Position numbers and translations under genes: made by a program. A DNA stretch of 64,000 nucleotides from SAR86 cluster bacterium AG-422-P06 (GTDB taxonomy: Bacteria; Pseudomonadota; Gammaproteobacteria; Magnimaribacterales; TMED112), in NCBI GenBank assembly GCA_003213455.1, contig QCMX01000001.1:67497-131496 (forward strand), read 5' to 3'. Positions 1 to 64,000 of this stretch are shown one piece after another. Every line of letters begins with the position of its first letter. Within the stretch, counting starts at the first letter, position 1. The notes beneath the pieces were generated by a model. The model made no database searches. It was not told the DNA's origin and saw nothing but the letters and a program-made list of their open reading frames with translations.

Positions 1-1
1 G

Positions 2-1078
2 CTCAATAGAAACCCTAATCTTCCAGCAGATGCTGTAGAAGACGTAATTATGGGTTGTGGAAATCCAGAGGGTGCAACAGGCCACAATATTGGTAGGAAC
101 GCAGTAATTCTTTCAAAACTGCCTATTACAGTTGGCGGGACAACAGTTAATAGGTATTGCTCATCAGGTTTGCAAACTATTTCTATGGCTGCAGGACAAA
201 TTATGGCAGGAGGATACGACACAATTATTGCAGGTGGAGTTGAATCCATAACTATGACCCAACCAAACATCAATATGAATGGGTTTGTAAATGACAAAAT
301 AAATGCAGATAACCCAGGAATATATTTCCCTATGGGAACAACTGCTGAAGTGGTAGCGAAGAGATACAATGTTTCAAGAGAATCCCAAGATGAATACTCA
401 TTACACAGTCAATTAAGAACTGCTGAAGCACAAGAAGCTGGCAGATATGATGATGAGATTGTGCCGATGAAGACCCAAATGGTTCTAACGAATAAAGAAA
501 CTGGGGAGCAAAAGGTTGTGGATGCTGAATGCGTTAAAGACGAATGCAATAGACCTACAACAACTATGGAAGGGCTATCTGCATTACGACCTGTTTTTGA
601 TGAGAATGGAAGTGTTACAGCTGGAAATTCATCTCAAATGTCTGATGGTGCATCTATTACATTAGTGATGTCTGAAGAAAAAGCATTAGACCTAGGTCTT
701 AAACCAAAAGCTTACTTTAGAGGCTTTACTACTGTTGGCTGTAATCCAGATGAAATGGGGATAGGACCTGTTTTTGCTATTCCAAAATTATTGGATCAGA
801 ATAATCTCAAAATAGAAGATATTGGTCTTTGGGAATTGAATGAAGCATTTGCTGTTCAGGTTGTTTATTGTCGTGATGAGTTAGGTATTCCTATGGATAA
901 ATTAAATGTTGATGGTGGTTCTATAGCAATTGGACATCCATTTGGTATGACAGGTTCAAGATTAACTGGTCATCTTGTAAGAGAGTTACAAAACAGAGAT
1001 CAGCAATTTGGTGTTGTAACAATGTGTGTTGGTGGTGGGCAAGGAGCAGCTGGACTGTTTGAAAGATACCCTTCTTAG
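2..1078 (+). CDS. 3-ketoacyl-CoA thiolase / acetyl-CoA C-acyltransferase (5'-partial, open to window start)
   Basis: Reading frame is open from nt 2 (LNRNPNLPADAVEDVIMGCG...). Thiolase nucleophile region NRYCSSGLQTI. C-terminal motifs GGSIAIGHPFGMTGSR and MCVGGGQGAAGLFE. Confidence 0.9.
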   Translation, partial: LNRNPNLPADAVEDVIMGCGNPEGATGHNIGRNAVILSKLPITVGGTTVNRYCSSGLQTISMAAGQIMAGGYDTIIAGGVESITMTQPNINMNGFVNDKINADNPGIYFPMGTTAEVVAKRYNVSRESQDEYSLHSQLRTAEAQEAGRYDDEIVPMKTQMVLTNKETGEQKVVDAECVKDECNRPTTTMEGLSALRPVFDENGSVTAGNSSQMSDGASITLVMSEEKALDLGLKPKAYFRGFTTVGCNPDEMGIGPVFAIPKLLDQNNLKIEDIGLWELNEAFAVQVVYCRDELGIPMDKLNVDGGSIAIGHPFGMTGSRLTGHLVRELQNRDQQFGVVTMCVGGGQGAAGLFERYPS

Positions 1079-1974
1079 TGAATAAAGAAGAATATTATTT
1101 AGAAAATTATATAAAGCCTTGCACAGAAGTAAGCGAATTATTTCCACAAGAAATTGGTGATGATTGTGCAGTTATTAGATCTTCATCAGATCTGCTGGTA
1201 TCGACAGATAGCTCTATAGAAGGCGTACATTTTCCAGCTAATTTAAATCCTTATTACATAGCTTACAGGTCAATTGCAATTGCTGCTTCTGATATTTTAG
1301 CAATGGGCTCTTATCCTGATGGATATCTACTTAGCATTACCCATCCTAAACCTTCAGATAAATGGTTCGATGACTTTTCTAAAGGTATTTGTGCATTTAA
1401 TAACGAGCATAATGTAAAACTAATTGGTGGAGATCTTTCGAAGGGACATCTAAATATTTGTGTGACTATTTTTGGAGCAGCTAAGCAGAATATTATTAAA
1501 AGAAGTGGTGCTAAAGAAAATGATGATATCTATATTTCAAATACACTAGGTTTAGGAGCAGCAGGCCACAAATCTTTTTTAGGCGATGATATGAGCATGC
1601 CTAATCAATACATGAAGCCAGAACTAATTACAGAAGAAGTGATTTATAAATTGAATGAATTGATTAATGCAGCTATTGATGTTTCAGATGGATTGTTGCT
1701 GGATTTAAAAAGGATATGTAAGCTTTCAGAAAAAGGTGCTGCATTGTCAGTACCTAAACAAGCCATTTGTAATGACTATGAAGATCTAGTAGCAGGAGAT
1801 GATTACGTATTACTTTTTACAGCAAATGAAAAAAATCATGAGCAAATAGCGGCACTGCTGCCAGATAGTAAAATAATTGGGAAAATCACCAAAGAAAAGA
1901 AACTAAGAGTTAGCAATTCAAATGGCAAGGAAATTAATTTTGATGCTTTTGGCTGGGATTCATTTAAAACTTAG
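1078..1974 (+). CDS. thiL: thiamine-monophosphate kinase
   Basis: 298 aa. ThiL/AIR-synthase-like motifs EIGDDCAVI, VSTDSSIEGVHF, IGGDLSKG. GTG start overlaps the thiolase stop (TAGTG). Confidence 0.85.
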   Translation: MNKEEYYLENYIKPCTEVSELFPQEIGDDCAVIRSSSDLLVSTDSSIEGVHFPANLNPYYIAYRSIAIAASDILAMGSYPDGYLLSITHPKPSDKWFDDFSKGICAFNNEHNVKLIGGDLSKGHLNICVTIFGAAKQNIIKRSGAKENDDIYISNTLGLGAAGHKSFLGDDMSMPNQYMKPELITEEVIYKLNELINAAIDVSDGLLLDLKRICKLSEKGAALSVPKQAICNDYEDLVAGDDYVLLFTANEKNHEQIAALLPDSKIIGKITKEKKLRVSNSNGKEINFDAFGWDSFKT

Positions 1975-3835
1975 AGATCTGCTCTTTTAAACCTTCAACA
2001 TCAAGACCATTGAGCGTAAGAATTTCATTTCTGCTCCCATGAGGTGGAAAAACATCCTTCAAACCTAAATTGAGAACTGGTTTGAGTATTTTCTTTTGAG
2101 AAAGGTATTCATTAACAGCACTTCCTGAACCTCCAACAGCAGTATGGTCTTCCAGAGTAACAATTTTTGTATATTTTTGAATAAGATTATCTATAAGCTC
2201 GTGGTCTAATGGTTTAACAAATCTCATATCATAAAGCCCATAATTAAGTTCATTAGCAACTTCCTCAGCCCTATCAAGTAGTACACCAAAATTAAGAATA
2301 CAGATTTCCTCTCCATCTCTGATTTTTCGACCTTTGCCAATTTCTGCTATTGATAGATCTTTATTAATTTCAGCTCCTCTACCAGAACCCCTTGGATATC
2401 TAATAGCCGCTGGACCTTTATATTCGTAACAGGAATTTAATAAGATTCTCATTTCATTTTCATCAGAAGGTGTTGCTATCACTATATTAGGAATGCACCT
2501 CATGAAACTAATATCAAAGTTACCTGAGTGGGTAGGTCCATCTTCTCCCACGATGCCTGCTCTATCCAAAGCAAAGGTCACATCAGTATTTTCCAGACAA
2601 ACATCATGAATGAGTTGATCGTAAGCTCTTTGTAGAAAGGTTGAATATATTGCTACTACGGGCTTCATGCCACCCAAGGCTAAGCCAGCTCCAAAAGTCA
2701 CAGCATGTTGTTCAGCAATTGCGACATCATAGAATCTTTCTGGAAATTCTTGTTCAAAATTTACCATGCCAGAACCTTCTGTCATTGCAGGTGTAATTGC
2801 GACAAGCTTCTTGTCTTGTTTAGCCTTATCGCACAACCATTCTCCAAAAATATCTTGAAACTTAATTTTCGAAACGGGTGGATTGGTTTCCAGCTTAGAT
2901 ATTGCATGAAACTTTATTCTTTCATTCTCAGCAGGTTCAAAACCTGCTCCTTTCTTAGTAATAATATGCAAAAGATAAGGTTCTGTTTTCTCTTTCATTC
3001 TCTGCAATGTCTTCACAAGTAATTTAACATCATGACCATCTATTGGCCCTATATAATGCATGCCTAGATCCTCAAAAAGATTGCCAGGCATCACAGCTGA
3101 CTTAAGCCCATCTTTTAATGTTCTCGATATATGTAAACCAAAAGGGAGATTTTTCATGACTTTCTTGCCGCTAGATTTAAGTTTCTTATAACTTTTTGAA
3201 GCCCAAACTTTTGCAAGGTAATCAGATAAGCCGCCTTTATTCTTTGAGATAGACATATCATTATCATTCAAAATAATATTCAAATCCCTATCAAGATGAC
3301 CTGCATGCATTAGTCCTTCAAATGCAAGACCAGCTGTCATAGCACCATCACCAATAACAGAAAAAACAGTTTTACCATCTTTAAGAAGTTGGCTTGCTTC
3401 GTTGAGGCCAAGCGATGCGCTAATTGAAGTACTTGAATGGCCAACACTCATAGCATCGTATTCTGATTCAGTAATAGAAGGAAATGCAGCTAAACCATCT
3501 AGCTGTCTCATCTTATCCATTTTATCTTTTCTACCTGAGAGTATTTTATGTGGGTAAGCTTGATGACCTGTATCCCATACAATCTTATCTTCTGGTAAAT
3601 CTAAGACATAATGAAGGGCGATAGTTAGCTCAACAACTCCCAGTCCTGCTCCAAAATGTCCACCAGTTTTACTTACTGTATAAAGTAAAAATTCCCTAAG
3701 CTCATCTGCAAGAATAGGAAGATCTTCAATATCTAATTGTTTTAAATCACTAGGAAAATCTACTTTATCTAAAAGCTTGTTATCTGGTTTATCTTTTGGA
3801 AATTCTTTATAAATCTTCATTATTTTCTTCTGCAA
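1964..3835 (-). CDS. dxs: 1-deoxy-D-xylulose-5-phosphate synthase
   Basis: 623 aa. Motifs GGHFGAGLGVVELT, GHQAYPHKILSGR, TPP motif GDGAMTAG...NDN, AIAEQHAVTFGAGLA. The ORF-track start at 3835 is TTG. An ATG at 3820 overlapping the ispA stop by 1 nt is an alternative start. Confidence 0.97.
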   Translation of the reverse strand: MQKKIMKIYKEFPKDKPDNKLLDKVDFPSDLKQLDIEDLPILADELREFLLYTVSKTGGHFGAGLGVVELTIALHYVLDLPEDKIVWDTGHQAYPHKILSGRKDKMDKMRQLDGLAAFPSITESEYDAMSVGHSSTSISASLGLNEASQLLKDGKTVFSVIGDGAMTAGLAFEGLMHAGHLDRDLNIILNDNDMSISKNKGGLSDYLAKVWASKSYKKLKSSGKKVMKNLPFGLHISRTLKDGLKSAVMPGNLFEDLGMHYIGPIDGHDVKLLVKTLQRMKEKTEPYLLHIITKKGAGFEPAENERIKFHAISKLETNPPVSKIKFQDIFGEWLCDKAKQDKKLVAITPAMTEGSGMVNFEQEFPERFYDVAIAEQHAVTFGAGLALGGMKPVVAIYSTFLQRAYDQLIHDVCLENTDVTFALDRAGIVGEDGPTHSGNFDISFMRCIPNIVIATPSDENEMRILLNSCYEYKGPAAIRYPRGSGRGAEINKDLSIAEIGKGRKIRDGEEICILNFGVLLDRAEEVANELNYGLYDMRFVKPLDHELIDNLIQKYTKIVTLEDHTAVGGSGSAVNEYLSQKKILKPVLNLGLKDVFPPHGSRNEILTLNGLDVEGLKEQISKF

Positions 3836-4695
3836 AAAAGACTCTTTATATAATTAGTTAATGGATGATTATTTAATCCTAAATTATCAATTGATTCCAT
3901 AGTTTTAGCTTCATATTTATTTATTTCTGTTAATGTTTCTGAGATGCCTAAAACCAAGGGCACACTTTTTTTATTTTTAATTTGATCTTTATTAGTAGCT
4001 TTTCCTAAATTTTCCTCTGATTCTTCTAGATCTAAAAGATCATCTACAAGTTGAAAGGCAATACCAACATTTGATGCTATATGTTCCCAATCTTCGTTTC
4101 GAGTATTTGCTATAAGCACAGGAGCTAACACACAGAACTCTATTAGAAGTCCTGTTTTCAAATGATTCATATGAATGATTTGGTCCTTTGAAACTTGTTG
4201 CTCTTCAAATTCTATGTCCAGAGCTTGACCAAGTATCATCCCTTGGTTTCCTATAGTCTCCATAAGGAATTTAGTGATCATTACTTTTATTTCACTAGAA
4301 AGATTATGATCTTCAAGAATTATTTGTATCGCTAACGATTGCATAGCATCTCCAGCTAGTACAGCTGTCGATTCTGAATATTTTTTATGTAGTGTTGGGG
4401 CGCCTCTTCTAAGATCATCATCATCCATACAAGGTAAATCATCATGAACCAAGGAGTATGTATGAATTATTTCAGACGCTAGAGCAATAGAATCAAGATT
4501 ATCCTTCGGAATATTTAAAGCATCTCCAACTAGATAGACTAATAATGGTCTTACACGTTTGCCAGGATTAGAAAGAGCATAAGCAATAGACTTATCTATT
4601 TGATTTGCATTATTTACAAGGTAATTTAATTTTGTATTAACTCTGTCTTGAAGCGAAGCCTCAAAATCTTTTTGATTAAGAATTGTCACTATCAA
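3820..4695 (-). CDS. ispA: farnesyl-diphosphate synthase (polyprenyl synthetase family)
   Basis: Two Asp-rich motifs, LVHDDLPCMDDDDLRRG and FQLVDDLLD, plus GKRVRP. Sits in the conserved xseB-ispA-dxs order. TTG start. Confidence 0.93.
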   Translation of the reverse strand: MIVTILNQKDFEASLQDRVNTKLNYLVNNANQIDKSIAYALSNPGKRVRPLLVYLVGDALNIPKDNLDSIALASEIIHTYSLVHDDLPCMDDDDLRRGAPTLHKKYSESTAVLAGDAMQSLAIQIILEDHNLSSEIKVMITKFLMETIGNQGMILGQALDIEFEEQQVSKDQIIHMNHLKTGLLIEFCVLAPVLIANTRNEDWEHIASNVGIAFQLVDDLLDLEESEENLGKATNKDQIKNKKSVPLVLGISETLTEINKYEAKTMESIDNLGLNNHPLTNYIKSLFCRRK

Positions 4696-4888
4696 ACGGT
4701 TTTGTATCGCCGTCTTCAGTAAGCTCTTTTATTTTATTCTCTGCAGATTCAAGCTCTTTTTGACAAACCTTAATTAGAGTTATGCCTTTCTCAAAGTTTT
4801 TTAAGGACTCATCTAAACTTGGCTCACCATCTTCAAGCGTCTTGACGATTTTTTCTAGTTCTTTAATTGATTCTTCAAATTTTGCCAT
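4676..4888 (-). CDS. xseB: exodeoxyribonuclease VII small subunit
   Basis: 70-aa helical protein. FEESIKELEKIVKTLEDGEPSLDESLKNFEKG matches the XseB pattern. Position upstream of ispA-dxs. Confidence 0.9.
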   Translation of the reverse strand: MAKFEESIKELEKIVKTLEDGEPSLDESLKNFEKGITLIKVCQKELESAENKIKELTEDGDTKPFDSDNS

Positions 4889-4917
4889 ATGGGAATTTTA
4901 CCTTAAGTTATAGTCTT

Positions 4918-7900
4918 TTAAAAAAGTTCTCTTACTTTCATTGGGATAGAAGTTACAAAATTCCTGGCTCTCATTCTATAATCCCTTAGATTCTCCAGCA
5001 CCATCAAGAATGAAGGTGTAACTAGCAAAGTTATAATTGTACTGAAACCAAGACCCCAACAGATGCTTATTCCAAATACTTGGTACCATTTAACCGTTGA
5101 TGTGCCTTCATAGATTGCTCTGTTTAGAACATCAATACTATATCCAAAAGAAAGGAACAATAATCCAAATATAGTTGTAACAGTAGTTAACAGAACAGGT
5201 CTTAGTCTGCTCATACATGTCTCTGATATTAACTCAGCCGGTGTCTTGTCTGGAAAGTCTATCCGCAATTTATTAAAGGTATCAATTAATACAATATTAT
5301 TGTTTACCACAATACCGGCAAGCCCTACTAAAGCAGTTCCTGTCATAATGGTAGATGGTTCAGACCCTGTTACAGTTAGGCCCAAAAATACTCCTGCTGT
5401 AGAGAATAAGACTGATAGCAATATAACAATTGGCTGAGAGATGCTATTAAATTGAGTCACTAAAATAATGAACATAAGAAATAATGCCCCATAGAAAGCT
5501 TGGATAAGGAAGTCAGTAGCTTCTGCACCTCTTTCTGTTAAACCACCATATTTGATTTCCATTCTTGGGTCATCAAAACCAGTTTCGTCTATCCAATTTT
5601 GGATTTTATTTATCTCGCCATTTAGGTTAAAACCAGGAACATTAATTGCAGTTATTTCATAAAAGAAGCGGCCATCTTTTCTTACAAGACTGGCAGCATT
5701 CGGACGTGCTTCAACATTAACAAAGCTTGAAACTGGTACTGCTCCATTTCTTGAATTTACAGTAATGTTTTCTAAACTTGAAAGAGTTCTTTTGTCCTTG
5801 GTAAACCTTGCTCTGATATCAATCTCTTCTTTTGAATCATTAGGTCTATATTCTCCTAGCTTGATACCAGAAGTAACCATTTGTATTGCTGAACCAATAT
5901 CAAATAAGCTTATTCCTGATTGGTAAGCTCTTTCTTTATCTACGTCAACTTTCCACTCAATTTTATACTTTGGTAAAGTGTCATCAACACCTGTTAAGCC
6001 CTCAATATTATTTTCAATGTAGTCTCTTAATTCGCGAGTTTTCCTCTCAATAAGGGCTAAATCATCGCTTAAAAATTCTATTTCGACAGGAGCACTAAAT
6101 TGTCCTGGTCCTTCCTGTACTTCTCTGATATTTAATTTATAGCCTGATACATTTGACACTGCTTCTCTAAGCAGTTCTAGCACTTCAAATCCTGAGATAT
6201 CTAATGTTTTAGGATCTTCCACTACAATATAACCACGGCCTACTCCATCGCCACCACCGCCAGCACCCGAAACATTCATAAATAGATCATCAACGCCATT
6301 AACAGCAATCAATTTTTTTTCTGCATCTATAGCAAAATCTCTTGCCTCATAAGGAGAAAGATTACCTCTTGCTTGAATATCAGCATTTATAAGCCAAGGA
6401 TCAATGGTTGGAAAATAGACAAATTGTTTTCCATAATTTGGCACGATGTTTCCAAGTATTAGGAACATGGTTAAGAAAGTATATGCTATAGATTCCAGAG
6501 GATTTTTCACCGCAAAACCAATAGCCTTTCTATAAGCCTTCTTTAATGGTGTGTTTTCATTATCATTGGATCTTTCATCTTTACCTTTACGTCTACCTAA
6601 CAATGACCCTATTACCGGAGCAAAAATCAGAGCATAAGCCAGTGAAGCTGCCAGAATAACAAATACGGTTACAGGCAAATATCGCATGAATTTACCAGAA
6701 ATGCCTGGCCATATCATTAAAGGTGAGAATGCTGCGAGAGTTGTAAGAACTGAGGCAAATACTGGTGTAAACATCCTTTCAGCAGCTTTTGTGTAAGCTT
6801 CTTTTCTTTGAATGCCTTGGTCTATAAGTCTATCGGCATATTCAACAATGACTATCCCACCATCAATCAGCATCCCTAAGCCCAGCAACATACCGAACAT
6901 TACCAGAAAATTGAATTCGTAACCTATAAAGAAATGTAAAATACCAAAACCAACTAGGAATGAAAAAGGTATAGCAATTCCAACTATTAACCCATTTCTA
7001 AGTCCTAGGGTAGCTACAACTAAAACCATAACTAGAATAACTGCAGTAATAATATTTCCCTCAAGTTCTGAGACCATTTCTCCAGCAAACTTTGTAGTAT
7101 CTAGACCAGGTGTAATCACAAGGTTATCTGGAAAATCATCTCTGATTTGTTCTACCTCATTTTTTATTGCTTCAGCAATATCAAGCTCATTGAATCCTAC
7201 TCGTTTAGTTAAGGAAAGAGATATTGCATCAAAACCATTTATTCTAGAGAAGCTAGTTGGGTCTTTAAATGTTCGTTTGATGTCAGCTACATCACCCATG
7301 GTAACGACTTTATTACCATCTGATTTTATTGGTAAATTAAAAACGTCTTGTCTTGTTTCAAATATACTTGGAATCTCAACCGCAAACTTTCCTGACCCTG
7401 TATCCTGAAAACCAGCAGGGATAAGAACATTATTTGATCTAACAGCATTTCCTATCTCAGTAAGACTTACACCTAAACTTTCTAATTTAGCCTGTGATAC
7501 TTCTACTTCTAAGAGCTCTTCTGGAACACCGCTTATTTCAACTCCCAATACACCTGGAACTTTTTCAAACCTATCTTGTATTTCTTGGGCTATCGCATAA
7601 CCAGCCCTCAGATTTGAAAATCCGTAAAGGCTATAAACTAAAATAGGAAAATCGTTATCTGATCTTTCACTAACAACTGGATCGTTTGCCTCTGGAGGCA
7701 ATTGATACCTTACCTCACCTATTGCTCTTTCCACGTCCAAAAGTGCTTGATCAATGTCGTAGTCAACATCATATTGGATTGTCAAATTTGTGAAACTTTG
7801 AGTATTTTGAGACCTTACTTGTTCTTGTCCTTCTAATCTTAAAAATCTGTTTTCTAATGGTTTGGCAACAATTCTAGCCATATCTTCCGGTGAGGCACCT

Positions 7901-8055
7901 TCTAGAAATACTGAAACATTTACGAATGGGAATGTAATATTAGGGTTTGAAGCAATTGGCATGGCTGCTCTTCCAAGAGACCCCATAATGATTAGGAAAA
8001 TCATTACCAATAATGTGGTTCTAAACTTACTGACAGCTGTTTTTACAATACCCAT
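4918..8055 (-). CDS. RND efflux transporter permease (AcrB/AcrD/AcrF family)
   Basis: 1045 aa. Typical RND layout: N-terminal TM, two large periplasmic loops and two TM bundles. Start overlaps the stop of the adaptor gene by 1 nt. Confidence 0.9.
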   Translation of the reverse strand: MGIVKTAVSKFRTTLLVMIFLIIMGSLGRAAMPIASNPNITFPFVNVSVFLEGASPEDMARIVAKPLENRFLRLEGQEQVRSQNTQSFTNLTIQYDVDYDIDQALLDVERAIGEVRYQLPPEANDPVVSERSDNDFPILVYSLYGFSNLRAGYAIAQEIQDRFEKVPGVLGVEISGVPEELLEVEVSQAKLESLGVSLTEIGNAVRSNNVLIPAGFQDTGSGKFAVEIPSIFETRQDVFNLPIKSDGNKVVTMGDVADIKRTFKDPTSFSRINGFDAISLSLTKRVGFNELDIAEAIKNEVEQIRDDFPDNLVITPGLDTTKFAGEMVSELEGNIITAVILVMVLVVATLGLRNGLIVGIAIPFSFLVGFGILHFFIGYEFNFLVMFGMLLGLGMLIDGGIVIVEYADRLIDQGIQRKEAYTKAAERMFTPVFASVLTTLAAFSPLMIWPGISGKFMRYLPVTVFVILAASLAYALIFAPVIGSLLGRRKGKDERSNDNENTPLKKAYRKAIGFAVKNPLESIAYTFLTMFLILGNIVPNYGKQFVYFPTIDPWLINADIQARGNLSPYEARDFAIDAEKKLIAVNGVDDLFMNVSGAGGGGDGVGRGYIVVEDPKTLDISGFEVLELLREAVSNVSGYKLNIREVQEGPGQFSAPVEIEFLSDDLALIERKTRELRDYIENNIEGLTGVDDTLPKYKIEWKVDVDKERAYQSGISLFDIGSAIQMVTSGIKLGEYRPNDSKEEIDIRARFTKDKRTLSSLENITVNSRNGAVPVSSFVNVEARPNAASLVRKDGRFFYEITAINVPGFNLNGEINKIQNWIDETGFDDPRMEIKYGGLTERGAEATDFLIQAFYGALFLMFIILVTQFNSISQPIVILLSVLFSTAGVFLGLTVTGSEPSTIMTGTALVGLAGIVVNNNIVLIDTFNKLRIDFPDKTPAELISETCMSRLRPVLLTTVTTIFGLLFLSFGYSIDVLNRAIYEGTSTVKWYQVFGISICWGLGFSTIITLLVTPSFLMVLENLRDYRMRARNFVTSIPMKVRELF

Positions 8056-9053
8056 TATTTAAATTTTGAGATAACTTCATCACCTTCTTTTACAAACCCT
8101 TGGCCACCTACAATAATGTTTGTTTGTTGAGGAATGCCTGTAACCCAAGCGCCTTGTACTGTATCAATTAGAATATTAACGTCTACAACTTCAACCTTAT
8201 TATCAACCACTGTTGCTAAAGCAACATTACCTTCATCGCCAAGCAAAAAAGCTGAAGTAGGAACAAAGTGAGCTTTAACTGGATCTGTATAAATAATAAG
8301 TTCACCTGTTAAACCATCTTTAATACCTAAATTTTTATTCATGAGCACAGCTTCAACTTTGAAAGTTCTGGTTCTAATATCAGCAGCAGAACTTATGAAG
8401 GACACCTCAGTATTAAATTTTTCGCCTGAAATAAATTCTATTTCAGCAATTTGCCCTGGTTTTATCATTGCCACAGTTACTTCTGAAACATTGCCAACAA
8501 TTTTAAGTGGTGACAATGATATTATTGATGCACATACTTGGCCATTCTGTAGTAGCTGACCTTTCTTTGCCAAGTTTTCTACAAAACCATCAAAAGGTGC
8601 CTTTATTTTTGTTCTTGCTAATTCTATTCTTGCAGTTTCATAAACTGTTTCAGCTGTTACTAATGCTGATTCGGATATTAATCCCTTTTTATTTAGTTCT
8701 ACTGATGAATCATAATCAATTTCACTTTTTTTGAAGTTTGCTTGTCTTTGGCCAGAGTCTAGCTCGCAAATAACTGAACCTTCCTTAACGAAATCACCGT
8801 CTAGATATGCAACATTAATAATTTTCTCGGAAGTTTGAGATTTAATATCGACCTTTGAAAAAGCTTGAGACTCAGCTTTGACAGTTATTGGCAATCTAAA
8901 ATCTTTTGCCTCAGATACGCTTACCAGTACTGATTCTTTTTCAGTTGTTGCCTTATATTCAACTGGTTCAGACTGAGCAAAGTACCCAGAAATCATCCAA
9001 ATTACTGTGATAATTAGTATGGCTGCTGATGCTCTTAGATTTTTCTTATTCAT
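8055..9053 (-). CDS. RND efflux periplasmic adaptor (membrane fusion protein)
   Basis: 332 aa. N-terminal membrane anchor (AAILIITVIWMISGYF), alpha-hairpin region and beta-barrel C-terminus typical of the HlyD/AcrA family. Translationally coupled to the RND permease. Confidence 0.85.
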   Translation of the reverse strand: MNKKNLRASAAILIITVIWMISGYFAQSEPVEYKATTEKESVLVSVSEAKDFRLPITVKAESQAFSKVDIKSQTSEKIINVAYLDGDFVKEGSVICELDSGQRQANFKKSEIDYDSSVELNKKGLISESALVTAETVYETARIELARTKIKAPFDGFVENLAKKGQLLQNGQVCASIISLSPLKIVGNVSEVTVAMIKPGQIAEIEFISGEKFNTEVSFISSAADIRTRTFKVEAVLMNKNLGIKDGLTGELIIYTDPVKAHFVPTSAFLLGDEGNVALATVVDNKVEVVDVNILIDTVQGAWVTGIPQQTNIIVGGQGFVKEGDEVISKFK

Positions 9054-9895
9054 TATATTTTATATTTATCTCTTAAATTGGATAACGTTTCACTGTTACT
9101 CTTTTCAGGAGACCCTACAGTCTCCTTGTAAGGATCGTAAAAGTCAAACTCTTCTTTATGTCCATTAGATGATTCTTCAACGTTAAAATTCCATTTTCTC
9201 TTAATAAAATCTAAGAATTTTATATCCCAAGATGTAAAAGCTCTTCCATCCTCTTTCCAGTAGAGGATAAATTCTGGGAGATACTGTTCAACGAAGGTAA
9301 TATCAATACCGGTCATTTTTATAATATCGAAACAATCTTCGGAAGGACTCCAATCGCTCGCGATAGTCGTTGGTGCTCTTTTTGTGTCAATTTCTGCATT
9401 ATGTTGGGCCCATTTTAATCTTGCATGTTCAATGAATTTTGAATTATAAGAGATAAGCACATCTGGTCTTTCAGACCAATAAATAACAAATTCTTGTATA
9501 AGGTTTTTTATGAAGGATTCTTCCATTCCTGATCTAACTAAAATTTCCAAGACATCATCGGACGGTTCCCAATTCTTTTGAATGTTGGTTCTTTGTATTT
9601 TTTTTGGTGTTGCTAATTTTGATTTTTTTTCAACATCTGCAACGCTGACTACTTTTTTATCGATATCTAAATTAATTAAACCTCTTGCATTTAGATCTAT
9701 TAAAACAGCCATTAATTCATTTTCATCCCAAAATGACAAGTTGCTTAATAGCTCTTCAATCTTTAATTTTTTTTTATCTGAACTTTTTAAATATTCAAGT
9801 AATACAGCGCCACTCAAACCAAGGGTTTCAGCCATTTCAAGACTGAATCTAAAATTCTTATCCAACACTTCTCCTGGCTTTAATTGAAGTTGCAA
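9053..9895 (-). CDS. hypothetical protein with two tandem DnaT-like (ssDNA-binding-type) domains
   Basis: 280 aa. Internal repeat seen directly: W-EPSDDVLEILVRSGMEESFIKNLIQEFVIYWSE...KFIEHARLKW (nt 9410-9574) versus W-SPSEDCFDIIKMTGIDITFVEQYLPEFILYWKE...KFLDFIKRKW (nt 9191-9352). The W-x-P-S...EF-x-x-YW...KF...KW pattern resembles the DnaT C-terminal DNA-binding domain family. That assignment is from memory, not a search. Alternative start Met21 at 9835. Confidence 0.45.
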   Translation of the reverse strand: MQLQLKPGEVLDKNFRFSLEMAETLGLSGAVLLEYLKSSDKKKLKIEELLSNLSFWDENELMAVLIDLNARGLINLDIDKKVVSVADVEKKSKLATPKKIQRTNIQKNWEPSDDVLEILVRSGMEESFIKNLIQEFVIYWSERPDVLISYNSKFIEHARLKWAQHNAEIDTKRAPTTIASDWSPSEDCFDIIKMTGIDITFVEQYLPEFILYWKEDGRAFTSWDIKFLDFIKRKWNFNVEESSNGHKEEFDFYDPYKETVGSPEKSNSETLSNLRDKYKI

Positions 9896-10910
9896 GATCG
9901 CTTAATAGTTGTTTTGTTTCATCCCAGTGGACACAGGCATCTGTAATGCTTTTGCCGTATTCAAGATTATCAGAAATCTTTTGCGCACCTTCTTTAAGAT
10001 GGCTTTCTATCATTACTCCAATTATATTTTTGTCACCTTCGCTAATTTGCTGGCAAACCGAAGCACATACTTTCTTTTGATTCTCATGGTTTTTTTGACT
10101 ATTGCCATGACTGAAATCAATCATAATATTTGCGTTAACTTCATTTTTTTGTAATGCCTTTACACATCCTTCAATATCTTCTGGATGAAAATTAGGTTGA
10201 AGACCTCCACGTAGAATAATATGAGTATCATCATTTCCAGATGTCTTAAAGATTGCTATCTTCCCTTTTTTTGTTGTCCCTAAAAATACATGTTGATATT
10301 GAGCCGATTTGATTGCATCAATTGCTATTTGAATATCGCCTGTAGTTGAGTTCTTTATTCCCATTGGGCAAGAAAGCCCTGAAGTTAACTCTCTATGGAC
10401 CTGACTTTCTGCTGTTCTAGCTCCAATAGCACCCCAACTTACTAGATCTGAAACATATTGTGGCGATATGAGATCTAAGAATTCTGTGCCAGTTGGCATG
10501 CCTAAATCCGCAATATCTTTAAGAAGTTTTCTTGAAACCCTTAATCCTTCATTAATTTTGAAAGAGTTATCTATTCTTGGATCATTAATCAATCCTTTCC
10601 ATCCAATTGTTGTTCTCGGTTTTTCAAAATACACCCTCATTACTACCATAAGTTCATTTTCTACTGATGCAGAAAATTCTTTTAAAAGCTGAGCGTATTC
10701 AATTGCCGACTTAGGGTCATGTATTGAACAAGGACCAACAACCACAATTAATCTATCATCTTGTCTGTGAAGTATCTGACTTATGCTTCTTCTAGCACCA
10801 AATATTAGTTTTGAAGATTCTTTATCTAAAGGTATCTCATTGTTGATCTCTTCAGGAGAAGATAATTCTTCTCTAGATAGAATTCTACTATTGTCAGTAA
10901 TGTATTTCAT
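9858..10910 (-). CDS. aroG: 3-deoxy-7-phosphoheptulonate (DAHP) synthase, class I
   Basis: 350 aa. Motifs GPCSIHD, RVYFEKPRTTIGWKGLINDP, IGARTAESQVHRE. Isoenzyme specificity (G/F/H) is not determinable. Confidence 0.9.
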   Translation of the reverse strand: MKYITDNSRILSREELSSPEEINNEIPLDKESSKLIFGARRSISQILHRQDDRLIVVVGPCSIHDPKSAIEYAQLLKEFSASVENELMVVMRVYFEKPRTTIGWKGLINDPRIDNSFKINEGLRVSRKLLKDIADLGMPTGTEFLDLISPQYVSDLVSWGAIGARTAESQVHRELTSGLSCPMGIKNSTTGDIQIAIDAIKSAQYQHVFLGTTKKGKIAIFKTSGNDDTHIILRGGLQPNFHPEDIEGCVKALQKNEVNANIMIDFSHGNSQKNHENQKKVCASVCQQISEGDKNIIGVMIESHLKEGAQKISDNLEYGKSITDACVHWDETKQLLSDLATSIKARRSVG

Positions 10911-11053
10911 TTTATTAAATCAGAGCAGTCAATTTTACATCATCAGTGGCTAACTTTCCCCCGAAAAATGAAACTATTGGGAAGAAATAATATTTTTACA
11001 ATTAAACACAATATTTAGTATTTATTTTCTTTTTTATATACAATATCTAGTGT
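10911..11053. promoter_or_regulatory. divergent intergenic region that must carry the aroG-side and scpA-side promoters
   Basis: At 143 nt this is the largest non-coding gap in the window, lying between divergently oriented genes. It is very AT-rich. It contains TTTACA-(18 nt)-TATTTA upstream of scpA. No experimental support. Confidence 0.3.
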
Positions 11054-11851
11054 ATGGAAGCCGTTCAAGAAATAGCATTACCAAAGATTAAGGGTAGTCC
11101 TGTCGATCAATTACCTGAAAATCTCTATGTACCACCTAAAGCTCTATTGCTCTTGCTTGACGTCTTTTCGGGTCCAATGGACTTCCTTTTATATCTCATA
11201 CAAAGAAAAAATTTAGATATCCTCGAAGTTAATCTAGTAGATATCACTGACCAATATATTGCCTACATAGAAATGATGGAAGATTTTGAATACGAATTAG
11301 CTGGAGATTATCTAGCTATGGCAGCTTACTTAGCAGAAATTAAATCAAGAATCTTGCTTCCAAGAGAAGAAGAGAATGAAGAAGAAGAAGGCGATCCAAA
11401 AGCAGAGTTATTAAGAAGGTTGCAAGAGTACAAAAGGTTTAAAGAAGTATCCTTTAAGCTTGATGAAATACCTAGAGTGGATAGGGATATTTTTCCTGCA
11501 TCAGGAAAATTGCCCGAGTTTGAATTGCCTAGGCCAAAGAATAATTACGATAAGAATGATTTAACATTTGCTTTGAGATCAATGCTTGATGAAATGGTAA
11601 GGCTAACAAGTCATAAGGTTAAGCTTGAAAATATAACTGTAGAATCAAAAATGAAGTTATTGCTCGATAGTCTTAAGGAAAGAGACTTTATCTCTTTGCC
11701 AGAATTAATACTAAGTGGGGAATCAAAACTTGCAGTTTCAGTGATATTGTCAGCCGCATTGGAGCTTAATCGAAAAGGGTATGTTGAAATAGTTCAGGCT
11801 GAACAATTTGGAGAAATCTACTTCAAAGGTGCAGAAGAGGTTGTACATTAA
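11054..11851 (+). CDS. scpA: segregation and condensation protein A
   Basis: 265 aa. Motif PMDFLLYLIQRKNLDILEVNLVDITDQY is typical of ScpA. Followed by scpB with a 1-nt overlap. Confidence 0.9.
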   Translation: MEAVQEIALPKIKGSPVDQLPENLYVPPKALLLLLDVFSGPMDFLLYLIQRKNLDILEVNLVDITDQYIAYIEMMEDFEYELAGDYLAMAAYLAEIKSRILLPREEENEEEEGDPKAELLRRLQEYKRFKEVSFKLDEIPRVDRDIFPASGKLPEFELPRPKNNYDKNDLTFALRSMLDEMVRLTSHKVKLENITVESKMKLLLDSLKERDFISLPELILSGESKLAVSVILSAALELNRKGYVEIVQAEQFGEIYFKGAEEVVH

Positions 11852-12432
11852 TGGATATTAAGCAAAGAACAGAAGCTCTACTGTTAGCTGCAAATCGAGC
11901 TTTAACGATAAAAGATATTGTAGAGCTATTGGAAGTTGAAAGCGCAGAGGACGAATCTAAAGTAATCAACGCTATTACTGCATTAAAAGAGGAATATGAA
12001 TCAAGACCTTATGACCTGGTGGAGGTTTCAAGCGGATATCGAATTCAATTAAATCAAGAGTGTGCCCAAGATGTAGCAAAATTATGGGAAATGAAACCTT
12101 TAAGGTTATCAAGAGCTACATTAGAAACTCTTTCGATTATTACTTATATGCAACCAGTTACTCGAGGTGACATTGAAGATATTAGGGGTGTAAATGTTGC
12201 TACAAATGTAATTAAAATTCTTATGGATCAAGGCTGGATAAAAATCAAAGGTTACAGAGATGTGCCAGGCAGACCTGCCTTATTTATAACCACACAGAAA
12301 TTTTTAGATGATTTCTCTATGAAGACACTCGATGATCTTCCTGTTTTGCCTGATTTGCCAGAAATAGATAATATTTCTCCAGAACTTAAACTCCAGGAAG
12401 ATGCAGTTGAGCACGAAGCTCCAGCACAGTAA
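11851..12432 (+). CDS. scpB: segregation and condensation protein B
   Basis: 193 aa. Motifs LSRATLETLSIITYMQPVTRGDIEDIRGV and GRPALFITT are typical of ScpB. Confidence 0.9.
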   Translation: MDIKQRTEALLLAANRALTIKDIVELLEVESAEDESKVINAITALKEEYESRPYDLVEVSSGYRIQLNQECAQDVAKLWEMKPLRLSRATLETLSIITYMQPVTRGDIEDIRGVNVATNVIKILMDQGWIKIKGYRDVPGRPALFITTQKFLDDFSMKTLDDLPVLPDLPEIDNISPELKLQEDAVEHEAPAQ

Positions 12433-13165
12433 GGAAAAAATTTCCAAGTATCTAGCAAACTTAGGTTTTGCTTCACGACGCAATATCAATGATTTATTTA
12501 AGACAAAAAAAATAACACTCAATGGCAAAATGGTAAACCATAATGCCTTGGTTAAAGACAACGATGTAATCAATCTTGATGGAGAGGATCTGGTAGTAGA
12601 ACTTAATCCTGAGACAGAGGTTCTTATCTACCACAAACCGACAGGACAAGTTTGCTCAAATGTACCAACGGATAAAAATGACAGCGTATTTCAAGGACTA
12701 CCTCCAAGGAAAAAAGGGAAATGGATTATGGTCGGTAGGTTAGATGTTAATACATCTGGTCTTTTGGTCTTTTCTAATAATGGAGATTTTGTAAATTTTC
12801 TAGCTCATCCAAGCAGCAAAATAGACCGAGAGTATTTATGCAGAGTTTATGGTGACATCTCTGACAAAAAACTTGAGAACATAATGAATGGCGTAAATAT
12901 CAATGGGGAAAAAACAAGTTTTTCCGATGTGGTAGCAGTTAAAAAGACTTCAAAGTCGAAGAATCACTGGTTCTATGTTTGTTTATTCACCGGAAAAAAT
13001 CGTGAGGTCAGAAAGATATGGGGTACTCAAAAATTAACAGTCAATAGATTAATGAGATTAAGGTATGGTCCAATAATCATGCCGGAGAACCTCAAACCAG
13101 GAGGATGGAAAAAGTTCTCTAAGAAAGAAGTCGCTAAATTACAAAATCTTCTTAAGATTCAATAA
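12401..13165 (+). CDS. rluB: 23S rRNA pseudouridine synthase (RsuA/RluB family)
   Basis: N-terminal S4 domain (ISKYLANLGFASRRNINDLFKTKKITLNG). Catalytic motif GRLDVNTSGLL. Conserved scpA-scpB-rluB order. Confidence 0.85.
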   Translation: MQLSTKLQHSKEKISKYLANLGFASRRNINDLFKTKKITLNGKMVNHNALVKDNDVINLDGEDLVVELNPETEVLIYHKPTGQVCSNVPTDKNDSVFQGLPPRKKGKWIMVGRLDVNTSGLLVFSNNGDFVNFLAHPSSKIDREYLCRVYGDISDKKLENIMNGVNINGEKTSFSDVVAVKKTSKSKNHWFYVCLFTGKNREVRKIWGTQKLTVNRLMRLRYGPIIMPENLKPGGWKKFSKKEVAKLQNLLKIQ

Positions 13166-14166
13166 ATATTTATTGTTACAACAACAGGGAAATGGTCAGA
13201 TACACCATACAGTCCTTTGGAGTTGAAGCGTATTGGGCTACCATCATCTCTTGTCTGAGCATCTACTTTAATTATTTCAACACTATTCTCAACAAATTCA
13301 GCAGATCCACCTCTTTTTAACATGACTGCATCTAAAAAAGACCATCTATCATCTCTGTAATAATAATTTGTTCCTTTGCATTCAGCGCATTGGTCTAAGT
13401 GGGATACAAACCAGTTTTTATGAATATTTTCATATAGTTTTTCCTTGGCATTTTCTGCAGAAGTAACATTGAAATCACCAAGAGCTATAGCAATCTTTTT
13501 ATTATTGCTCCCAAGCTTATCAAGTGTGGCAAAAGCATCTTTTCTCATAAATAGTGGATTATGTGGAGCAGGAAAATGGACGTTATAAATCGATACTTCC
13601 TTATCTTTGATCATAAACACACTTTCTAAAATTGGCCTAGTATCGCCAATTTGATCTTTAGATCCTCCAGTAAATTTAATTTGATGTAACTTGGAGTTCA
13701 GAATTTTATATTTTGAAATAAATGCATTATCAATACCTCTGTCGTCGTTACCTTCAACAAGCGTATAAAACTTATATCCATGGTTCTTCAATCTGTCAAA
13801 AAGCTGCTTAAGTATATTTTCATTTTCTACTTCTTGAAGACCAATTACATCAGGCCCATGTTTTTCATAAGAAAGTATAGTTTCAGCTATTACGTTTAAT
13901 TTGTATTCAATGACTTCATCGTTCCAATCTATATTCAGACAATCATCCCTCCATTTGAAAACCTCAATTTTGTTGCATTGGTCAATATGAATTTTTGAAG
14001 TCTTCATAGAAGATGGTAAATAGGTCTCATCTTCTTTTTGAGGGTCATCAAGGTTGTCAAAAAGGTTTTCAACATTAAAAGTCATCACAGTGAATTTGCT
14101 TGCAAAACCCAATGAGGATAAAAGCATAAAGGTAATAAGAAAAAGGATATTGTTAAATTTCGTCAT
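13159..14166 (-). CDS. secreted endonuclease/exonuclease/phosphatase (EEP) family protein
   Basis: 335 aa. N-terminal signal peptide (ILFLITFMLLSSLGFAS). EEP motifs TFNVENLF, GLQEVEN, LGDFN, GVSDHFPV. Paired cysteines (DQCNK...DDC, DQCAEC) fit an extracytoplasmic protein. Confidence 0.8.
   Translation of the reverse strand: MTKFNNILFLITFMLLSSLGFASKFTVMTFNVENLFDNLDDPQKEDETYLPSSMKTSKIHIDQCNKIEVFKWRDDCLNIDWNDEVIEYKLNVIAETILSYEKHGPDVIGLQEVENENILKQLFDRLKNHGYKFYTLVEGNDDRGIDNAFISKYKILNSKLHQIKFTGGSKDQIGDTRPILESVFMIKDKEVSIYNVHFPAPHNPLFMRKDAFATLDKLGSNNKKIAIALGDFNVTSAENAKEKLYENIHKNWFVSHLDQCAECKGTNYYYRDDRWSFLDAVMLKRGGSAEFVENSVEIIKVDAQTRDDGSPIRFNSKGLYGVSDHFPVVVTINIY
13160..13175. repeat. perfect 16-nt palindrome CAATAAATATTTATTG spanning the overlapping stop codons of convergent rluB and the EEP gene
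   Basis: Read directly from the sequence: caataaat / atttattg are reverse complements. The rluB stop is TAA at 13163-13165. The EEP gene stop is TGA (minus strand) at 13159-13161. Confidence 0.9.
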
Positions 14167-14398
14167 CTTGAACTCTCCATTCTGTTATTGTATCCGATCG
14201 TATGTCTCGCCATGCATTTTTATCTAATGACCAAACCACAATTGTTGCACTTTCAGAAGAAATATTAAGAATTTTTGACCCCTTAGGCATTAAATCTTCA
14301 TTTAAAGTTGAAGGCATGACTCGAATTTCATTGGTATCAATTTTTTTGAAACTTATTACCACTATGCCTTTCTTAAGTGCTTCAATTAATTCATTCAT
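14153..14398 (-). CDS. small WYL_2/DUF2693-like (SH3-like beta-barrel) protein
   Basis: 81 aa. The pattern GIVVISFKKIDTNEIRVMPSTLNEDLMP...ATIVVWSLDKNAWRDIRSDTI resembles the DUF2693 consensus (vvFtKkDGtER.M.cTLn..liP...v.VwD.e...WRsf..d.i). This is recalled from memory, not searched. Overlaps both neighbours (14 nt and 8 nt). Confidence 0.45.
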   Translation of the reverse strand: MNELIEALKKGIVVISFKKIDTNEIRVMPSTLNEDLMPKGSKILNISSESATIVVWSLDKNAWRDIRSDTITEWRVQDDEI

Positions 14399-15134
14399 GA
14401 TAGTTGTACATTAATCCTGTTTCTTTGCACTGGTCGCTTAGTAGCCATAAGTAATCTTTTGCAATTACTTCTGGTGTTCTAAGAGTTTGCGGATCTTCAG
14501 CTGGGAATGCTTGTGCTCTCATATTTGTTCTAGTAGGACCAGGATTGTAAGAATTAACCCTCATATCATTTTCATATTCATCTGCAAGACTTTGCATAAG
14601 GCCTTCAACTGCAAATTTTGATATTGAATAGCTGGTCCAGAATGCTCTTGCCTTTCTTCCTACTCCAGAGGACGTAAAAATTATAGATGGATTTTGAGAC
14701 TGCAGAACTAGTGGTAATGCTAGTTGTGTTAATAGAAAATTACTTTCAAAGTTTACCTGCATAACTGTTTTTAGCTGGCTCAAAGAGGTATTAATTATCG
14801 GCGATAAATATCCAAGGATTCCTGCTATATGTACCAAGCCATCAAGATGCTCATACTGATCATATAAGTTTTCAGCTAAAGTTTTATAATCTTTTTCCTT
14901 GGCTTTAAAGAAATCTAGCTCAACAACTAATGGCTCTTTATGGCCTTCTTTACATATCTCATCTTGTAGGGAATATAGTTTTTTTATGTCTTTTGACAGC
15001 AAAATAAGATTAGCTCCTTGTTCAGCTGCGGCTTTAGCTACAGCTCTTCCAATACCTGAACCAGAACCTGTAATAAGTATATTCTTATCTGTCAGCAAGC
15101 CTTCTTGGGCACTTAGTTTAGGAACATGATTCAT
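14391..15134 (-). CDS. yciK: short-chain dehydrogenase/reductase, YciK-like
   Basis: 247 aa. Cofactor motif ITGSGSGIGRA. Catalytic YSISKFAVEG (YxxxK). Position after ubiG and the HAD phosphatase, as in pseudomonads. Confidence 0.75.
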   Translation of the reverse strand: MNHVPKLSAQEGLLTDKNILITGSGSGIGRAVAKAAAEQGANLILLSKDIKKLYSLQDEICKEGHKEPLVVELDFFKAKEKDYKTLAENLYDQYEHLDGLVHIAGILGYLSPIINTSLSQLKTVMQVNFESNFLLTQLALPLVLQSQNPSIIFTSSGVGRKARAFWTSYSISKFAVEGLMQSLADEYENDMRVNSYNPGPTRTNMRAQAFPAEDPQTLRTPEVIAKDYLWLLSDQCKETGLMYNYHE

Positions 15135-15778
15135 ACTATTTCCATAATATCAGAAGGCTTCTGAACTAAATGATCAGCATTCCAATTAATTGGGTCTGTT
15201 TCATGATAGCCATACGTGCAGGCAATTGAAATTACACCGGCATTATGTGCTGTTTCAATATCTCTTTGATGGTCTCCAATGTAGTAAGATTGTTTTGGGT
15301 CTCCGTCTAAGAGCTTTAAGCCTTTAAAAATACCTTCAGGGCTTGGTTTAACTTCTTTCAAATCTTCAGGACATATTATTGCTTTAGTTAATTTATGCCA
15401 ATTTAATTTTTTAATAATGGGCATGGTATACATTGCAGATTTATTTGTCACAATCCCCCATTGAACTTTTTTGGCTGCTAAATAATCAAGCAATTCATCA
15501 ACACCATCATATTTAACAATATTGCTGGTCATGATTTTTTCATATTTGCTAAGAAATTCTGATTTTAAAGATGAAATCTTTTCTTGTGAGGCATCTGGGA
15601 AAGAATTTTTTAAAACGAGCGTGGCTCCTCTGGAAGAATATTTTCGAACAATTTCAAAATCTACAGAACTTTGACCTTCTTTTTCTTTGAGTTCATTTAC
15701 TATCTTGAGAAAGGAAAGACCAGAATTAATTAAGGTGCCATCAAGATCAAAAAGAACTACTTTATTTTTTGGTTGCAT
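15131..15778 (-). CDS. HAD-IA phosphatase (phosphoglycolate phosphatase / MupP-like)
   Basis: 215 aa. HAD motifs VLFDLDGTL, VTNK, IGDHQRDIETAHNAG. ATGA overlap with the SDR gene. Confidence 0.8.
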   Translation of the reverse strand: MQPKNKVVLFDLDGTLINSGLSFLKIVNELKEKEGQSSVDFEIVRKYSSRGATLVLKNSFPDASQEKISSLKSEFLSKYEKIMTSNIVKYDGVDELLDYLAAKKVQWGIVTNKSAMYTMPIIKKLNWHKLTKAIICPEDLKEVKPSPEGIFKGLKLLDGDPKQSYYIGDHQRDIETAHNAGVISIACTYGYHETDPINWNADHLVQKPSDIMEIV

Positions 15779-16454
15779 GAATTATGTAATTAACTGATGG
15801 ATCATCGGTAAGTCTAACAATGTCTAGGAAAGGTAAGTATGACATGCCATTTACTTCTTCAAAATCTAAGTCTGCTGAGTCTATAAAGCCTTTCATTTCT
15901 GATGGCTTAATGAGCTTTTCAAATTCATGTGTACCTTGAGGCAGAATATTTAGAATATATTCAGCACCCAATATAGCGAAAATAAATGATTTTAGATTCC
16001 TATTAATGGTAGAGAAGAAAAGGTGTCCCCCAGACTTACATAATTGGGCACATTCTTTAACAACAATTGATGGATCAGGCACATGTTCTAACATTTCTAA
16101 GCATGTTATTACATCAAATTGCTTACCTTCCTTAACTAAATCTGTTGTGCTGATCTTTCTGTAATTTATGGGCAGCTGAGATTTTTGTTGTCTAATTTTT
16201 GCAACATTTAGAGGACCATCAGCTAAATCTATCGCTGTAACGATACCGCCTTTCTGACATAGCAGCTCCGAAAGAATTCCACCTCCGCAACCAATATCTA
16301 GTATTTCAGAATCCTTAATAGATGTTCTTTTTTCTATATAACTTGTTCTCAAGGGATTAATTAGGTGCAATGGCTTGAATTTACCATTTGGATCCCACCA
16401 TTGGTCTGCTAATTTTGTGAATTTCTCTAATTCTAATTGATCAAAATTTTCCAT
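15762..16454 (-). CDS. ubiG: bifunctional 3-demethylubiquinone / 2-polyprenyl-6-hydroxyphenol O-methyltransferase
   Basis: 230 aa. Motifs WWDPNGKFKPLHLINPLR and SAM motif ILDIGCGGGILSE, plus CLEMLEHVPDP. Confidence 0.92.
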   Translation of the reverse strand: MENFDQLELEKFTKLADQWWDPNGKFKPLHLINPLRTSYIEKRTSIKDSEILDIGCGGGILSELLCQKGGIVTAIDLADGPLNVAKIRQQKSQLPINYRKISTTDLVKEGKQFDVITCLEMLEHVPDPSIVVKECAQLCKSGGHLFFSTINRNLKSFIFAILGAEYILNILPQGTHEFEKLIKPSEMKGFIDSADLDFEEVNGMSYLPFLDIVRLTDDPSVNYIIHATKK

Positions 16455-16488
16455 AAGTTAAAGTATATCTTGAGACATTTAATATTTT

Positions 16489-17607
16489 ATGATTTTAGGG
16501 GCCATCACACCAAAAAACCAAAAAGATTTAAGATCAAGTTTACATCCAAATACATTACAACCTATCTTGGATATGGGTATAGATGTAATTTTTGAAAGTG
16601 GTTTAGGTAAGGGGATTGATGTTGATGATTCTGTATTTAGTCAGATGGGCGCAAAACCAGTTTCAAGAGAATCATGTATTTCTACAGCAGATATTTTAAT
16701 GTCATCCAGCCCAGTTTCTGATGATGAAATTTCATCAATGAAAGATCAATCAATATTTTTAGGACTTATGGAGCCTTTTGCTAATAGAAGTCAATTTTCT
16801 GCTTTTCAACAAAACAATATTTCAGCTATAAGCATGGAATTTATTCCAAGAATTACTAGAGCACAAAAGATGGATGTATTAAGCAGCCAATCAAATCTTG
16901 CAGGTTATGTCTCGGTTATAGAGTCTGCTAAAGTCTTAAAATCAGCATTACCTATGATGATGACAGCTGCCGGAACCCTTAAGCCAGCTTCAGTTTTTGT
17001 CATTGGTGTTGGTGTTGCTGGTTTACAAGCCATAGCAACAGCAAAAAGACTTGGAGCTAAAGTAGAAGCATTTGATACTAGACCAGTTGTAGAGGAGCAA
17101 GTTAAATCGTTAGGAGCAAAATTTGTCAAATTAGATTTAGGAAATACTGGCCAAACAGATCAAGGTTATGCCAATGAACTTTCCGAAGAACAAATTAAAT
17201 TGCAAAAAGAATTACAAAGTGAAGTGTGCGCAAGATCAGATATAGTAATAACTACCGCTCAATTATTCGGAAAACCTGCACCAAAATTAGTTGATGAAAA
17301 TACTATTAAAAAGATGAGGCCTGGAAGCGTAATTTTTGATATGGCGGTTGAAAGTGGTGGCAATGTTGAAGGATCTGCACTCGATGAAATCACAGATATT
17401 CATGGTGTTAAAGTTATTGGGCTATCTAATTTGCCTTCCTTGGTAGCTGACCACGCATCCTTTGCTTTAAGCAATAACTTTATAAATTTCATAACTGATT
17501 TTTACGATAAAGAGGATAAGTTAATGAAATTAGATCTTGATGATGAAGTTATAAAGTCTGCCTTGCTTGTACATGATGGCCAGGTTCTAAATGGAGCATT
17601 TAAGTAA
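16489..17607 (+). CDS. pntAA: NAD(P) transhydrogenase subunit alpha part 1
   Basis: 372 aa. AlaDH/PNT N- and C-domains. NAD-binding VIGVGVAGLQAIATAKRLGA. Confidence 0.92.
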   Translation: MILGAITPKNQKDLRSSLHPNTLQPILDMGIDVIFESGLGKGIDVDDSVFSQMGAKPVSRESCISTADILMSSSPVSDDEISSMKDQSIFLGLMEPFANRSQFSAFQQNNISAISMEFIPRITRAQKMDVLSSQSNLAGYVSVIESAKVLKSALPMMMTAAGTLKPASVFVIGVGVAGLQAIATAKRLGAKVEAFDTRPVVEEQVKSLGAKFVKLDLGNTGQTDQGYANELSEEQIKLQKELQSEVCARSDIVITTAQLFGKPAPKLVDENTIKKMRPGSVIFDMAVESGGNVEGSALDEITDIHGVKVIGLSNLPSLVADHASFALSNNFINFITDFYDKEDKLMKLDLDDEVIKSALLVHDGQVLNGAFK

Positions 17608-17879
17608 TGGAAATTTTCTTGTTGCTTTTTTTCATATTAGTTTTAGCAATATTCTTAGGGTTAGAGCTCATATCAAAAATACCAAGCACTTTACATACGC
17701 CTTTAATGTCAGGAGCTAATGCGATAAGTGGAATAACTCTTGTGGGAGCTTTAAGTCTTGATACTGGCAGCAATATTCAAATGATCTTAGCTTTTTGTGC
17801 AATTACATTTGCATCAATTAATGTTTTTGGAGGCTATCTGGTTACCAACAGAATGTTGAGGATGTTTAAAAAGAAATGA
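17607..17879 (+). CDS. pntAB: NAD(P) transhydrogenase subunit alpha part 2 (membrane)
   Basis: 90-aa, three-TM protein between pntAA and pntB. Motifs HTPLMSGANAISG and TFASINVFGGYLVT. Confidence 0.9.
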   Translation: MEIFLLLFFILVLAIFLGLELISKIPSTLHTPLMSGANAISGITLVGALSLDTGSNIQMILAFCAITFASINVFGGYLVTNRMLRMFKKK

Positions 17880-19273
17880 TTGATCTAGATTTTCAAATTG
17901 TTCAACAACTAGGCTATATATTTTCTGCCATGCTGTTCATTTATGGTCTTAAGATGTTGTCAAAAGAAGATACAGCTGCAAGAGGAAATCTTGTCTCCTC
18001 AACTGGTATGTTTCTTGCAGTTTTGGTAACAATTGTTGAAATAATAAATCCTTTATTAGTAATTTCAGCGATAGTGCTTGGAGGTTTAATAGGATCAATT
18101 TTTGCTCTTAAAGTTAAGATGACTTCTATTCCAGAAATGGTTGCTTTATTTAATGGCTTTGGCGGTCTTTCTTCATTCTTTTTAGCATGGTCAGAGTTTA
18201 ATAATCTAACAACATCATCATTAATAATGTTAATTACCTATGCCACTGTGATTATTGGTGGTGTAACGTTCAGTGGAAGTGTAATAGCATTCTTGAAACT
18301 TTCTGAGATGTTTAAAGGAGGAAATAATTTCTTAAATCAAGCCTCCAGATGGTTTCTAATATTTAGTCTTATTTTTATTGCTATTGCCGCACTACAAATA
18401 GTTGTAAGCAGTCTGGGAATTTACAGTTTTAACTTTGAGATCATCCAGCAAGTATTTATAGCTTTATTAATTATTTCAATCCTTTCTGGTTTGGCTTTTG
18501 TTGTGCCAATTGGGGGTGGCGATATGCCAGTAGTAATATCGCTTTTAAACTCCTTGTCAGGAATTGCAGCTGCCTCTGCAGGCATACTTTTAACTAACAC
18601 TGCATTAATAGTGGCAGGTTGTTTAGTTGGAGCATCAGGATTGGTCCTTACCTTGATTATGGCAAAATCAATGAATAGAACTCTTTATAATATTTTCTTT
18701 GTTGGCTATGAAAGTTCAGGATCTAGTAGTGCAGAAATCGATGGCGAGATCAAACCGATCTCAGCAGAGGATGCATACTTAGTAGTCGAATCAGCAAGAT
18801 CAGCTTTGATCGTTCCAGGCTATGGTATGGCTGTAGCTCAAGCACAACATGTGGTCAAAGAGCTTGGAGATTTACTAGAGGAAAATGGTTGCGAGGTTTC
18901 TTTTGGAATACATCCTGTAGCTGGAAGAATGCCAGGCCACATGAACGTATTGCTTGCTGAAGCGAATGTTTCTTATGACAACCTTCTTGAACCTAAAGAT
19001 ATTAATCCTAAAATGGACACTGTTGATATTGCCATAGTAATTGGAGCAAATGATGTTGTTAATCCATCTGCGACAGAAGAACCTGGAAGCCCAATCTATG
19101 GGATGCCAATTTTAGAGGTCCATAGAGCAAAAACTGTAATGGTTCTTAAGCGTTCAATGGCTTCAGGTTTTGCTGGTGTTCAGAACCCACTTTTCTTTAA
19201 AGAGAATTCAAGGATGCTTTTTGGTGATGCCAAGGAAAGTATTTCCAAATTAGTAGCAGAATTTAAAGATTAG
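17876..19273 (+). CDS. pntB: NAD(P) transhydrogenase subunit beta
   Basis: 465 aa. Multi-TM N-terminal half and C-terminal dIII domain (PGYGMAVAQAQH, HPVAGRMPGHMNVLLAEA, GANDVVNP). Confidence 0.95.
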   Translation: MIDLDFQIVQQLGYIFSAMLFIYGLKMLSKEDTAARGNLVSSTGMFLAVLVTIVEIINPLLVISAIVLGGLIGSIFALKVKMTSIPEMVALFNGFGGLSSFFLAWSEFNNLTTSSLIMLITYATVIIGGVTFSGSVIAFLKLSEMFKGGNNFLNQASRWFLIFSLIFIAIAALQIVVSSLGIYSFNFEIIQQVFIALLIISILSGLAFVVPIGGGDMPVVISLLNSLSGIAAASAGILLTNTALIVAGCLVGASGLVLTLIMAKSMNRTLYNIFFVGYESSGSSSAEIDGEIKPISAEDAYLVVESARSALIVPGYGMAVAQAQHVVKELGDLLEENGCEVSFGIHPVAGRMPGHMNVLLAEANVSYDNLLEPKDINPKMDTVDIAIVIGANDVVNPSATEEPGSPIYGMPILEVHRAKTVMVLKRSMASGFAGVQNPLFFKENSRMLFGDAKESISKLVAEFKD

Positions 19274-19300
19274 TTCTTTTCCCTATGTTAAAATAGCTTC

Positions 19301-21841
19301 GTGCAAGAGTTTGCTAAAGAAGTCCTTTCTGTTGACATTAAAGAAGAGTTAAAAAAGTCCTATCTGGACTATGCAATGAGTGTCATTGTCGGCAGAGCAT
19401 TGCCTGATGCAAGAGATGGCATGAAACCGGTCCACAGAAGAATTCTCTATGCAATGCATAAGCTCTCAAATACCTATAATAAGCCAAATAAGAAATCTGC
19501 AAGGGTGGTTGGAGATGTTATTGGTAAATACCATCCTCATGGTGATACCGCTGTTTATGATGCTATCGTAAGAATGACTCAAGATTTTTCACTACGCTAC
19601 CCACTCATTCAAGGACAAGGAAATTTTGGAAGCATTGACGGTGATTCGGCAGCTGCTATGAGATATACAGAAATTCGAATGGAAAAGATTACAGATCAAA
19701 TCTTAGCCGATATTGAAAAAGAGACAGTTAGCTATTCACCAAACTATGATGGCACAGAAGATATTCCTGATGTGCTACCAACCAGAATACCAAATCTATT
19801 AATAAATGGTTCTTCAGGGATTGCTGTCGGCATGGCCACCAATATTCCGCCTCATAACCTAACTGAGGTTTTGGATGCATGTTTACACATTTTAGATAAT
19901 CCAGAATCAACAATAGACGATCTTCTAAAAATCGTTAAAGGACCTGATTTTCCTCTTGGAGGAATTATCACAGGGATAGATGGTATTGAACAAGCATATA
20001 GAACAGGACAAGGAAAGGTATATGTAAGAGGTAAAACTTCCTTTGAAGAAATGAAAGGCGGTAAGGAAGCAATAATTATCACTGAGATTCCTTTCATGGT
20101 TAATAAAGCAAGAATGCTGGAAAGAATTGCTGAGCTTGTAAAAGATAAGAAGCTAGAAGGAATTGGTGAAATCAGGGATGAGTCTGATAAAGATGGAATG
20201 AGAGTTGTTATTGAACTCAAGAAAGGTGAAGTACCTGAAGTAGTATTGAATAATCTAATTAAACATTCTCAACTTGAACAAGTATTTGGGATAAATAATG
20301 TAGTGCTTGTTGATGGAAAACCACAACTCTGCAACCTGCAACAATTATTAAATATTTTCTTAGAACATAGAAAAGATGTCATTACTAATAGGTCTCTTTT
20401 TGAGCTCAGACAAGCAAAGGAAAGAGGTCACATCGTTGAGGGACTTATTGTAGCAATTGCAAATATTGATGAAGTAATAGATATCATTAAAAAATCTGAG
20501 AATTCTAAGGTTGCAGCAGATAGTTTATGTGAAAGAAATTGGTCTGCATCAACAATTAAGCCTCTACTAGATAAGGTAGCTGATCCAGAAATTTGCAAAC
20601 CTGAAGGTTTGGAAGATGGGTTTGGTTTAAACGGCAAAGAATACAAACTTTCCCTGGTTCAAGCTAAAGCTATTCTAGAGTTAAGATTAAGCAGGCTGAC
20701 TGCACTGGAAACAGATAAGCTTAATGAGGAATATGAAGAATTAGTTAAGCAGATTAAGGCCTTGCAAGAAATACTTAATAACAAATCTAGGCTAGTCGAG
20801 GTGGTTAAAGAAGAGCTTAATGAAATTAAAGAAAATTTTGGAGATGAGAGAAGAACTGAAATTATCGAAAGAAGGTTAACTATTGATGATGCTGATTTAA
20901 TCCCGGAAGAAGAAAGAGTCTTCACTATATCCAATAATGGTTTTGTAAAAACACAACAACTTGCAGAATATAGGTCGCAACGAAGAGGTGGTGTTGGTAA
21001 AACGGCATCAGCATTAAGAGAAGAAGACTTTATCAAGCAAGTTTTAGTTCTAAATACACACGTTCAAGTCTTATGCTTCACCACTAAGGGTAAGGTTCAT
21101 TGGCTAGAGATATATAAGCTGCCAGTTATGTCTAGAACAGCAAAAGGAAGACCAATATCAAATGTATTGCCATTAGATGAAGATGAAAAAGTCACATCAT
21201 TCTTACCAGTAGAAGACTATAAAGACGGACATTTCATAATTATGGCTACAAAAAATGGTGTTGTTAAGAAAACAGCCCTTACAGCATTCCAAAAGAAATA
21301 TGCACCTGGTTTAAGAGCAATTAATCTTGATGAGGGAGACAAGCTTATTGGAACAATAATCACTGATGGCACGAATGAGGTTTGCTTGGCTTCTCAATCC
21401 GGCAAAGCAATTAGGTTCTTAGAGTCAGATGTTAGAGCAATGGGCAGATCAACACGTGGTGTCAGAGGAATGAATATTGCTAAAACCGATAAGGTTATTT
21501 CAATGATCAAAGTGATACCGGAAGCAAAACTTTTAACCTTAAGTGAAAATGGTTACGGAAAAAGAACTAATATCTCAGAGTTTAGTGGCCAAAAAAGAGG
21601 CGGAAAGGGTGTCATTGCTTTAAATACATCCACTAGAAATGGAAAAATGGTTGCCGCTGAACAAGTCTTGGATGGCGATGAAGTAATGCTTATTGGTAAT
21701 AAAGGCACAATGATCAGAACTAAAGTTGATCAAATCAGTGTTATTGGAAGAAACACGCAAGGTGTAAAAGTAGTAACAACAAGAGAAGCAGAAATGCTTG
21801 TTGATGCAGTAGGCTTTAAAGAAAGTCTAGATGAAGAATAG
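19301..21841 (+). CDS. gyrA: DNA gyrase subunit A
   Basis: 846 aa. N-terminus [33 protein letters not shown], plus AAAMRYTE, with a C-terminal beta-pinwheel repeat region. GTG start. Confidence 0.98.
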
Positions 21842-22913
21842 AATTCACAATTTTAGTGCTGGTCCAGCAACACTTCCTTTAGAAGTCTTGGAAGAAGTAA
21901 AAGCAGAGCTCCTAGATTTCAATGGCATTGGCTCATCAATTATTGAGATTAGCCATCGCGATAAAACATTTAAAGAATTAGCCACCAATGCTGAGGCCTC
22001 AGTGAGAAAACTGCTATCAGTTCCTGAGTCTTATGATGTAATTTTTATGCAAGGTGGAGCTACCTTACAATTTTCACTAATCCCTATGAATTTTGCACAC
22101 TTAGGGGAGACCGCAAATTTTGCTGAGATAGGATCTTGGTCTTCAAAAGCTATTAAAGAAGCATCAAAAGTCTGTGATTTAAATATCTGCACTTCTTCTG
22201 TGGAGAATAATTTTACAAGTATAAAAGCTTTAGCTGATTGGGATATCAAAGAAAAATCTTCTTTAGTGCACTACTGCCAAAATGAAACAATACAAGGTAT
22301 AAGGGTTACAGAAGAACCAAATTTTGAGCCTTACTCATTCGTAGATATGTCTTCATGTCTTTTCTCAGAAAACATCGATGTATCAAAATACGATTTCATC
22401 TATGCTTGTGCTCAAAAAAACTTCGGACCTTCTGGAATAACTCTAGTTATAGCTAAAAAAGAATTAATAGAAAAATCTAATACTGGCCTACCCAATATAT
22501 TGCGTTATGACGCACATGCTAAAGAAGCATCTATGTTAAATACTCCGAATACTTTTGGCTGGTATGTTGCTGGAAAAATGTTTGATTGGTATTTGAAAAT
22601 GGGAGGCATAAAGGAGATGGAAGTTCAAAGCAAAAAGAAATCTGGAGTTTTGTATGACCTAATTGATAGCTCAAGCTTCTACCATAATCCAGTAGATGTA
22701 GCACAGAGATCAATCTGTAACGTAGTCTTTACCTTGGAGAACCCTGAGCTTGAAAATGCTTTTTTAGAAGAGGCCTCCTCAGAAGGACTAGAGTACTTAA
22801 AAGGACATCGAACAGTAGGCGGCATGAGAGCGAGCATATATAATCCAATGAAGATGGATTCTATTCTTGCGTTGAAAGAATTCATGGTAAATTTTGAAAA
22901 AAAATATGGATGA
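21831..22913 (+). CDS. serC: phosphoserine aminotransferase
   Basis: 360 aa. N-terminus FSAGPATLP, followed by NETIQG and AQKNFGPSG (PLP Lys) motifs. gyrA-serC order. Confidence 0.93.
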   Translation: MKNRIHNFSAGPATLPLEVLEEVKAELLDFNGIGSSIIEISHRDKTFKELATNAEASVRKLLSVPESYDVIFMQGGATLQFSLIPMNFAHLGETANFAEIGSWSSKAIKEASKVCDLNICTSSVENNFTSIKALADWDIKEKSSLVHYCQNETIQGIRVTEEPNFEPYSFVDMSSCLFSENIDVSKYDFIYACAQKNFGPSGITLVIAKKELIEKSNTGLPNILRYDAHAKEASMLNTPNTFGWYVAGKMFDWYLKMGGIKEMEVQSKKKSGVLYDLIDSSSFYHNPVDVAQRSICNVVFTLENPELENAFLEEASSEGLEYLKGHRTVGGMRASIYNPMKMDSILALKEFMVNFEKKYG

Positions 22914-23178
22914 TGAAAAAGCTCTTTTATTTATAAGGGAAGAAATAGATTCAATTGATTCAGAAATAATAGCTTTACTGGAATCAAGGCTGAATCTTTC
23001 TTTGCAAATAGGTAATGTAAAAAGGAATCTTGGAAAAGAACTTCACGATGATGAAAGAGAGGAATTAATACTTAAAAAGATAGATGAATTAGCAATTCTT
23101 TATCCCAAAGAAGATTTGAAATCTATATTTTTAGAAATAATGAAGACTTCATTAAGCGTTCAACAACCAGATGAGTAA
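22906..23178 (+). CDS. chorismate mutase (stand-alone AroQ/CM_2 domain)
   Basis: About 90 aa. REEIDSIDSEIIALLESRLNLSLQIGNVKR is typical of CM type 2. ATG at 22906 (the ORF-track TTG at 22894 is the alternative). No prephenate dehydratase domain follows. Confidence 0.8.
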   Translation: MDDEKALLFIREEIDSIDSEIIALLESRLNLSLQIGNVKRNLGKELHDDEREELILKKIDELAILYPKEDLKSIFLEIMKTSLSVQQPDE

Positions 23179-23893
23179 GAAGATTCTAATTGTAGGTTCA
23201 GGTTTTATGGGTACATCCATAGCTCTAGCCCTTGATCAGAAAGATATTTGTTGTGTGGAGGAAGATCACGAATATCAAAGAATTTTAAAGAATAAATCTA
23301 TTTATGATGAGGTATTCAGCTCTTATGGAAGTGTTTCAGGTGCTTACGATTTAATCATTATCTGCACAAGGCAAGCCGAAGCTCTGCGCAGTATTTTATA
23401 TTTTTGTGAACGTTTCCCAGAATCATTAGTAACAGATATTTCTAGTTCTAAAAATTTTCTTGTAAACCAAGAATTGCCCAAAAATTTTATTTCATCTCAC
23501 CCAATATGCGGAAGCCATAAAGTGGGACCAGATAATGCGGAAGCAGGCTTACTTAAAGATAAAGAAGTAATAATTCTGAACCATACAGGCAATAATGATA
23601 CCGAAGATTTAAAAGATTTTTGGCATAGTCTTGGTGCAAATACCTCTGAGATGACTTTAGATGAGCATGATATACATTATGCATACCTAAGTCATTTCCC
23701 GCATTTTTTTAGCTTTTTGTATAAAGAGATTTTAGAAGAGGAAGGTATTGATTATCAAAAATACTCTGGTGATAGTATGAAAGAAATTTTGCGCTTAGCA
23801 AAAGCAGACAGAGATCTTTGGAATGAAATATTTTCCGACAATAAAGCAAACCTTGATATGTTGAAGGAAAAAATTAAGAAAAAATTATTGTGA
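23171..23893 (+). CDS. tyrA: prephenate/arogenate dehydrogenase
   Basis: 240 aa. N-terminal Rossmann motif ILIVGSGFMGTSIALAL. Catalytic region SSHPICGS. Position between chorismate mutase and aroA. Confidence 0.8.
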   Translation: MSKKILIVGSGFMGTSIALALDQKDICCVEEDHEYQRILKNKSIYDEVFSSYGSVSGAYDLIIICTRQAEALRSILYFCERFPESLVTDISSSKNFLVNQELPKNFISSHPICGSHKVGPDNAEAGLLKDKEVIILNHTGNNDTEDLKDFWHSLGANTSEMTLDEHDIHYAYLSHFPHFFSFLYKEILEEEGIDYQKYSGDSMKEILRLAKADRDLWNEIFSDNKANLDMLKEKIKKKLL

Positions 23894-25071
23894 ACTTCTT
23901 GCCAAAAGATAAATCAATTGCGCAAAGATGTGCTGTTTTGGGCTTAGATTTCAATCAAGATTATATTGGCGAAGATGTAAAAAGCACCATAGTAGCCGTG
24001 AAGCAATTCAACGAAAATTTAGGTTCAACTACCTTGGACTTAGGTAACTCTGGAACAGGAATTAGGCTCTTAAGTGGCTATATTGCTGGATCTGGTAAAG
24101 ATTGTACCTTAACAGGAGATAAATCTTTATCTCAAAGACCTATGAATAGAATTGCTGAGCCATTAAACAGTTGGGGAGCTGAAGTAAGCCTTAAAGAGCA
24201 AAAATTTCCTCCTATTGTAATTAAAGGCACAAAGTTATTGCCTGAATTTACATACAATCTAACAATACCAAGTGCTCAAATTAAATCATGTTTGCTTTTA
24301 GCAGCACTCTCTTCAAAAACTAAAATTACCATTGTTGAAAATATCCCATCCAGAGATCATACCGAAAGAATGCTTGAAGAGTGTGGAGCTGATATAAAAC
24401 GAGATGGAAACAAAATCATCTTAGATGGCAGCATAGAGATAAAAAAGAAATTCATTGATGTTCCCAAAGATTTTTCATCTGCTGCCTATTTGATTGCAGC
24501 AAATATTCTTAGTAAAAAAAATATCTTACTAGAAGGTGTAGGTGTAAATAGTACAAGAACAGCTTTTCTAGACGTTGTTCAGGAAATGGGTGGCAATGTC
24601 GTGCTGAAGAACATTAAAAATATTACTAATGAGCCAAGAGCTGATATTGAATCAAATGCTAAGCAAGAATTAAAAGGGATAAGTATTCAAGGTAAAAAAA
24701 TACCAAACCTTATTGATGAAATTCCACTTATTGCAATTATGGGGTTATTTGCCAAAGGCCAAACCATAGTGAGAGATGCAAAGGAATTAAGATTTAAAGA
24801 ATCTGACAGAATAAGTCTGCTACTATCAAATATTAAGAAGTTTGATCCTAAGTCAACTATTACTGAATATGAAGATGGTTTTGATATTAATCCTTCAAAT
24901 AGTTTAGATACAAACCCAGTCAATATTGAGACAGGAGGTGATCATAGGATTATTATGAGTTTTATGATTGCATCGTTAGGTAGTGGTAAAAAAGTCATAT
25001 TTGATGAAACAAGCTCTGTAGAGACTTCTTTCCCAGGATTTTTTGAGGTTTTAAAAGAATGGTACCAATAG
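23890..25071 (+). CDS. aroA: 3-phosphoshikimate 1-carboxyvinyltransferase (EPSP synthase)
   Basis: 393 aa. Motifs LPKDKSIAQR, LGNSGTGIRLL, ELRFKESDRI, GDHRIIMSF. GTG start in a GTGA overlap with the tyrA stop. The N-terminus is short relative to stand-alone EPSPS. Confidence 0.9.
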   Translation: MNFLPKDKSIAQRCAVLGLDFNQDYIGEDVKSTIVAVKQFNENLGSTTLDLGNSGTGIRLLSGYIAGSGKDCTLTGDKSLSQRPMNRIAEPLNSWGAEVSLKEQKFPPIVIKGTKLLPEFTYNLTIPSAQIKSCLLLAALSSKTKITIVENIPSRDHTERMLEECGADIKRDGNKIILDGSIEIKKKFIDVPKDFSSAAYLIAANILSKKNILLEGVGVNSTRTAFLDVVQEMGGNVVLKNIKNITNEPRADIESNAKQELKGISIQGKKIPNLIDEIPLIAIMGLFAKGQTIVRDAKELRFKESDRISLLLSNIKKFDPKSTITEYEDGFDINPSNSLDTNPVNIETGGDHRIIMSFMIASLGSGKKVIFDETSSVETSFPGFFEVLKEWYQ

Positions 25072-25700
25072 TAACAATTGATGGACCATCAGGTTCAGGT
25101 AAAGGAACTATATCTAAGTCCTTAGCACTAGAATTGGGCTGGAATTATTTAGATAGTGGGTTAATTTATAGATGCTATGCATTTTTGCACTCTAGCAAGG
25201 TAGAAAATATTCCAAATGAGATAGAAAAAATTCAACACAATTATAGCTTGGAACATGAGTCGATTACCTATCAAGGCAAAGACATTACAGATTTAATCAG
25301 AGGTTCAGAAATCACAAAACTATCTTCAGAACTCTCGCAAAAAGAAGAAGTTAGATCAAGGCTCACCATGATACAAGAGACATATAGAAAGCTACCTGGG
25401 CTAGTAGCAGAAGGTCGTGATATGTCTTCAAAGCTCTTTCCGGATTCATTGGTAAAAATATTTTTAACCGCCAATCTTGAAGAAAGGGTAATGAGAAGAG
25501 CAAATCAGTTGAGAAATGCTGGACAAAAGGTTAATATCTCTGAACTCAAAAATGAGATTGAACTTAGAGACGAGAGAGATACTAAAAGATCACATTCTCC
25601 ACTTAAACAAACTCAAGATTCTACCCTCATTGACAGTTCTAGTAGGACTGTAAGAGAAATTACAAATTTGATAATAAAATTAGTTAATGAAAAGTACTGA
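25059..25700 (+). CDS. cmk: cytidylate kinase
   Basis: 213 aa. P-loop IDGPSGSGKGT, plus LDSGLIYR and EGRDMSS. Confidence 0.93.
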   Translation: MVPIVTIDGPSGSGKGTISKSLALELGWNYLDSGLIYRCYAFLHSSKVENIPNEIEKIQHNYSLEHESITYQGKDITDLIRGSEITKLSSELSQKEEVRSRLTMIQETYRKLPGLVAEGRDMSSKLFPDSLVKIFLTANLEERVMRRANQLRNAGQKVNISELKNEIELRDERDTKRSHSPLKQTQDSTLIDSSSRTVREITNLIIKLVNEKY

Positions 25701-27000
25701 AAATACATTAAAAGATTTGCTTGATAAAAGTTTTAGCGAGTTTAATCTAGTTCAAGGATCATTGGTGAAAGCTAATGTTGTCGAAATTGGAAAAAAATGG
25801 GTAACTTTAGACATCGGTTTTAAATCCGATGGATTAGTTTCAATTGAAGAATTCCAAGATCATACAAGTAAATTAGTTGTAGAAATTGGAGATCAAGTAG
25901 AAGTGATGCTTGACGCTCTAGATGATGGATTTGGTGAAATCAGACTATCTCGTGAAAAAGCTAGAAAGCAAGAAACTTGGGATAAATTAGAATCAGCACA
26001 TTCCGATGGTGAATATGTTGTAGGTAAAGTTGTCAATAAAGTAAAAGGTGGTTTCACAGTATTTGTTGATGTCGTAAAAGCATTCCTACCTGGTTCATTA
26101 ATTGATCCAAAAGGGGGTAAGGATTATCCAGACCTAACCGGACAAACACTAGATTTCAAAGTAATGAAATTTGATAAGAAAAGATCAAATATTGTTCTCT
26201 CCAGAAAAGCTGTATTACAAGAACAAAACTCAGAAGAAAGAGAAAGATTGCTCAGCATTATTAAAGAGGGCGAAAAGATTGAAGGTACAATTAAGAATTT
26301 AACTGATTATGGTGCTTTTGTTGATCTTGGTGGTTTAGATGGCTTGCTACATATCACTGACTTGTCTTGGAAGAGAGTAATGCATCCAAAAGAAGTTTTG
26401 AATGTTGGTGACAAGATGGAATTGTTGGTCTTATCTTTCGATGAAGAAAAAATGAGAGTGTCTCTAGGTTTAAAACAATTATCAGAAGATCCATGGAAAG
26501 ATATCGAAAGCAGATACCATGTTGGGCAAGTTGTTGCAGGTGAAGTTGCCTTAACAACTGACTATGGTTGCTTTATAAAACTAGATGATAATATTGAAGG
26601 TTTAGTACACATTACCGACTTAGATTGGAAAAATAAAAATATTAATCCAGCCTCAATACTAGAAAAAGGCGACAAAATTGACGTCAAGGTAATGGAAATA
26701 GACCTAGAGGAAAGAAAAGTTTCACTGAGTAGAAAACACACTACAGAGAACCCATGGAAGGAGTTTGAAGACAAGCATAATAATGGTGATATCTTGGAAG
26801 CTCTTAAAATCAAATCAGTAACAGATTTCGGTGTTTTTGTTGAGCTAGATGGCGGTATAGACGGTCTAATTCACCATTCTGAAATAGAAGTTGGCACACA
26901 AACAATTCAAGATTTATATAAAGTTGGCGAAGAAGTTACAGTATCCATAAGTGGCATGGATTCAGAACGTGAAAGAATTTCTTTGACTCTTGTTTCCTAG
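25687..27000 (+). CDS. rpsA: 30S ribosomal protein S1 (five S1 domains)
   Basis: 437 aa, collinear with E. coli S1 through domain 5 (KNLTDYGAFVDLGGLDGLLHITD; LTTDYGCFIKLDDNIEGLVHITD; SVTDFGVFVELDGGIDGLIHHSE). Ends at ...SERERISLTLVS. Confidence 0.93.
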   Translation: MKSTENTLKDLLDKSFSEFNLVQGSLVKANVVEIGKKWVTLDIGFKSDGLVSIEEFQDHTSKLVVEIGDQVEVMLDALDDGFGEIRLSREKARKQETWDKLESAHSDGEYVVGKVVNKVKGGFTVFVDVVKAFLPGSLIDPKGGKDYPDLTGQTLDFKVMKFDKKRSNIVLSRKAVLQEQNSEERERLLSIIKEGEKIEGTIKNLTDYGAFVDLGGLDGLLHITDLSWKRVMHPKEVLNVGDKMELLVLSFDEEKMRVSLGLKQLSEDPWKDIESRYHVGQVVAGEVALTTDYGCFIKLDDNIEGLVHITDLDWKNKNINPASILEKGDKIDVKVMEIDLEERKVSLSRKHTTENPWKEFEDKHNNGDILEALKIKSVTDFGVFVELDGGIDGLIHHSEIEVGTQTIQDLYKVGEEVTVSISGMDSERERISLTLVS

Positions 27001-27033
27001 TAAATCGCCGGTCTTTTAAATACAATTCAAGTT

Positions 27034-27687
27034 ATGTCTAGTAAAAGACTTATTGTTGCCTTAGATTTCAAAAATTTTGATGAAATGTCAGAATTTGTAG
27101 TACGTTTAGATCCAAATTCATGCGTCGTAAAAGTTGGCTTGCAGTTATTTATTTCTGAGGGCAATAAAGTATTAGATTTTTTGAGTGCAAAAGGATTTGA
27201 AATTTTCTTGGATCTCAAACTTCATGACATTCCTAATACTGTTAATAAAGCCATTGAGGAGATAGCTCAATTTAATGTCTTGATGACAACTATACATCTG
27301 CAGGGAGGCATGGAAATGATTGCTGCTGCAAATCAAGCTAAAGGAAATACAAAAATCTTAGGGGTTAGTTTGTTAACTAGCTTAGACGAAAGTGACACTC
27401 AAATGCTTTATAACAATAATTTCAATATTCAGTTCAATAATTTAATAAATGTTGCAGAAAAATCTGAAGTAGATGGCATCGTCTGTAGCTCTATGGAATT
27501 AGCTTTATTGTCTGACAGCAATTTAATAAAAGTTGTCCCAGGTATCCGAAACCTGAAGCAAATAGATGATCAAAAAAGAGTAATGACTTCCAAAGAAGCT
27601 TATAAAAATGGAGCCAGCTATATTGTAGTGGGCAGACCAATTACGCAAGCTAACAATATTGAAGAGGCAATCAAAGAGTATTCATGA
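27034..27687 (+). CDS. pyrF: orotidine-5'-phosphate decarboxylase
   Basis: 217 aa. Motifs LIVALDF, KVGLQLF, FLDLKLHDIPNTV, VVGRPIT. Confidence 0.93.
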   Translation: MSSKRLIVALDFKNFDEMSEFVVRLDPNSCVVKVGLQLFISEGNKVLDFLSAKGFEIFLDLKLHDIPNTVNKAIEEIAQFNVLMTTIHLQGGMEMIAAANQAKGNTKILGVSLLTSLDESDTQMLYNNNFNIQFNNLINVAEKSEVDGIVCSSMELALLSDSNLIKVVPGIRNLKQIDDQKRVMTSKEAYKNGASYIVVGRPITQANNIEEAIKEYS

Positions 27688-29012
27688 AATATACTGAATT
27701 TTTAAGTCAATTCTCAAATAAGAGTCTCACACAAACATTAAGTAGAAGTTTTTCTACAAAAAAACTTAATATTGATCAATCTTCTTTGAATGTAGATGAA
27801 AAAGTCTTTGGCCTGTTTGAAGAGTATGCCAAAAATAATAACTTCATTGAAAAATTCAATGAGCTGATGGATGGCCAGAGGCTAAATAACACTGAAAACA
27901 GAGAAGTTACTCATTTTAAATATAGAAATACTGGATCAGACATTTATGAAGCAAGCCTAGATAAAATGGAAGCATTGGCTTCTGAAATAAAAGATAACTA
28001 TAAGAAGATTCTTATTTTTGGTATTGGTGGGTCTTATTTAGGTCCAAAGTTAATGGAAGATATATTCTCATCAAAAGAATTAGAAATAGATTTCATCACA
28101 GGAAGTGACCCTTCTGAATATGAAAAATATGCAGAGCAAGATTTATCGGATTGCGCTTTTGTCATTACATCAAAATCCTTTTCAACAATTGAGACATTGA
28201 CTAGTTACGATGCAATTACCAAAGGAAAACTATTGGATCAAACTTATGCAGTAACTTCAGTAGTTAAAAAAGCTGAAACTTTTGGTATAAGTTCAAATAA
28301 TATTGCAGAAATAGATATAGGAGCTGGTGGACGATTCTCTATTTGGTCGGCAGTAAACCTTGGTCTTTTTATAAGATTAGGCAGAGATGGCTTCAAGGAT
28401 TTTTTGAAAGGCGGCAAAGCAATAGACGATCTCAGCAGCTCGAATATTGAAAACAATCCAGCTCTATCTTTAGCCATCCAAGATTTAATCACGAATAATT
28501 TGTTGCAGATGGATTCAACATTAATACTCAACTACGACTATAAATTGCGTAATTTTCCTTCTTATATCCAGCAACTAGAAATGGAATCTTTGGGTAAAAG
28601 CGTTGATAGAGATACTGGGGAATCTCTCTCCTACGAAACTGGCTCCATAGTTTGGGGTGGCTATGGACCTAGATCGCAACATTCTTTCTTCCAACACCTC
28701 TTCCAAGGCACAAAGGAAGCAAATACCTATTTTATTGTTTCAAAAACAGATAATTTAAATTTTAAACAGTTTAAGGGCCAGACAGCATCACTTATGTCAG
28801 GCAATGATAATGAGCCAGACCTACATAAAAAAGTAACTAAAAGAAGATTCTCTTCTTTAGTCTTGGAAGATCTATCTCCAGAATCAATTGGTGAGCTAAT
28901 TGCAATTTGGGAAAATAAAACCATATTCATGAGTATGTTTTGGAACATTAACCCTTTCGATCAATGGGGGGTTGAGCTAGGTAAAATTAATACCAAGAAA
29001 GAAATTGAATAA
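27684..29012 (+). CDS. pgi: glucose-6-phosphate isomerase (short form)
   Basis: 442 aa. Motifs NTENREVTHFKYR, GIGGSYLGP, SKSFSTIET, FDQWGVELGK. Confidence 0.88.
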   Translation: MKYTEFLSQFSNKSLTQTLSRSFSTKKLNIDQSSLNVDEKVFGLFEEYAKNNNFIEKFNELMDGQRLNNTENREVTHFKYRNTGSDIYEASLDKMEALASEIKDNYKKILIFGIGGSYLGPKLMEDIFSSKELEIDFITGSDPSEYEKYAEQDLSDCAFVITSKSFSTIETLTSYDAITKGKLLDQTYAVTSVVKKAETFGISSNNIAEIDIGAGGRFSIWSAVNLGLFIRLGRDGFKDFLKGGKAIDDLSSSNIENNPALSLAIQDLITNNLLQMDSTLILNYDYKLRNFPSYIQQLEMESLGKSVDRDTGESLSYETGSIVWGGYGPRSQHSFFQHLFQGTKEANTYFIVSKTDNLNFKQFKGQTASLMSGNDNEPDLHKKVTKRRFSSLVLEDLSPESIGELIAIWENKTIFMSMFWNINPFDQWGVELGKINTKKEIE

Positions 29013-30750
29013 AGATTTAAAACAACTCACGAATAAATTCCCCGATGAGCCTGGCATCTATAAGTTTTTTAATAACAATGAAGTACTTTACATCGGTAAA
29101 GCTAAGAATCTAAAGAAAAGAGTAAAAAGCTATTTCTCAGCCAGCCAAACATATAAAACTAAAAGACTTATATCGGTTGCTAATAATATCGAATTCGTAA
29201 CTACCAATAATGAGGTCGATGCATTGCTGCTTGAGCAGAACTTAATTAAATCTGAGAAACCAAAATTTAACATTTTGCTTAGGGACGATAAAAGTTATCC
29301 ATTCATACATTTAGATGAAAAGCACCCATATCCAAAAATTGAGACTAAAAGAGTCCTGAAAGGCCATGAGGGCCTTTATGGACCATATACAAGTGCTTAT
29401 GCCACCCGTATTGCTGTAAATCAAATTCAAAAAGCCTTCAAAGTTAGAACATGTAGCGACAATTATTTTAAGAACCGATCTAGGCCATGCATGGAGTACC
29501 AAATTGGCAGATGCACAGCACCCTGTGTAGGGGAAATTAAAGAAGATGATTACAGAAAAGATATTGAAGATGCAAAGTCAGTTCTGAAAGGAAATTTTAA
29601 AGACCTTGAAAAGAAAATGAAAAGTGAAATGTTGCATGCATCAGATCAAGAAAGGTTTGAACAAGCTGGCGCAATACGAGATAAGCTTGAACAACTAAAA
29701 AAAATAAATCAAAAACAAATAATTTTTACCAAGGGCAGCAATACAAGAGTGGTTGGCATTAGAACTAATCAGAAGCTAATATCAGTTGCAGTCATACAGG
29801 TAGAATCAGATAGGTTTGTAAATTTACAAAAATTTATTTTTAAAAATCACCTCCAAAAGAACGACTACGATGCCTTATTAGAGTTCATACCGAGCTTGAT
29901 TCAAAAGTATCCCTCCGTGAATAAAATTCTCACTGAATTTGATGTCAGTGAAAAAGATATATTTGGGAATATTAAGTTTCTGAAGCCCATTAAAGGTAAA
30001 AAGTCAGAGTGGGTAGAATTGGCAAATAAAAATGCTGTTGATGGCCTGTTTAACCAGGCAACAAAATACCAAAAATATGCACAATCTTTAGATTTCCTTA
30101 AGAGAAATCTAGATATGGAAGATGAACTTACAGTTGTAGGTTTTGATGTTAGTGGCGTAAGTGGCGACATAAAGACAGTATCTTGTGTCAATTTTTCTGA
30201 CAGCAGTTTTGATAAATCTAAATACAGATTTTTTAGGGTGCCGATGGAGATCTCAGAGTCTGATTTAGATTCATTGGTCTTTGGTGTTAATAAATACTTA
30301 AAATCCTTCCCAGCCATTGATTTATTGCTCATAGATGGAGGAAAAACCCACTTAAATTATGTCAAAGAAAGAATGGATCTTGATATTCCTTGTGTCTCGG
30401 TATCAAAGGGTGCAAAAAGAAAGTATGGTCTTGAAACCTTACATACCGATATTGGAGATTACGATTTTAGAAACTCAGAAGATATCTCTAAATTGTTTTT
30501 AGATGTTAGAGATGAGGCACATAGATTTGCTCTTAAGAACTTTAGAAGCAAAAAGCGCAAAGATATGAAACAACACTTCCTTTTTGATATTGCTGGTGTG
30601 GGGCCAAAAATTGTCCAAAGAATCTATGACAAATATAAATCAATTGAACCTCTTGTAGAGTTAACCCCAGATCAAATTTCCTCCGATCTAAAAATTAAAA
30701 TTGAATTAGCTCAGGAGATACAAAGTCTCACAAAAGAGATTTATAATTAA
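29005..30750 (+). CDS. uvrC: excinuclease ABC subunit C
   Basis: 581 aa. GIY-YIG N-terminus (PGIYKFFNNNEVLYIGKAKNLKKRVKSYF), UVR domain (FEQAGAIRDKLEQL) and a C-terminal endonuclease/HhH region. TTG start. Confidence 0.93.
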   Translation: MNKDLKQLTNKFPDEPGIYKFFNNNEVLYIGKAKNLKKRVKSYFSASQTYKTKRLISVANNIEFVTTNNEVDALLLEQNLIKSEKPKFNILLRDDKSYPFIHLDEKHPYPKIETKRVLKGHEGLYGPYTSAYATRIAVNQIQKAFKVRTCSDNYFKNRSRPCMEYQIGRCTAPCVGEIKEDDYRKDIEDAKSVLKGNFKDLEKKMKSEMLHASDQERFEQAGAIRDKLEQLKKINQKQIIFTKGSNTRVVGIRTNQKLISVAVIQVESDRFVNLQKFIFKNHLQKNDYDALLEFIPSLIQKYPSVNKILTEFDVSEKDIFGNIKFLKPIKGKKSEWVELANKNAVDGLFNQATKYQKYAQSLDFLKRNLDMEDELTVVGFDVSGVSGDIKTVSCVNFSDSSFDKSKYRFFRVPMEISESDLDSLVFGVNKYLKSFPAIDLLLIDGGKTHLNYVKERMDLDIPCVSVSKGAKRKYGLETLHTDIGDYDFRNSEDISKLFLDVRDEAHRFALKNFRSKKRKDMKQHFLFDIAGVGPKIVQRIYDKYKSIEPLVELTPDQISSDLKIKIELAQEIQSLTKEIYN

Positions 30751-30754
30751 TCCA

Positions 30755-31186
30755 ATGAGTTCAAGATTTCATTTAGCCATTCCAGTAAAGTGCATAGAAG
30801 AATCAAAAGCATTTTATTGTAATTTTCTTGGTTGCGAAGAAGGAAACTTTGAAAAAGATATGTGGCAAGATATCAATTTCTGGGGCAATGAGCTCACTTT
30901 GCATAACGCCCAAGAAGAAGAACTTAGTGCAAGCCACAGACATCATGTTGATATGGCTGATGTATGTGTTCCCCACTTTGGCATTCATTTGTCTAACGAT
31001 GATTTTCAAGAAGTAAAAAGAAGAATTCAGGAAAGTGAGATTTATGATTTTTTAGATGCTCCTTTCTTGAGATTCAAGGGCGGTTATCGTGAACAAGAAA
31101 CATTTTTTATCAGAGATCCTAGCGGTAACGCAATTGAAATCAAAACAATGAAAGTACCTGAATCTCTTTGGGATACAACCTCTTGA
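30755..31186 (+). CDS. VOC (glyoxalase/bleomycin-resistance/dioxygenase) family protein
   Basis: 143 aa. Motifs FHLAIPV...AKAFY...LGC, VPHFGIHL and FIRDPSGNAIEIK are typical of small VOC-fold proteins. Substrate unknown. Confidence 0.6.
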   Translation: MSSRFHLAIPVKCIEESKAFYCNFLGCEEGNFEKDMWQDINFWGNELTLHNAQEEELSASHRHHVDMADVCVPHFGIHLSNDDFQEVKRRIQESEIYDFLDAPFLRFKGGYREQETFFIRDPSGNAIEIKTMKVPESLWDTTS

Positions 31187-31202
31187 TTAAATCCTTAAAT
31201 CG

Positions 31203-31208
31203 TATAAT
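31203..31208 (+). promoter_or_regulatory. candidate -10 hexamer (TATAAT) in the 102-nt gap upstream of infC
   Basis: Exact TATAAT at 31203-31208, in the only sizeable gap ahead of the infC-to-ahcY overlapping gene chain. There is no convincing -35. A chance match is plausible in AT-rich DNA. Confidence 0.25.
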
Positions 31209-31288
31209 ATTTGCAGTCTATGACATTACTTAAGAAGTTTCACCAGTGCTAATTCTATGCACCACACAATCATTAAACCCAAAATAAT

Positions 31289-31828
31289 TTGAGACCACAA
31301 AGACAAAGAAGAAGACCACCTCAGGCACCTATTAACAAGTATGTTAAAGCTCAAACTTTAACTGTTATAGATGATTCTGGTGAAAAGCTTGGGGTATTCA
31401 GCAAAGATGATGCTGTAAAACTTGCTCAAGACAAAGGTTTAGATTTATTGCAGATTACATTCGACAAAGAACCATGCGTAGCTAAGATCCTAGACTATGG
31501 TAAACATAAATTCGATCAAAAAAAGAAACAGTCTGCCGCTAAAAAACAACAAAAGAAAATAGAACAAAAAGAAATTAAAATGAGACCAAATATTGATACT
31601 GGGGATATCAAAACCAAACTGAAAAAAATTATGGGCTTTATTGAAAAGAAAGCTAACGTAAAAATCTCAGTAACTTTCCGTGGAAGAGAGCTAGGAAACA
31701 CGAGTTTTGGTAAAACTTTACTTGACAGCATCATCAAAGAAACGGAAGATATTGCTTCTGTGTTAGTAGAGCCAAAGTTTGAAAATAGAACATACAGTGC
31801 GCTATTAACACCAAAGAAAGTAAAATGA
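31289..31828 (+). CDS. infC: translation initiation factor IF-3
   Basis: 179 aa. [22 protein letters not shown] (N-domain) and [21 protein letters not shown]...VSVTFRGRE (C-domain). Non-ATG (TTG) start at 31289, in line with the atypical starts known for infC. Confidence 0.9.
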
Positions 31829-32016
31829 GTAAATTAAAGAATCACTCTGGTGCAAAAAAGAGGTTTAAAACAACTGGCTCTGGTCTAAAAATGAGATCAG
31901 CAGGCAGAAACCATATATTGTCAAAACATAAGACTAAAAAGAAAAGACATGCCAGGGGAACAGCTCACCTAGAGGGTGCAAATCTGAAGGTAGTTAATAA
32001 ATTATTGGAAGCTTAA
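31825..32016 (+). CDS. rpmI: 50S ribosomal protein L35
   Basis: 63 aa. [20 protein letters not shown]...[13 protein letters not shown]. Confidence 0.95.
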
Positions 32017-32017
32017 G

Positions 32018-32365
32018 ATGCCAAGAACAACAAAAGGAAATTTAGCGGCAAAAAAACATAAAGCTGTATTAGCTAGAACTAAGGGCCATTATGGTGCTCG
32101 TTCTCGTTTATTTAAAACGGCTAAACAATCATTAATTAAATCCCTGCAATATGCCTATAGGGATAGAAAAAATAGAAAAAGAGATTTTAGAAGACTATGG
32201 ATTACTCGTATTAATGCCGAAGTCAGAAATCTTGGGCATACCTATTCTAAGTTCATCGCTGGTATGAACAAAAAGGGCATAGAACTTGACAGAAAGATGC
32301 TGTCAGAGTTAGCTATACAGGATAAAGCAGCTTTTGAAAAAGTTGTGAAAACTGCTATAGATTAA
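32018..32365 (+). CDS. rplT: 50S ribosomal protein L20
   Basis: 115 aa. [25 protein letters not shown]. Confidence 0.96.
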
Positions 32366-33087
32366 TGTCAAAACCAAAAGAGATATTTTTACCTAGTCTA
32401 GATCGAGAGATCGGGGCAGTTCACCCTATTAACCAAGTTAAGTTTGAATTAGTAAAACTACTAACATCTTTTGGCTTTGAAGTTGCAGAAGGCCCTGAAA
32501 TTGAGAGTGAAGAATACAATTTTGATATGTTGAACATTCCTGCAACTCACCCTGCCAGAGAGATGCATGACACCTTTTATGTCGATGGTATGAAAAATGT
32601 GCTTCGAACCCATACTTCACCAGTGCAAGTAAGATGCATGCTTGAGAAGCAAGGCCCAATGGCATTTGTGTCACCAGGAAAAGTTTATAGAAAAGATGAT
32701 GATGCTACTCATCTTCCTATGTTCCATCAAATAGAAGGTATATTCATTGATGAGAACGTCAGTTTTGCTCACTTAAAAGACCTTATCTATAAGATATGCC
32801 ACTCATTGTTTGGTGAAGAGGCAAAATTAAGGTTTAGACCATCTTACTTCCCATTTACTGAACCATCTGCTGAGGTAGATGTCTTATTTGGCGATAAATG
32901 GCTAGAAATATTGGGTTGTGGAGTCGTTAATCCAAAAGTTTTAGAAAACTGCAAAATTGATTCAAAGAAATATTCTGGTTTAGCTTTTGGTCTTGGTATT
33001 GAAAGAATTGCGATGCTGAAATATGAAGTTAGTGACATTAGAGATTTTTATAAATCAAACTTAGATTTCTTGAGGCAATTCAAATGA
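32365..33087 (+). CDS. pheS: phenylalanine--tRNA ligase alpha subunit (N-terminally short)
   Basis: 240 aa. Class II catalytic core present: HPINQV, NIPATHPAREMHDTFY, LRTHTSPVQVR, FRPSYFPFTEPSAEVDV, GLAFGLGIERIAML. Begins 1 nt inside the rplT stop, so no coding room exists for the roughly 85-aa coiled-coil arm. Confidence 0.92.
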   Translation: MSKPKEIFLPSLDREIGAVHPINQVKFELVKLLTSFGFEVAEGPEIESEEYNFDMLNIPATHPAREMHDTFYVDGMKNVLRTHTSPVQVRCMLEKQGPMAFVSPGKVYRKDDDATHLPMFHQIEGIFIDENVSFAHLKDLIYKICHSLFGEEAKLRFRPSYFPFTEPSAEVDVLFGDKWLEILGCGVVNPKVLENCKIDSKKYSGLAFGLGIERIAMLKYEVSDIRDFYKSNLDFLRQFK

Positions 33088-35021
33088 AAATAGTATATTC
33101 GCATTTGCTCAATTTCTTGGAAAAAAAACCATCTCTTGCAGAACTCTCCGATAAATTATTTCAATTAGGCCATGAGCATGAGATAGAAGGTGAAGTCATG
33201 GATCTAGAAATTACACCTAATAGAGGTGATTGTTTATCACTAAAGGGTATCGCCAGAGATCTGAATCATTTCTATAAAGCTGATTTGGATACAGAACACT
33301 ATGATGCCGATATTCCAGAATCAAATTTAGCCTTTGAAAATAAAGCAGAAGATCTTTGCCCAAACATTAGTTTTGTTGAAATTGAGATTGAGGGAAAAGT
33401 TCAAGCTTATGCACCTTACCTAGAGAATTACTTTCAAGATCTAAAGCTTAATAAGAATAATTTGTTTACTGATATTTCTAACTACCTTGCCTATGAAACA
33501 GGCCAGCCAACTCACTGCTATGATGCCACTAAAATAAATGGTCCTTTAGTGCTTGAGAAAAGAAATAAACAAGAAAAATTTAAAACACTCCTGGGCAGTG
33601 AAATAGAACTCAAGGGAGAAAATTTAGTTTTCACAATTAATGATGTTGCAGTTGATTTAGCTGGAACCATGGGTGATGAAAGCACTTCATGCAGGGCAGA
33701 CACAACAAAAGTTCTAGTTGAATGTGCCTATTTCAAGCCTGAGGAGATTCTAGGTAAAGCTCGTCAATATAACCTCAACTCTGAGGCATCCTACAAATTT
33801 GAGCGAGGAGTTGATTACCTTGCCCAAGAACAAGCCCTAAGAAGATTCATAGCTATAGTATCTGACCATGCAAAGATTAAATCACTTGCACTAAAAACAG
33901 AACAAAGAAAAGTGGACAGAACTAAAGTAGAGTTTGATTCTGATAGATTAAACAAAATTATTGGTACAGAGCTCTCAGAAACAGAACAAAAGGACTATCT
34001 AAATTCTCTCTATTTTAAAACAGAAGAAAAAGTAGTGGTTCCTTCTCATAGATCAGATATAGATCAACTAAATGATCTTGCAGAAGAGATCACCAGAATG
34101 ATTGGCTATGACAATATTGCCTCGAAAGCATTAGCCTTGCCCGTTAAAGCTAAAAAAATAGAAGCAAGTTTTGAAGATCTATGCCGAAGTTATCTTATAA
34201 ACAATGGTTTTTTTGAAGTGGTAAATTTTCCATTCAATGATAATCAAGATGAAGCTGCTATTTCAGTGGATAATCCATTAGATAAGCAACGATCAAAAAT
34301 GAGAGTTTGTATAACCAAATCACTAAAAGAAAATGTTGTTTTTAATCAAAACAGACAGAAAGATTCAATAAAGTTTTTTGAATTTTCTGATATTTATACC
34401 AAAGATGGCAATGAAAATAAGTTAGCTGTCATTGTTAGCGGCAGAACAAATAAAAATTTCAAAGAATTCAATTCTCAGCTTGATTATGCTTATTTGAAAG
34501 GGCTTATTAAAACAATTTTTTCTGAAATCTTAGGTAAGGAATTGAATTTTGAGCTAGAGCAGTCTAAAAATTATGATCTATATGAAAAAGTTTATTGTGA
34601 TGACGTTCACATTGGTAGAATTGGTAAGCTTTCTAAAGAATTTGTTGGCTCCAAAACGAAAACACCCGTATTCAGTTTTGAAATAGTTCTCAACAATCTT
34701 CAACTGCCGGCCAAGAAGCAAAGTAAAATCTCAGATTTTCCAGCCTCATACCGTGACCTATCATTTAGTCTTGATAGCCATGATAATCTTGGAGAGCTTG
34801 CTACACTCATTGAAAAACACAAAGAATCAACTGCATTAATGACAGATTGTTTTGTCTTTGATTTATTTGAAAATAAAAAACAGAACATTTTGAAAGTTGG
34901 GTATAGATTTAAGTTCCAGGCTATTGAAAATAACATAACCGATGAAGAAACCGAAGCTGTTATGAATCCATTAATTAAAGAATCTCTAGAAATTGATGGT
35001 GTCAATATTGAGGGCTTGTAA
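33084..35021 (+). CDS. pheT: phenylalanine--tRNA ligase beta subunit (lacks tRNA_bind/B2 OB-fold)
   Basis: 645 aa. The B1 start (LSDKLFQLGHEHEIEG) runs directly into EITPNRGDCLSLKGIARDL. B3_4, B5 and a C-terminal FDX-ACB-like domain (ISDFPASYRDLSFSLD...) are present. Confidence 0.9.
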   Translation: MKIVYSHLLNFLEKKPSLAELSDKLFQLGHEHEIEGEVMDLEITPNRGDCLSLKGIARDLNHFYKADLDTEHYDADIPESNLAFENKAEDLCPNISFVEIEIEGKVQAYAPYLENYFQDLKLNKNNLFTDISNYLAYETGQPTHCYDATKINGPLVLEKRNKQEKFKTLLGSEIELKGENLVFTINDVAVDLAGTMGDESTSCRADTTKVLVECAYFKPEEILGKARQYNLNSEASYKFERGVDYLAQEQALRRFIAIVSDHAKIKSLALKTEQRKVDRTKVEFDSDRLNKIIGTELSETEQKDYLNSLYFKTEEKVVVPSHRSDIDQLNDLAEEITRMIGYDNIASKALALPVKAKKIEASFEDLCRSYLINNGFFEVVNFPFNDNQDEAAISVDNPLDKQRSKMRVCITKSLKENVVFNQNRQKDSIKFFEFSDIYTKDGNENKLAVIVSGRTNKNFKEFNSQLDYAYLKGLIKTIFSEILGKELNFELEQSKNYDLYEKVYCDDVHIGRIGKLSKEFVGSKTKTPVFSFEIVLNNLQLPAKKQSKISDFPASYRDLSFSLDSHDNLGELATLIEKHKESTALMTDCFVFDLFENKKQNILKVGYRFKFQAIENNITDEETEAVMNPLIKESLEIDGVNIEGL

Positions 35022-36166
35022 TGTCTTATATCTTTACGTCTGAATCAGTTTCAGAAGGGCATCCTGACAAAATTTGCGATCAGATTTCTGATGCAATATT
35101 AGATGAATGTTTGAAATCAGATTCAAATTCACGAGTAGCTTGCGAGACTTTAATAAAAAACAATACAGTTATTGTTGCTGGTGAAATCACCTCAAAATCA
35201 GAGGTAGATTATGAAGCCGTAGCAAGAAAAGTTGTTGAAGATATAGGTTATATCGAAGATGAGCTTGGATTTACCAGCAGTGGCTTTGAATTTCAAAATC
35301 TCATATCTGAGCAAAGCAAAGATATAGATGCTGGTATATCAGGAGATGTGGTTTTAGGCTCAGGAGATCAAGGTTTGATGTTTGGTTATGCCTGCAAAGA
35401 GACTCCAGAACTTATGCCATTGCCAATTGCTTTAGCCCATAAATTAATGCTCAAACATTCTGAAGTTAGAAAAACCAAAGGACTAGGCTTAAGACCAGAC
35501 GCTAAATCACAAGTTTCTGTAGAATACGATTCTAACTACCAGCCAAAACGTATCGATTCTATAGTTCTATCAACACAACATAATGGTGATCTAGATTTGG
35601 AGAACTTAAGAGAAATCGTTAAAACACAAATTATTGATTTATGTTTACCAAAGACACTTTTGGATAATGATACAAAATACCTTATAAACCCTGCAGGTCG
35701 ATTTGTAATCGGTGGGCCAGTTGGTGATTGTGGCTTAACTGGAAGAAAAATTATTGTGGACACCTATGGTGGTATGGCTAGACATGGTGGCGGTGGTTTT
35801 TCAGGTAAAGACCCATCAAAAGTAGATCGCTCAGCTGCCTATGGGCTCAGGCAAGTTGCAAAATCATTAGTTAAAAATGAGCTTTGTGATTATTGTGAAG
35901 TGCAAGCATCATATGCAATTGGAGTTTCTGAACCAATATCAATTTATATCAACACTTTTGAATCAGAAAAAATAAAATTAAGTGAAATACAAAAAATTGT
36001 TCAGGATAATTTTGATTTATCTCCATCAGGCTTAATTAATTCACTTAATTTATTAATGCCTATTTATTCAAAGACTGCTTCTTATGGCCATTTTGGTAGA
36101 GAAGACCAAGGCTTTACATGGGAAATACCATTAAATTTAAAAAATACTGCTAAAATTAACACATGA
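35021..36166 (+). CDS. metK: S-adenosylmethionine synthase
   Basis: 381 aa. Motifs FTSESVSEGHPDKICDQISD, GAGDQGLMFGYA-type (GSGDQGLMFGYA), GGGGFSGKDPSKVDRSAAY. Confidence 0.98.
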   Translation: MSYIFTSESVSEGHPDKICDQISDAILDECLKSDSNSRVACETLIKNNTVIVAGEITSKSEVDYEAVARKVVEDIGYIEDELGFTSSGFEFQNLISEQSKDIDAGISGDVVLGSGDQGLMFGYACKETPELMPLPIALAHKLMLKHSEVRKTKGLGLRPDAKSQVSVEYDSNYQPKRIDSIVLSTQHNGDLDLENLREIVKTQIIDLCLPKTLLDNDTKYLINPAGRFVIGGPVGDCGLTGRKIIVDTYGGMARHGGGGFSGKDPSKVDRSAAYGLRQVAKSLVKNELCDYCEVQASYAIGVSEPISIYINTFESEKIKLSEIQKIVQDNFDLSPSGLINSLNLLMPIYSKTASYGHFGREDQGFTWEIPLNLKNTAKINT

Positions 36167-36939
36167 AAATCTCAGTAGTCAGTGGAGGCTTTGATCCTAT
36201 ACATTCTGGCCATATAAGTTATATAAATGCTGCTAAAAAATATGGCGACTACCTTATTATTGCTCTTAACAGCGATGAATGGCTAAGACAAAAGAAAGGT
36301 AAAGAGTTTATGCCATTTGAGGAGAGAAAATCTATCCTTGAAAGTATAAAAAATGTAGATGAAGTATTAGCTTTTGAAGATGATAAGTTAGGTAGCTGCA
36401 TGAATGCTCTTGAAAAGATCAAAGCTAAATTTCCAAATGATAAGATCATCTTTTGTAATGGTGGTGATAGAGGAAAAGAGAATATTCCTGAAATGGCTGT
36501 TAGTGGTATAAATTTTGAGTTCAGCGTTGGTGGCGATGATAAAAAAAATTCAAGTAGCTGGATTTTAAAAAATTGGAAATACGATAAAGAAAGAAGGATT
36601 TGGGGCGAGTTTTTTAATTTATTTGAAGATGATCAAGTAAAAGTTAAAGAGCTTATTATTGAACCAAAAAAAGGAATGAGTCTTCAAAAACATCACAAAA
36701 GAAGTGAAATATGGCTAGTCTCTCAAGGCAAGTGCCTTGTGAATTATTCAAAATTCGCTCCTGATAAAATTGAAGAAATTACTTTAGATAAACATAATAG
36801 TTTACACGTTGAATTAGGCGATTGGCATCAAATAACTAACCCTTTCAATGAAATATGCAAGATCATTGAAATACAATATGGCAAAGAAACTATTGAAGAG
36901 GACATAGAAAGACATAGTTATTATAAAGATAATGAGTAA
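36163..36939 (+). CDS. fusion protein: cytidylyltransferase-like (HxGH) nucleotidyltransferase domain + type-II phosphomannose-isomerase-like cupin domain
   Basis: 258 aa. N-terminal half [34 protein letters not shown] (CTP_transf_like/RfaE-domain-II/TagD type). C-terminal half [47 protein letters not shown]...[15 protein letters not shown] matches the ManC C-terminal cupin pattern (RPWG...vKri.v.PG..lSLQ.HhhRsEhW.vv.G...iEvQ.G.yl.EdDI.R). ATGA overlap with metK and 8-nt overlap with ahcY. Confidence 0.7.
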
Positions 36940-38290
36940 TTTCAAAGATTTTAAGGTTAAAGACATTTCTCTTGCAGAATTTGGTAGGCAAGAAATTTTA
37001 CTTGCGCAAGATGAAATGCCAGCACTTATGCAATTAAGAGAGAAGTACCGAGCTGAACAGCCTCTTAAAGGTGCAAAAATTATGGGATGCATCCATATGA
37101 CTATCCAAACAGCAGTATTAATAGAGACTCTTATTGATTTGGGAGCAGAAGTGAGATGGTCCTCATGCAATATTTTTTCAACACAAGATCATGCTGCTGC
37201 AGCTATAGCTGATAAAGGTATACCTGTTTTTGCATGGAAAGGTGAAACAGAAGAAGAATATGAATGGTGCTTAGATCAAACAATTAATAAGGATGGCCAG
37301 CCTTGGGATGCAAACATGATTCTTGACGATGGTGGGGACTTAACAATTAAAGTTCATAAAGAATATCCTGAAATGTTAGAGCATATACATGGGATTTCTG
37401 AGGAAACCACAACAGGCGTAAAAAGACTTGAAGAAATGCTTGCTAATGGCGAGCTAAAGGTGCCGGCAATTAATGTTAATGACTCTATGACAAAATCGAA
37501 GAATGATAATAAGTATGGATGTCGTCATGGCCTAGATGATGCTATTAAGCGTGGCACAGATATGTTGTTATCTGGCAAAAAAGCGCTAGTTATAGGTTAT
37601 GGTGATGTTGGAAAAGGGTCTGCAGATTCGCTCAAACAACAAAAAATGATAGTTGATGTTACAGAAATTGATCCTATCTGTGCAATGCAAGCATGTTTTG
37701 ATGGTTTCTGTGTAGTTTCAGCTTATGAGGATGGTGAAGTAACCAAGGATGGAACAAGACTAAACAAAGACTTACTGAGAAAATATGATCTAGTTGTGAC
37801 GACAACAGGAAATGTAAATGTTCTAGATAAATTTATGCTTGATGCATTGAAATCTGGTTGTGTTGTTTGCAATATTGGCCATTTTGATAACGAGATAGAT
37901 ATCAAGCATCTTAAAAGTTTTGAGTGGTACGAGGTAAAACCTGGTGTTCATAAAGTCCAAAGATCTGATAAGGATTACTTATTGCTTTTGGGTGAGGGTA
38001 GACTTGTTAATTTAGCACTAGCCACTGGCCATCCAAGCAGAGTTATGGATGGATCATTTTGTAATCAAGTGATGGCACAAATTTCACTATTTAAAGAAGC
38101 TTTTGCTTCAAAGAATCCAGATGAAAAAGAACTTTTTGTGAAAGTTCTTCCTAAAAAGCTTGACGAAGAAGTGGCATCATTAATGGTTAAAGGGTTCGGA
38201 GGCACAATCACAAGACTTACAGATGAACAGTCAAAATACATCAAAGTCGATAAAACAGGACCATTTAAGGGTGAAAAGTATACGTACTAA
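36932..38290 (+). CDS. ahcY: adenosylhomocysteinase
   Basis: 452 aa. Motifs [70 protein letters not shown]. Confidence 0.97.
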
Positions 38291-38323
38291 GTTACTTTCT
38301 AAGAAATCCATTTGTTATTTAGA

Positions 38324-38329
38324 TATAAT
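38324..38329 (+). promoter_or_regulatory. candidate -10 hexamer (TATAAT) 6 nt upstream of the gmd ATG
   Basis: Exact TATAAT at 38324-38329 and ATG at 38336. No Shine-Dalgarno-like purine run in the 45-nt gap. No good -35. Could be chance in AT-rich DNA. Confidence 0.25.
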
Positions 38330-38335
38330 TGAAAT

Positions 38336-39349
38336 ATGAGAAAAGCATTAATCTCTGGCATAACTGGCCAAGACGGATCATATCTTGCTGAAATTCTACT
38401 AGACAAGGGTTACGAAGTTCATGGAATCTTAAGAAGATCATCTAGTTTTAATACATCAAGAATAGATCATATATTTGATCAACTTAAATTACACTATGGT
38501 GATTTAGTTGATAGCCAGTCTTTAAGCTCTCTTGTAAGTGATATAAAGCCTGATGAGATATATAACTTAGGAGCACAAAGCCATGTAAAAGTTTCTTTTG
38601 AGATACCTGATTATACTGCTCAGGTTGATGCTCTAGGTACTTTGCGATTTTTAGAAGCCATTAGGAGTTGTGGGCTTTCAGAAACTGTAAAATTTTATCA
38701 AGCTTCAACTTCAGAACTTTATGGATTAGTTCAAGAAGTGCCCCAAAAAGAAACCACACCTTTTTACCCACGTTCACCTTATGGTGTAGCTAAATTATAT
38801 GGGTATTGGATAGTAAAAAATTACAGAGAGGCATACGGATTGCATGCAAGCTCCGGGATTTTATTTAATCATGAGTCGCCAAGAAGAGGAGAAACATTTG
38901 TTACAAAAAAAATAACGAAAGGACTATCAAGGATCAAGAGAGGAATGCAAGAAAAAATTACATTAGGCAATATCTATGCAAAAAGAGATTGGGGTCATGC
39001 AAAAGATTTTTGCAATGCAATGTGGCTAATCTTGCAGCAAGAAAAACCAGATGATTATGTTATTTCTACTGATCAGCAAGTAAGTGTTAAAGATTTTATA
39101 AATATGTGTCTTGAAATCCTAGGTTTTAGTGTTGAATGGAAAGGTGAGGGTATTAATGAAGTTTGCATTGATACTAAAACTGGCAAAGTCATAATTGATA
39201 TTTCCAAAAAATATTTTAGACCCAGTGAAGTGGAGACTCTTTTAGGCGATTCTACAAAAGCAAGAAAGCAACTTAATTGGAAGCCAACATATAACCTTAA
39301 AGACCTTGCTAAAGAAATGATCGAATATGACTTAGAAGAAATTAAGTAA
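38336..39349 (+). CDS. gmd: GDP-mannose 4,6-dehydratase
   Basis: 337 aa. [51 protein letters not shown] (YxxxK), [19 protein letters not shown]. Confidence 0.96.
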
Positions 39350-40261
39350 ATGAAAATACTTATTTCTGGCGGAAATGGAATGGTTGGAACCAATCTAAGA
39401 AAATATTTATCACATGACCACCATCAAATATTATCTCCAAATAGGAGTGAGTTAAATTTACTAGATAAAGAAGCTGTTAATTTTTATCTAAAAGAAAATA
39501 AACCAGATACGGTAATTCATTGTGCAGGTTTAGTTGGAGGGATTGCAATGAATATTAATAATCAAGCATTGTCATTGCATAACAATACAGTAATGGGCTT
39601 AAACCTAATAAGTGCTTCGAAAGACAATGGCGTAAAAAAATTTATTAATTTAGGTAGTAGCTGTATGTATCCAAAAGACCTGAATGGTGAGTTGAAAGTT
39701 AAAGATTTATTGTCTGGAAAACTTGAACCAACAAATGAGGGTTATGCCATATCAAAAATTTTGATATGGAAATACTTGAAGCATTTATCTGATGATACTT
39801 TCGTTGGAAAAACTATTATTCCATGCAACCTCTATGGGCCTTTTGATAATTTTGATCCTATAAATGCACATCTTATACCTGCAGCAATAGTTAAAGCTCA
39901 TAATGCAAGACATAAAAATCAAAAAATTGAAATTTGGGGAAAAGGTGAAGTAAAGCGTGAGTTTCTGTTTGTTAAGGATTTAGCTAATTTCATAAAGATT
40001 TTTTTAGAAAGCTTCGATAGCATGCCAGCAGAGTGCAATTTGGGTGCTGAAAAAGACTACACTGTTTTAGAGTTTTATAAAAAAATTTGTGATACTGTTG
40101 GCATTCAGGAAAACTTTATTTTTTTAACTGAAAAACCTACGGGAATGAAACGTAAGAAACTTCAAATAGATTTTCAGAAATCAATAAATTGGAAACCAAA
40201 TTATAATTTAGAACAAGGGTTGGGTGAAACATATGAATTCTATAAAAAAACCATTAAATAA
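39350..40261 (+). CDS. GDP-L-fucose synthase family epimerase/reductase (Fcl, or its homologue GDP-L-colitose synthase ColC)
   Basis: 303 aa, collinear with Fcl: ELNLLD, AGLVGGI, LGSSCMYPK, LEPTNEGYAISK, CNLYGPFDNF, HLIPA. Starts 1 nt after the gmd stop. Fcl versus ColC cannot be separated by eye. Confidence 0.85.
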   Translation: MKILISGGNGMVGTNLRKYLSHDHHQILSPNRSELNLLDKEAVNFYLKENKPDTVIHCAGLVGGIAMNINNQALSLHNNTVMGLNLISASKDNGVKKFINLGSSCMYPKDLNGELKVKDLLSGKLEPTNEGYAISKILIWKYLKHLSDDTFVGKTIIPCNLYGPFDNFDPINAHLIPAAIVKAHNARHKNQKIEIWGKGEVKREFLFVKDLANFIKIFLESFDSMPAECNLGAEKDYTVLEFYKKICDTVGIQENFIFLTEKPTGMKRKKLQIDFQKSINWKPNYNLEQGLGETYEFYKKTIK

Positions 40262-41399
40262 GCTTAGCCTGGCTTACAGCACATGGGATGAGAAAGAATT
40301 GTCAGCAATGAATAATGTAATCAGCTCAGGTACATTCACTATGGGGAATAATGTAAGAGAATTTGAGGCTAATTTTTCTAAATTTATTGGCACAAATTAT
40401 TCAGTCATGGTTAATTCGGGGTCTTCGGCAAATTTATTAATGGTTGCCGCATTATTTGCTCAAAAAAAATTAAAAAAAGGTGATGAAATTATAGTGCCTG
40501 CAGTTTCATGGAGTACAACCTTCTTACCTCTTCAGCAACATGGCCTTAAAGTAAAATTTATTGATATTGACCTAGAGACACTGAACTTAGATTTAAAACA
40601 GCTCAAAAAAGCGATTTCAGCAAAAACTAAAGCAATTTTTCTAGTAAATTTACTGGGAAATCCTATAGACATAAATGAGCTAAACAAAATTGTTAACAGA
40701 GAAAAAATTTACATCATAGAGGATAACTGTGAATCATTAGGCGCTAAAATTGAAAGCAGAAGAGCAGGAACTTTTGGAATTATGTCTTCACATAGCTTCT
40801 TTTTTTCACATCATATCTCAACAATGGAAGGCGGAATGATCTCAACAGATGATGAAGAACTTTATCTGGTCTTGAAATCATTAAGAGCGCATGGGTGGAC
40901 GAGAGATTTGCCAGACGAATCTAATTTGCATTCAAAATCTAAAGATCCATTCTATGACATGTTCAACTTTATAATTCCAGGGTACAACGTAAGACCTTTA
41001 GAGCTTAGTGGTGCCATAGGAATAGAGCAATTAAAAAAATTAGATCATCTTATTAAAATTAGAAGGCAAAATGCAAAACTTTTTAATGAAATAATGGCTG
41101 ACAAAAAAGATATTTTAATACAGAAGGAGGTTGGTCAAAGCTCATGGTTTGGTTTTAGCATGATAAATAAAAATGAAAAAATTTCACCCAAGGAATTTAG
41201 AAAAAAAATTTCAGATCTGGGTTTTGAAATAAGACCTATAGTTGCGGGCAATTTTACAAGAAATAAAGTTATTGAATACTTTGATTTTGAAGTTTTTGGT
41301 GATCTAAAAAATGCTGACTACCTTCATGATAATGGTTTATTTATTGGTAACAATTCAATTGATATTTCAGATCATCTTGAAAGACTTATTGATTTATAA
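40224..41399 (+). CDS. DegT/DnrJ/EryC1/StrS-family PLP enzyme of the sugar 3-dehydratase subclass (ColD-like GDP-4-keto-6-deoxy-D-mannose 3-dehydratase)
   Basis: 391 aa (GTG at 40224; ATG at 40233 is the alternative). Motifs STWDEKELSAMNNVISSGTFTMG and NSGSSANLL. At the position of the Schiff-base lysine motif (SF..tK..t.GEGG) it reads SFFFSHHISTMEGG, with His instead of Lys. Adjacent to gmd and fcl/colC. Confidence 0.75.
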   Translation: MKHMNSIKKPLNKLSLAYSTWDEKELSAMNNVISSGTFTMGNNVREFEANFSKFIGTNYSVMVNSGSSANLLMVAALFAQKKLKKGDEIIVPAVSWSTTFLPLQQHGLKVKFIDIDLETLNLDLKQLKKAISAKTKAIFLVNLLGNPIDINELNKIVNREKIYIIEDNCESLGAKIESRRAGTFGIMSSHSFFFSHHISTMEGGMISTDDEELYLVLKSLRAHGWTRDLPDESNLHSKSKDPFYDMFNFIIPGYNVRPLELSGAIGIEQLKKLDHLIKIRRQNAKLFNEIMADKKDILIQKEVGQSSWFGFSMINKNEKISPKEFRKKISDLGFEIRPIVAGNFTRNKVIEYFDFEVFGDLKNADYLHDNGLFIGNNSIDISDHLERLIDL

Positions 41400-41413
41400 T
41401 TACAGAACATAAA

Positions 41414-41487
41414 GGCTGAGTGGCAGAGTGGTTATGCAGCGGACTGCAACTCCGTGTACATCGGTTCGATTCCGTTCTCAGCCTCCA
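41414..41487 (+). tRNA. tRNA-Cys (anticodon GCA)
   Basis: 74 nt folded by hand. Acceptor GGCTGAG/CTCAGCC (7 bp). D-arm GCAG..ATGC with a 13:22 mismatch. Anticodon stem GCGGA/TCCGT with loop CTGCAAC. 4-nt variable loop. T-arm ATCGG-TTCGATT-CCGTT (one U-U mismatch). Discriminator U73 and encoded CCA. Architecture parallels E. coli tRNA-Cys. Confidence 0.9.
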
Positions 41488-41491
41488 GATT

Positions 41492-42442
41492 ATGAAAATT
41501 TTAGTATCAGGATCATCAGGCTTTATTGGCTTTCATTTAATCAAAGAACTATTAAACGCTGGTCATGAGGTTGTAGGATTTGATAACCATAATGATTATT
41601 ACAACCCTGATTTGAAATTGAAAAGATTAACTCTTCTTAGTTCAAAAAAATTTACCTTCTATGAGTTAGATTTAAATAATATTCTTATAAATGATCAAGA
41701 TTTTGACTTAGCTATAAATTTGGCTGCTCAAGCTGGAGTAAGAGTGCCTGCAGAAAAGGACTATCTTTATGAAACCACAAATATAGAAGGTTTCAATTCG
41801 TTCTGTAATTTCTGCGCAAAGAGAAATATCAAAAAAATTATTTATGCCTCAAGTAGTTCTGTATATTCCGATATAAATGAGGGCAAATTTGATGAAGTAA
41901 ATACTCCCTTAAAACCTAAGTCAAAATATGGCAAATCAAAAATTGCAAATGAGCTACATGCATCAGAACTCGCCAAGTTAGATGATTTATCGATGGTTGG
42001 CCTTAGATTTTTTTCAGTTTATGGCCCATTTGGAAGGCCAGACATGGCGTATTATGCTTTTGCACAAGCAATAAAAAATAAGCACACTGTTACATTAAAT
42101 AATGAAGGCAATATGTACAGAGACATGACTTATATAGATGATATTATTCAAGGGGTCCTAGGGGCAATAAATTATGCTGCCAATCCAAAAAATATATATA
42201 AGAATGAGATATTTAACTTAGGGAATGATGCTCCCATTAAAACAAAATATATGTTAAATACAATTGAAAAATATCTTGGCAAAAAAGCAATAATTCAACA
42301 ATGTAAAACAAATAATGAGAATTTAAAAACCCATGCAAATATCACTAAGGCAAAAAATTTATTAGGATATGAGCCTAGAGTATCATTTGATGAGGGTATT
42401 GAAAGATTTCTTGATTGGTATAAGTATTATGAAAATATATAG
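41492..42442 (+). CDS. NAD-dependent epimerase, UDP-glucuronate 4-epimerase family
   Basis: 316 aa from ATG 41492 (MKILVSGSSGFIGFHL). The ORF-track start at 41420 reads through the tRNA and is spurious. Motifs YASSSSVY, YGKSKIANE (YxxxK), GLRFFSVYGPFGRPDMA are typical of Cap1J/LpsL-type UDP-GlcA 4-epimerases. Confidence 0.85.
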   Translation: MKILVSGSSGFIGFHLIKELLNAGHEVVGFDNHNDYYNPDLKLKRLTLLSSKKFTFYELDLNNILINDQDFDLAINLAAQAGVRVPAEKDYLYETTNIEGFNSFCNFCAKRNIKKIIYASSSSVYSDINEGKFDEVNTPLKPKSKYGKSKIANELHASELAKLDDLSMVGLRFFSVYGPFGRPDMAYYAFAQAIKNKHTVTLNNEGNMYRDMTYIDDIIQGVLGAINYAANPKNIYKNEIFNLGNDAPIKTKYMLNTIEKYLGKKAIIQQCKTNNENLKTHANITKAKNLLGYEPRVSFDEGIERFLDWYKYYENI

Positions 42443-43292
42443 AAAGCTTAAGTTAGGAATAGTTGGGCATGGGTTTGTTGGCAAAGCTACTGATTGGGGT
42501 TTTAACAGACGTACAAGTAAATTTATCGTAGACCCATTATTGAATACTACAACAAGTGACCTGAGAGGTTTTGAACCAGAAATAGTCTTTGTGTGTGTCC
42601 CTACGCCAATGAGTGATGATGGCAGTCTCGATTCATCGATTATTAAAGGAGTTATTAAAGAATTGGTTTTATATTGCCCAAATGCTATCAAAGTTATTAA
42701 AAGTACAATTATTCCATCTCTGCTAGAAGAGTTGCATGAATTAGACTCCAAATTAGTTTATAACCCAGAATTTCTTAGAGAAAAGCACGCCAATTCTGAT
42801 TTTATTAACTCTGACATGATTATTTTCGGTGGCGATAGAAATATTTCTACCCAAGTTTCAAATGCGTACTTAAAGCACTCTAGGTGCAAAACAAAAGAGC
42901 ACATATTTACTGATCTGAAGACGGCCTCTCTTATAAAATATTCCATAAATACATTTCTAGCCTCAAAAGTAATTTTTTTTAATGAACTTCATTCTATTTA
43001 TGAAAAACTTAATGTAAAAGATAGCTGGGAGTCATTTGTAAACATCATCTCTCGAGATAAAAGGATTGGAAGCAGTCATATGAATGTTCCTGGACATGAT
43101 GGCAGGAAAGGTTTTGGTGGTGCATGTTTCCCTAAAGATAGCTTGGCCTTGATTAAATTTGCCAATAGCCAGGGTATAGATTTAAATTCATTAATATCAA
43201 CAGTCAAAATAAATAATAAAATTAGATCTCAATATAAGGAGCCAGAATCAAGGGAATCTGAGCAAAATGTATCATTCGATGATAAAATTTGA
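42429..43292 (+). CDS. UDP-glucose/GDP-mannose dehydrogenase-family protein, short (no C-terminal UDP-binding domain)
   Basis: 287 aa from ATG 42429 (MKIYRKLKLGIVGHGFVGKA). Motifs NPEFLREK and catalytic-Cys GFGGACFPKD are present. The protein ends about 55 aa after the catalytic Cys, with a hydrophilic tail (YKEPESRESEQNVSFDDKI), 7 nt before tRNA-Leu. Confidence 0.7.
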   Translation: MKIYRKLKLGIVGHGFVGKATDWGFNRRTSKFIVDPLLNTTTSDLRGFEPEIVFVCVPTPMSDDGSLDSSIIKGVIKELVLYCPNAIKVIKSTIIPSLLEELHELDSKLVYNPEFLREKHANSDFINSDMIIFGGDRNISTQVSNAYLKHSRCKTKEHIFTDLKTASLIKYSINTFLASKVIFFNELHSIYEKLNVKDSWESFVNIISRDKRIGSSHMNVPGHDGRKGFGGACFPKDSLALIKFANSQGIDLNSLISTVKINNKIRSQYKEPESRESEQNVSFDDKI

Positions 43293-43299
43293 CGCTATT

Positions 43300-43386
43300 G
43301 CCCAGGTGGTGAAATTGGTAGACACAAGGGACTTAAAATCCCTCGAAGGAAACTTCGTGCCGGTTCAAGTCCGGCCCTGGGCACCA
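43300..43386 (+). tRNA. tRNA-Leu (anticodon UAA)
   Basis: 87-nt class II tRNA. Acceptor GCCCAGG/CCTGGGC. Anticodon arm AGGGA-CTTAAAA-TCCCT. Long variable arm CGAAGGAAACTTCG. T-arm GCCGG-TTCAAGT-CCGGC. Discriminator A and encoded CCA. Closely parallels E. coli leuZ. Confidence 0.93.
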
Positions 43387-43403
43387 TTTACAAGAATTCG
43401 AGT

Positions 43404-44930
43404 ATGTGCGGTTTATTTATAAGTAATTATGATTTCAAAAATAAGAATATTGAAAGTATCATTGAAAAAAATCTTCGTTTTAGAGGGCCAGATGGTTCTT
43501 CTGGTATATTAAAAAATAATGGGTGGATTTCATATCACTCAAGATTGGCAATAATTGATCTTAGCAGCACAGTAAATCAGCCAGTCATCAACTCTGATTC
43601 CAGTCAATTAGTATTTAATGGTGAGATTTTAAACTACAAAGAATTAGGATTGCATTATTTCAACAAGGAATATAACAGTGACACTTTCTTGCTTAATGAT
43701 TTAATTGTATTTGAAAAATTAAACTTATCAGAGCTTGATGGTTTTTTCTCATTCGTTTTTATTGATGGTGATGGAAAAATTAAATATGCATGCCGTGATA
43801 AGTTTGGTGTAAAACCACTATTTTTTCATAAATCTAATGAACAAATAACCTTTGCTTCTGAACCTAACGTTCTTCAAGATTTATTCTCCCCATCCATAAA
43901 TGAGGAAGCAGTTGAAGAATACAAAGCATTCAGAGCACCAATCTTCGAAGGTAGTTTTTACAATTCAATTCAGCAAGTAGATCCCGGACATTGCTTTATT
44001 AATGGAAGGTTTTTCAGTGCTGAGATCGAATTACTTAATGCAAAAAAAAGTTCTTCATCAAAAAATAACGAAACGCTCAAAAAAGCAATTAAGCAAGGAG
44101 TAAAAAGTCGCTGTGTATCAGATGCCCCTGTTGGTTTGCTTTTAAGTAAAGGTATAGATAGTAATCTTATAAAACATACTGAAGATTTCAAAAATATGTA
44201 TTCAGTAGGTTTCTGCGGGGATGAAGATATTGAATATTTGTCTGATCAAAATATTGATGGACTAAAAATATTAAATGTTGATAAAGATGAATTTGTCAAA
44301 GCTTTCGATTACCTATTAAGTTTAAGAAAGGAACCATTATCAGTGCCAAATGAAGTTTTATTATACTTAATCGCATTAAAAGCGAAGGGAGACGGGATAA
44401 AAGTTTTACTTTCTGGTGAGGGTGCTGATGAATTTTTTGGTGGTTATGACCGAATTTTTACATGGGCAGCAAATAATCAAAATTTTGATCTTGAGAGTTT
44501 TTTAGAGCTTTATGCGTATACTGAAATTAAAAAAGGATCAAAACTTTATCAAAAAATGGAAAGTTTGTTCTCTAATTGCACGATAAAGAATACATTTGAA
44601 CTAGTAAGATGGTTTTTCATTCGATACCACATGCCAATACTGTTCAGGCGATTAGATTTTTCTTTAATGGCTGCTGGTGTTGAAGGGCGAGAGCCAATTG
44701 CTAATGCTCATTTATTTTCAGTTTGTAGCATGCTTTCAGGTGATGATTTGATGATTAATGGTCTAGGAAAAAAACCACTAAGAGAAATACTTTCGGAATA
44801 TTTAGGAGAAGATTTTGCTTACGCAAATAAAGTTGGATTTCCAGTTGATTTAACTAAGATTTTTAGTAATCCTGATAAACTATCATCATATGAACTTTGG
44901 TTCTCAAAAAATTTAGAGGTATTGCGATGA
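43404..44930 (+). CDS. asparagine synthase (glutamine-hydrolysing)-like amidotransferase
   Basis: 508 aa. N-terminal Ntn nucleophile MCGLF, followed by RGPDG and HSRLAIIDL. Synthetase-domain motif LLSGEGADEFFGGYDR. Confidence 0.85.
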   Translation: MCGLFISNYDFKNKNIESIIEKNLRFRGPDGSSGILKNNGWISYHSRLAIIDLSSTVNQPVINSDSSQLVFNGEILNYKELGLHYFNKEYNSDTFLLNDLIVFEKLNLSELDGFFSFVFIDGDGKIKYACRDKFGVKPLFFHKSNEQITFASEPNVLQDLFSPSINEEAVEEYKAFRAPIFEGSFYNSIQQVDPGHCFINGRFFSAEIELLNAKKSSSSKNNETLKKAIKQGVKSRCVSDAPVGLLLSKGIDSNLIKHTEDFKNMYSVGFCGDEDIEYLSDQNIDGLKILNVDKDEFVKAFDYLLSLRKEPLSVPNEVLLYLIALKAKGDGIKVLLSGEGADEFFGGYDRIFTWAANNQNFDLESFLELYAYTEIKKGSKLYQKMESLFSNCTIKNTFELVRWFFIRYHMPILFRRLDFSLMAAGVEGREPIANAHLFSVCSMLSGDDLMINGLGKKPLREILSEYLGEDFAYANKVGFPVDLTKIFSNPDKLSSYELWFSKNLEVLR

Positions 44931-45343
44931 TTGTTGGATATACAACAGGTGTTTATGATTTGTTCCATGTTGGGCACGTTAATATGCTCAAAAATGCAAA
45001 ATCGATGTGCGATCGTTTGATTGTGGGAGTTACAGTCGATGAACTTGTTGCTTACAAAAATAAAAAAGCTGTAATACCGTTTTCAGAAAGAATTGAAATT
45101 GTTAGTGCATGTCGATATGTTGATCTTGCTGTACCTCAAACAAGCATGAACAAAATTGATGCACATAGACGCTATAAATTCCATAAAATGTTTGTTGGTG
45201 ATGACTGGTATAAGACGGATAAATGGGATGAATATGAGAAGCAGTTCGAAGCTATAGGTGTGGAAATAATATATTTTCCTTACACAAAAAATACTAGCTC
45301 TACTTTAATCAATAACACTTTAAAAAAGCTTAGGAAATCTTGA
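44927..45343 (+). CDS. glycerol-3-phosphate cytidylyltransferase (TagD-like)
   Basis: 138 aa from ATG 44927 (ATGA overlap with the upstream stop). Motifs GYTTGVYDLFHVGHVNMLKNAK...RLIVGVTVDE and CRYVDLAV are typical of the TagD/CTP_transf_like family. Confidence 0.85.
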   Translation: MIVGYTTGVYDLFHVGHVNMLKNAKSMCDRLIVGVTVDELVAYKNKKAVIPFSERIEIVSACRYVDLAVPQTSMNKIDAHRRYKFHKMFVGDDWYKTDKWDEYEKQFEAIGVEIIYFPYTKNTSSTLINNTLKKLRKS

Positions 45344-45393
45344 TTTGCACTTATATGTTCGTGTTTTTAAATAAAAAATACTGTTTATAAATA

Positions 45394-46695
45394 ATGAAAT
45401 ATTTGCTGATAGGTTTAAAAAAAATTTCTCAAAATTCATTAATAAGCAAATTCATTTCTAGTGCTTCAGAAAAATATATTTCTTCTTTAATTTCAGTTAT
45501 AGCCACTTTATTATTGACTTACCTATATGGTCTCGAACTAATTGGTTTTGTTGGTGTTTTTAGCATTTTTGTTGCTATTGGCCATATTCTTAGTAGCGCA
45601 GGCATTGGACAAATTATTCTTCGCTATGACATGACAGCTGGAATTTTGGCAGCACTTTTTCTGGTGAATGCGTTTATTGGTTGTTGTATTTTCCTTAGTT
45701 TTATATTGCTTGGCGATATATTCTCAGATTGGGCAAATGTTGAAAACTTCGATCAGGTTTTCAAATTTTATTGCTCAATAGTGGTTTTTAACGCTGTAAG
45801 TATGGTTCCAGTAGCCATAGTTACTAAAATCGGTAATTTTAAAATTTTAAACATTGCAAATTTATTGGCAATGATTTTGTCAATTTTTATTGTGTTAACG
45901 ACAGTAGATAAGGAGAATTATTTTTGGGCGAGCTTATATTTTGTATATTTTTATGGGTTCAGGGCATTCTTTTTATTAATTTATGTCAGGAAAATGGTTT
46001 GGGCTAAACCAAATTTTCTTCAATCTAGACAGTACATAAAATTTGGCTCTTATGTTTTTAGTGCAAACGTCTTGAAAACAGCAAGTGAAAATACTCTATC
46101 ATTTCTTCTTCCTAGCCTTGTAGGTCTTCAGTATGCTGGCTTTTATGGACTACTTGTTAAAGCAAGAGAGCTCATTGTCGGTTCACTCTCACATGCTATT
46201 CATAGAGTCATTTATGTTGAGAGATCAAAAGGTAATTATTCAAATTCTTATCCTAGGAATTCAGCATTGTTTTTAACAATATTTGCTTCTCTGTTCTGGG
46301 TTTGCTTAGCTATTTTTATTGATGATTTTTTAATTTATTTCGAAGTTAGATCTCTTAATAATCCTGATTTAACCTTAAAAGTATTTTTATTTGTACTCAT
46401 AACTACATTATTTTTACCAGCGTACAATATCTTTACTCAAATGATTCAATATAGTGATGTTAGGTTTTTTTCCTATATTGAAAATGCTTATGCTCTATCC
46501 TTTTTATTTATTGCTCTCTTCTATAGAGATACGCCAGGTTTAATCTTTACATTGCTTGGCTTGGTTGTAATATTTTTTGCAGTTATTGCTATATTAAAGT
46601 TCGAAAAAACCAACAAATTACGATTGCTTTCTCTAGTCTTTTTCTTAGGATTTTTTGCAGCATGCTATTTATTAATTTGGTGGTTGTTAAAATAA
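45394..46695 (+). CDS. wzx: polysaccharide flippase (Wzx-like, MOP/PST superfamily)
   Basis: 433 aa and highly hydrophobic, with about 12 predicted TM segments by eye. Located in the polysaccharide locus next to Wzy and glycosyltransferases. Confidence 0.65.
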   Translation: MKYLLIGLKKISQNSLISKFISSASEKYISSLISVIATLLLTYLYGLELIGFVGVFSIFVAIGHILSSAGIGQIILRYDMTAGILAALFLVNAFIGCCIFLSFILLGDIFSDWANVENFDQVFKFYCSIVVFNAVSMVPVAIVTKIGNFKILNIANLLAMILSIFIVLTTVDKENYFWASLYFVYFYGFRAFFLLIYVRKMVWAKPNFLQSRQYIKFGSYVFSANVLKTASENTLSFLLPSLVGLQYAGFYGLLVKARELIVGSLSHAIHRVIYVERSKGNYSNSYPRNSALFLTIFASLFWVCLAIFIDDFLIYFEVRSLNNPDLTLKVFLFVLITTLFLPAYNIFTQMIQYSDVRFFSYIENAYALSFLFIALFYRDTPGLIFTLLGLVVIFFAVIAILKFEKTNKLRLLSLVFFLGFFAACYLLIWWLLK

Positions 46696-46737
46696 CTAAG
46701 AAAGTATGGTGATTAAATGCAGAGGCTAGATATATAG

Positions 46738-47523
46738 ATGAAAAGAATTATTTATCTTTCAGGTGGTTTTGGGAATCAGTTATTTCAAATTATGGCAGCT
46801 GCTCACTTATCAAGTTTAAATTTTAATGTGTTTATTGATACTTCTCTAGTTGAGAGAAATTTTATAACAGAAAAATTACTTGGTTGGAAAATACATGGTA
46901 ATTTCGTTGAACAAAATTTTGCACAAAATTTTAGATTTGGAAAGCGTTCTCAAATAAATGTTCTATATGATTTGGCAATACTATCTCTATCAAATGCACT
47001 GAATGGCAGAGTTTTTTCTCATGAATTTGTTCGTACTGAACGTGATTTCATTCATCCAGATGCAAAAATTATTATGGGTTATTTTCAAAATTTAAGGATG
47101 TATTCTAGCGATCAGTTTGAAAGGTATTTAAAACTTTTTGAAACAATAATATCTTCAAAAAGCTTACAGAATAGAACAGTTATACACTTTAGGTGGGGCG
47201 ACAGTGATTGGGCAAAAAAGCACTCTTCATATTATTCAAAAGTTTTTGAAATCGCTAAAAACATAAATAAGCCTGTTAAAATTGTTACAGATGATGAGCT
47301 TAATTGTAAAAGGTTCCTTCAAAACTATGACCTGAAATACACAATTGAGAGTAGCAACGTTTTTAGTGACTTTGAGTTTTTAGCTAATTCAAAAGTGATT
47401 TTCACTGCTCCAAGTACTTTCTCTTGGTGGGCAGCCATTTTAAGAAATAATAAAAAAGAAATATATATGCCGAAATTTTTTGAAGAAAGGTTTGTGAATA
47501 CTGCTAATATAAATTATTTATGA
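46738..47523 (+). CDS. glycosyltransferase family 11 (alpha-1,2-fucosyl/colitosyl-transferase-like)
   Basis: 261 aa. GT11 motifs GGFGNQLFQIMAA (cf. GGLGNQMFQYA), VIHFRWGD (cf. HVRRGDY), PSTFSWWAAIL. Confidence 0.8.
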   Translation: MKRIIYLSGGFGNQLFQIMAAAHLSSLNFNVFIDTSLVERNFITEKLLGWKIHGNFVEQNFAQNFRFGKRSQINVLYDLAILSLSNALNGRVFSHEFVRTERDFIHPDAKIIMGYFQNLRMYSSDQFERYLKLFETIISSKSLQNRTVIHFRWGDSDWAKKHSSYYSKVFEIAKNINKPVKIVTDDELNCKRFLQNYDLKYTIESSNVFSDFEFLANSKVIFTAPSTFSWWAAILRNNKKEIYMPKFFEERFVNTANINYL

Positions 47524-48632
47524 ATATTGCTTTAAAAAAGACACATTATTTTTTTAATTTTGAACAATTACGTAACAATCTTTTTGCCATAGAAATAGCA
47601 CTTTTCCCGTGGATAAACTATTCTGATTCTCTTAGATTGCTTTTTATTCTCATCTTAGGAATAAATGTATCTTATTCATTTTACAATTTTATTGTTACTG
47701 GTAAATCTAGATCACTTACAGCTATAGACATATTTCTAGGATGTCTAATTCTTTTAAGCTTATTTAATCCAGGGTCTTATTGGCAGGAATCATTCTCTAC
47801 GGAAAATGTTATTTTCAGGTTGTCAGTGTATTACCTTAGATATTTAACTTTTCCAGATGATTTTTTAAGAAAAAATATTAATCTTTTATTTCGGTATTTC
47901 TTGATTTCGGCGTTTCTTGTAATATTTGTCTGGATTTTTCAGGAGTCGAATCTTAGACTTATTTTGCCATATGGAGATCCAAATTACCTGGGTTTTATTT
48001 TTGGCAGTTATGCAATCCTAGCAATGTGTTACGCATCGAGTAGAAGGGCAAATACAGTTTCTATTATGCTTATAATACTTTGCTTTTACATTGTTTTGCT
48101 TACAGCTTCTAGGGGATCAATTTTAGCACTTGTTCTCGCCTCCTTACTTATTTTTATAAAAGACATTTTTCGATTCTTAGGAGTCATAGTTCTTCTGCTT
48201 TTTGCATCACAATTAGAATTCGTTAGAGGTTTATATTCAGACTTATTTATTATTGAGCGAATCCTTGATCCAAGGGACTCAGATATTGGGGCAGCAAATG
48301 TAAGGCTTGTAGAAATCGAAATTGCTCTTAAAATGCTAGGCAATGATTTCATCAATGCCTTATTTGGCCATGGTGCAAGTACCACTTCATCAGAAATTTT
48401 CAGTGACTCTAGTACTAGAATCCATAATAGTTACGTTGCAATAATATTTGAGCAAGGAATTATTGGGGGAATATTTGCATTAATTATTGCCATATTAATG
48501 TTACTTAAATCTGAAAAAAATGGTCTTTTGCCGTTAACTATTTTTATGCTATTAAACTCTATGACGGTGTTCATTTTTACCTTTTATCATTTTTATATTT
48601 TTGTTAAATTAATCCAGAGCAAGAAACCATGA
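47520..48632 (+). CDS. wzy: O-antigen/capsule repeat-unit polymerase (Wzy, O-antigen-ligase-like domain)
   Basis: 370 aa, multi-TM, with a periplasmic loop followed by RIHNSYVAIIFEQGIIGG (Wzy_C-type motif). Confidence 0.65.
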   Translation: MNIALKKTHYFFNFEQLRNNLFAIEIALFPWINYSDSLRLLFILILGINVSYSFYNFIVTGKSRSLTAIDIFLGCLILLSLFNPGSYWQESFSTENVIFRLSVYYLRYLTFPDDFLRKNINLLFRYFLISAFLVIFVWIFQESNLRLILPYGDPNYLGFIFGSYAILAMCYASSRRANTVSIMLIILCFYIVLLTASRGSILALVLASLLIFIKDIFRFLGVIVLLLFASQLEFVRGLYSDLFIIERILDPRDSDIGAANVRLVEIEIALKMLGNDFINALFGHGASTTSSEIFSDSSTRIHNSYVAIIFEQGIIGGIFALIIAILMLLKSEKNGLLPLTIFMLLNSMTVFIFTFYHFYIFVKLIQSKKP

Positions 48633-49588
48633 TTCATGCTGTAGGAGCTAATAAAGCAAATCCAAATGGTGGTGTTTACAGTTATATTGCTAATCTGTCA
48701 TATTCATTAAATGATCTTCAGTTTTATAGTTACAATGAGTTTTTTAAATTTTTTAACAATATTCAAGATGGCGATACAGTTTTTTTAAACGTTCCCAAAC
48801 CAAGTTTGCCATTCTTAATCTTATCAAAAATTAAATTCAATAAGAAAATATCTATTGTATATTGTGGGCACGGGCTTGCTTATAGGAATCATAAAGGGAT
48901 AAAAAAAGTAGTTGTTAAGTTTTGCGAATATCTCATTTCCAAACTTTCAGACAAAATTATTGTTTTAAATAAAAAACATATGAAAAAATATTTGTCTTGG
49001 AATGAATCTTCTAATTTAATTCCAACATGTTTAAGACCTATAGAGTTCACTAATAATACAAATAAACAAATTGGGTCAGCTATTTCTTGGGTTGCAGTTG
49101 GATCTGTAGATAATAATAAAAACCCAAAACTATTCTTAGAAATCAGTCGTGTAATAAAGGGTCTTTTTCCTAGAGACACATTCACTTGGATTGGGGATGG
49201 GCCGCTTTTTAAGAATTTTGATGTTGAGTCCCTCAAAACAGAAGGAATATTTTTTATTGGTTCCATGGATAATAAGCTTGTTAGAAAAAAACTTAGAGAA
49301 CATGATATATATATTTGTACTTCAATTTCAGAAGTTTTGCCTATAACGATATTAGAAGCAGTAGAATCAAAATGTATCATTCTTGTGAGAAATTACCTTA
49401 ATAGTGATGACATTACATCGAGGTTTTCATCAGCAGTAAGTTTTAAAAATAGCAATCAAGTACTTGAATTAAGAAAAAACATTGATAAATTGCAAGGACT
49501 AAGAAAAGCAGCAATCAATGAAGCAAGTAATATTAGCGAATCTTATGTAACCTATATAAAACAAATGAAAAAAGTATTGGATGTATAA
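48629..49588 (+). CDS. glycosyltransferase, GT-B fold (GT4-like)
   Basis: 319 aa. C-terminal EVLPITILEAVESKCIILVRN matches the E-x7-E region of GT4 enzymes. Confidence 0.7.
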   Translation: MIHAVGANKANPNGGVYSYIANLSYSLNDLQFYSYNEFFKFFNNIQDGDTVFLNVPKPSLPFLILSKIKFNKKISIVYCGHGLAYRNHKGIKKVVVKFCEYLISKLSDKIIVLNKKHMKKYLSWNESSNLIPTCLRPIEFTNNTNKQIGSAISWVAVGSVDNNKNPKLFLEISRVIKGLFPRDTFTWIGDGPLFKNFDVESLKTEGIFFIGSMDNKLVRKKLREHDIYICTSISEVLPITILEAVESKCIILVRNYLNSDDITSRFSSAVSFKNSNQVLELRKNIDKLQGLRKAAINEASNISESYVTYIKQMKKVLDV

Positions 49589-50744
49589 CCTATTATTAAA
49601 AATAGACGCATTATTTCAAAAGTTTAAGATCTATAGTTTGTTAGGAATATTTTTATCATTGATTCCGAAAAGTAGAAAAATAATTTTTACAAGTTATCCA
49701 AATTACAGCGATTCTGTGCTTGCTTTTTACCAGTTTATGGTCGCACAAAAAGCAAATAATCGCATGATTTGGATTGATGTTCGTGGAGAAAGTAAGACTA
49801 TACCATCAAACATTGAATCTTATAATTTTCTATCTTTAAAAGGCCTTTACCATTTTCTTACAGCTAAAGTAATCTTTACTAACAATAATGAATTTTTTCG
49901 AATTAAGGCTTCAAATCAAGTTTTAATTGATTTTTGGCATGGGATACCTTTAAAAAATATTCTTAATTACGATAATGCCCTTGATATCAAATTGTTAAAA
50001 CATGCTTATAGAACTGATTATAGAATATCGTCTTCAAAGCTATGTACAATGCTGCTTTCCTCAGCTTTTGGAAATTCAATGTCAGAATATATTGAAACTG
50101 GTTATCCCAGAACAGATTTAGTTCTGTCAGATAATAATGAAGACTTTTTAAAAAAATTGAACATTGATAAAGGAAAAAAAATCTTATTATATATGCCGAC
50201 CTATAGAGCAGGTTATAGAAATAAATCAGATGGTGATTATTCTTACGAAAGGCTTTATGAGTCTGATAATTTCAAGAAATACTGTAAATCAAAAAATATT
50301 CATTTAATTGTTAAATTACATCCTTTTGAGAGACATGAATCAGGAAAGTATGATTACTATTCAATATATAGCGATGATGATCTTATTAAGGTCGGCTTGT
50401 GTTCTAGTAATTTGCTAAGTATTGCAGATAATTTAATTACTGATTATAGCTCTGTGGCCATTGATTTTTTAGCAACAAGAAAACCACTCTTTTTCTATGT
50501 TCCTGATTTAAGTGCTTATCACAGTAATAGGGGTTTTATTTTTGATGTTAATTCTATTTTTGACGAAGCAACTTTTACCTCTGTAGATGACCTTATAATT
50601 GCTCTTCAAAATCAATTTTCTCTGGAATATACCAATAAAATGGAAATTTATTCTGATTTATTTTTTAATTTCAAAGATACTGATAATTCTCATAGACTTT
50701 TTATCTGGCTAACAAAAAAGTACCCAAAAATCTTTTTGAGCTGA
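49581..50744 (+). CDS. CDP-glycerol glycerophosphotransferase (TagB/TagF family)
   Basis: 387 aa. Motifs FWHGIPLKNI, LLYMPTYR, ITDYSSVAIDFLATRKPLFFYVPD are typical of the Glyphos_transf family. Confidence 0.8.
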   Translation: MYNLLLKIDALFQKFKIYSLLGIFLSLIPKSRKIIFTSYPNYSDSVLAFYQFMVAQKANNRMIWIDVRGESKTIPSNIESYNFLSLKGLYHFLTAKVIFTNNNEFFRIKASNQVLIDFWHGIPLKNILNYDNALDIKLLKHAYRTDYRISSSKLCTMLLSSAFGNSMSEYIETGYPRTDLVLSDNNEDFLKKLNIDKGKKILLYMPTYRAGYRNKSDGDYSYERLYESDNFKKYCKSKNIHLIVKLHPFERHESGKYDYYSIYSDDDLIKVGLCSSNLLSIADNLITDYSSVAIDFLATRKPLFFYVPDLSAYHSNRGFIFDVNSIFDEATFTSVDDLIIALQNQFSLEYTNKMEIYSDLFFNFKDTDNSHRLFIWLTKKYPKIFLS

Positions 50745-50826
50745 TAGACTCTAATTTAAATTTTATTTTTCATAAAAAGTTAATTATTAGATCTGGTACT
50801 TATGCATACAAGTTGGAAAAATTTAA

Positions 50827-51642
50827 ATGTCTGAAAACAGTCTAAAGTTTTGCGCTTTAGGTGCTTTATATAATGGTGAGAAAGCAGAATATTTTGAATG
50901 CTGTCTAAAATCATTGGATGAGCAAACTATAAAGATTCCAATTTTTATAGTTATTGATGGTTTTATACGTGAAGAATTAGAGACTGTTATCAAAAAATAT
51001 GAGCATCTCAATATTGTACTAGTGCGTAAAAATGTAAATGAAGGACTGGCAAAAGCTCTACAACACGGTTTAAAAATGCTTCATAAAGATTTTGATTATG
51101 TTATTAGATTTGATTCTGACGACATCAATAGAGAAGATAGATTTATAAAAATAATAAAATTTTGCACGGAGTTTAAACCAGATGTAGTTAGTAGTCATAT
51201 GTTTGAAATTGATGATATTGGTAAAGTTTTTTCTAAGAGAAATGTACCAATATCACCCAGAAAAATAAAAAATGAGATAGCTTACCGTAACCCTATTAAT
51301 CATCCAGCATCAGCTTTTAAAATAAATTCTGTACTAAATGTTGGGGGCTATCAAGCTATGCCATTTTTAGAAGACTGGTATCTTTGGCTAAGGGTGCTTA
51401 AATCAGGAGGAAAAATTTTAAATATTAATGATCACCTCGTTTCTTTTAGAGCCACTGAAGAAATGCTTTCTAGAAGGTATGGATTAAATTATATGAAACA
51501 TGAAGCACACTTCTTTTTAATAAGAGGTAAAGAAAAATTAGTTAGCCCGTTAAGAAATTGGCTAGGTTTTTTAGTCAGGTTTCTGAGTAAAAGCTTCGGA
51601 TTTAAATTTTACAAAAAATTATTTTTTTGGACACGAAATTAA
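50827..51642 (+). CDS. glycosyltransferase family 2
   Basis: 271 aa. GT-A pattern LYNGEKAEYFECCLKSLDEQT and DxD-type RFDSDDI. Confidence 0.75.
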   Translation: MSENSLKFCALGALYNGEKAEYFECCLKSLDEQTIKIPIFIVIDGFIREELETVIKKYEHLNIVLVRKNVNEGLAKALQHGLKMLHKDFDYVIRFDSDDINREDRFIKIIKFCTEFKPDVVSSHMFEIDDIGKVFSKRNVPISPRKIKNEIAYRNPINHPASAFKINSVLNVGGYQAMPFLEDWYLWLRVLKSGGKILNINDHLVSFRATEEMLSRRYGLNYMKHEAHFFLIRGKEKLVSPLRNWLGFLVRFLSKSFGFKFYKKLFFWTRN

Positions 51643-51668
51643 CTATATATTCAGAATTTACTTATCTA

Positions 51669-52112
51669 CTACACCTCTTCTAAATTAATATTTTCTGCGA
51701 CATATTTGATATTGTTCATTACTTTAATATATTCATCTGATTGAAATTTATAAGGATCTAATATATCTATTTCTCTAAATTGCCCTGTTAAAGATCGAAA
51801 CTTATCCCTATATTTTGGAAAAGCAATATTCAATTGATTTAAAACAAAAAAGTCTACCGCTAAAATCTTGTCAAAATAATCTAACATTTTTTTATTGATT
51901 TTTTTTGGAGTATGGAAATTATGATCAATATTATTTTCTTGTAAAAATTTAAGCGATCTTGGGTCCATATTTGGTAATTCTATCGGAGATATTCCTGCAG
52001 AAAAAAATTCATATTTATTAACATGTCTTGCCTTTAGTAAGTTTTCTACAACTGGGCTCCTGCAATAATTAGCTATACAAACTATGCAGTATGATCTTCT
52101 CGAAGTTGTCAC
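51669..52112 (-). CDS. wzb: low-molecular-weight protein-tyrosine phosphatase
   Basis: 147 aa. Active-site CX5R(S) loop VCIANYCRSP. Downstream Asp (DILDPY). Adjacent to wza/wzc. Confidence 0.88.
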   Translation of the reverse strand: MTTSRRSYCIVCIANYCRSPVVENLLKARHVNKYEFFSAGISPIELPNMDPRSLKFLQENNIDHNFHTPKKINKKMLDYFDKILAVDFFVLNQLNIAFPKYRDKFRSLTGQFREIDILDPYKFQSDEYIKVMNNIKYVAENINLEEV

Positions 52113-52121
52113 AATAACTGG

Positions 52122-52925
52122 TTAATCTGATGTAAGGTTATCTACACTATTAAGAAAGGATGAGAATGGAAAAAACTGTGAGATGACTTTATTCCATCGA
52201 GCTGTTCCACTTGCATTAACATACACAATATCGTTATTTTCAAGGTAAAAATTACCCGCTTCGATAAAATTAGATGGATTTTCTAAGTTAGCATGAAAAA
52301 TTAATGGATCATCCCCAAGTGTATTTTGTCTTATTATAAAGACTTCCGATGCCTCAGATGTGCTGGTGTTTAGGCCAAAAGATTCTCCTATTGCTTTTGA
52401 AAGGCTTATTGGAATATCAGTTATATTAATTTTTATCGGTTTTGTGACCTCTCCTAATACAAAAACTTGTTGAGAATTAAACCTTGCTATTGTTACGTCT
52501 ACTTGAGGATCAGTAAAGTATTCTGATAGGCTATTGCTCAAGCTTACTCTTAATTCATCTTGAGTCTTTCCCTTAGCTTGAATTAATCCAACATATGGAA
52601 AAAATATATTTCCATTTGCGTCAACTCTTCTTAAATTTACATCAGCACTAACATTAGTTATGGGAAATATATCTTGAAGGCCCCAGATAGTAACAGCTAT
52701 CTGATCCCCAACACCTATCTTATAGAAATAATTATTCTTGTAAGATGCATCAAAAGTCTCAGATATTTTGATAAGTCTTACATCTTTTTCAATTGAATCA
52801 ATATAGACATATTTGGAATCATCGGACCATGAATTTTTTGTTTCCATATGCATTCCGGGAGATAAACTGCATCCATTAAGAAATAACAAAATTATTATTA
52901 AGCTAATCTTTTCTTTCATATTCAT
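52122..52925 (-). CDS. wza: polysaccharide export outer-membrane lipoprotein (Wza/Poly_export family)
   Basis: Lipoprotein signal M(NM)KEKISLIIILLFLNGC (lipobox LNGC). Start at 52925 or 52919. The longer ORF-track start at 53072 lies deep inside wzc. Poly_export-type region YKIGVGDQIAVTIWG...GNIFFPYVGLIQAKGKTQDEL and an SLBB-like repeat. Confidence 0.85.
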   Translation of the reverse strand: MNMKEKISLIIILLFLNGCSLSPGMHMETKNSWSDDSKYVYIDSIEKDVRLIKISETFDASYKNNYFYKIGVGDQIAVTIWGLQDIFPITNVSADVNLRRVDANGNIFFPYVGLIQAKGKTQDELRVSLSNSLSEYFTDPQVDVTIARFNSQQVFVLGEVTKPIKINITDIPISLSKAIGESFGLNTSTSEASEVFIIRQNTLGDDPLIFHANLENPSNFIEAGNFYLENNDIVYVNASGTARWNKVISQFFPFSSFLNSVDNLTSD

Positions 52926-55035
52926 AAGCCTCTTCAAGATATTTGTCTGCATAGTATTGATAAGAATAACTGCCATACAGACTATAGTAGCCGTAATAAC
53001 CACTAGGTTTTGCAAACGCATTGTATACCAGACCGTCAATATTTTTACTAATCTGTTTATAATTATCAACACACTGTTTTATTTCATTAATTCTATTAAT
53101 TCCATGTCTAGCAACAAGAATATTTAAGTCACTTTTCTCTATTAATAAAGAGGAATCAGCTACAGCTAGAACTGGACCAGTATCAAAAATTACATAGTCA
53201 AAATTCTCTCTAAAAAATTTAATTTTATCTAAGTACTGATGACTATACAAAAACTGGAAAGTATTATTTAAGCCCTTAACTCTTGGTATAAGAAATAAAT
53301 TATCTTGAATTCTATATTGATCTATTGTGGTTTCATTTATTGTAGAAAATGTTTTTTCAGAAATACTTTTTCTATTAAAATGTGAGGCTAAATCACCTCT
53401 CTTTAGATCGTTATCAACAAGCAAAACTTTTTTACCAATCTTTGAAAAACCTTCAGAGAGTTTTCTAGAAATTGTTGATTTACCATTACCAGCTGAGGGG
53501 CTAGTAATTGTAATAATTTTTTTATCAGCCTGATTACTTTGTATTGAATTAATATTTACTATGAGTGATTCAATTGCTGTGTTCAACCTTGTCAAATCTT
53601 CAGTTTCGTCAAAATCAGTAATGTTAGGAAGCACACCGATTATTGGCAACGAGATATTGTTGTCAAAAATTTCAGCAGGGTTTGAGATTGGTAGAAAATA
53701 TAACCCTCTAATTATTGCAATTAAACAAGCTGCAAGGAAAGATAATATAGTTGAAAGAATGACGCCAAGTAAGTTGGGGCTGACTAAATCAGCAACGTAA
53801 GCTTCATCAACAACTCTTACATCACCAATTGTGCTTGCTTCAAGAATTGAAAAACCCAGTCTTCTTGACTCAAGTTCCTCAAATAGAGCTTGAGATACCT
53901 CCAAATCATTATAAAGGTCAATATACTCTTGCTGTTCCTTAGGCATCATTTCTATCTCAGTTAAAACTTCTTCCTTTTGCTTTTCAATTAATAATTTATT
54001 GTTTAAAAGATTTAAATATGCAGGGTTGTTCGTTGTATATATTTCTTCAGCCCTACCAAGCTCAATTTCAATTGAGCTTAAAGCTTCATCTAAGCTTTGT
54101 ATTTTTTTGATTATTGCCTCTATTTCTAAACCAACATCAATTGATTTATTTTCTTCACGGAATTGCTTTAATTTAGTTTTATTTACTTCTACTGAATTTG
54201 CTATAGATTCGATATTCTGCTCTATAAATCCAATTGCTTTTCTGGATTTCTCACTTTCTTCGTAAATTCTTTGGTTAAGGAAAACACTATTGGCATAATC
54301 TATTATATTTTTCCCAAGATTTATATCATCTGTAATATAAGAAACAATAATTAAACCCTCGTTTTTGAAAAATGAATTTCTTGATGAAGTGCTTGAAACC
54401 ACATTCATTCCTGCTTTAAGAAAATTGAACATGCTTTCGGGCTTTCTGTAAATAATGGTTATTGGTCTATATTCTCTCAAATTTGATGATTTAACAGATA
54501 TTTTTAGGCCATCAAAAAGAATTTCTTGTCCATATTTTGCTGTCTGCATCTCAATAAGGTCGTCATCTAATAAGCTAAATCCACTGTCGGAAAAAGCAAA
54601 ATTGAGCTCATAAGCTTGCAAAAGCTCATCCCCATTATCTGTTATGTCAATATCAATTCTTTCATCTTCACTAATATCACGAATATCAATATTAAGTTTT
54701 AGGTGCTCTATTACCTTAAGATAATTAGTTCGCGACTCATACAATTGAATCATGTTAGTTATATCCGATGAAGAGGAGTTAGCTGAAGCAAACTGAAGAG
54801 ATTGAGTTGGATCAAAAACACCTTGATTGAATGCCTCATACTGAATAAGGCTTCTTATCTCATATTTTTTTGTTGAAAAATAAAATAGTAGCAGTGAAAG
54901 AATAAAAACACCCACAACAACTGAAATAATGAATTTTGATTGCATCAAAATGAATCTGAAAATCTTACCAAAATCAATTTCATTAGATTCTTCAATTGAA
55001 GAGTAAAAATTATCTGGTGTTAAATCGTTTTTCAT
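52903..55035 (-). CDS. wzc: tyrosine autokinase / polysaccharide co-polymerase (PCP-2a, Wzc)
   Basis: 710 aa. N-terminal Wzz-type TM plus periplasmic coiled-coil and a second TM. Walker A ITSPSAGNGKST, A' LLVDNDLKRGD, B DYVIFDTGPVLAVAD. C-terminal Tyr cluster GYYGYYSLYGSYSYQYYADKY. Confidence 0.93.
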   Translation of the reverse strand: MKNDLTPDNFYSSIEESNEIDFGKIFRFILMQSKFIISVVVGVFILSLLLFYFSTKKYEIRSLIQYEAFNQGVFDPTQSLQFASANSSSSDITNMIQLYESRTNYLKVIEHLKLNIDIRDISEDERIDIDITDNGDELLQAYELNFAFSDSGFSLLDDDLIEMQTAKYGQEILFDGLKISVKSSNLREYRPITIIYRKPESMFNFLKAGMNVVSSTSSRNSFFKNEGLIIVSYITDDINLGKNIIDYANSVFLNQRIYEESEKSRKAIGFIEQNIESIANSVEVNKTKLKQFREENKSIDVGLEIEAIIKKIQSLDEALSSIEIELGRAEEIYTTNNPAYLNLLNNKLLIEKQKEEVLTEIEMMPKEQQEYIDLYNDLEVSQALFEELESRRLGFSILEASTIGDVRVVDEAYVADLVSPNLLGVILSTILSFLAACLIAIIRGLYFLPISNPAEIFDNNISLPIIGVLPNITDFDETEDLTRLNTAIESLIVNINSIQSNQADKKIITITSPSAGNGKSTISRKLSEGFSKIGKKVLLVDNDLKRGDLASHFNRKSISEKTFSTINETTIDQYRIQDNLFLIPRVKGLNNTFQFLYSHQYLDKIKFFRENFDYVIFDTGPVLAVADSSLLIEKSDLNILVARHGINRINEIKQCVDNYKQISKNIDGLVYNAFAKPSGYYGYYSLYGSYSYQYYADKYLEEAYEYERKD

Positions 55036-55111
55036 CTATTAAAATACTTGTTCACGGTGCTGCAATTATTATAAACATTGTGCAAGAATATATAAGCTTA
55101 AAATAAAGTTA
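55036..55111. promoter_or_regulatory. divergent intergenic region between wzc and aceE (must contain both promoters)
   Basis: 76-nt AT-rich gap between divergently transcribed operons. I could not recognise a specific operator. Confidence 0.3.
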
Positions 55112-57709
55112 ATGAAAAAAAATTATTCAGAAGAAATTAGTGATTGGGTTGATGCTCTTGAAAATTTAGTGCTTTTCAATGGAAAAGAGGATGCTTCAGA
55201 AATAATACAAAATTTTTTTAAACATGCAGAAAATTCAGGGCTAATAGATTCAAGTTTTGCAAATTTACCCTTTGAAAACTCAATTTCCCATTACGAGGAA
55301 AGCGATTATCCTGGTGATTGGGATGTTGAAGAAAAAATTAGACATTTCATCAGATGGAATGCTCTTATAACAGTATTAAAAGCAAATAAAGAACTCGATC
55401 TGGGCGGCCACATATCCACCTATTCATCTGCTGCAACATTATATGAGGTAGGTTTTAATCATTTTTTTAGAGGTGGAAAGTTAGCAGATTTGATTTACTA
55501 CCAAGGACATTCCTCACCAGGCATATACGCAAGATCTTTTTTAGAAGGGTCTATTTCACAAAAGCAATTAGATAATTTTAGACAAGAAATTGATGGTGAT
55601 GGTCTTTCATCTTATCCACATCCATGGTTAATGCCAGAATATTGGCAATTCCCAACTGTCTCTATGGGGTTAGGGCCAATTATGTCAATTTATCAAGCAC
55701 ATATAATGAAATATCTTGAGCAGAGAGGTTTATTAAAACCAGAACCTAAAAGAAAAATATGGGTTTTTTGTGGAGATGGCGAGATGGATGAACCAGAATC
55801 GTTAGGTTCAATCTCTCTTGCTGCAAGAGAAAAATTAGATAATTTAGTTTTTGTTATTAATTGTAACTTACAAAGACTAGATGGTCCTGTAAGAGGTAAC
55901 TCAAGAATTATTACCGAATTAGGAGCTATATTTAATGCAGCTGGCTGGAATGTAGTTAATCTTATATGGGGAAGGAAATGGGATGATCTTCTACAAAAAG
56001 ATCATAAAGGAGCATTAAGATGGGTTATGAATAATACCGTCGATGGTGAATATCAGAATTTTAAAGCCAAAGGTGGCGCCTATACTAGGAAGCATTTTTT
56101 TGGCAAGCATCCAGAAGCTTTAAAGCTTGTTGAAGATATGACAGATGATGAAATAGAAGCATTAAATCGTGGAGGCCATGATCCACTAAAAGTATTCAAT
56201 GCATATAAGTCAGCCTACGAATGTACTGATAAACCTACTGTCATACTTGCATTCACTGTCAAAGGTTATGGTATTGGTTCAAGGCAAGCAGATAACACTA
56301 CGCATCAGGTGAAAAAATTAACTGAAGAAAATCTTAATGACTTCATTAAAAAATTTAATTTGCCTATTAGTTCAAAAAAGTTAAAAAATTTGGAGTACCT
56401 CAAATTTAGTAAGAAAAGCAGAGAATATAAATATCTAGTGACGCAGAGAGAGAAACTAGGAGGCTTCTTGCCGAAAAGAGAGGCAAAAAACGCGTATTTA
56501 AAGGTAGCCGATTATTCTCATTTTGATGAATTTAGTGATGAATCAAAAAGGGAGATGTCAACTACAATGGTTTTTGTAAGGCTAATAACTTCATTATTAA
56601 GAGATAAAAAAATTGGAAAAAATATAGTTCCTATTGTGCCTGATGAGGCAAGGACTTTCGGAATGGATGGCCTATTTAGACAATTTGGAATTTATAGTAG
56701 AGAGGGTCAAAAATACCAACCAGAAGATGCAGATAAAGTGATGTGGTATCGAGAGTCAAAAGATGGGGTGATGCTAGAAGAAGGCATTAATGAAGCAGGT
56801 GCTTTTTCGGCATGGATTGCATTAGCTACATCATATGCCAATAACTCTCTTCCTATGATTCCATTCTATATTTACTATTCAATGTTTGGTTTTCAGAGAG
56901 TGCATGATTTAGCATGGGCTGCTGGTGATGCCAGGGCTAGAGGATTCTTATTAGGTGCAACATCTGGCAGGACAACACTAAATGGTGAAGGTCTGCAGCA
57001 CCAAGATGGTCACAGTCATCTTTTGGCTCAAACAATTCCTAACTGCAAATCTTACGATCCTTGTTTTGATTATGAGTTAGCTGCAATTATTAAAAATGGT
57101 ATTGAAGATATGTATGTCAAAAATAATGATAATTATTATTACTTAACTCTAATGAATGAAAACTATTTGCATCCCGAAAGACCAAAAAATTTGAAGGATT
57201 CTGAAATAATACAGGGAGCTTATTTATTAAAAAAAGAGAATAAAGCTGACGTTAGGCTGTTAGCATCTGGACTGACATTACGTTTTGCTTTAGAAGCTTC
57301 GAAAAAATTAATGGATTTTGGCATCAAAGCTAATGTCTGGAGTATTACAAGTTTTAATGAACTAGCTAGAGGCGGCATAATTGCTGATCAGGATAATATG
57401 AATAAAAAGAAATCAGAATCATATGTAGAAAGCTGCTTTAAAAATGAAATGCCTTCGGTTGCAGTCTCTGAATATCAGAAACTATATGCTGAGCAAATTA
57501 GAAAATGGGTAAATGGCAATTATATTTGCTTAGGCACTGACGGTTTTGGCAGAAGTGATACAAGAGAAAAATTAAGAGAATTTTTTGAAATTGATTCTAA
57601 TCATATAGCTTATAATGCCTTATTGGCATGCGGTCTAAATGTAGAGGCAAAAAAATTTAAGACTAAATACAAGTTAAAACTAAATAAGAAAAATCCTTAT
57701 ATCAGATGA
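55112..57709 (+). CDS. aceE: pyruvate dehydrogenase E1 component (homodimeric type)
   Basis: 865 aa. Motifs GGHISTYSSAATLYEVGFNHFFRG, YYQGHSSPGIYARSFLEG, GDGEMDEPES. Confidence 0.97.
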   Translation: MKKNYSEEISDWVDALENLVLFNGKEDASEIIQNFFKHAENSGLIDSSFANLPFENSISHYEESDYPGDWDVEEKIRHFIRWNALITVLKANKELDLGGHISTYSSAATLYEVGFNHFFRGGKLADLIYYQGHSSPGIYARSFLEGSISQKQLDNFRQEIDGDGLSSYPHPWLMPEYWQFPTVSMGLGPIMSIYQAHIMKYLEQRGLLKPEPKRKIWVFCGDGEMDEPESLGSISLAAREKLDNLVFVINCNLQRLDGPVRGNSRIITELGAIFNAAGWNVVNLIWGRKWDDLLQKDHKGALRWVMNNTVDGEYQNFKAKGGAYTRKHFFGKHPEALKLVEDMTDDEIEALNRGGHDPLKVFNAYKSAYECTDKPTVILAFTVKGYGIGSRQADNTTHQVKKLTEENLNDFIKKFNLPISSKKLKNLEYLKFSKKSREYKYLVTQREKLGGFLPKREAKNAYLKVADYSHFDEFSDESKREMSTTMVFVRLITSLLRDKKIGKNIVPIVPDEARTFGMDGLFRQFGIYSREGQKYQPEDADKVMWYRESKDGVMLEEGINEAGAFSAWIALATSYANNSLPMIPFYIYYSMFGFQRVHDLAWAAGDARARGFLLGATSGRTTLNGEGLQHQDGHSHLLAQTIPNCKSYDPCFDYELAAIIKNGIEDMYVKNNDNYYYLTLMNENYLHPERPKNLKDSEIIQGAYLLKKENKADVRLLASGLTLRFALEASKKLMDFGIKANVWSITSFNELARGGIIADQDNMNKKKSESYVESCFKNEMPSVAVSEYQKLYAEQIRKWVNGNYICLGTDGFGRSDTREKLREFFEIDSNHIAYNALLACGLNVEAKKFKTKYKLKLNKKNPYIR

Positions 57710-58905
57710 AAGAAATTGAGCTAAAAATCCCTAATTTAGGGGAAGCAGAAGATACAGAGATTATTGAAATCTCTGTTAAAAAAGGCGACAAACTAAGTAA
57801 AAATGATCCAATCATTGTCTTGGAATCAGAGAAAGCTGCGATGGAAGTGCCATCAGATTTTGATGGCAAAATCAAAGAGATAAAAGTTAAAGAAGGTGAC
57901 AGCGTAAAAGAGGGAACGGTTTTTGCTGTTATAGAGGTTGAAGATAATGAGGAACCAAAGCAAGAAAAGGAAGAAATTAAGCCTTCATCAACAGAAACCT
58001 CATCTAATGAGGATATAACTCAAAGAATTGAAAAAGCTTCAATAGATTTTAGTGGAATCAATGCTGGCCCTGCAGTGAGAAAAATAGCTCGCGAGCTGGA
58101 GATAGATCTTACAAAAATTATTGGCTCTGGGAAGAATAAGATGATCACAAAGGATGATCTTAAGAATTTTATACATTCAAATAGCAGTATCCAAAAAATT
58201 GAGTATGCAGATTTAAAGAGTTTAGAGGTTTTTGGCGACTATGAAATTGAAAATCAATCTAAAATTAGGAAAGCTGGTGCTAAGAATTTAACTCAATCAT
58301 GGCAGTCAATACCACATGTTTCACATTTTGAGGAAGCAGATATAACGAAGATTGAAAAACAAAGAAAGGATTTAAATGAGGTTTCAGCCATCAAAATCAC
58401 TCCACTTGCATACATTATCAAAGCCACTTCCCTTGCCCTAGAGGAATTCCCTTTGATGAACTCATCTTTGGTAGATGATGGTAAATTAATGGTAAAAAAA
58501 TATATGAATATAGGGGTAGCTGTAAATACTGATCAAGGATTGGTAGTCCCGGTTATAAAAGATGTAAATATTTTAAAGATTGGGCAAATAGCAGAAAAGA
58601 TTTTAGAAATTTCTATTAAAGCACGAGATAAGAAGTTAATGAAAGATGATATTACAGGTTCAACATTTACTATATCAAGTTTAGGTGGAATAGGCGGGAC
58701 AGGTTTTTCACCTATCATTAACCCACCAGAAGTAGGAATTATTGGTGTTTCAAGAGCAAAAAGTTTTGCAAAAATAAAAAATGGAAATGTTATTGAGACA
58801 ACTATTCTGCCATTTTCACTTTCGTATGATCACAGAGTTATAAATGGTGTAGATGCTGGCAATTTTATGACTTTTATTAAAGCTACCATCGAAAAAGGTT
58901 TATAA
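57706..58905 (+). CDS. aceF: dihydrolipoamide acetyltransferase E2 (single lipoyl domain)
   Basis: 399 aa. One lipoyl domain (VLESEKAAMEVPS), an E3-binding domain (AGPAVRKIARELEIDL) and a catalytic domain (SLSYDHRVINGVDAGNF). Confidence 0.93.
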   Translation: MKEIELKIPNLGEAEDTEIIEISVKKGDKLSKNDPIIVLESEKAAMEVPSDFDGKIKEIKVKEGDSVKEGTVFAVIEVEDNEEPKQEKEEIKPSSTETSSNEDITQRIEKASIDFSGINAGPAVRKIARELEIDLTKIIGSGKNKMITKDDLKNFIHSNSSIQKIEYADLKSLEVFGDYEIENQSKIRKAGAKNLTQSWQSIPHVSHFEEADITKIEKQRKDLNEVSAIKITPLAYIIKATSLALEEFPLMNSSLVDDGKLMVKKYMNIGVAVNTDQGLVVPVIKDVNILKIGQIAEKILEISIKARDKKLMKDDITGSTFTISSLGGIGGTGFSPIINPPEVGIIGVSRAKSFAKIKNGNVIETTILPFSLSYDHRVINGVDAGNFMTFIKATIEKGL

Positions 58906-58924
58906 TTAATACATATATTACAAA

Positions 58925-59962
58925 ATGAATGTATTCGCTTTAACATTAATTTTTTCCTTTATTTTATGGCTGCAGAATAAGCTTACTAAAACGCCATTAA
59001 GAAAAACTGCACAAACTTACCATAAAAAACCAACTTCAAGATTAGGAGGTGTGGCAATTGCTGCTGCATTATTTATTGATGCCTTTTTTTTAACAGAAAA
59101 TTCTGCAGAAACAGAACTTTATAGGTTGATTATTATTTGTGTTTTGCCTACTTTTGTCGCTGGCTTGTTAGATGATCTATTTTTTGATGTAAAACCTTGG
59201 CAAAGAATACTATTAATGCTTCCAACTCCAATTCTTCTCTTTTATTTTGCTGGTTTAAAGGTGACAAATTTAAGTTTGGGTTTTTTAGATGATTTTTTAG
59301 ATTATGATATCTTTGCTTTAATTTTTATTGTCATTGCACTAGTCGGAATGTCAAATGCTTTCAACATCATTGATGGCTTCAATGGATTATTACTGGGTTA
59401 CGTTATTACTTTAGCTTTATCGATATTTTTTTACGGATCTTTTAATAATCAATTTTTTATATCAAACATAATTTATGCATTATTTTATTCCTGCCTAGCA
59501 GTTTTAATTATAAATTCTCCTTGGGGAAAAATATTCTTAGGAGATGCAGGAGCTTACATGCTAGGCATATTAGTACCAACTGTCCTGATTTTTTATTATA
59601 AGGTAAATGCTTTATCACCATGGTTTGTTATGGCTATGTTGATATATCCTACTGTGGAAGTCTTGGTGTCAGTAATCAGAAAAATCATATACAGAAATAT
59701 GTCTGCAATGGAGCCAGATGGTTTGCATCTGCATATGTTGATATACAAAAGAGTAAGTAAAAAATTTGGATTTAGAAAAATTAGATTAAGGCATTTTGTG
59801 GTAGCAATGTTTATTTTTACGTTAAATTTTCCTTTTATGTTTTTTGCTAATGTTTTCAGTACAAACACAAAAATTTTATTCTCAATATGCATCTGGTATG
59901 TCTTGGTATATTTGCTTATCTATTTTATTCTTTTACCTAGGTATATTTTTAAAAGGAAGTAA
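58925..59962 (+). CDS. polyprenyl-phosphate N-acetylhexosamine-1-phosphate transferase family (WecA/WbpL/MraY-like initiating transferase)
   Basis: 345 aa, about 10-11 TM segments. Motifs LLDDLFFDVKPWQR and MSNAFNIIDGFNGLLLG are typical of Glycos_transf_4. Confidence 0.8.
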   Translation: MNVFALTLIFSFILWLQNKLTKTPLRKTAQTYHKKPTSRLGGVAIAAALFIDAFFLTENSAETELYRLIIICVLPTFVAGLLDDLFFDVKPWQRILLMLPTPILLFYFAGLKVTNLSLGFLDDFLDYDIFALIFIVIALVGMSNAFNIIDGFNGLLLGYVITLALSIFFYGSFNNQFFISNIIYALFYSCLAVLIINSPWGKIFLGDAGAYMLGILVPTVLIFYYKVNALSPWFVMAMLIYPTVEVLVSVIRKIIYRNMSAMEPDGLHLHMLIYKRVSKKFGFRKIRLRHFVVAMFIFTLNFPFMFFANVFSTNTKILFSICIWYVLVYLLIYFILLPRYIFKRK

Positions 59963-59965
59963 AGA

Positions 59966-60961
59966 TTGAAAGTTCTAGTTACCGGTGCTGCAGGCTATAT
60001 TGGAGGTACTTTTTGCCACAAATTGCTTTCATATGGTCATGAAGTGTTAGGCATCGATAATTACACTAACTCAGATAAAAAAGTTTCTGAATTTTTATTA
60101 AATAATTTCAACTCTTATAGTTTCCATAAAATTGATATAGCAAAAGAAGACAATTCCTTAGATGAAGTATTTAAAAATCATAAAGGAGATATTGATTGTG
60201 TCGTACACTTTGCTGCACTTAAAGCAGTTGGAGAGTCAGAAAGCAAACCAGTCCAATACTGGGAAAACAACATCATCTCAACTTTAAATTTGATCAAAAC
60301 AATGAAGAGTCACGATATGAGAAAATTAATTTTTTCTTCTTCTGCCACTGTTTATGGTAATAATGCTAATCAACCACTTATTGAAAGTGAGTCTTTGTCT
60401 CCAATTTCTTGCTATGGGTCAACAAAGATAGCAAATGAGTACCTTCTAAACGATGTCGCTAAAGCTGGAGATATTGATGTTGTGATGTTGAGATATTTCA
60501 ATCCAGTTGGTGCTCATTCTGAATGTATAATTTATGATGATCCGTACGCTTCACCTAATAATCTTATGCCGAGGGTGATAAGGGTTGCACTAGGTATTGA
60601 AAAACAGATGTATATTTGGGGTAATGATTACTCAACAAAAGATGGTACAGGTGCACGAGATTATATTCATATTGAAGATTTAGTTGAAGGGCATATTGCG
60701 GCAATAGATTTTGTAAAAACATTTAGTGGTTCAACTGCACTTAATCTTGGAACTGGTAATTCACTTACTGTTTTAGAATTAATCAAAAAATTTGAAAATA
60801 TAAATGGTATTAAAATACCAATTTCTTTTGAAAAAAGACGTAAGGGAGATGTTGCTGAATGCTATGCTGATCCAGCGAAAGCACAAAAGATTCTTAACTG
60901 GAAAGCAAAAAAGACTCTTGAGGAAATGTGTAAGAGCTCATGGAAGCCATTCAAAAAATGA
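59966..60961 (+). CDS. galE: UDP-glucose 4-epimerase family
   Basis: 331 aa. Motifs VLVTGAAGYIGG, FSSSATVYG, YGSTKIANE (YxxxK), LRYFNPVGAH. TTG start 3 nt after the upstream stop. Whether it acts on Glc/Gal or GlcNAc/GalNAc is undetermined. Confidence 0.88.
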   Translation: MKVLVTGAAGYIGGTFCHKLLSYGHEVLGIDNYTNSDKKVSEFLLNNFNSYSFHKIDIAKEDNSLDEVFKNHKGDIDCVVHFAALKAVGESESKPVQYWENNIISTLNLIKTMKSHDMRKLIFSSSATVYGNNANQPLIESESLSPISCYGSTKIANEYLLNDVAKAGDIDVVMLRYFNPVGAHSECIIYDDPYASPNNLMPRVIRVALGIEKQMYIWGNDYSTKDGTGARDYIHIEDLVEGHIAAIDFVKTFSGSTALNLGTGNSLTVLELIKKFENINGIKIPISFEKRRKGDVAECYADPAKAQKILNWKAKKTLEEMCKSSWKPFKK

Positions 60962-61677
60962 ATTTGAATGAACTACAAGAACTAGCTATTAGTACTGCTA
61001 AAGAAGCAGGAGACTTTCTCAATAAAAGTAAACCTGAAAAAAAAGCAGTCTACAAAGAAGAAGGCCGAGATATCAAATTAATAATTGATCAAGATACGGA
61101 GAAGCTTATTAGATCAAGCCTTATGGGAACTAATATTCCAATATTGGGTGAAGAGTATGGAGGTGTAACATCAAAAGAGAGATATTGGGTCATAGATCCA
61201 ATAGATGGCACTGCAAATTATTTTAGAGGTTTGGATGAATGTTGTGTTTCTATTGCTCTGATGGAGGGTAATGAAGCATTGATTGGCGTTATTTATAATT
61301 TTAATAACGATCAAATGTATACAGCTATCAAAGATCAGGGCGCATTTTTAAACAATATGAAAATTTCTGTTTCAGACATAGCTTCAAGAGATAAAGCTTC
61401 AATAACCACTGGTTTTCCAGCATCTGAAACAATTGAATCTTCAATGAGTTTCTTGGAAGACCTCAAAGGTTGGAAAAAAGTAAGGATGTTTGGCAGCGCA
61501 GCACTTTCATGTGCCTATGTAGCATCAGGAAAGTGTGATTACTATGCAGAAAAGGGAGTTTATCTTTGGGATATTGCTGCAGGTATTTGTTTGGTAAAAG
61601 AAGCCGGTGGTTGCGCAGACTTTAAATTGATACATAAAGAAAGGTATGAAGTTGTTTTCTCTAATAACTTACTATGA
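60958..61677 (+). CDS. inositol monophosphatase family phosphatase
   Basis: 239 aa from ATG 60958 (ATGA overlap with galE). Motifs ILGEEYG, WVIDPIDGTANY, WDIAAG. Confidence 0.8.
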   Translation: MNLNELQELAISTAKEAGDFLNKSKPEKKAVYKEEGRDIKLIIDQDTEKLIRSSLMGTNIPILGEEYGGVTSKERYWVIDPIDGTANYFRGLDECCVSIALMEGNEALIGVIYNFNNDQMYTAIKDQGAFLNNMKISVSDIASRDKASITTGFPASETIESSMSFLEDLKGWKKVRMFGSAALSCAYVASGKCDYYAEKGVYLWDIAAGICLVKEAGGCADFKLIHKERYEVVFSNNLL

Positions 61678-62621
61678 AGATTGCAGTTGTTGCCGATAAA
61701 AAAGCTGGCCATTTAAGCCAATGTCTTGGGCTTAGAGAAATCCTTAAGAGTTATAAAAAAGATAAAGATCTGTTTATTCTCAACAAAGACATTATTGCTT
61801 TCCCAGGATTTCTGGAAAGAGCCTTCACCTTAATCTATGAAAAATTATACCTTTTCATACTAAGGCTTCTTAACCCAAATTTAGCAGATCAAGATTTTGA
61901 TCTAGTTATTTGCTCAGGCTCTAGAACAGCTATTCCAGCTTTTTTACTGGCTAAATTATCAAAAGCAAAAATTATTTATATCGGTACGCCAAAATATAGA
62001 ATAATGAAAAAATTTGATGGTATTGTCTCAACCAAGACAGATTTAAGTTCAGTTTATAAAGTAATTACCACTGATTTGCCTCCTACTAAATTTAAGCCCT
62101 TTGAAGAGATGGTTGAACCAATTAAACAGAGTCTAGTTCTTATAGGTGGCGATGGGAGTGGTTACGATTATGGTGAAAGTGATTGGTACCGGCTTTCATT
62201 TGAATTTAAAAACATTAATACAACTTTTGTAAATTCGAGGAGAACACCGAAATTTGCATGGCGTAATTTAAAGGATAATTCTGGACCAAAACATAGTTAT
62301 CTTGATATTGAAGAAACTGGTTTTGAAGAATTGCAAAATGCAATAGATACACATAGTCATATTTTTGTAACAGCCGATAGTACTAGTATGATTACTGAGA
62401 TAATCACTCGAGGTTATTTCGTTAATGTGATAGAAATGCGAGGACCTATTAAAAAAGAGCATCATCATGAGATTATTGAAAGCTTCGAAAAGAAAGGACT
62501 ACTTCGAATACTTAGACTTAACCAATTACAGCTTTCAGAAAATAAATTTCAACAAAATGTGAAAGATTTTGTTGTTACTGAAAGAGATGCCCTTAAATCT
62601 AGAATACTAGAATTATTATGA
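61674..62621 (+). CDS. ELM1/DUF1022-family protein (predicted GT-B-like, function unknown in bacteria)
   Basis: 315 aa. Motifs KIAVVADKKAGHLSQCLGL, DLVICSGSRTAIPA, LIGGDGSG, NSRRTP, FVTADSTSMITE match the recalled family consensus (sDgkaGh.nQ..GL; G.rt; lGG; SRRTP; T.DSvSM.sE). Confidence 0.6.
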   Translation: MKIAVVADKKAGHLSQCLGLREILKSYKKDKDLFILNKDIIAFPGFLERAFTLIYEKLYLFILRLLNPNLADQDFDLVICSGSRTAIPAFLLAKLSKAKIIYIGTPKYRIMKKFDGIVSTKTDLSSVYKVITTDLPPTKFKPFEEMVEPIKQSLVLIGGDGSGYDYGESDWYRLSFEFKNINTTFVNSRRTPKFAWRNLKDNSGPKHSYLDIEETGFEELQNAIDTHSHIFVTADSTSMITEIITRGYFVNVIEMRGPIKKEHHHEIIESFEKKGLLRILRLNQLQLSENKFQQNVKDFVVTERDALKSRILELL

Positions 62622-64000
62622 AATCTATTTGTTGGTTTAGGAACGATCTACGTGTCCTTGATAATCCTGCTTTACATCATTGTTGTAAGAATAGTGATGA
62701 GGTTATTGCTGTTTATTTTATTAATAGGGCACAATGGCAAGAGCATGACGATGCTCTAATTAAGATAAATTTTTGGTTAAGAAATTTAGAATTGCTACAA
62801 AATAAACTCAAAAAATTAAACATCCCGCTTGTAGTGCTAGAAGCCGATAATTATTCCGAAACTGCTTCAGTATTAAAAGATTTTTGCACTAAAAACGAAG
62901 TCAAGAATCTGTACTTCAATAATGAATACCCAATCAATGAGCTTAAGAGAGATAGGAATATTTATTCTAGTTTTAAGGAATCTGGGATTGGAGTTTTTAC
63001 ATACCATGACCAAGTTATCCATGAACCAGGCTCACTAAAAACAACTACTGGCAATAATTTTTCAGTTTATAGTCCATTTAAAAGAAAATGGTTTTCCGAA
63101 CTACTCGAAGATCAGCTAGTAATACTTGACGAGCCAGAAAAACAAGAGAGCATGTGTGTTGAGCAAACAGATTTATCCAAATTCTTAGATGAATTTACTC
63201 ACTCTAAGTCTGAACTTTGGCCTGCCGGTGAAGAATTCATACAAAACTACATCGATGAATTTTTAAAATTTAAAGGTACAACTTACAAAGTTAAGAGAAA
63301 CTTTCCTGCAATTGATGCAACGGCAAAATTGTCGCCATATATTAATACGGGGATAGTTTCATCAAAATGGTGCCTTATAAAAGCTAGAGAATATAATAAT
63401 GGTCAGCTAGATGATGGAAATAAGGGGATAGTTCATTGGGTTTCTGAAATACTATGGCGCGAATTTTATCGTCATATTATTTATAACTTTCCAAAGGTCT
63501 CAAAGAGTTTGCCTTTCGTAGATTACACCAAAAATATTCCTTGGAATGTGAACGAAGAGTGGTTAGAAAGATGGAAAGCAGGTAAAACTGGAATACCAAT
63601 AGTTGATGCTGGTATTCGAGAGATGCTTGAAACAGGTTGGATGCACAATAGATTAAGGATGATCGTTGCCATGTTCTTGAGTAAAAACTTATTGATCAAT
63701 TGGCAAGAGGGTGAAAAATTCTTCATGCGACATCTCATTGATGGCGATATAGCATCCAATAATGGTGGCTGGCAATGGAGTGCTTCCACAGGCACTGATG
63801 CTGCACCTTACTTTAGAATTATGAATCCAGAAACTCAGTCGATAAAATTTGATCCTCAAGGTAAATACATTAAAAGATGGGTGCCTGAATTAGCGGATTG
63901 TTCTGAGACAGAGGTTCATATGCCAAAAAGTCCAGAGAATTATAATTATCCGAAACCAATAGTCGATTTAAAAGAGTCAAGAAAGAATGCAATAGATGTA
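62618..64000 (+). CDS. phrB: deoxyribodipyrimidine photolyase (class I CPD; 3'-partial, open to window end)
   Basis: Not in the ORF track because no stop is reached. The ATG at 62618 (ATGA overlap) opens 461 codons to nt 64000. Motifs ICWFRNDLRVLDNPAL, LSPYINTGIVS, WREFY, TGIPIVDAGIREMLETGWMHNRLRMIVAMFL, DGDIASNNGGWQW. Confidence 0.93.
   Translation, partial: MKSICWFRNDLRVLDNPALHHCCKNSDEVIAVYFINRAQWQEHDDALIKINFWLRNLELLQNKLKKLNIPLVVLEADNYSETASVLKDFCTKNEVKNLYFNNEYPINELKRDRNIYSSFKESGIGVFTYHDQVIHEPGSLKTTTGNNFSVYSPFKRKWFSELLEDQLVILDEPEKQESMCVEQTDLSKFLDEFTHSKSELWPAGEEFIQNYIDEFLKFKGTTYKVKRNFPAIDATAKLSPYINTGIVSSKWCLIKAREYNNGQLDDGNKGIVHWVSEILWREFYRHIIYNFPKVSKSLPFVDYTKNIPWNVNEEWLERWKAGKTGIPIVDAGIREMLETGWMHNRLRMIVAMFLSKNLLINWQEGEKFFMRHLIDGDIASNNGGWQWSASTGTDAAPYFRIMNPETQSIKFDPQGKYIKRWVPELADCSETEVHMPKSPENYNYPKPIVDLKESRKNAIDV

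Follow-up and report, generated by a model that had tools for sequence, protein, structure and literature searches.

Two nearly invariant tRNA genes divide a hypervariable surface-polysaccharide island in SAR86 and may lead the expression of exchangeable sugar-gene cassettes

In SAR86 bacteria, a tRNA-Cys(GCA) gene and a tRNA-Leu(UAA) gene are fixed downstream of ahcY, while the genes on either side of them and between them are exchanged. The junctions between tRNAs and sugar genes that we found in a 64-kb stretch of DNA (hereafter the window) recurred in more than 100 independent SAR86 loci. We established the anatomy of this locus, its conservation, the variability of its cassettes, the promoter-like motifs upstream of the tRNAs, and a mosaic breakpoint. 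The explanation that we favour, with slightly more confidence than doubt, is that the tRNAs lead transcription units behind which sugar-gene cassettes ride, and that they also serve as recombination anchors. No description of a tRNA-anchored locus was found in the SAR86 literature searched.

Results and discussion

Two tRNA genes embedded in a polysaccharide gene region

The window comes from a SAR86 (Magnimaribacterales) gammaproteobacterium. ARAGORN and the Rfam tRNA model RF00005 (gathering score 29) agreed on exactly two tRNAs in the 64 kb, with RF00005 scores of 59.6 bits for tRNA-Cys and 59.5 bits for tRNA-Leu (E about 2e-10). Both passed these independent tRNA models, with a cloverleaf and the correct anticodon loop. 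The tRNA-Cys gene began 14 nt after the stop of a DegT/ColD-like gene, which ends at 41399, and the tRNA-Leu gene began 7 nt after the stop of a Ugd-like gene, which ends at 43292. The initial annotation had placed both tRNAs on the same strand with spacings of 14, 4, 7 and 17 nt, and the two programs and the sequence agreed with it in every position (Table 1).

Table 1 Features of the polysaccharide region in the window.
Feature	Position	Strand	Basis
ahcY (adenosylhomocysteinase)	36932..38290	+	NCBIfam TIGR00936, 521 bits
ahcY-to-tRNA-Cys cassette (three genes)	38336..41399	+	Pfam, NCBIfam
gmd	38336-39349	+	Pfam, NCBIfam
GDP-fucose-synthase-like gene	39350-40261	+	Pfam, NCBIfam
DegT/RfbH/ColD-like aminotransferase	40224-41399	+	Pfam, NCBIfam
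TATAAT, -10-like hexamer, putative tRNA-Cys promoter element	41395-41400	+	Sequence; 13 nt upstream of tRNA-Cys
tRNA-Cys(GCA), CCA encoded	41414-41487	+	ARAGORN; Rfam 59.6 bits
GATT, 4-nt spacer from the CCA of tRNA-Cys to the epimerase ATG 41492	41488-41491	+	Sequence
Extended-SDR NAD-dependent sugar epimerase (GalE/TviC-like), first gene of the Cys-Leu cassette	41492..42442	+	Pfam PF01370 1.3e-42; NCBIfam
Truncated nucleotide-sugar dehydrogenase (Ugd-like, 287 aa), second gene of the Cys-Leu cassette	42429..43292	+	Pfam PF03721, PF00984 only
TGATAAAAT, extended -10-like element	43280-43288	+	Sequence; 11 nt upstream of tRNA-Leu
tRNA-Leu(UAA), CCA encoded	43300-43386	+	ARAGORN; Rfam 59.5 bits
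17-nt spacer TTTACAAGAATTCGAGT from tRNA-Leu to the AsnB-like ATG 43404, without -10-like box	43387-43403	+	Sequence
Post-tRNA-Leu cassette	43404..51642	+	Pfam, NCBIfam
wzb, wza, wzc (export, chain length)	51669..55035	-	LMWPc; polysaccharide export protein; Wzc

As had also been proposed, both tRNAs were embedded in the polysaccharide cluster, co-oriented with its genes and unterminated. A terminator scan of 36-53 kb yielded one terminator-like site against 7.1 expected, and no such site near either tRNA. Neither the 4-nt nor the 17-nt spacer held a -10 box. The epimerase and AsnB-like genes thus have no space for promoters of their own, and transcription would have to reach them through the tRNAs.

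In SAR86, tRNA-Cys usually has ahcY as its left neighbour, and ahcY is also the last core gene ahead of the variable region. The three-gene cassette that separates the two in the window occupied the same position in two related loci (L085, L055), lay elsewhere in the locus in two others (L014, L123), and was absent from most. Its third gene, described at first as ColD-like, encodes a protein whose best scores were to RfbH/DegT-family aminotransferases. Between the tRNAs, the epimerase has a Rossmann motif (G-x-x-G-x-x-G) starting at residue 7 (MKILVSGSSGFIG) and shares its N-terminus with its relatives, and ATG 41492 is for these reasons its true start. The Ugd-like gene before tRNA-Leu belongs to the dehydrogenase family and stops where the initial annotation had it; its start, however, had to be corrected to 42429, overlapping the end of the epimerase gene, and its product is truncated. 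This protein scored 147 bits against TIGR03026, below the 189.8-bit cut-off, and spanned only about residues 65-300 of the 390-450-aa UDP-glucose dehydrogenases matched in the PDB, with the C-terminal domain absent from both Pfam and PDB matches.

The cassette behind tRNA-Leu encodes an AsnB-like amidotransferase, a cytidylyltransferase, a flippase, a GT11-like glycosyltransferase, Wzy, a GT4, a TarF-like CDP-glycerol glycerophosphotransferase and a GT2. Among the loci listed, this gene set stood behind tRNA-Leu in no other locus except an identical contig. The wzb, wza and wzc genes close the polysaccharide region on the opposite strand, and the core gene aceE comes next at 55112. Every ORF between 38.3 and 55.0 kb was annotated as a sugar-pathway, glycosyltransferase or export gene.

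Fixed tRNAs and variable slots across SAR86 loci

We collected relatives of the window with an exact 29-36-nt tRNA-Cys pattern, which yielded at least 126 related SAR86 loci in a sample that is not phylogenetically balanced; the six genome matches were all SAR86 single-cell or metagenome-assembled genomes. The initial annotation had suggested a comparison of related genomes to see whether the tRNAs stay fixed while the flanking sugar genes vary, and across these loci this was strikingly so. The tRNA-Cys sequence was identical in five of the six genome loci and differed by one base in the sixth (L005), and tRNA-Leu was identical or 1 nt different in four SAR86 genomes. The core genes infC through ahcY were syntenic across the loci compared. 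At least 89 loci had the ahcY and tRNA-Cys anchor, with tRNA-Cys directly adjacent to ahcY (≤30 nt) in at least 58 and genes inserted between the two in at least 31.

The tRNA-Cys/tRNA-Leu pair was found in at least 56 metagenomic and genomic loci. The gap between the two ranged from 6 to 11,423 nt among the 56 loci listed, with modes near 40, 900-1150 and 1812 nt. In L005 the order was ahcY, 19 nt, tRNA-Cys, 47 nt, tRNA-Leu; in L003 it was ahcY, tRNA-Cys, epimerase, Ugd-like gene, tRNA-Leu; and L002, L004 and L006 had other genes in the slots. The epimerase and Ugd-like pair, which had been seen as a module bracketed by the tRNAs, was indeed the commonest filling of the Cys-Leu slot, but many alternatives occurred and it is not a fixed unit.

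At least 28 unrelated gene families stood directly behind the two tRNAs. The spacer after tRNA-Cys was ≤20 nt in 69 of the 90 loci listed, across 10 unrelated families (exactly 4 nt in 36, 5 nt in seven and 1 nt in three), and the spacer after tRNA-Leu was ≤20 nt in 30 of the 54 loci listed, across 18 unrelated families. The sequence of the 4-nt spacer was free (gatt, tata, acat, aaat and others). Epimerase homologues with 47-85% identity began 1-7 nt behind tRNA-Cys in about 48 loci listed, and the spacer from the Ugd stop to tRNA-Leu was 7 nt in about 64% of cases. Since the 4-nt mode came mostly from the epimerase family and other short spacers were about as constant, inheritance rather than selection may explain the exact value. 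Spacers of 21-29 nt numbered only three among the loci listed, and 38 of the 42 spacers of ≥30 nt carried a TAnnnT box with no more than one mismatch to TATAAT. Spacers behind the tRNAs were therefore bimodal, either ≤20 nt and free of a box or ≥30 nt and mostly with one, which indicates that the neighbouring gene is either served by a promoter of its own or placed directly against the tRNA.

Such junctions might result from genome compaction only, with tRNAs squeezed between genes, spacers free of functional coupling, and -10-like motifs that are AT-rich noise; the genes behind the tRNAs would then be expressed poorly or rely for translation on read-through transcripts that had escaped processing. 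This account takes SAR86 genomes as about 96% coding. Coding density is 96.3% in the closed HIMB1674 genome (PMC11582366), and the median intergenic distance in SAR86 loci was 8 nt (quartiles -4 and 103), which makes junctions of 4-17 nt typical. A generic promoter scan of the region also gave no excess of sigma-70-like sites (74 against 86.5 expected). Compaction by itself is nevertheless improbable given the bimodal spacer lengths and the boxes in the longer spacers. Moreover, the epimerase and Ugd-like genes in this position, whose proteins show 47-85% identity, evolve under purifying selection, which implies that they are expressed.

Promoter-like boxes upstream of the tRNAs

The initial annotation saw no room for dedicated promoters. 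This holds for the downstream genes, but upstream of the tRNAs lie TATAAT and TGATAAAAT, both of which are putative tRNA promoter elements. The former overlaps the TAA stop of the aminotransferase gene and is kept in L085, where the next 13 nt differ. The latter is encoded by the codons GAT GAT AAA AT at the tail of the Ugd-like gene (…DDKI, then the stop). Since both boxes overlap coding sequence, coding and promoter constraint are not fully separable in the window.

Among the loci listed, 21 of 38 independent contexts upstream of tRNA-Cys had a -10-like box (TAnnnT) at a distance of 5-15 nt, and 18 of 38 contexts upstream of tRNA-Leu had a -10-like hexamer at the same distance, compared with 6.4% of random positions, ≤12% of operonic gene junctions and ≤22% of long-gap junctions (binomial p from 7e-16 to 5e-4). 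About half of the contexts, such as the L004 type, had no box, and no convincing -35 element was seen upstream of the tRNAs. The boxes are short AT-rich motifs, and the genome is 67% AT. The enrichment survived the matched junction controls, which again speaks against compaction and AT-rich noise as the whole explanation.

In the ahcY context of tRNA-Cys, TTTA[AG]AAT was conserved while the next ~10 nt were free to vary. TGnTA[AG]AAT was located 9-14 nt upstream of tRNA-Leu in six loci that had no preceding Ugd gene (L005, L025, L079, L093, L018 and L009), and TGnTAAAAT occurred in plain spacers as well as within Ugd codons. In 20 unique coding sequences, the wobble bases of GAT GAT AAA were invariant, whereas flanking wobble sites varied; gene-wide, Ugd codon usage included 14% GAC and 22% AAG. 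Ugd copies away from tRNA-Leu mostly had other gene ends.

These patterns bear on the possibility of one long polysaccharide polycistron that starts upstream of gmd or further back and has no internal promoters, so that the tRNAs would arise only by excision and their supply would be tied to the operon. All genes from 16.5 to 51.6 kb lie on the + strand with tiny or negative spacers, the terminator scan found its single site, about half of the relatives' contexts carry no recognisable box, and read-through into the tRNAs is possible everywhere. We nonetheless consider this unlikely. The boxes showed a strong enrichment at a set distance ahead of each tRNA irrespective of the preceding gene, they persisted where the tRNAs were adjacent to each other or directly behind the housekeeping gene ahcY, and the wobble sites in TGATAAAAT did not vary. 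In at least 58 loci tRNA-Cys comes directly after ahcY and has no sugar gene ahead of it, so a general dependence of the tRNAs on a polysaccharide operon is excluded. The dependence of tRNA supply on that operon, suggested at first for the case that these are the genome's only such tRNAs, is thus the less likely direction; the reverse, with cassettes relying on the promoters of the tRNAs, is more probable.

Translation starts behind the tRNAs

No Shine-Dalgarno sequence was present upstream of the epimerase ATG, as the initial annotation had pointed out, but such a start is ordinary in SAR86, where a core Shine-Dalgarno sequence preceded 13% of 745 genes compared with 7% in the background. Of 194 non-redundant genes that had an upstream gap of ≥40 nt, 34 (17.5%, ~3.4 times the background) carried a -10 box whose end lay 6-9 nt ahead of the ATG, which is indirect evidence for a capacity for leaderless messages. 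SAR86 mRNAs appear to be translated mostly without a Shine-Dalgarno sequence. In E. coli, leaderless initiation works poorly on an mRNA that has a 5'-monophosphate and a few nt of leader, and this counts against the near-leaderless messages proposed below.

Recombination at the tRNAs

From tRNA-Cys to about 42,100, a stretch of about 600 nt, the window and L104 shared 93-98% identity; beyond it they were 72-80% identical, and upstream of the tRNA they had unrelated genes. Compared with L085, the window was about 87% identical upstream, and downstream the identity dropped from 94% to 71%. A homologous tract that starts at the tRNA and decays inside the epimerase gene, as in the comparison with L104, is a signature expected of homologous recombination. 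The pair of the window and L104 is the one clear example of homologous exchange at conserved flanks.

Cassettes could also have been put into the 3' ends of tRNA-Cys and tRNA-Leu by integrases, in which case the locus would be a tRNA-targeted integrative island and its junctions scars without a role in expression. Many unrelated families do begin a few nt from a tRNA 3' end, and tRNA genes are frequent integration targets (PMC11898729). However, the 25-nt 3' ends of the two tRNAs had no second match in the window at up to 3 mismatches, hence no att duplication, and no integrase-like gene was found among the ORFs between 38.3 and 55.0 kb, all of which belong to sugar pathways or export. Cassettes also vary upstream of tRNA-Cys, and the tract shared with L104 points to homologous recombination. 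We regard integrase-driven insertion as highly improbable.

Proposed mechanism

In the explanation that we favour, in which the tRNAs lead transcription units and anchor recombination, the two tRNAs would descend from an old gammaproteobacterial Cys-Leu tandem, presumably the one named cysT-leuZ in E. coli. In SAR86 the pair lies just downstream of ahcY, at the start of a hypervariable surface-polysaccharide island, and defines three slots (between ahcY and Cys, between Cys and Leu, and behind Leu) in which sugar-gene cassettes differ between cells while the tRNAs stay nearly invariant. Each tRNA would keep its own short promoter, a -10 box, extended or not, that lies 8-13 nt ahead of it and becomes buried in the last codons of the preceding gene when a cassette is inserted upstream. 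In the absence of a terminator behind either tRNA, transcription would continue into the adjoining cassette gene and yield a tRNA-mRNA co-transcript, to which read-through from upstream genes may add. RNase P and the 3' pathway for CCA-encoding tRNAs, in which an endonuclease cuts a few nt past the CCA and exonucleases trim the rest, would release the tRNA (standard 3'-processing model, PMC4681348). The remaining mRNA would have a leader of ~0-4 nt and be translated without a Shine-Dalgarno sequence. The invariant tRNA sequences would act as homology anchors at which recombination can replace the cassettes. We infer the transcription start sites, co-transcription, processing sites and translation mode in this scheme.

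Comparison with known systems

In the E. coli glyW-cysT-leuZ cluster (tRNA-Gly, tRNA-Cys, tRNA-Leu), tRNA-Cys and tRNA-Leu are ordered and oriented as in SAR86. There, uvrC, pgsA and tRNA-Gly are followed by tRNA-Cys, 12 nt, and tRNA-Leu. The window's tRNA-Leu was 79% identical to the E. coli tRNA-Leu annotated directly after tRNA-Cys, which we take to be leuZ. Some SAR86 loci keep Cys and Leu adjacent, 37-49 nt apart, and uvrC lies upstream on the same strand in both organisms. Unlike in E. coli, the SAR86 pair has no neighbouring tRNA-Gly or pgsA, and the 143-aa ORF after uvrC is glyoxalase-like; uvrC and the tRNAs are 10 kb apart, with the core genes infC-rpmI-rplT-pheST-metK-ahcY between them; the tandem is split by protein-coding cassettes; and the two tRNAs apparently carry separate -10 boxes instead of forming a single operon.

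Mixed tRNA-mRNA operons are familiar from E. coli (thrU-tyrU-glyT-thrT-tufB, metY-rimP-nusA-infB and secG-leuU), where RNase P and 3' processing free the tRNAs and the mRNA part stays functional. SAR86 resembles them in that tRNA and ORF share a strand and neither a terminator nor a promoter separates them, from which we infer a co-transcript. The E. coli operons, however, have spacers of tens to more than 100 nt, an ordinary ribosome-binding site and fixed housekeeping partner genes, whereas in SAR86 the ATG lies 1-20 nt (mode 4) past the CCA, so that no ribosome-binding site fits, and the partners are interchangeable cassettes.

In mitochondrial tRNA punctuation, an idea said to go back to Ojala, Montoya and Attardi in 1981, tRNA excision reportedly sets the 5' end of (near-)leaderless messages that lack a Shine-Dalgarno sequence. 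The start of the SAR86 epimerase ORF similarly abuts a tRNA 3' end (4 nt). In contrast to mitochondria, only two tRNAs occur among ~13 SAR86 cistrons, which leaves most gene borders as unpunctuated, direct gene-gene junctions; the tRNAs seem to have their own promoters, judging from the promoter-like boxes; and since the CCA is encoded, 3' processing would not use the RNase Z route.

The locus also resembles a replacement flexible genomic island, or glycotype island, in that it lies at the same place in all cells, is flanked by core genes, and encodes the surface-glycan class with differing content. Like such islands it has highly conserved stable-RNA genes at its borders, and homologous recombination seems to exchange its variants, as in the mosaic tract. 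In SAR11, the O-chain cluster lies between stable-RNA genes, those of 23S and 5S rRNA (PMC11898729). The SAR86 stable-RNA genes differ in being tRNAs inside the island that divide three separately variable slots, and in that the start codons of cassettes abut the tRNA 3' ends, which suggests a link to expression besides the role of recombination anchor.

Implications for SAR86

The surface-glycan island of SAR86 probably ranks among the main targets of selection by phages and grazers. An isolate of SAR86 is now available (PMC11582366). If landing behind a tRNA is enough for a cassette to be expressed, this would explain how large surface gene sets can be swapped and immediately expressed with few regulators and hardly any intergenic DNA. 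The locus would then also be a natural bacterial case of leaderless mRNAs made by tRNA processing, joining stable-RNA island borders, mixed tRNA-mRNA operons and Shine-Dalgarno-independent initiation. We tentatively suggest, as a possibility in which we place less than even confidence, that in SAR86 and perhaps in other streamlined marine bacteria invariant stable-RNA genes may serve as docking and expression platforms for promoterless glycan cassettes, with the tRNA supplying the promoter and tRNA 3' maturation producing an mRNA that is leaderless or has a leader of 1-4 nt; an imported cassette would then need neither a promoter nor a ribosome-binding site of its own, and the locus would be a counterpart, in a free-living bacterium, of mitochondrial tRNA punctuation.

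Two tRNA genes in the polysaccharide cluster

The initial annotation had placed two tRNA genes among the polysaccharide genes, and this observation as a whole was confirmed by ARAGORN, Rfam and the window sequence. ARAGORN found exactly two tRNAs in the 64-kb window, and the tRNA/ORF spacings given earlier proved exact on the window sequence. The aminotransferase stop codon and tRNA-Cys were separated by 14 nt, and GATT formed the whole stretch between the tRNA-Cys CCA and the epimerase ATG at 41492. The Ugd-like stop codon lay 7 nt before tRNA-Leu, and the AsnB-like ATG at 43404 lay 17 nt past the tRNA-Leu CCA. ATG 41492 is the real epimerase start, since the Rossmann motif GxxGxxG begins at residue 7 and the N-terminus is common to relatives. 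The minimum-energy fold of 41400-41540 did not contain the tRNA cloverleaf (z = -0.5) and was uninformative on start-codon accessibility. GC content was ~33%, and one terminator-like site was found between 36 and 53 kb, where 7.1 were expected.

Genes, tRNAs and promoter-like boxes of the sugar island and its surroundings in the window
Feature	Position	Strand	Location and remarks
uvrC, glyoxalase-like gene, infC, rpmI, rplT, pheS, pheT, metK, cytidylyltransferase-cupin fusion, ahcY			Upstream core genes
infC, rpmI, rplT, pheS, pheT	31289-35021		3-10 kb upstream of the hypervariable island
pheT	33084-35021		645 aa
Cytidylyl/adenylyltransferase-cupin fusion	36163-36939		258 aa; between metK and ahcY
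gmd, GDP-fucose-synthase-like gene, DegT/RfbH/ColD-like aminotransferase			Upstream of tRNA-Cys
-10-like box of tRNA-Cys	41395-41400		TATAAT; overlaps TAA stop
tRNA-Cys(GCA)	41414-41487	+	ARAGORN; Rfam tRNA model, 59.6 bits; CCA encoded
Extended-SDR epimerase			Between tRNA-Cys and tRNA-Leu
Ugd-like gene	42429-43292		287 aa; after the epimerase, before tRNA-Leu
-10-like box of tRNA-Leu	43280-43288		Within the last Ugd-like codons, GAT GAT AAA ATT TGA
tRNA-Leu(UAA)	43300-43386	+	ARAGORN; Rfam tRNA model, 59.5 bits; CCA encoded
AsnB-like amidotransferase, cytidylyltransferase, flippase, glycosyltransferases, Wzy, TarF-like enzyme			After tRNA-Leu
wzb, wza, wzc		opposite to tRNAs	End of cluster
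aceE			Core gene downstream of island

The Ugd-like protein is short, matching about residues 65-300 of the 390-450-aa UDP-glucose dehydrogenases with a score below the family cut-off; it keeps the GGxCxPKD catalytic-cysteine motif, and the whole C-terminal UDP-sugar-binding domain is absent. Its conservation across dozens of SAR86 loci (50-86% identity) shows that the gene is not a pseudogene. The cytidylyl/adenylyltransferase-cupin fusion, with a mannose-6-phosphate-isomerase-like C-terminus, was kept in nearly all loci listed and represents a sugar-nucleotide-type gene that sits with core genes immediately outside the island. In its alignment to the bacterial model (798 positions), the pheT product covered positions 158-787, and the PheRS beta subunit in SAR86 appears to be without the N-terminal ~150 residues. 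IF-3, L20, L35 and both PheRS subunits were reported missing from four SAR86 assemblies in a study that also noted an unassembled hypervariable region (Dupont et al. 2012, PMC3358033). The break of the assemblies at this island is probably why these genes seemed to be "missing".

In E. coli, the gene order is uvrC, pgsA, tRNA-Gly, tRNA-Cys, 12 nt and tRNA-Leu, and the Cys-Leu tandem and upstream uvrC are common to SAR86. Cys-Leu(UAA) is therefore an old arrangement that has since been split open in SAR86. Full synteny with the E. coli cluster was rejected: the presumed pgsA was infC, and the ORF after uvrC was glyoxalase-like.

Fixed tRNAs and variable slots in related loci

A 36-nt stretch of tRNA-Cys matched six genomes, all of them SAR86 single-cell or metagenome-assembled, and a search of metagenomes with the 3'-terminal 29 nt of this tRNA added at least 120 further loci, all with SAR86-type synteny among the matches listed. 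The genes around the tRNAs varied widely. In locus L005, ahcY was followed by 19 nt, tRNA-Cys, 47 nt, tRNA-Leu and then unrelated genes, and in L003 by tRNA-Cys, 5 nt, the epimerase and Ugd-like genes, tRNA-Leu, 4 nt and then other genes. L002 carried the same two-gene module as L003 but a different upstream gene, and in L004 and L006 an extra ORF separated ahcY from tRNA-Cys and the downstream content was different. Among the matches listed, ahcY adjoined tRNA-Cys directly in 58 loci, inserted genes lay between the two in 31, and the Cys-Leu distance ranged from 6 to 11,423 nt (56 loci). Distances clustered at ~40 nt (adjacent tRNAs), 870-1160 nt (one gene) and 1803-1842 nt (epimerase and Ugd-like genes), the last being the commonest filling among these matches. 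The expectation that the tRNAs would be fixed while the flanking sugar genes vary was thus borne out across genome and metagenome loci. Both tRNAs are therefore fixed anchors, and the surrounding sugar genes are interchangeable. We found no mention of this tRNA-Cys/tRNA-Leu sugar-island locus in the searchable SAR86 literature.

Some loci had rearranged layouts. In L041, tRNA-Leu and the Ugd-like and epimerase genes were inverted relative to tRNA-Cys. An inverted Ugd-like gene lay upstream of tRNA-Cys in L106, L108 and L117, and the last two of these also showed an inverted tRNA-Leu. L108 further had an inverted epimerase; its two tRNA-Leu copies were oppositely oriented, and one lay 6 nt behind tRNA-Cys. 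These layouts suggest inversions mediated by duplicated tRNA genes. In L009 (Cys-Leu gap of 144 nt), ~45 nt of the spacer were homologous to the Ugd-like 3' end, including TGATAAAAT; the spacer looks as if a deletion of the epimerase/Ugd module had left a scar and spared the tRNA-Leu box. The gap in L071 was similar in length (141 nt).

Exchange of sugar cassettes

Nucleotide identity between the window and L104 was 93-98% from tRNA-Cys to ~42,100 and 72-80% thereafter, and the genes upstream of tRNA-Cys were non-homologous. Compared with L085, identity was ~87% upstream and dropped downstream from 94% to 71%. No att-like repeat of either tRNA 3' end was found in the window, and the model of an integrase-borne island was dropped on this ground; there was likewise no integrase gene among the annotated ORFs of the window's island. 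The pattern fits a replacement of cassettes in which homologous recombination acts at conserved anchors, the mode reported for glycotype islands (PMC4033161).

Promoter-like boxes upstream of the tRNAs

Both tRNAs had been read as most likely excised from a polysaccharide polycistron that left no room for promoters. The point on room for promoters did not hold, as -10-like boxes were enriched 5-15 nt upstream of both tRNAs across loci. Loci were anchored on tRNA 5' ends, and a box was defined as a TAnnnT hexamer (≥5/6 match) ending 5-15 nt upstream; for independent contexts, all ahcY contexts were counted as one. Among the matches listed, a box preceded tRNA-Cys in 29/47 sequence clusters (21 of 38 independent contexts) and tRNA-Leu in 18/38 contexts. 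Control rates were 6.4% at random positions, ≤12% at operonic gene junctions and ≤22% at long-gap junctions (binomial p from 7e-16 to 5e-4).

Behind ahcY, TTTA[AG]AAT was kept while the next ~10 nt varied freely. The TATAAT of the window was retained in L085, the closest relative among the matches listed, though the next 13 nt differed. The tRNA-Leu box was an extended -10 (TGnTA[AG]AAT, 9-14 nt upstream), which was also seen where a plain spacer separates the two tRNAs (L005, L025, L079) and where another gene precedes tRNA-Leu (L093, L018). Within this box, three wobble bases were invariant in 20 unique Leu-adjacent Ugd-like genes, although gene-wide usage included 14% GAC and 22% AAG and neighbouring wobble sites varied. 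Ugd-like copies away from tRNA-Leu mostly had different gene ends.

Reading the sequences revealed no clear -35 hexamer upstream of either box, and about half of the tRNA upstream contexts among the matches listed had no box. Read-through from upstream genes probably contributes to tRNA transcription and may be its sole source in some genomes. A generic sigma-70 scan of 36-53 kb gave no useful signal (74 sites vs 86.5 expected); the boxes emerged only from position-anchored comparison across loci.

Junctions between tRNAs and downstream genes

Among the matches listed, 90 loci had a same-strand ORF after tRNA-Cys, and 69 of these had a spacer of ≤20 nt between the CCA and the start codon. The spacer was exactly 4 nt in 36/90, where its sequence was free; most other short cases measured 1, 5, 7 or 8 nt. 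We make no claim of a special constraint on 4 nt, as other short spacers were about equally constant in length. The 69 short-spacer genes belonged to 10 unrelated protein families; behind tRNA-Leu, 30/54 spacers were ≤20 nt, across 18 unrelated families. Spacer lengths were bimodal, with only three at 21-29 nt, and 38 of the 42 spacers of ≥30 nt contained a TAnnnT hexamer (≥5/6 match to TATAAT), often as TGTATAAT. Thus, a gene beside these tRNAs seems either to bring its own promoter or to sit directly on the tRNA. Short-spacer genes, including the epimerase and AsnB-like genes of the window, would then be transcribed through the tRNA; the support is indirect, and bimodality is its strongest part. 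The fetched loci contained just one further tRNA, a tRNA-Gln in L012, which lacked an encoded CCA, was followed by a spacer of 66 nt and offers no test of the generality of such junctions.

The Logan contig SRR7041131_2 (L001, 5980 nt) was 100% identical to the window at 37.7-43.7 kb, a stretch that includes the two tRNAs with their junctions. No mention of run SRR7041131 was found in the literature. If the contig derives from RNA, it would itself be evidence for continuous transcripts.

Probable translation without Shine-Dalgarno sequences

The Shine-Dalgarno (SD) sequence is missing before the epimerase, as first described, but this is not special: a core SD at -18 to -4 was found in only 13% of 745 SAR86 genes in the fetched loci, against 7% in a control interval. 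A -10-like box ended 6-9 nt before the ATG in 34/194 non-redundant genes preceded by a gap of ≥40 nt (~3.4 times background), which is the geometry of leaderless transcripts. The window cases listed are at 55112 (aceE) and 11054. SAR86 thus seems accustomed to SD-free and leaderless initiation, and initiation of either kind may be widespread in the group, which is unusual for a gammaproteobacterium.

In the accepted 3' pathway for CCA-encoding tRNAs, an endonuclease first cuts a few nt downstream and exonucleases then trim the end (PMC4681348). If applied to tRNA-Cys, this pathway would give the epimerase mRNA a leader of 0-4 nt.

A probable dual role of the tRNAs

Part of the original interpretation stands: the best reading of the sequences is still that the downstream genes are co-transcribed with the tRNAs and that the epimerase message is near-leaderless. 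Dependence of the tRNAs on the polysaccharide polycistron has become less likely. Mitochondrial tRNA punctuation and mixed tRNA-mRNA operons (tufB, metY-nusA-infB, secG-leuU) are the nearest functional precedents; to our knowledge, the pairing of interchangeable cassettes with start codons that directly abut the CCA is seen in neither. Most likely, the tRNAs head transcription units of their own rather than depend on the polycistron, and they would have a second role as recombination anchors of the hypervariable island.
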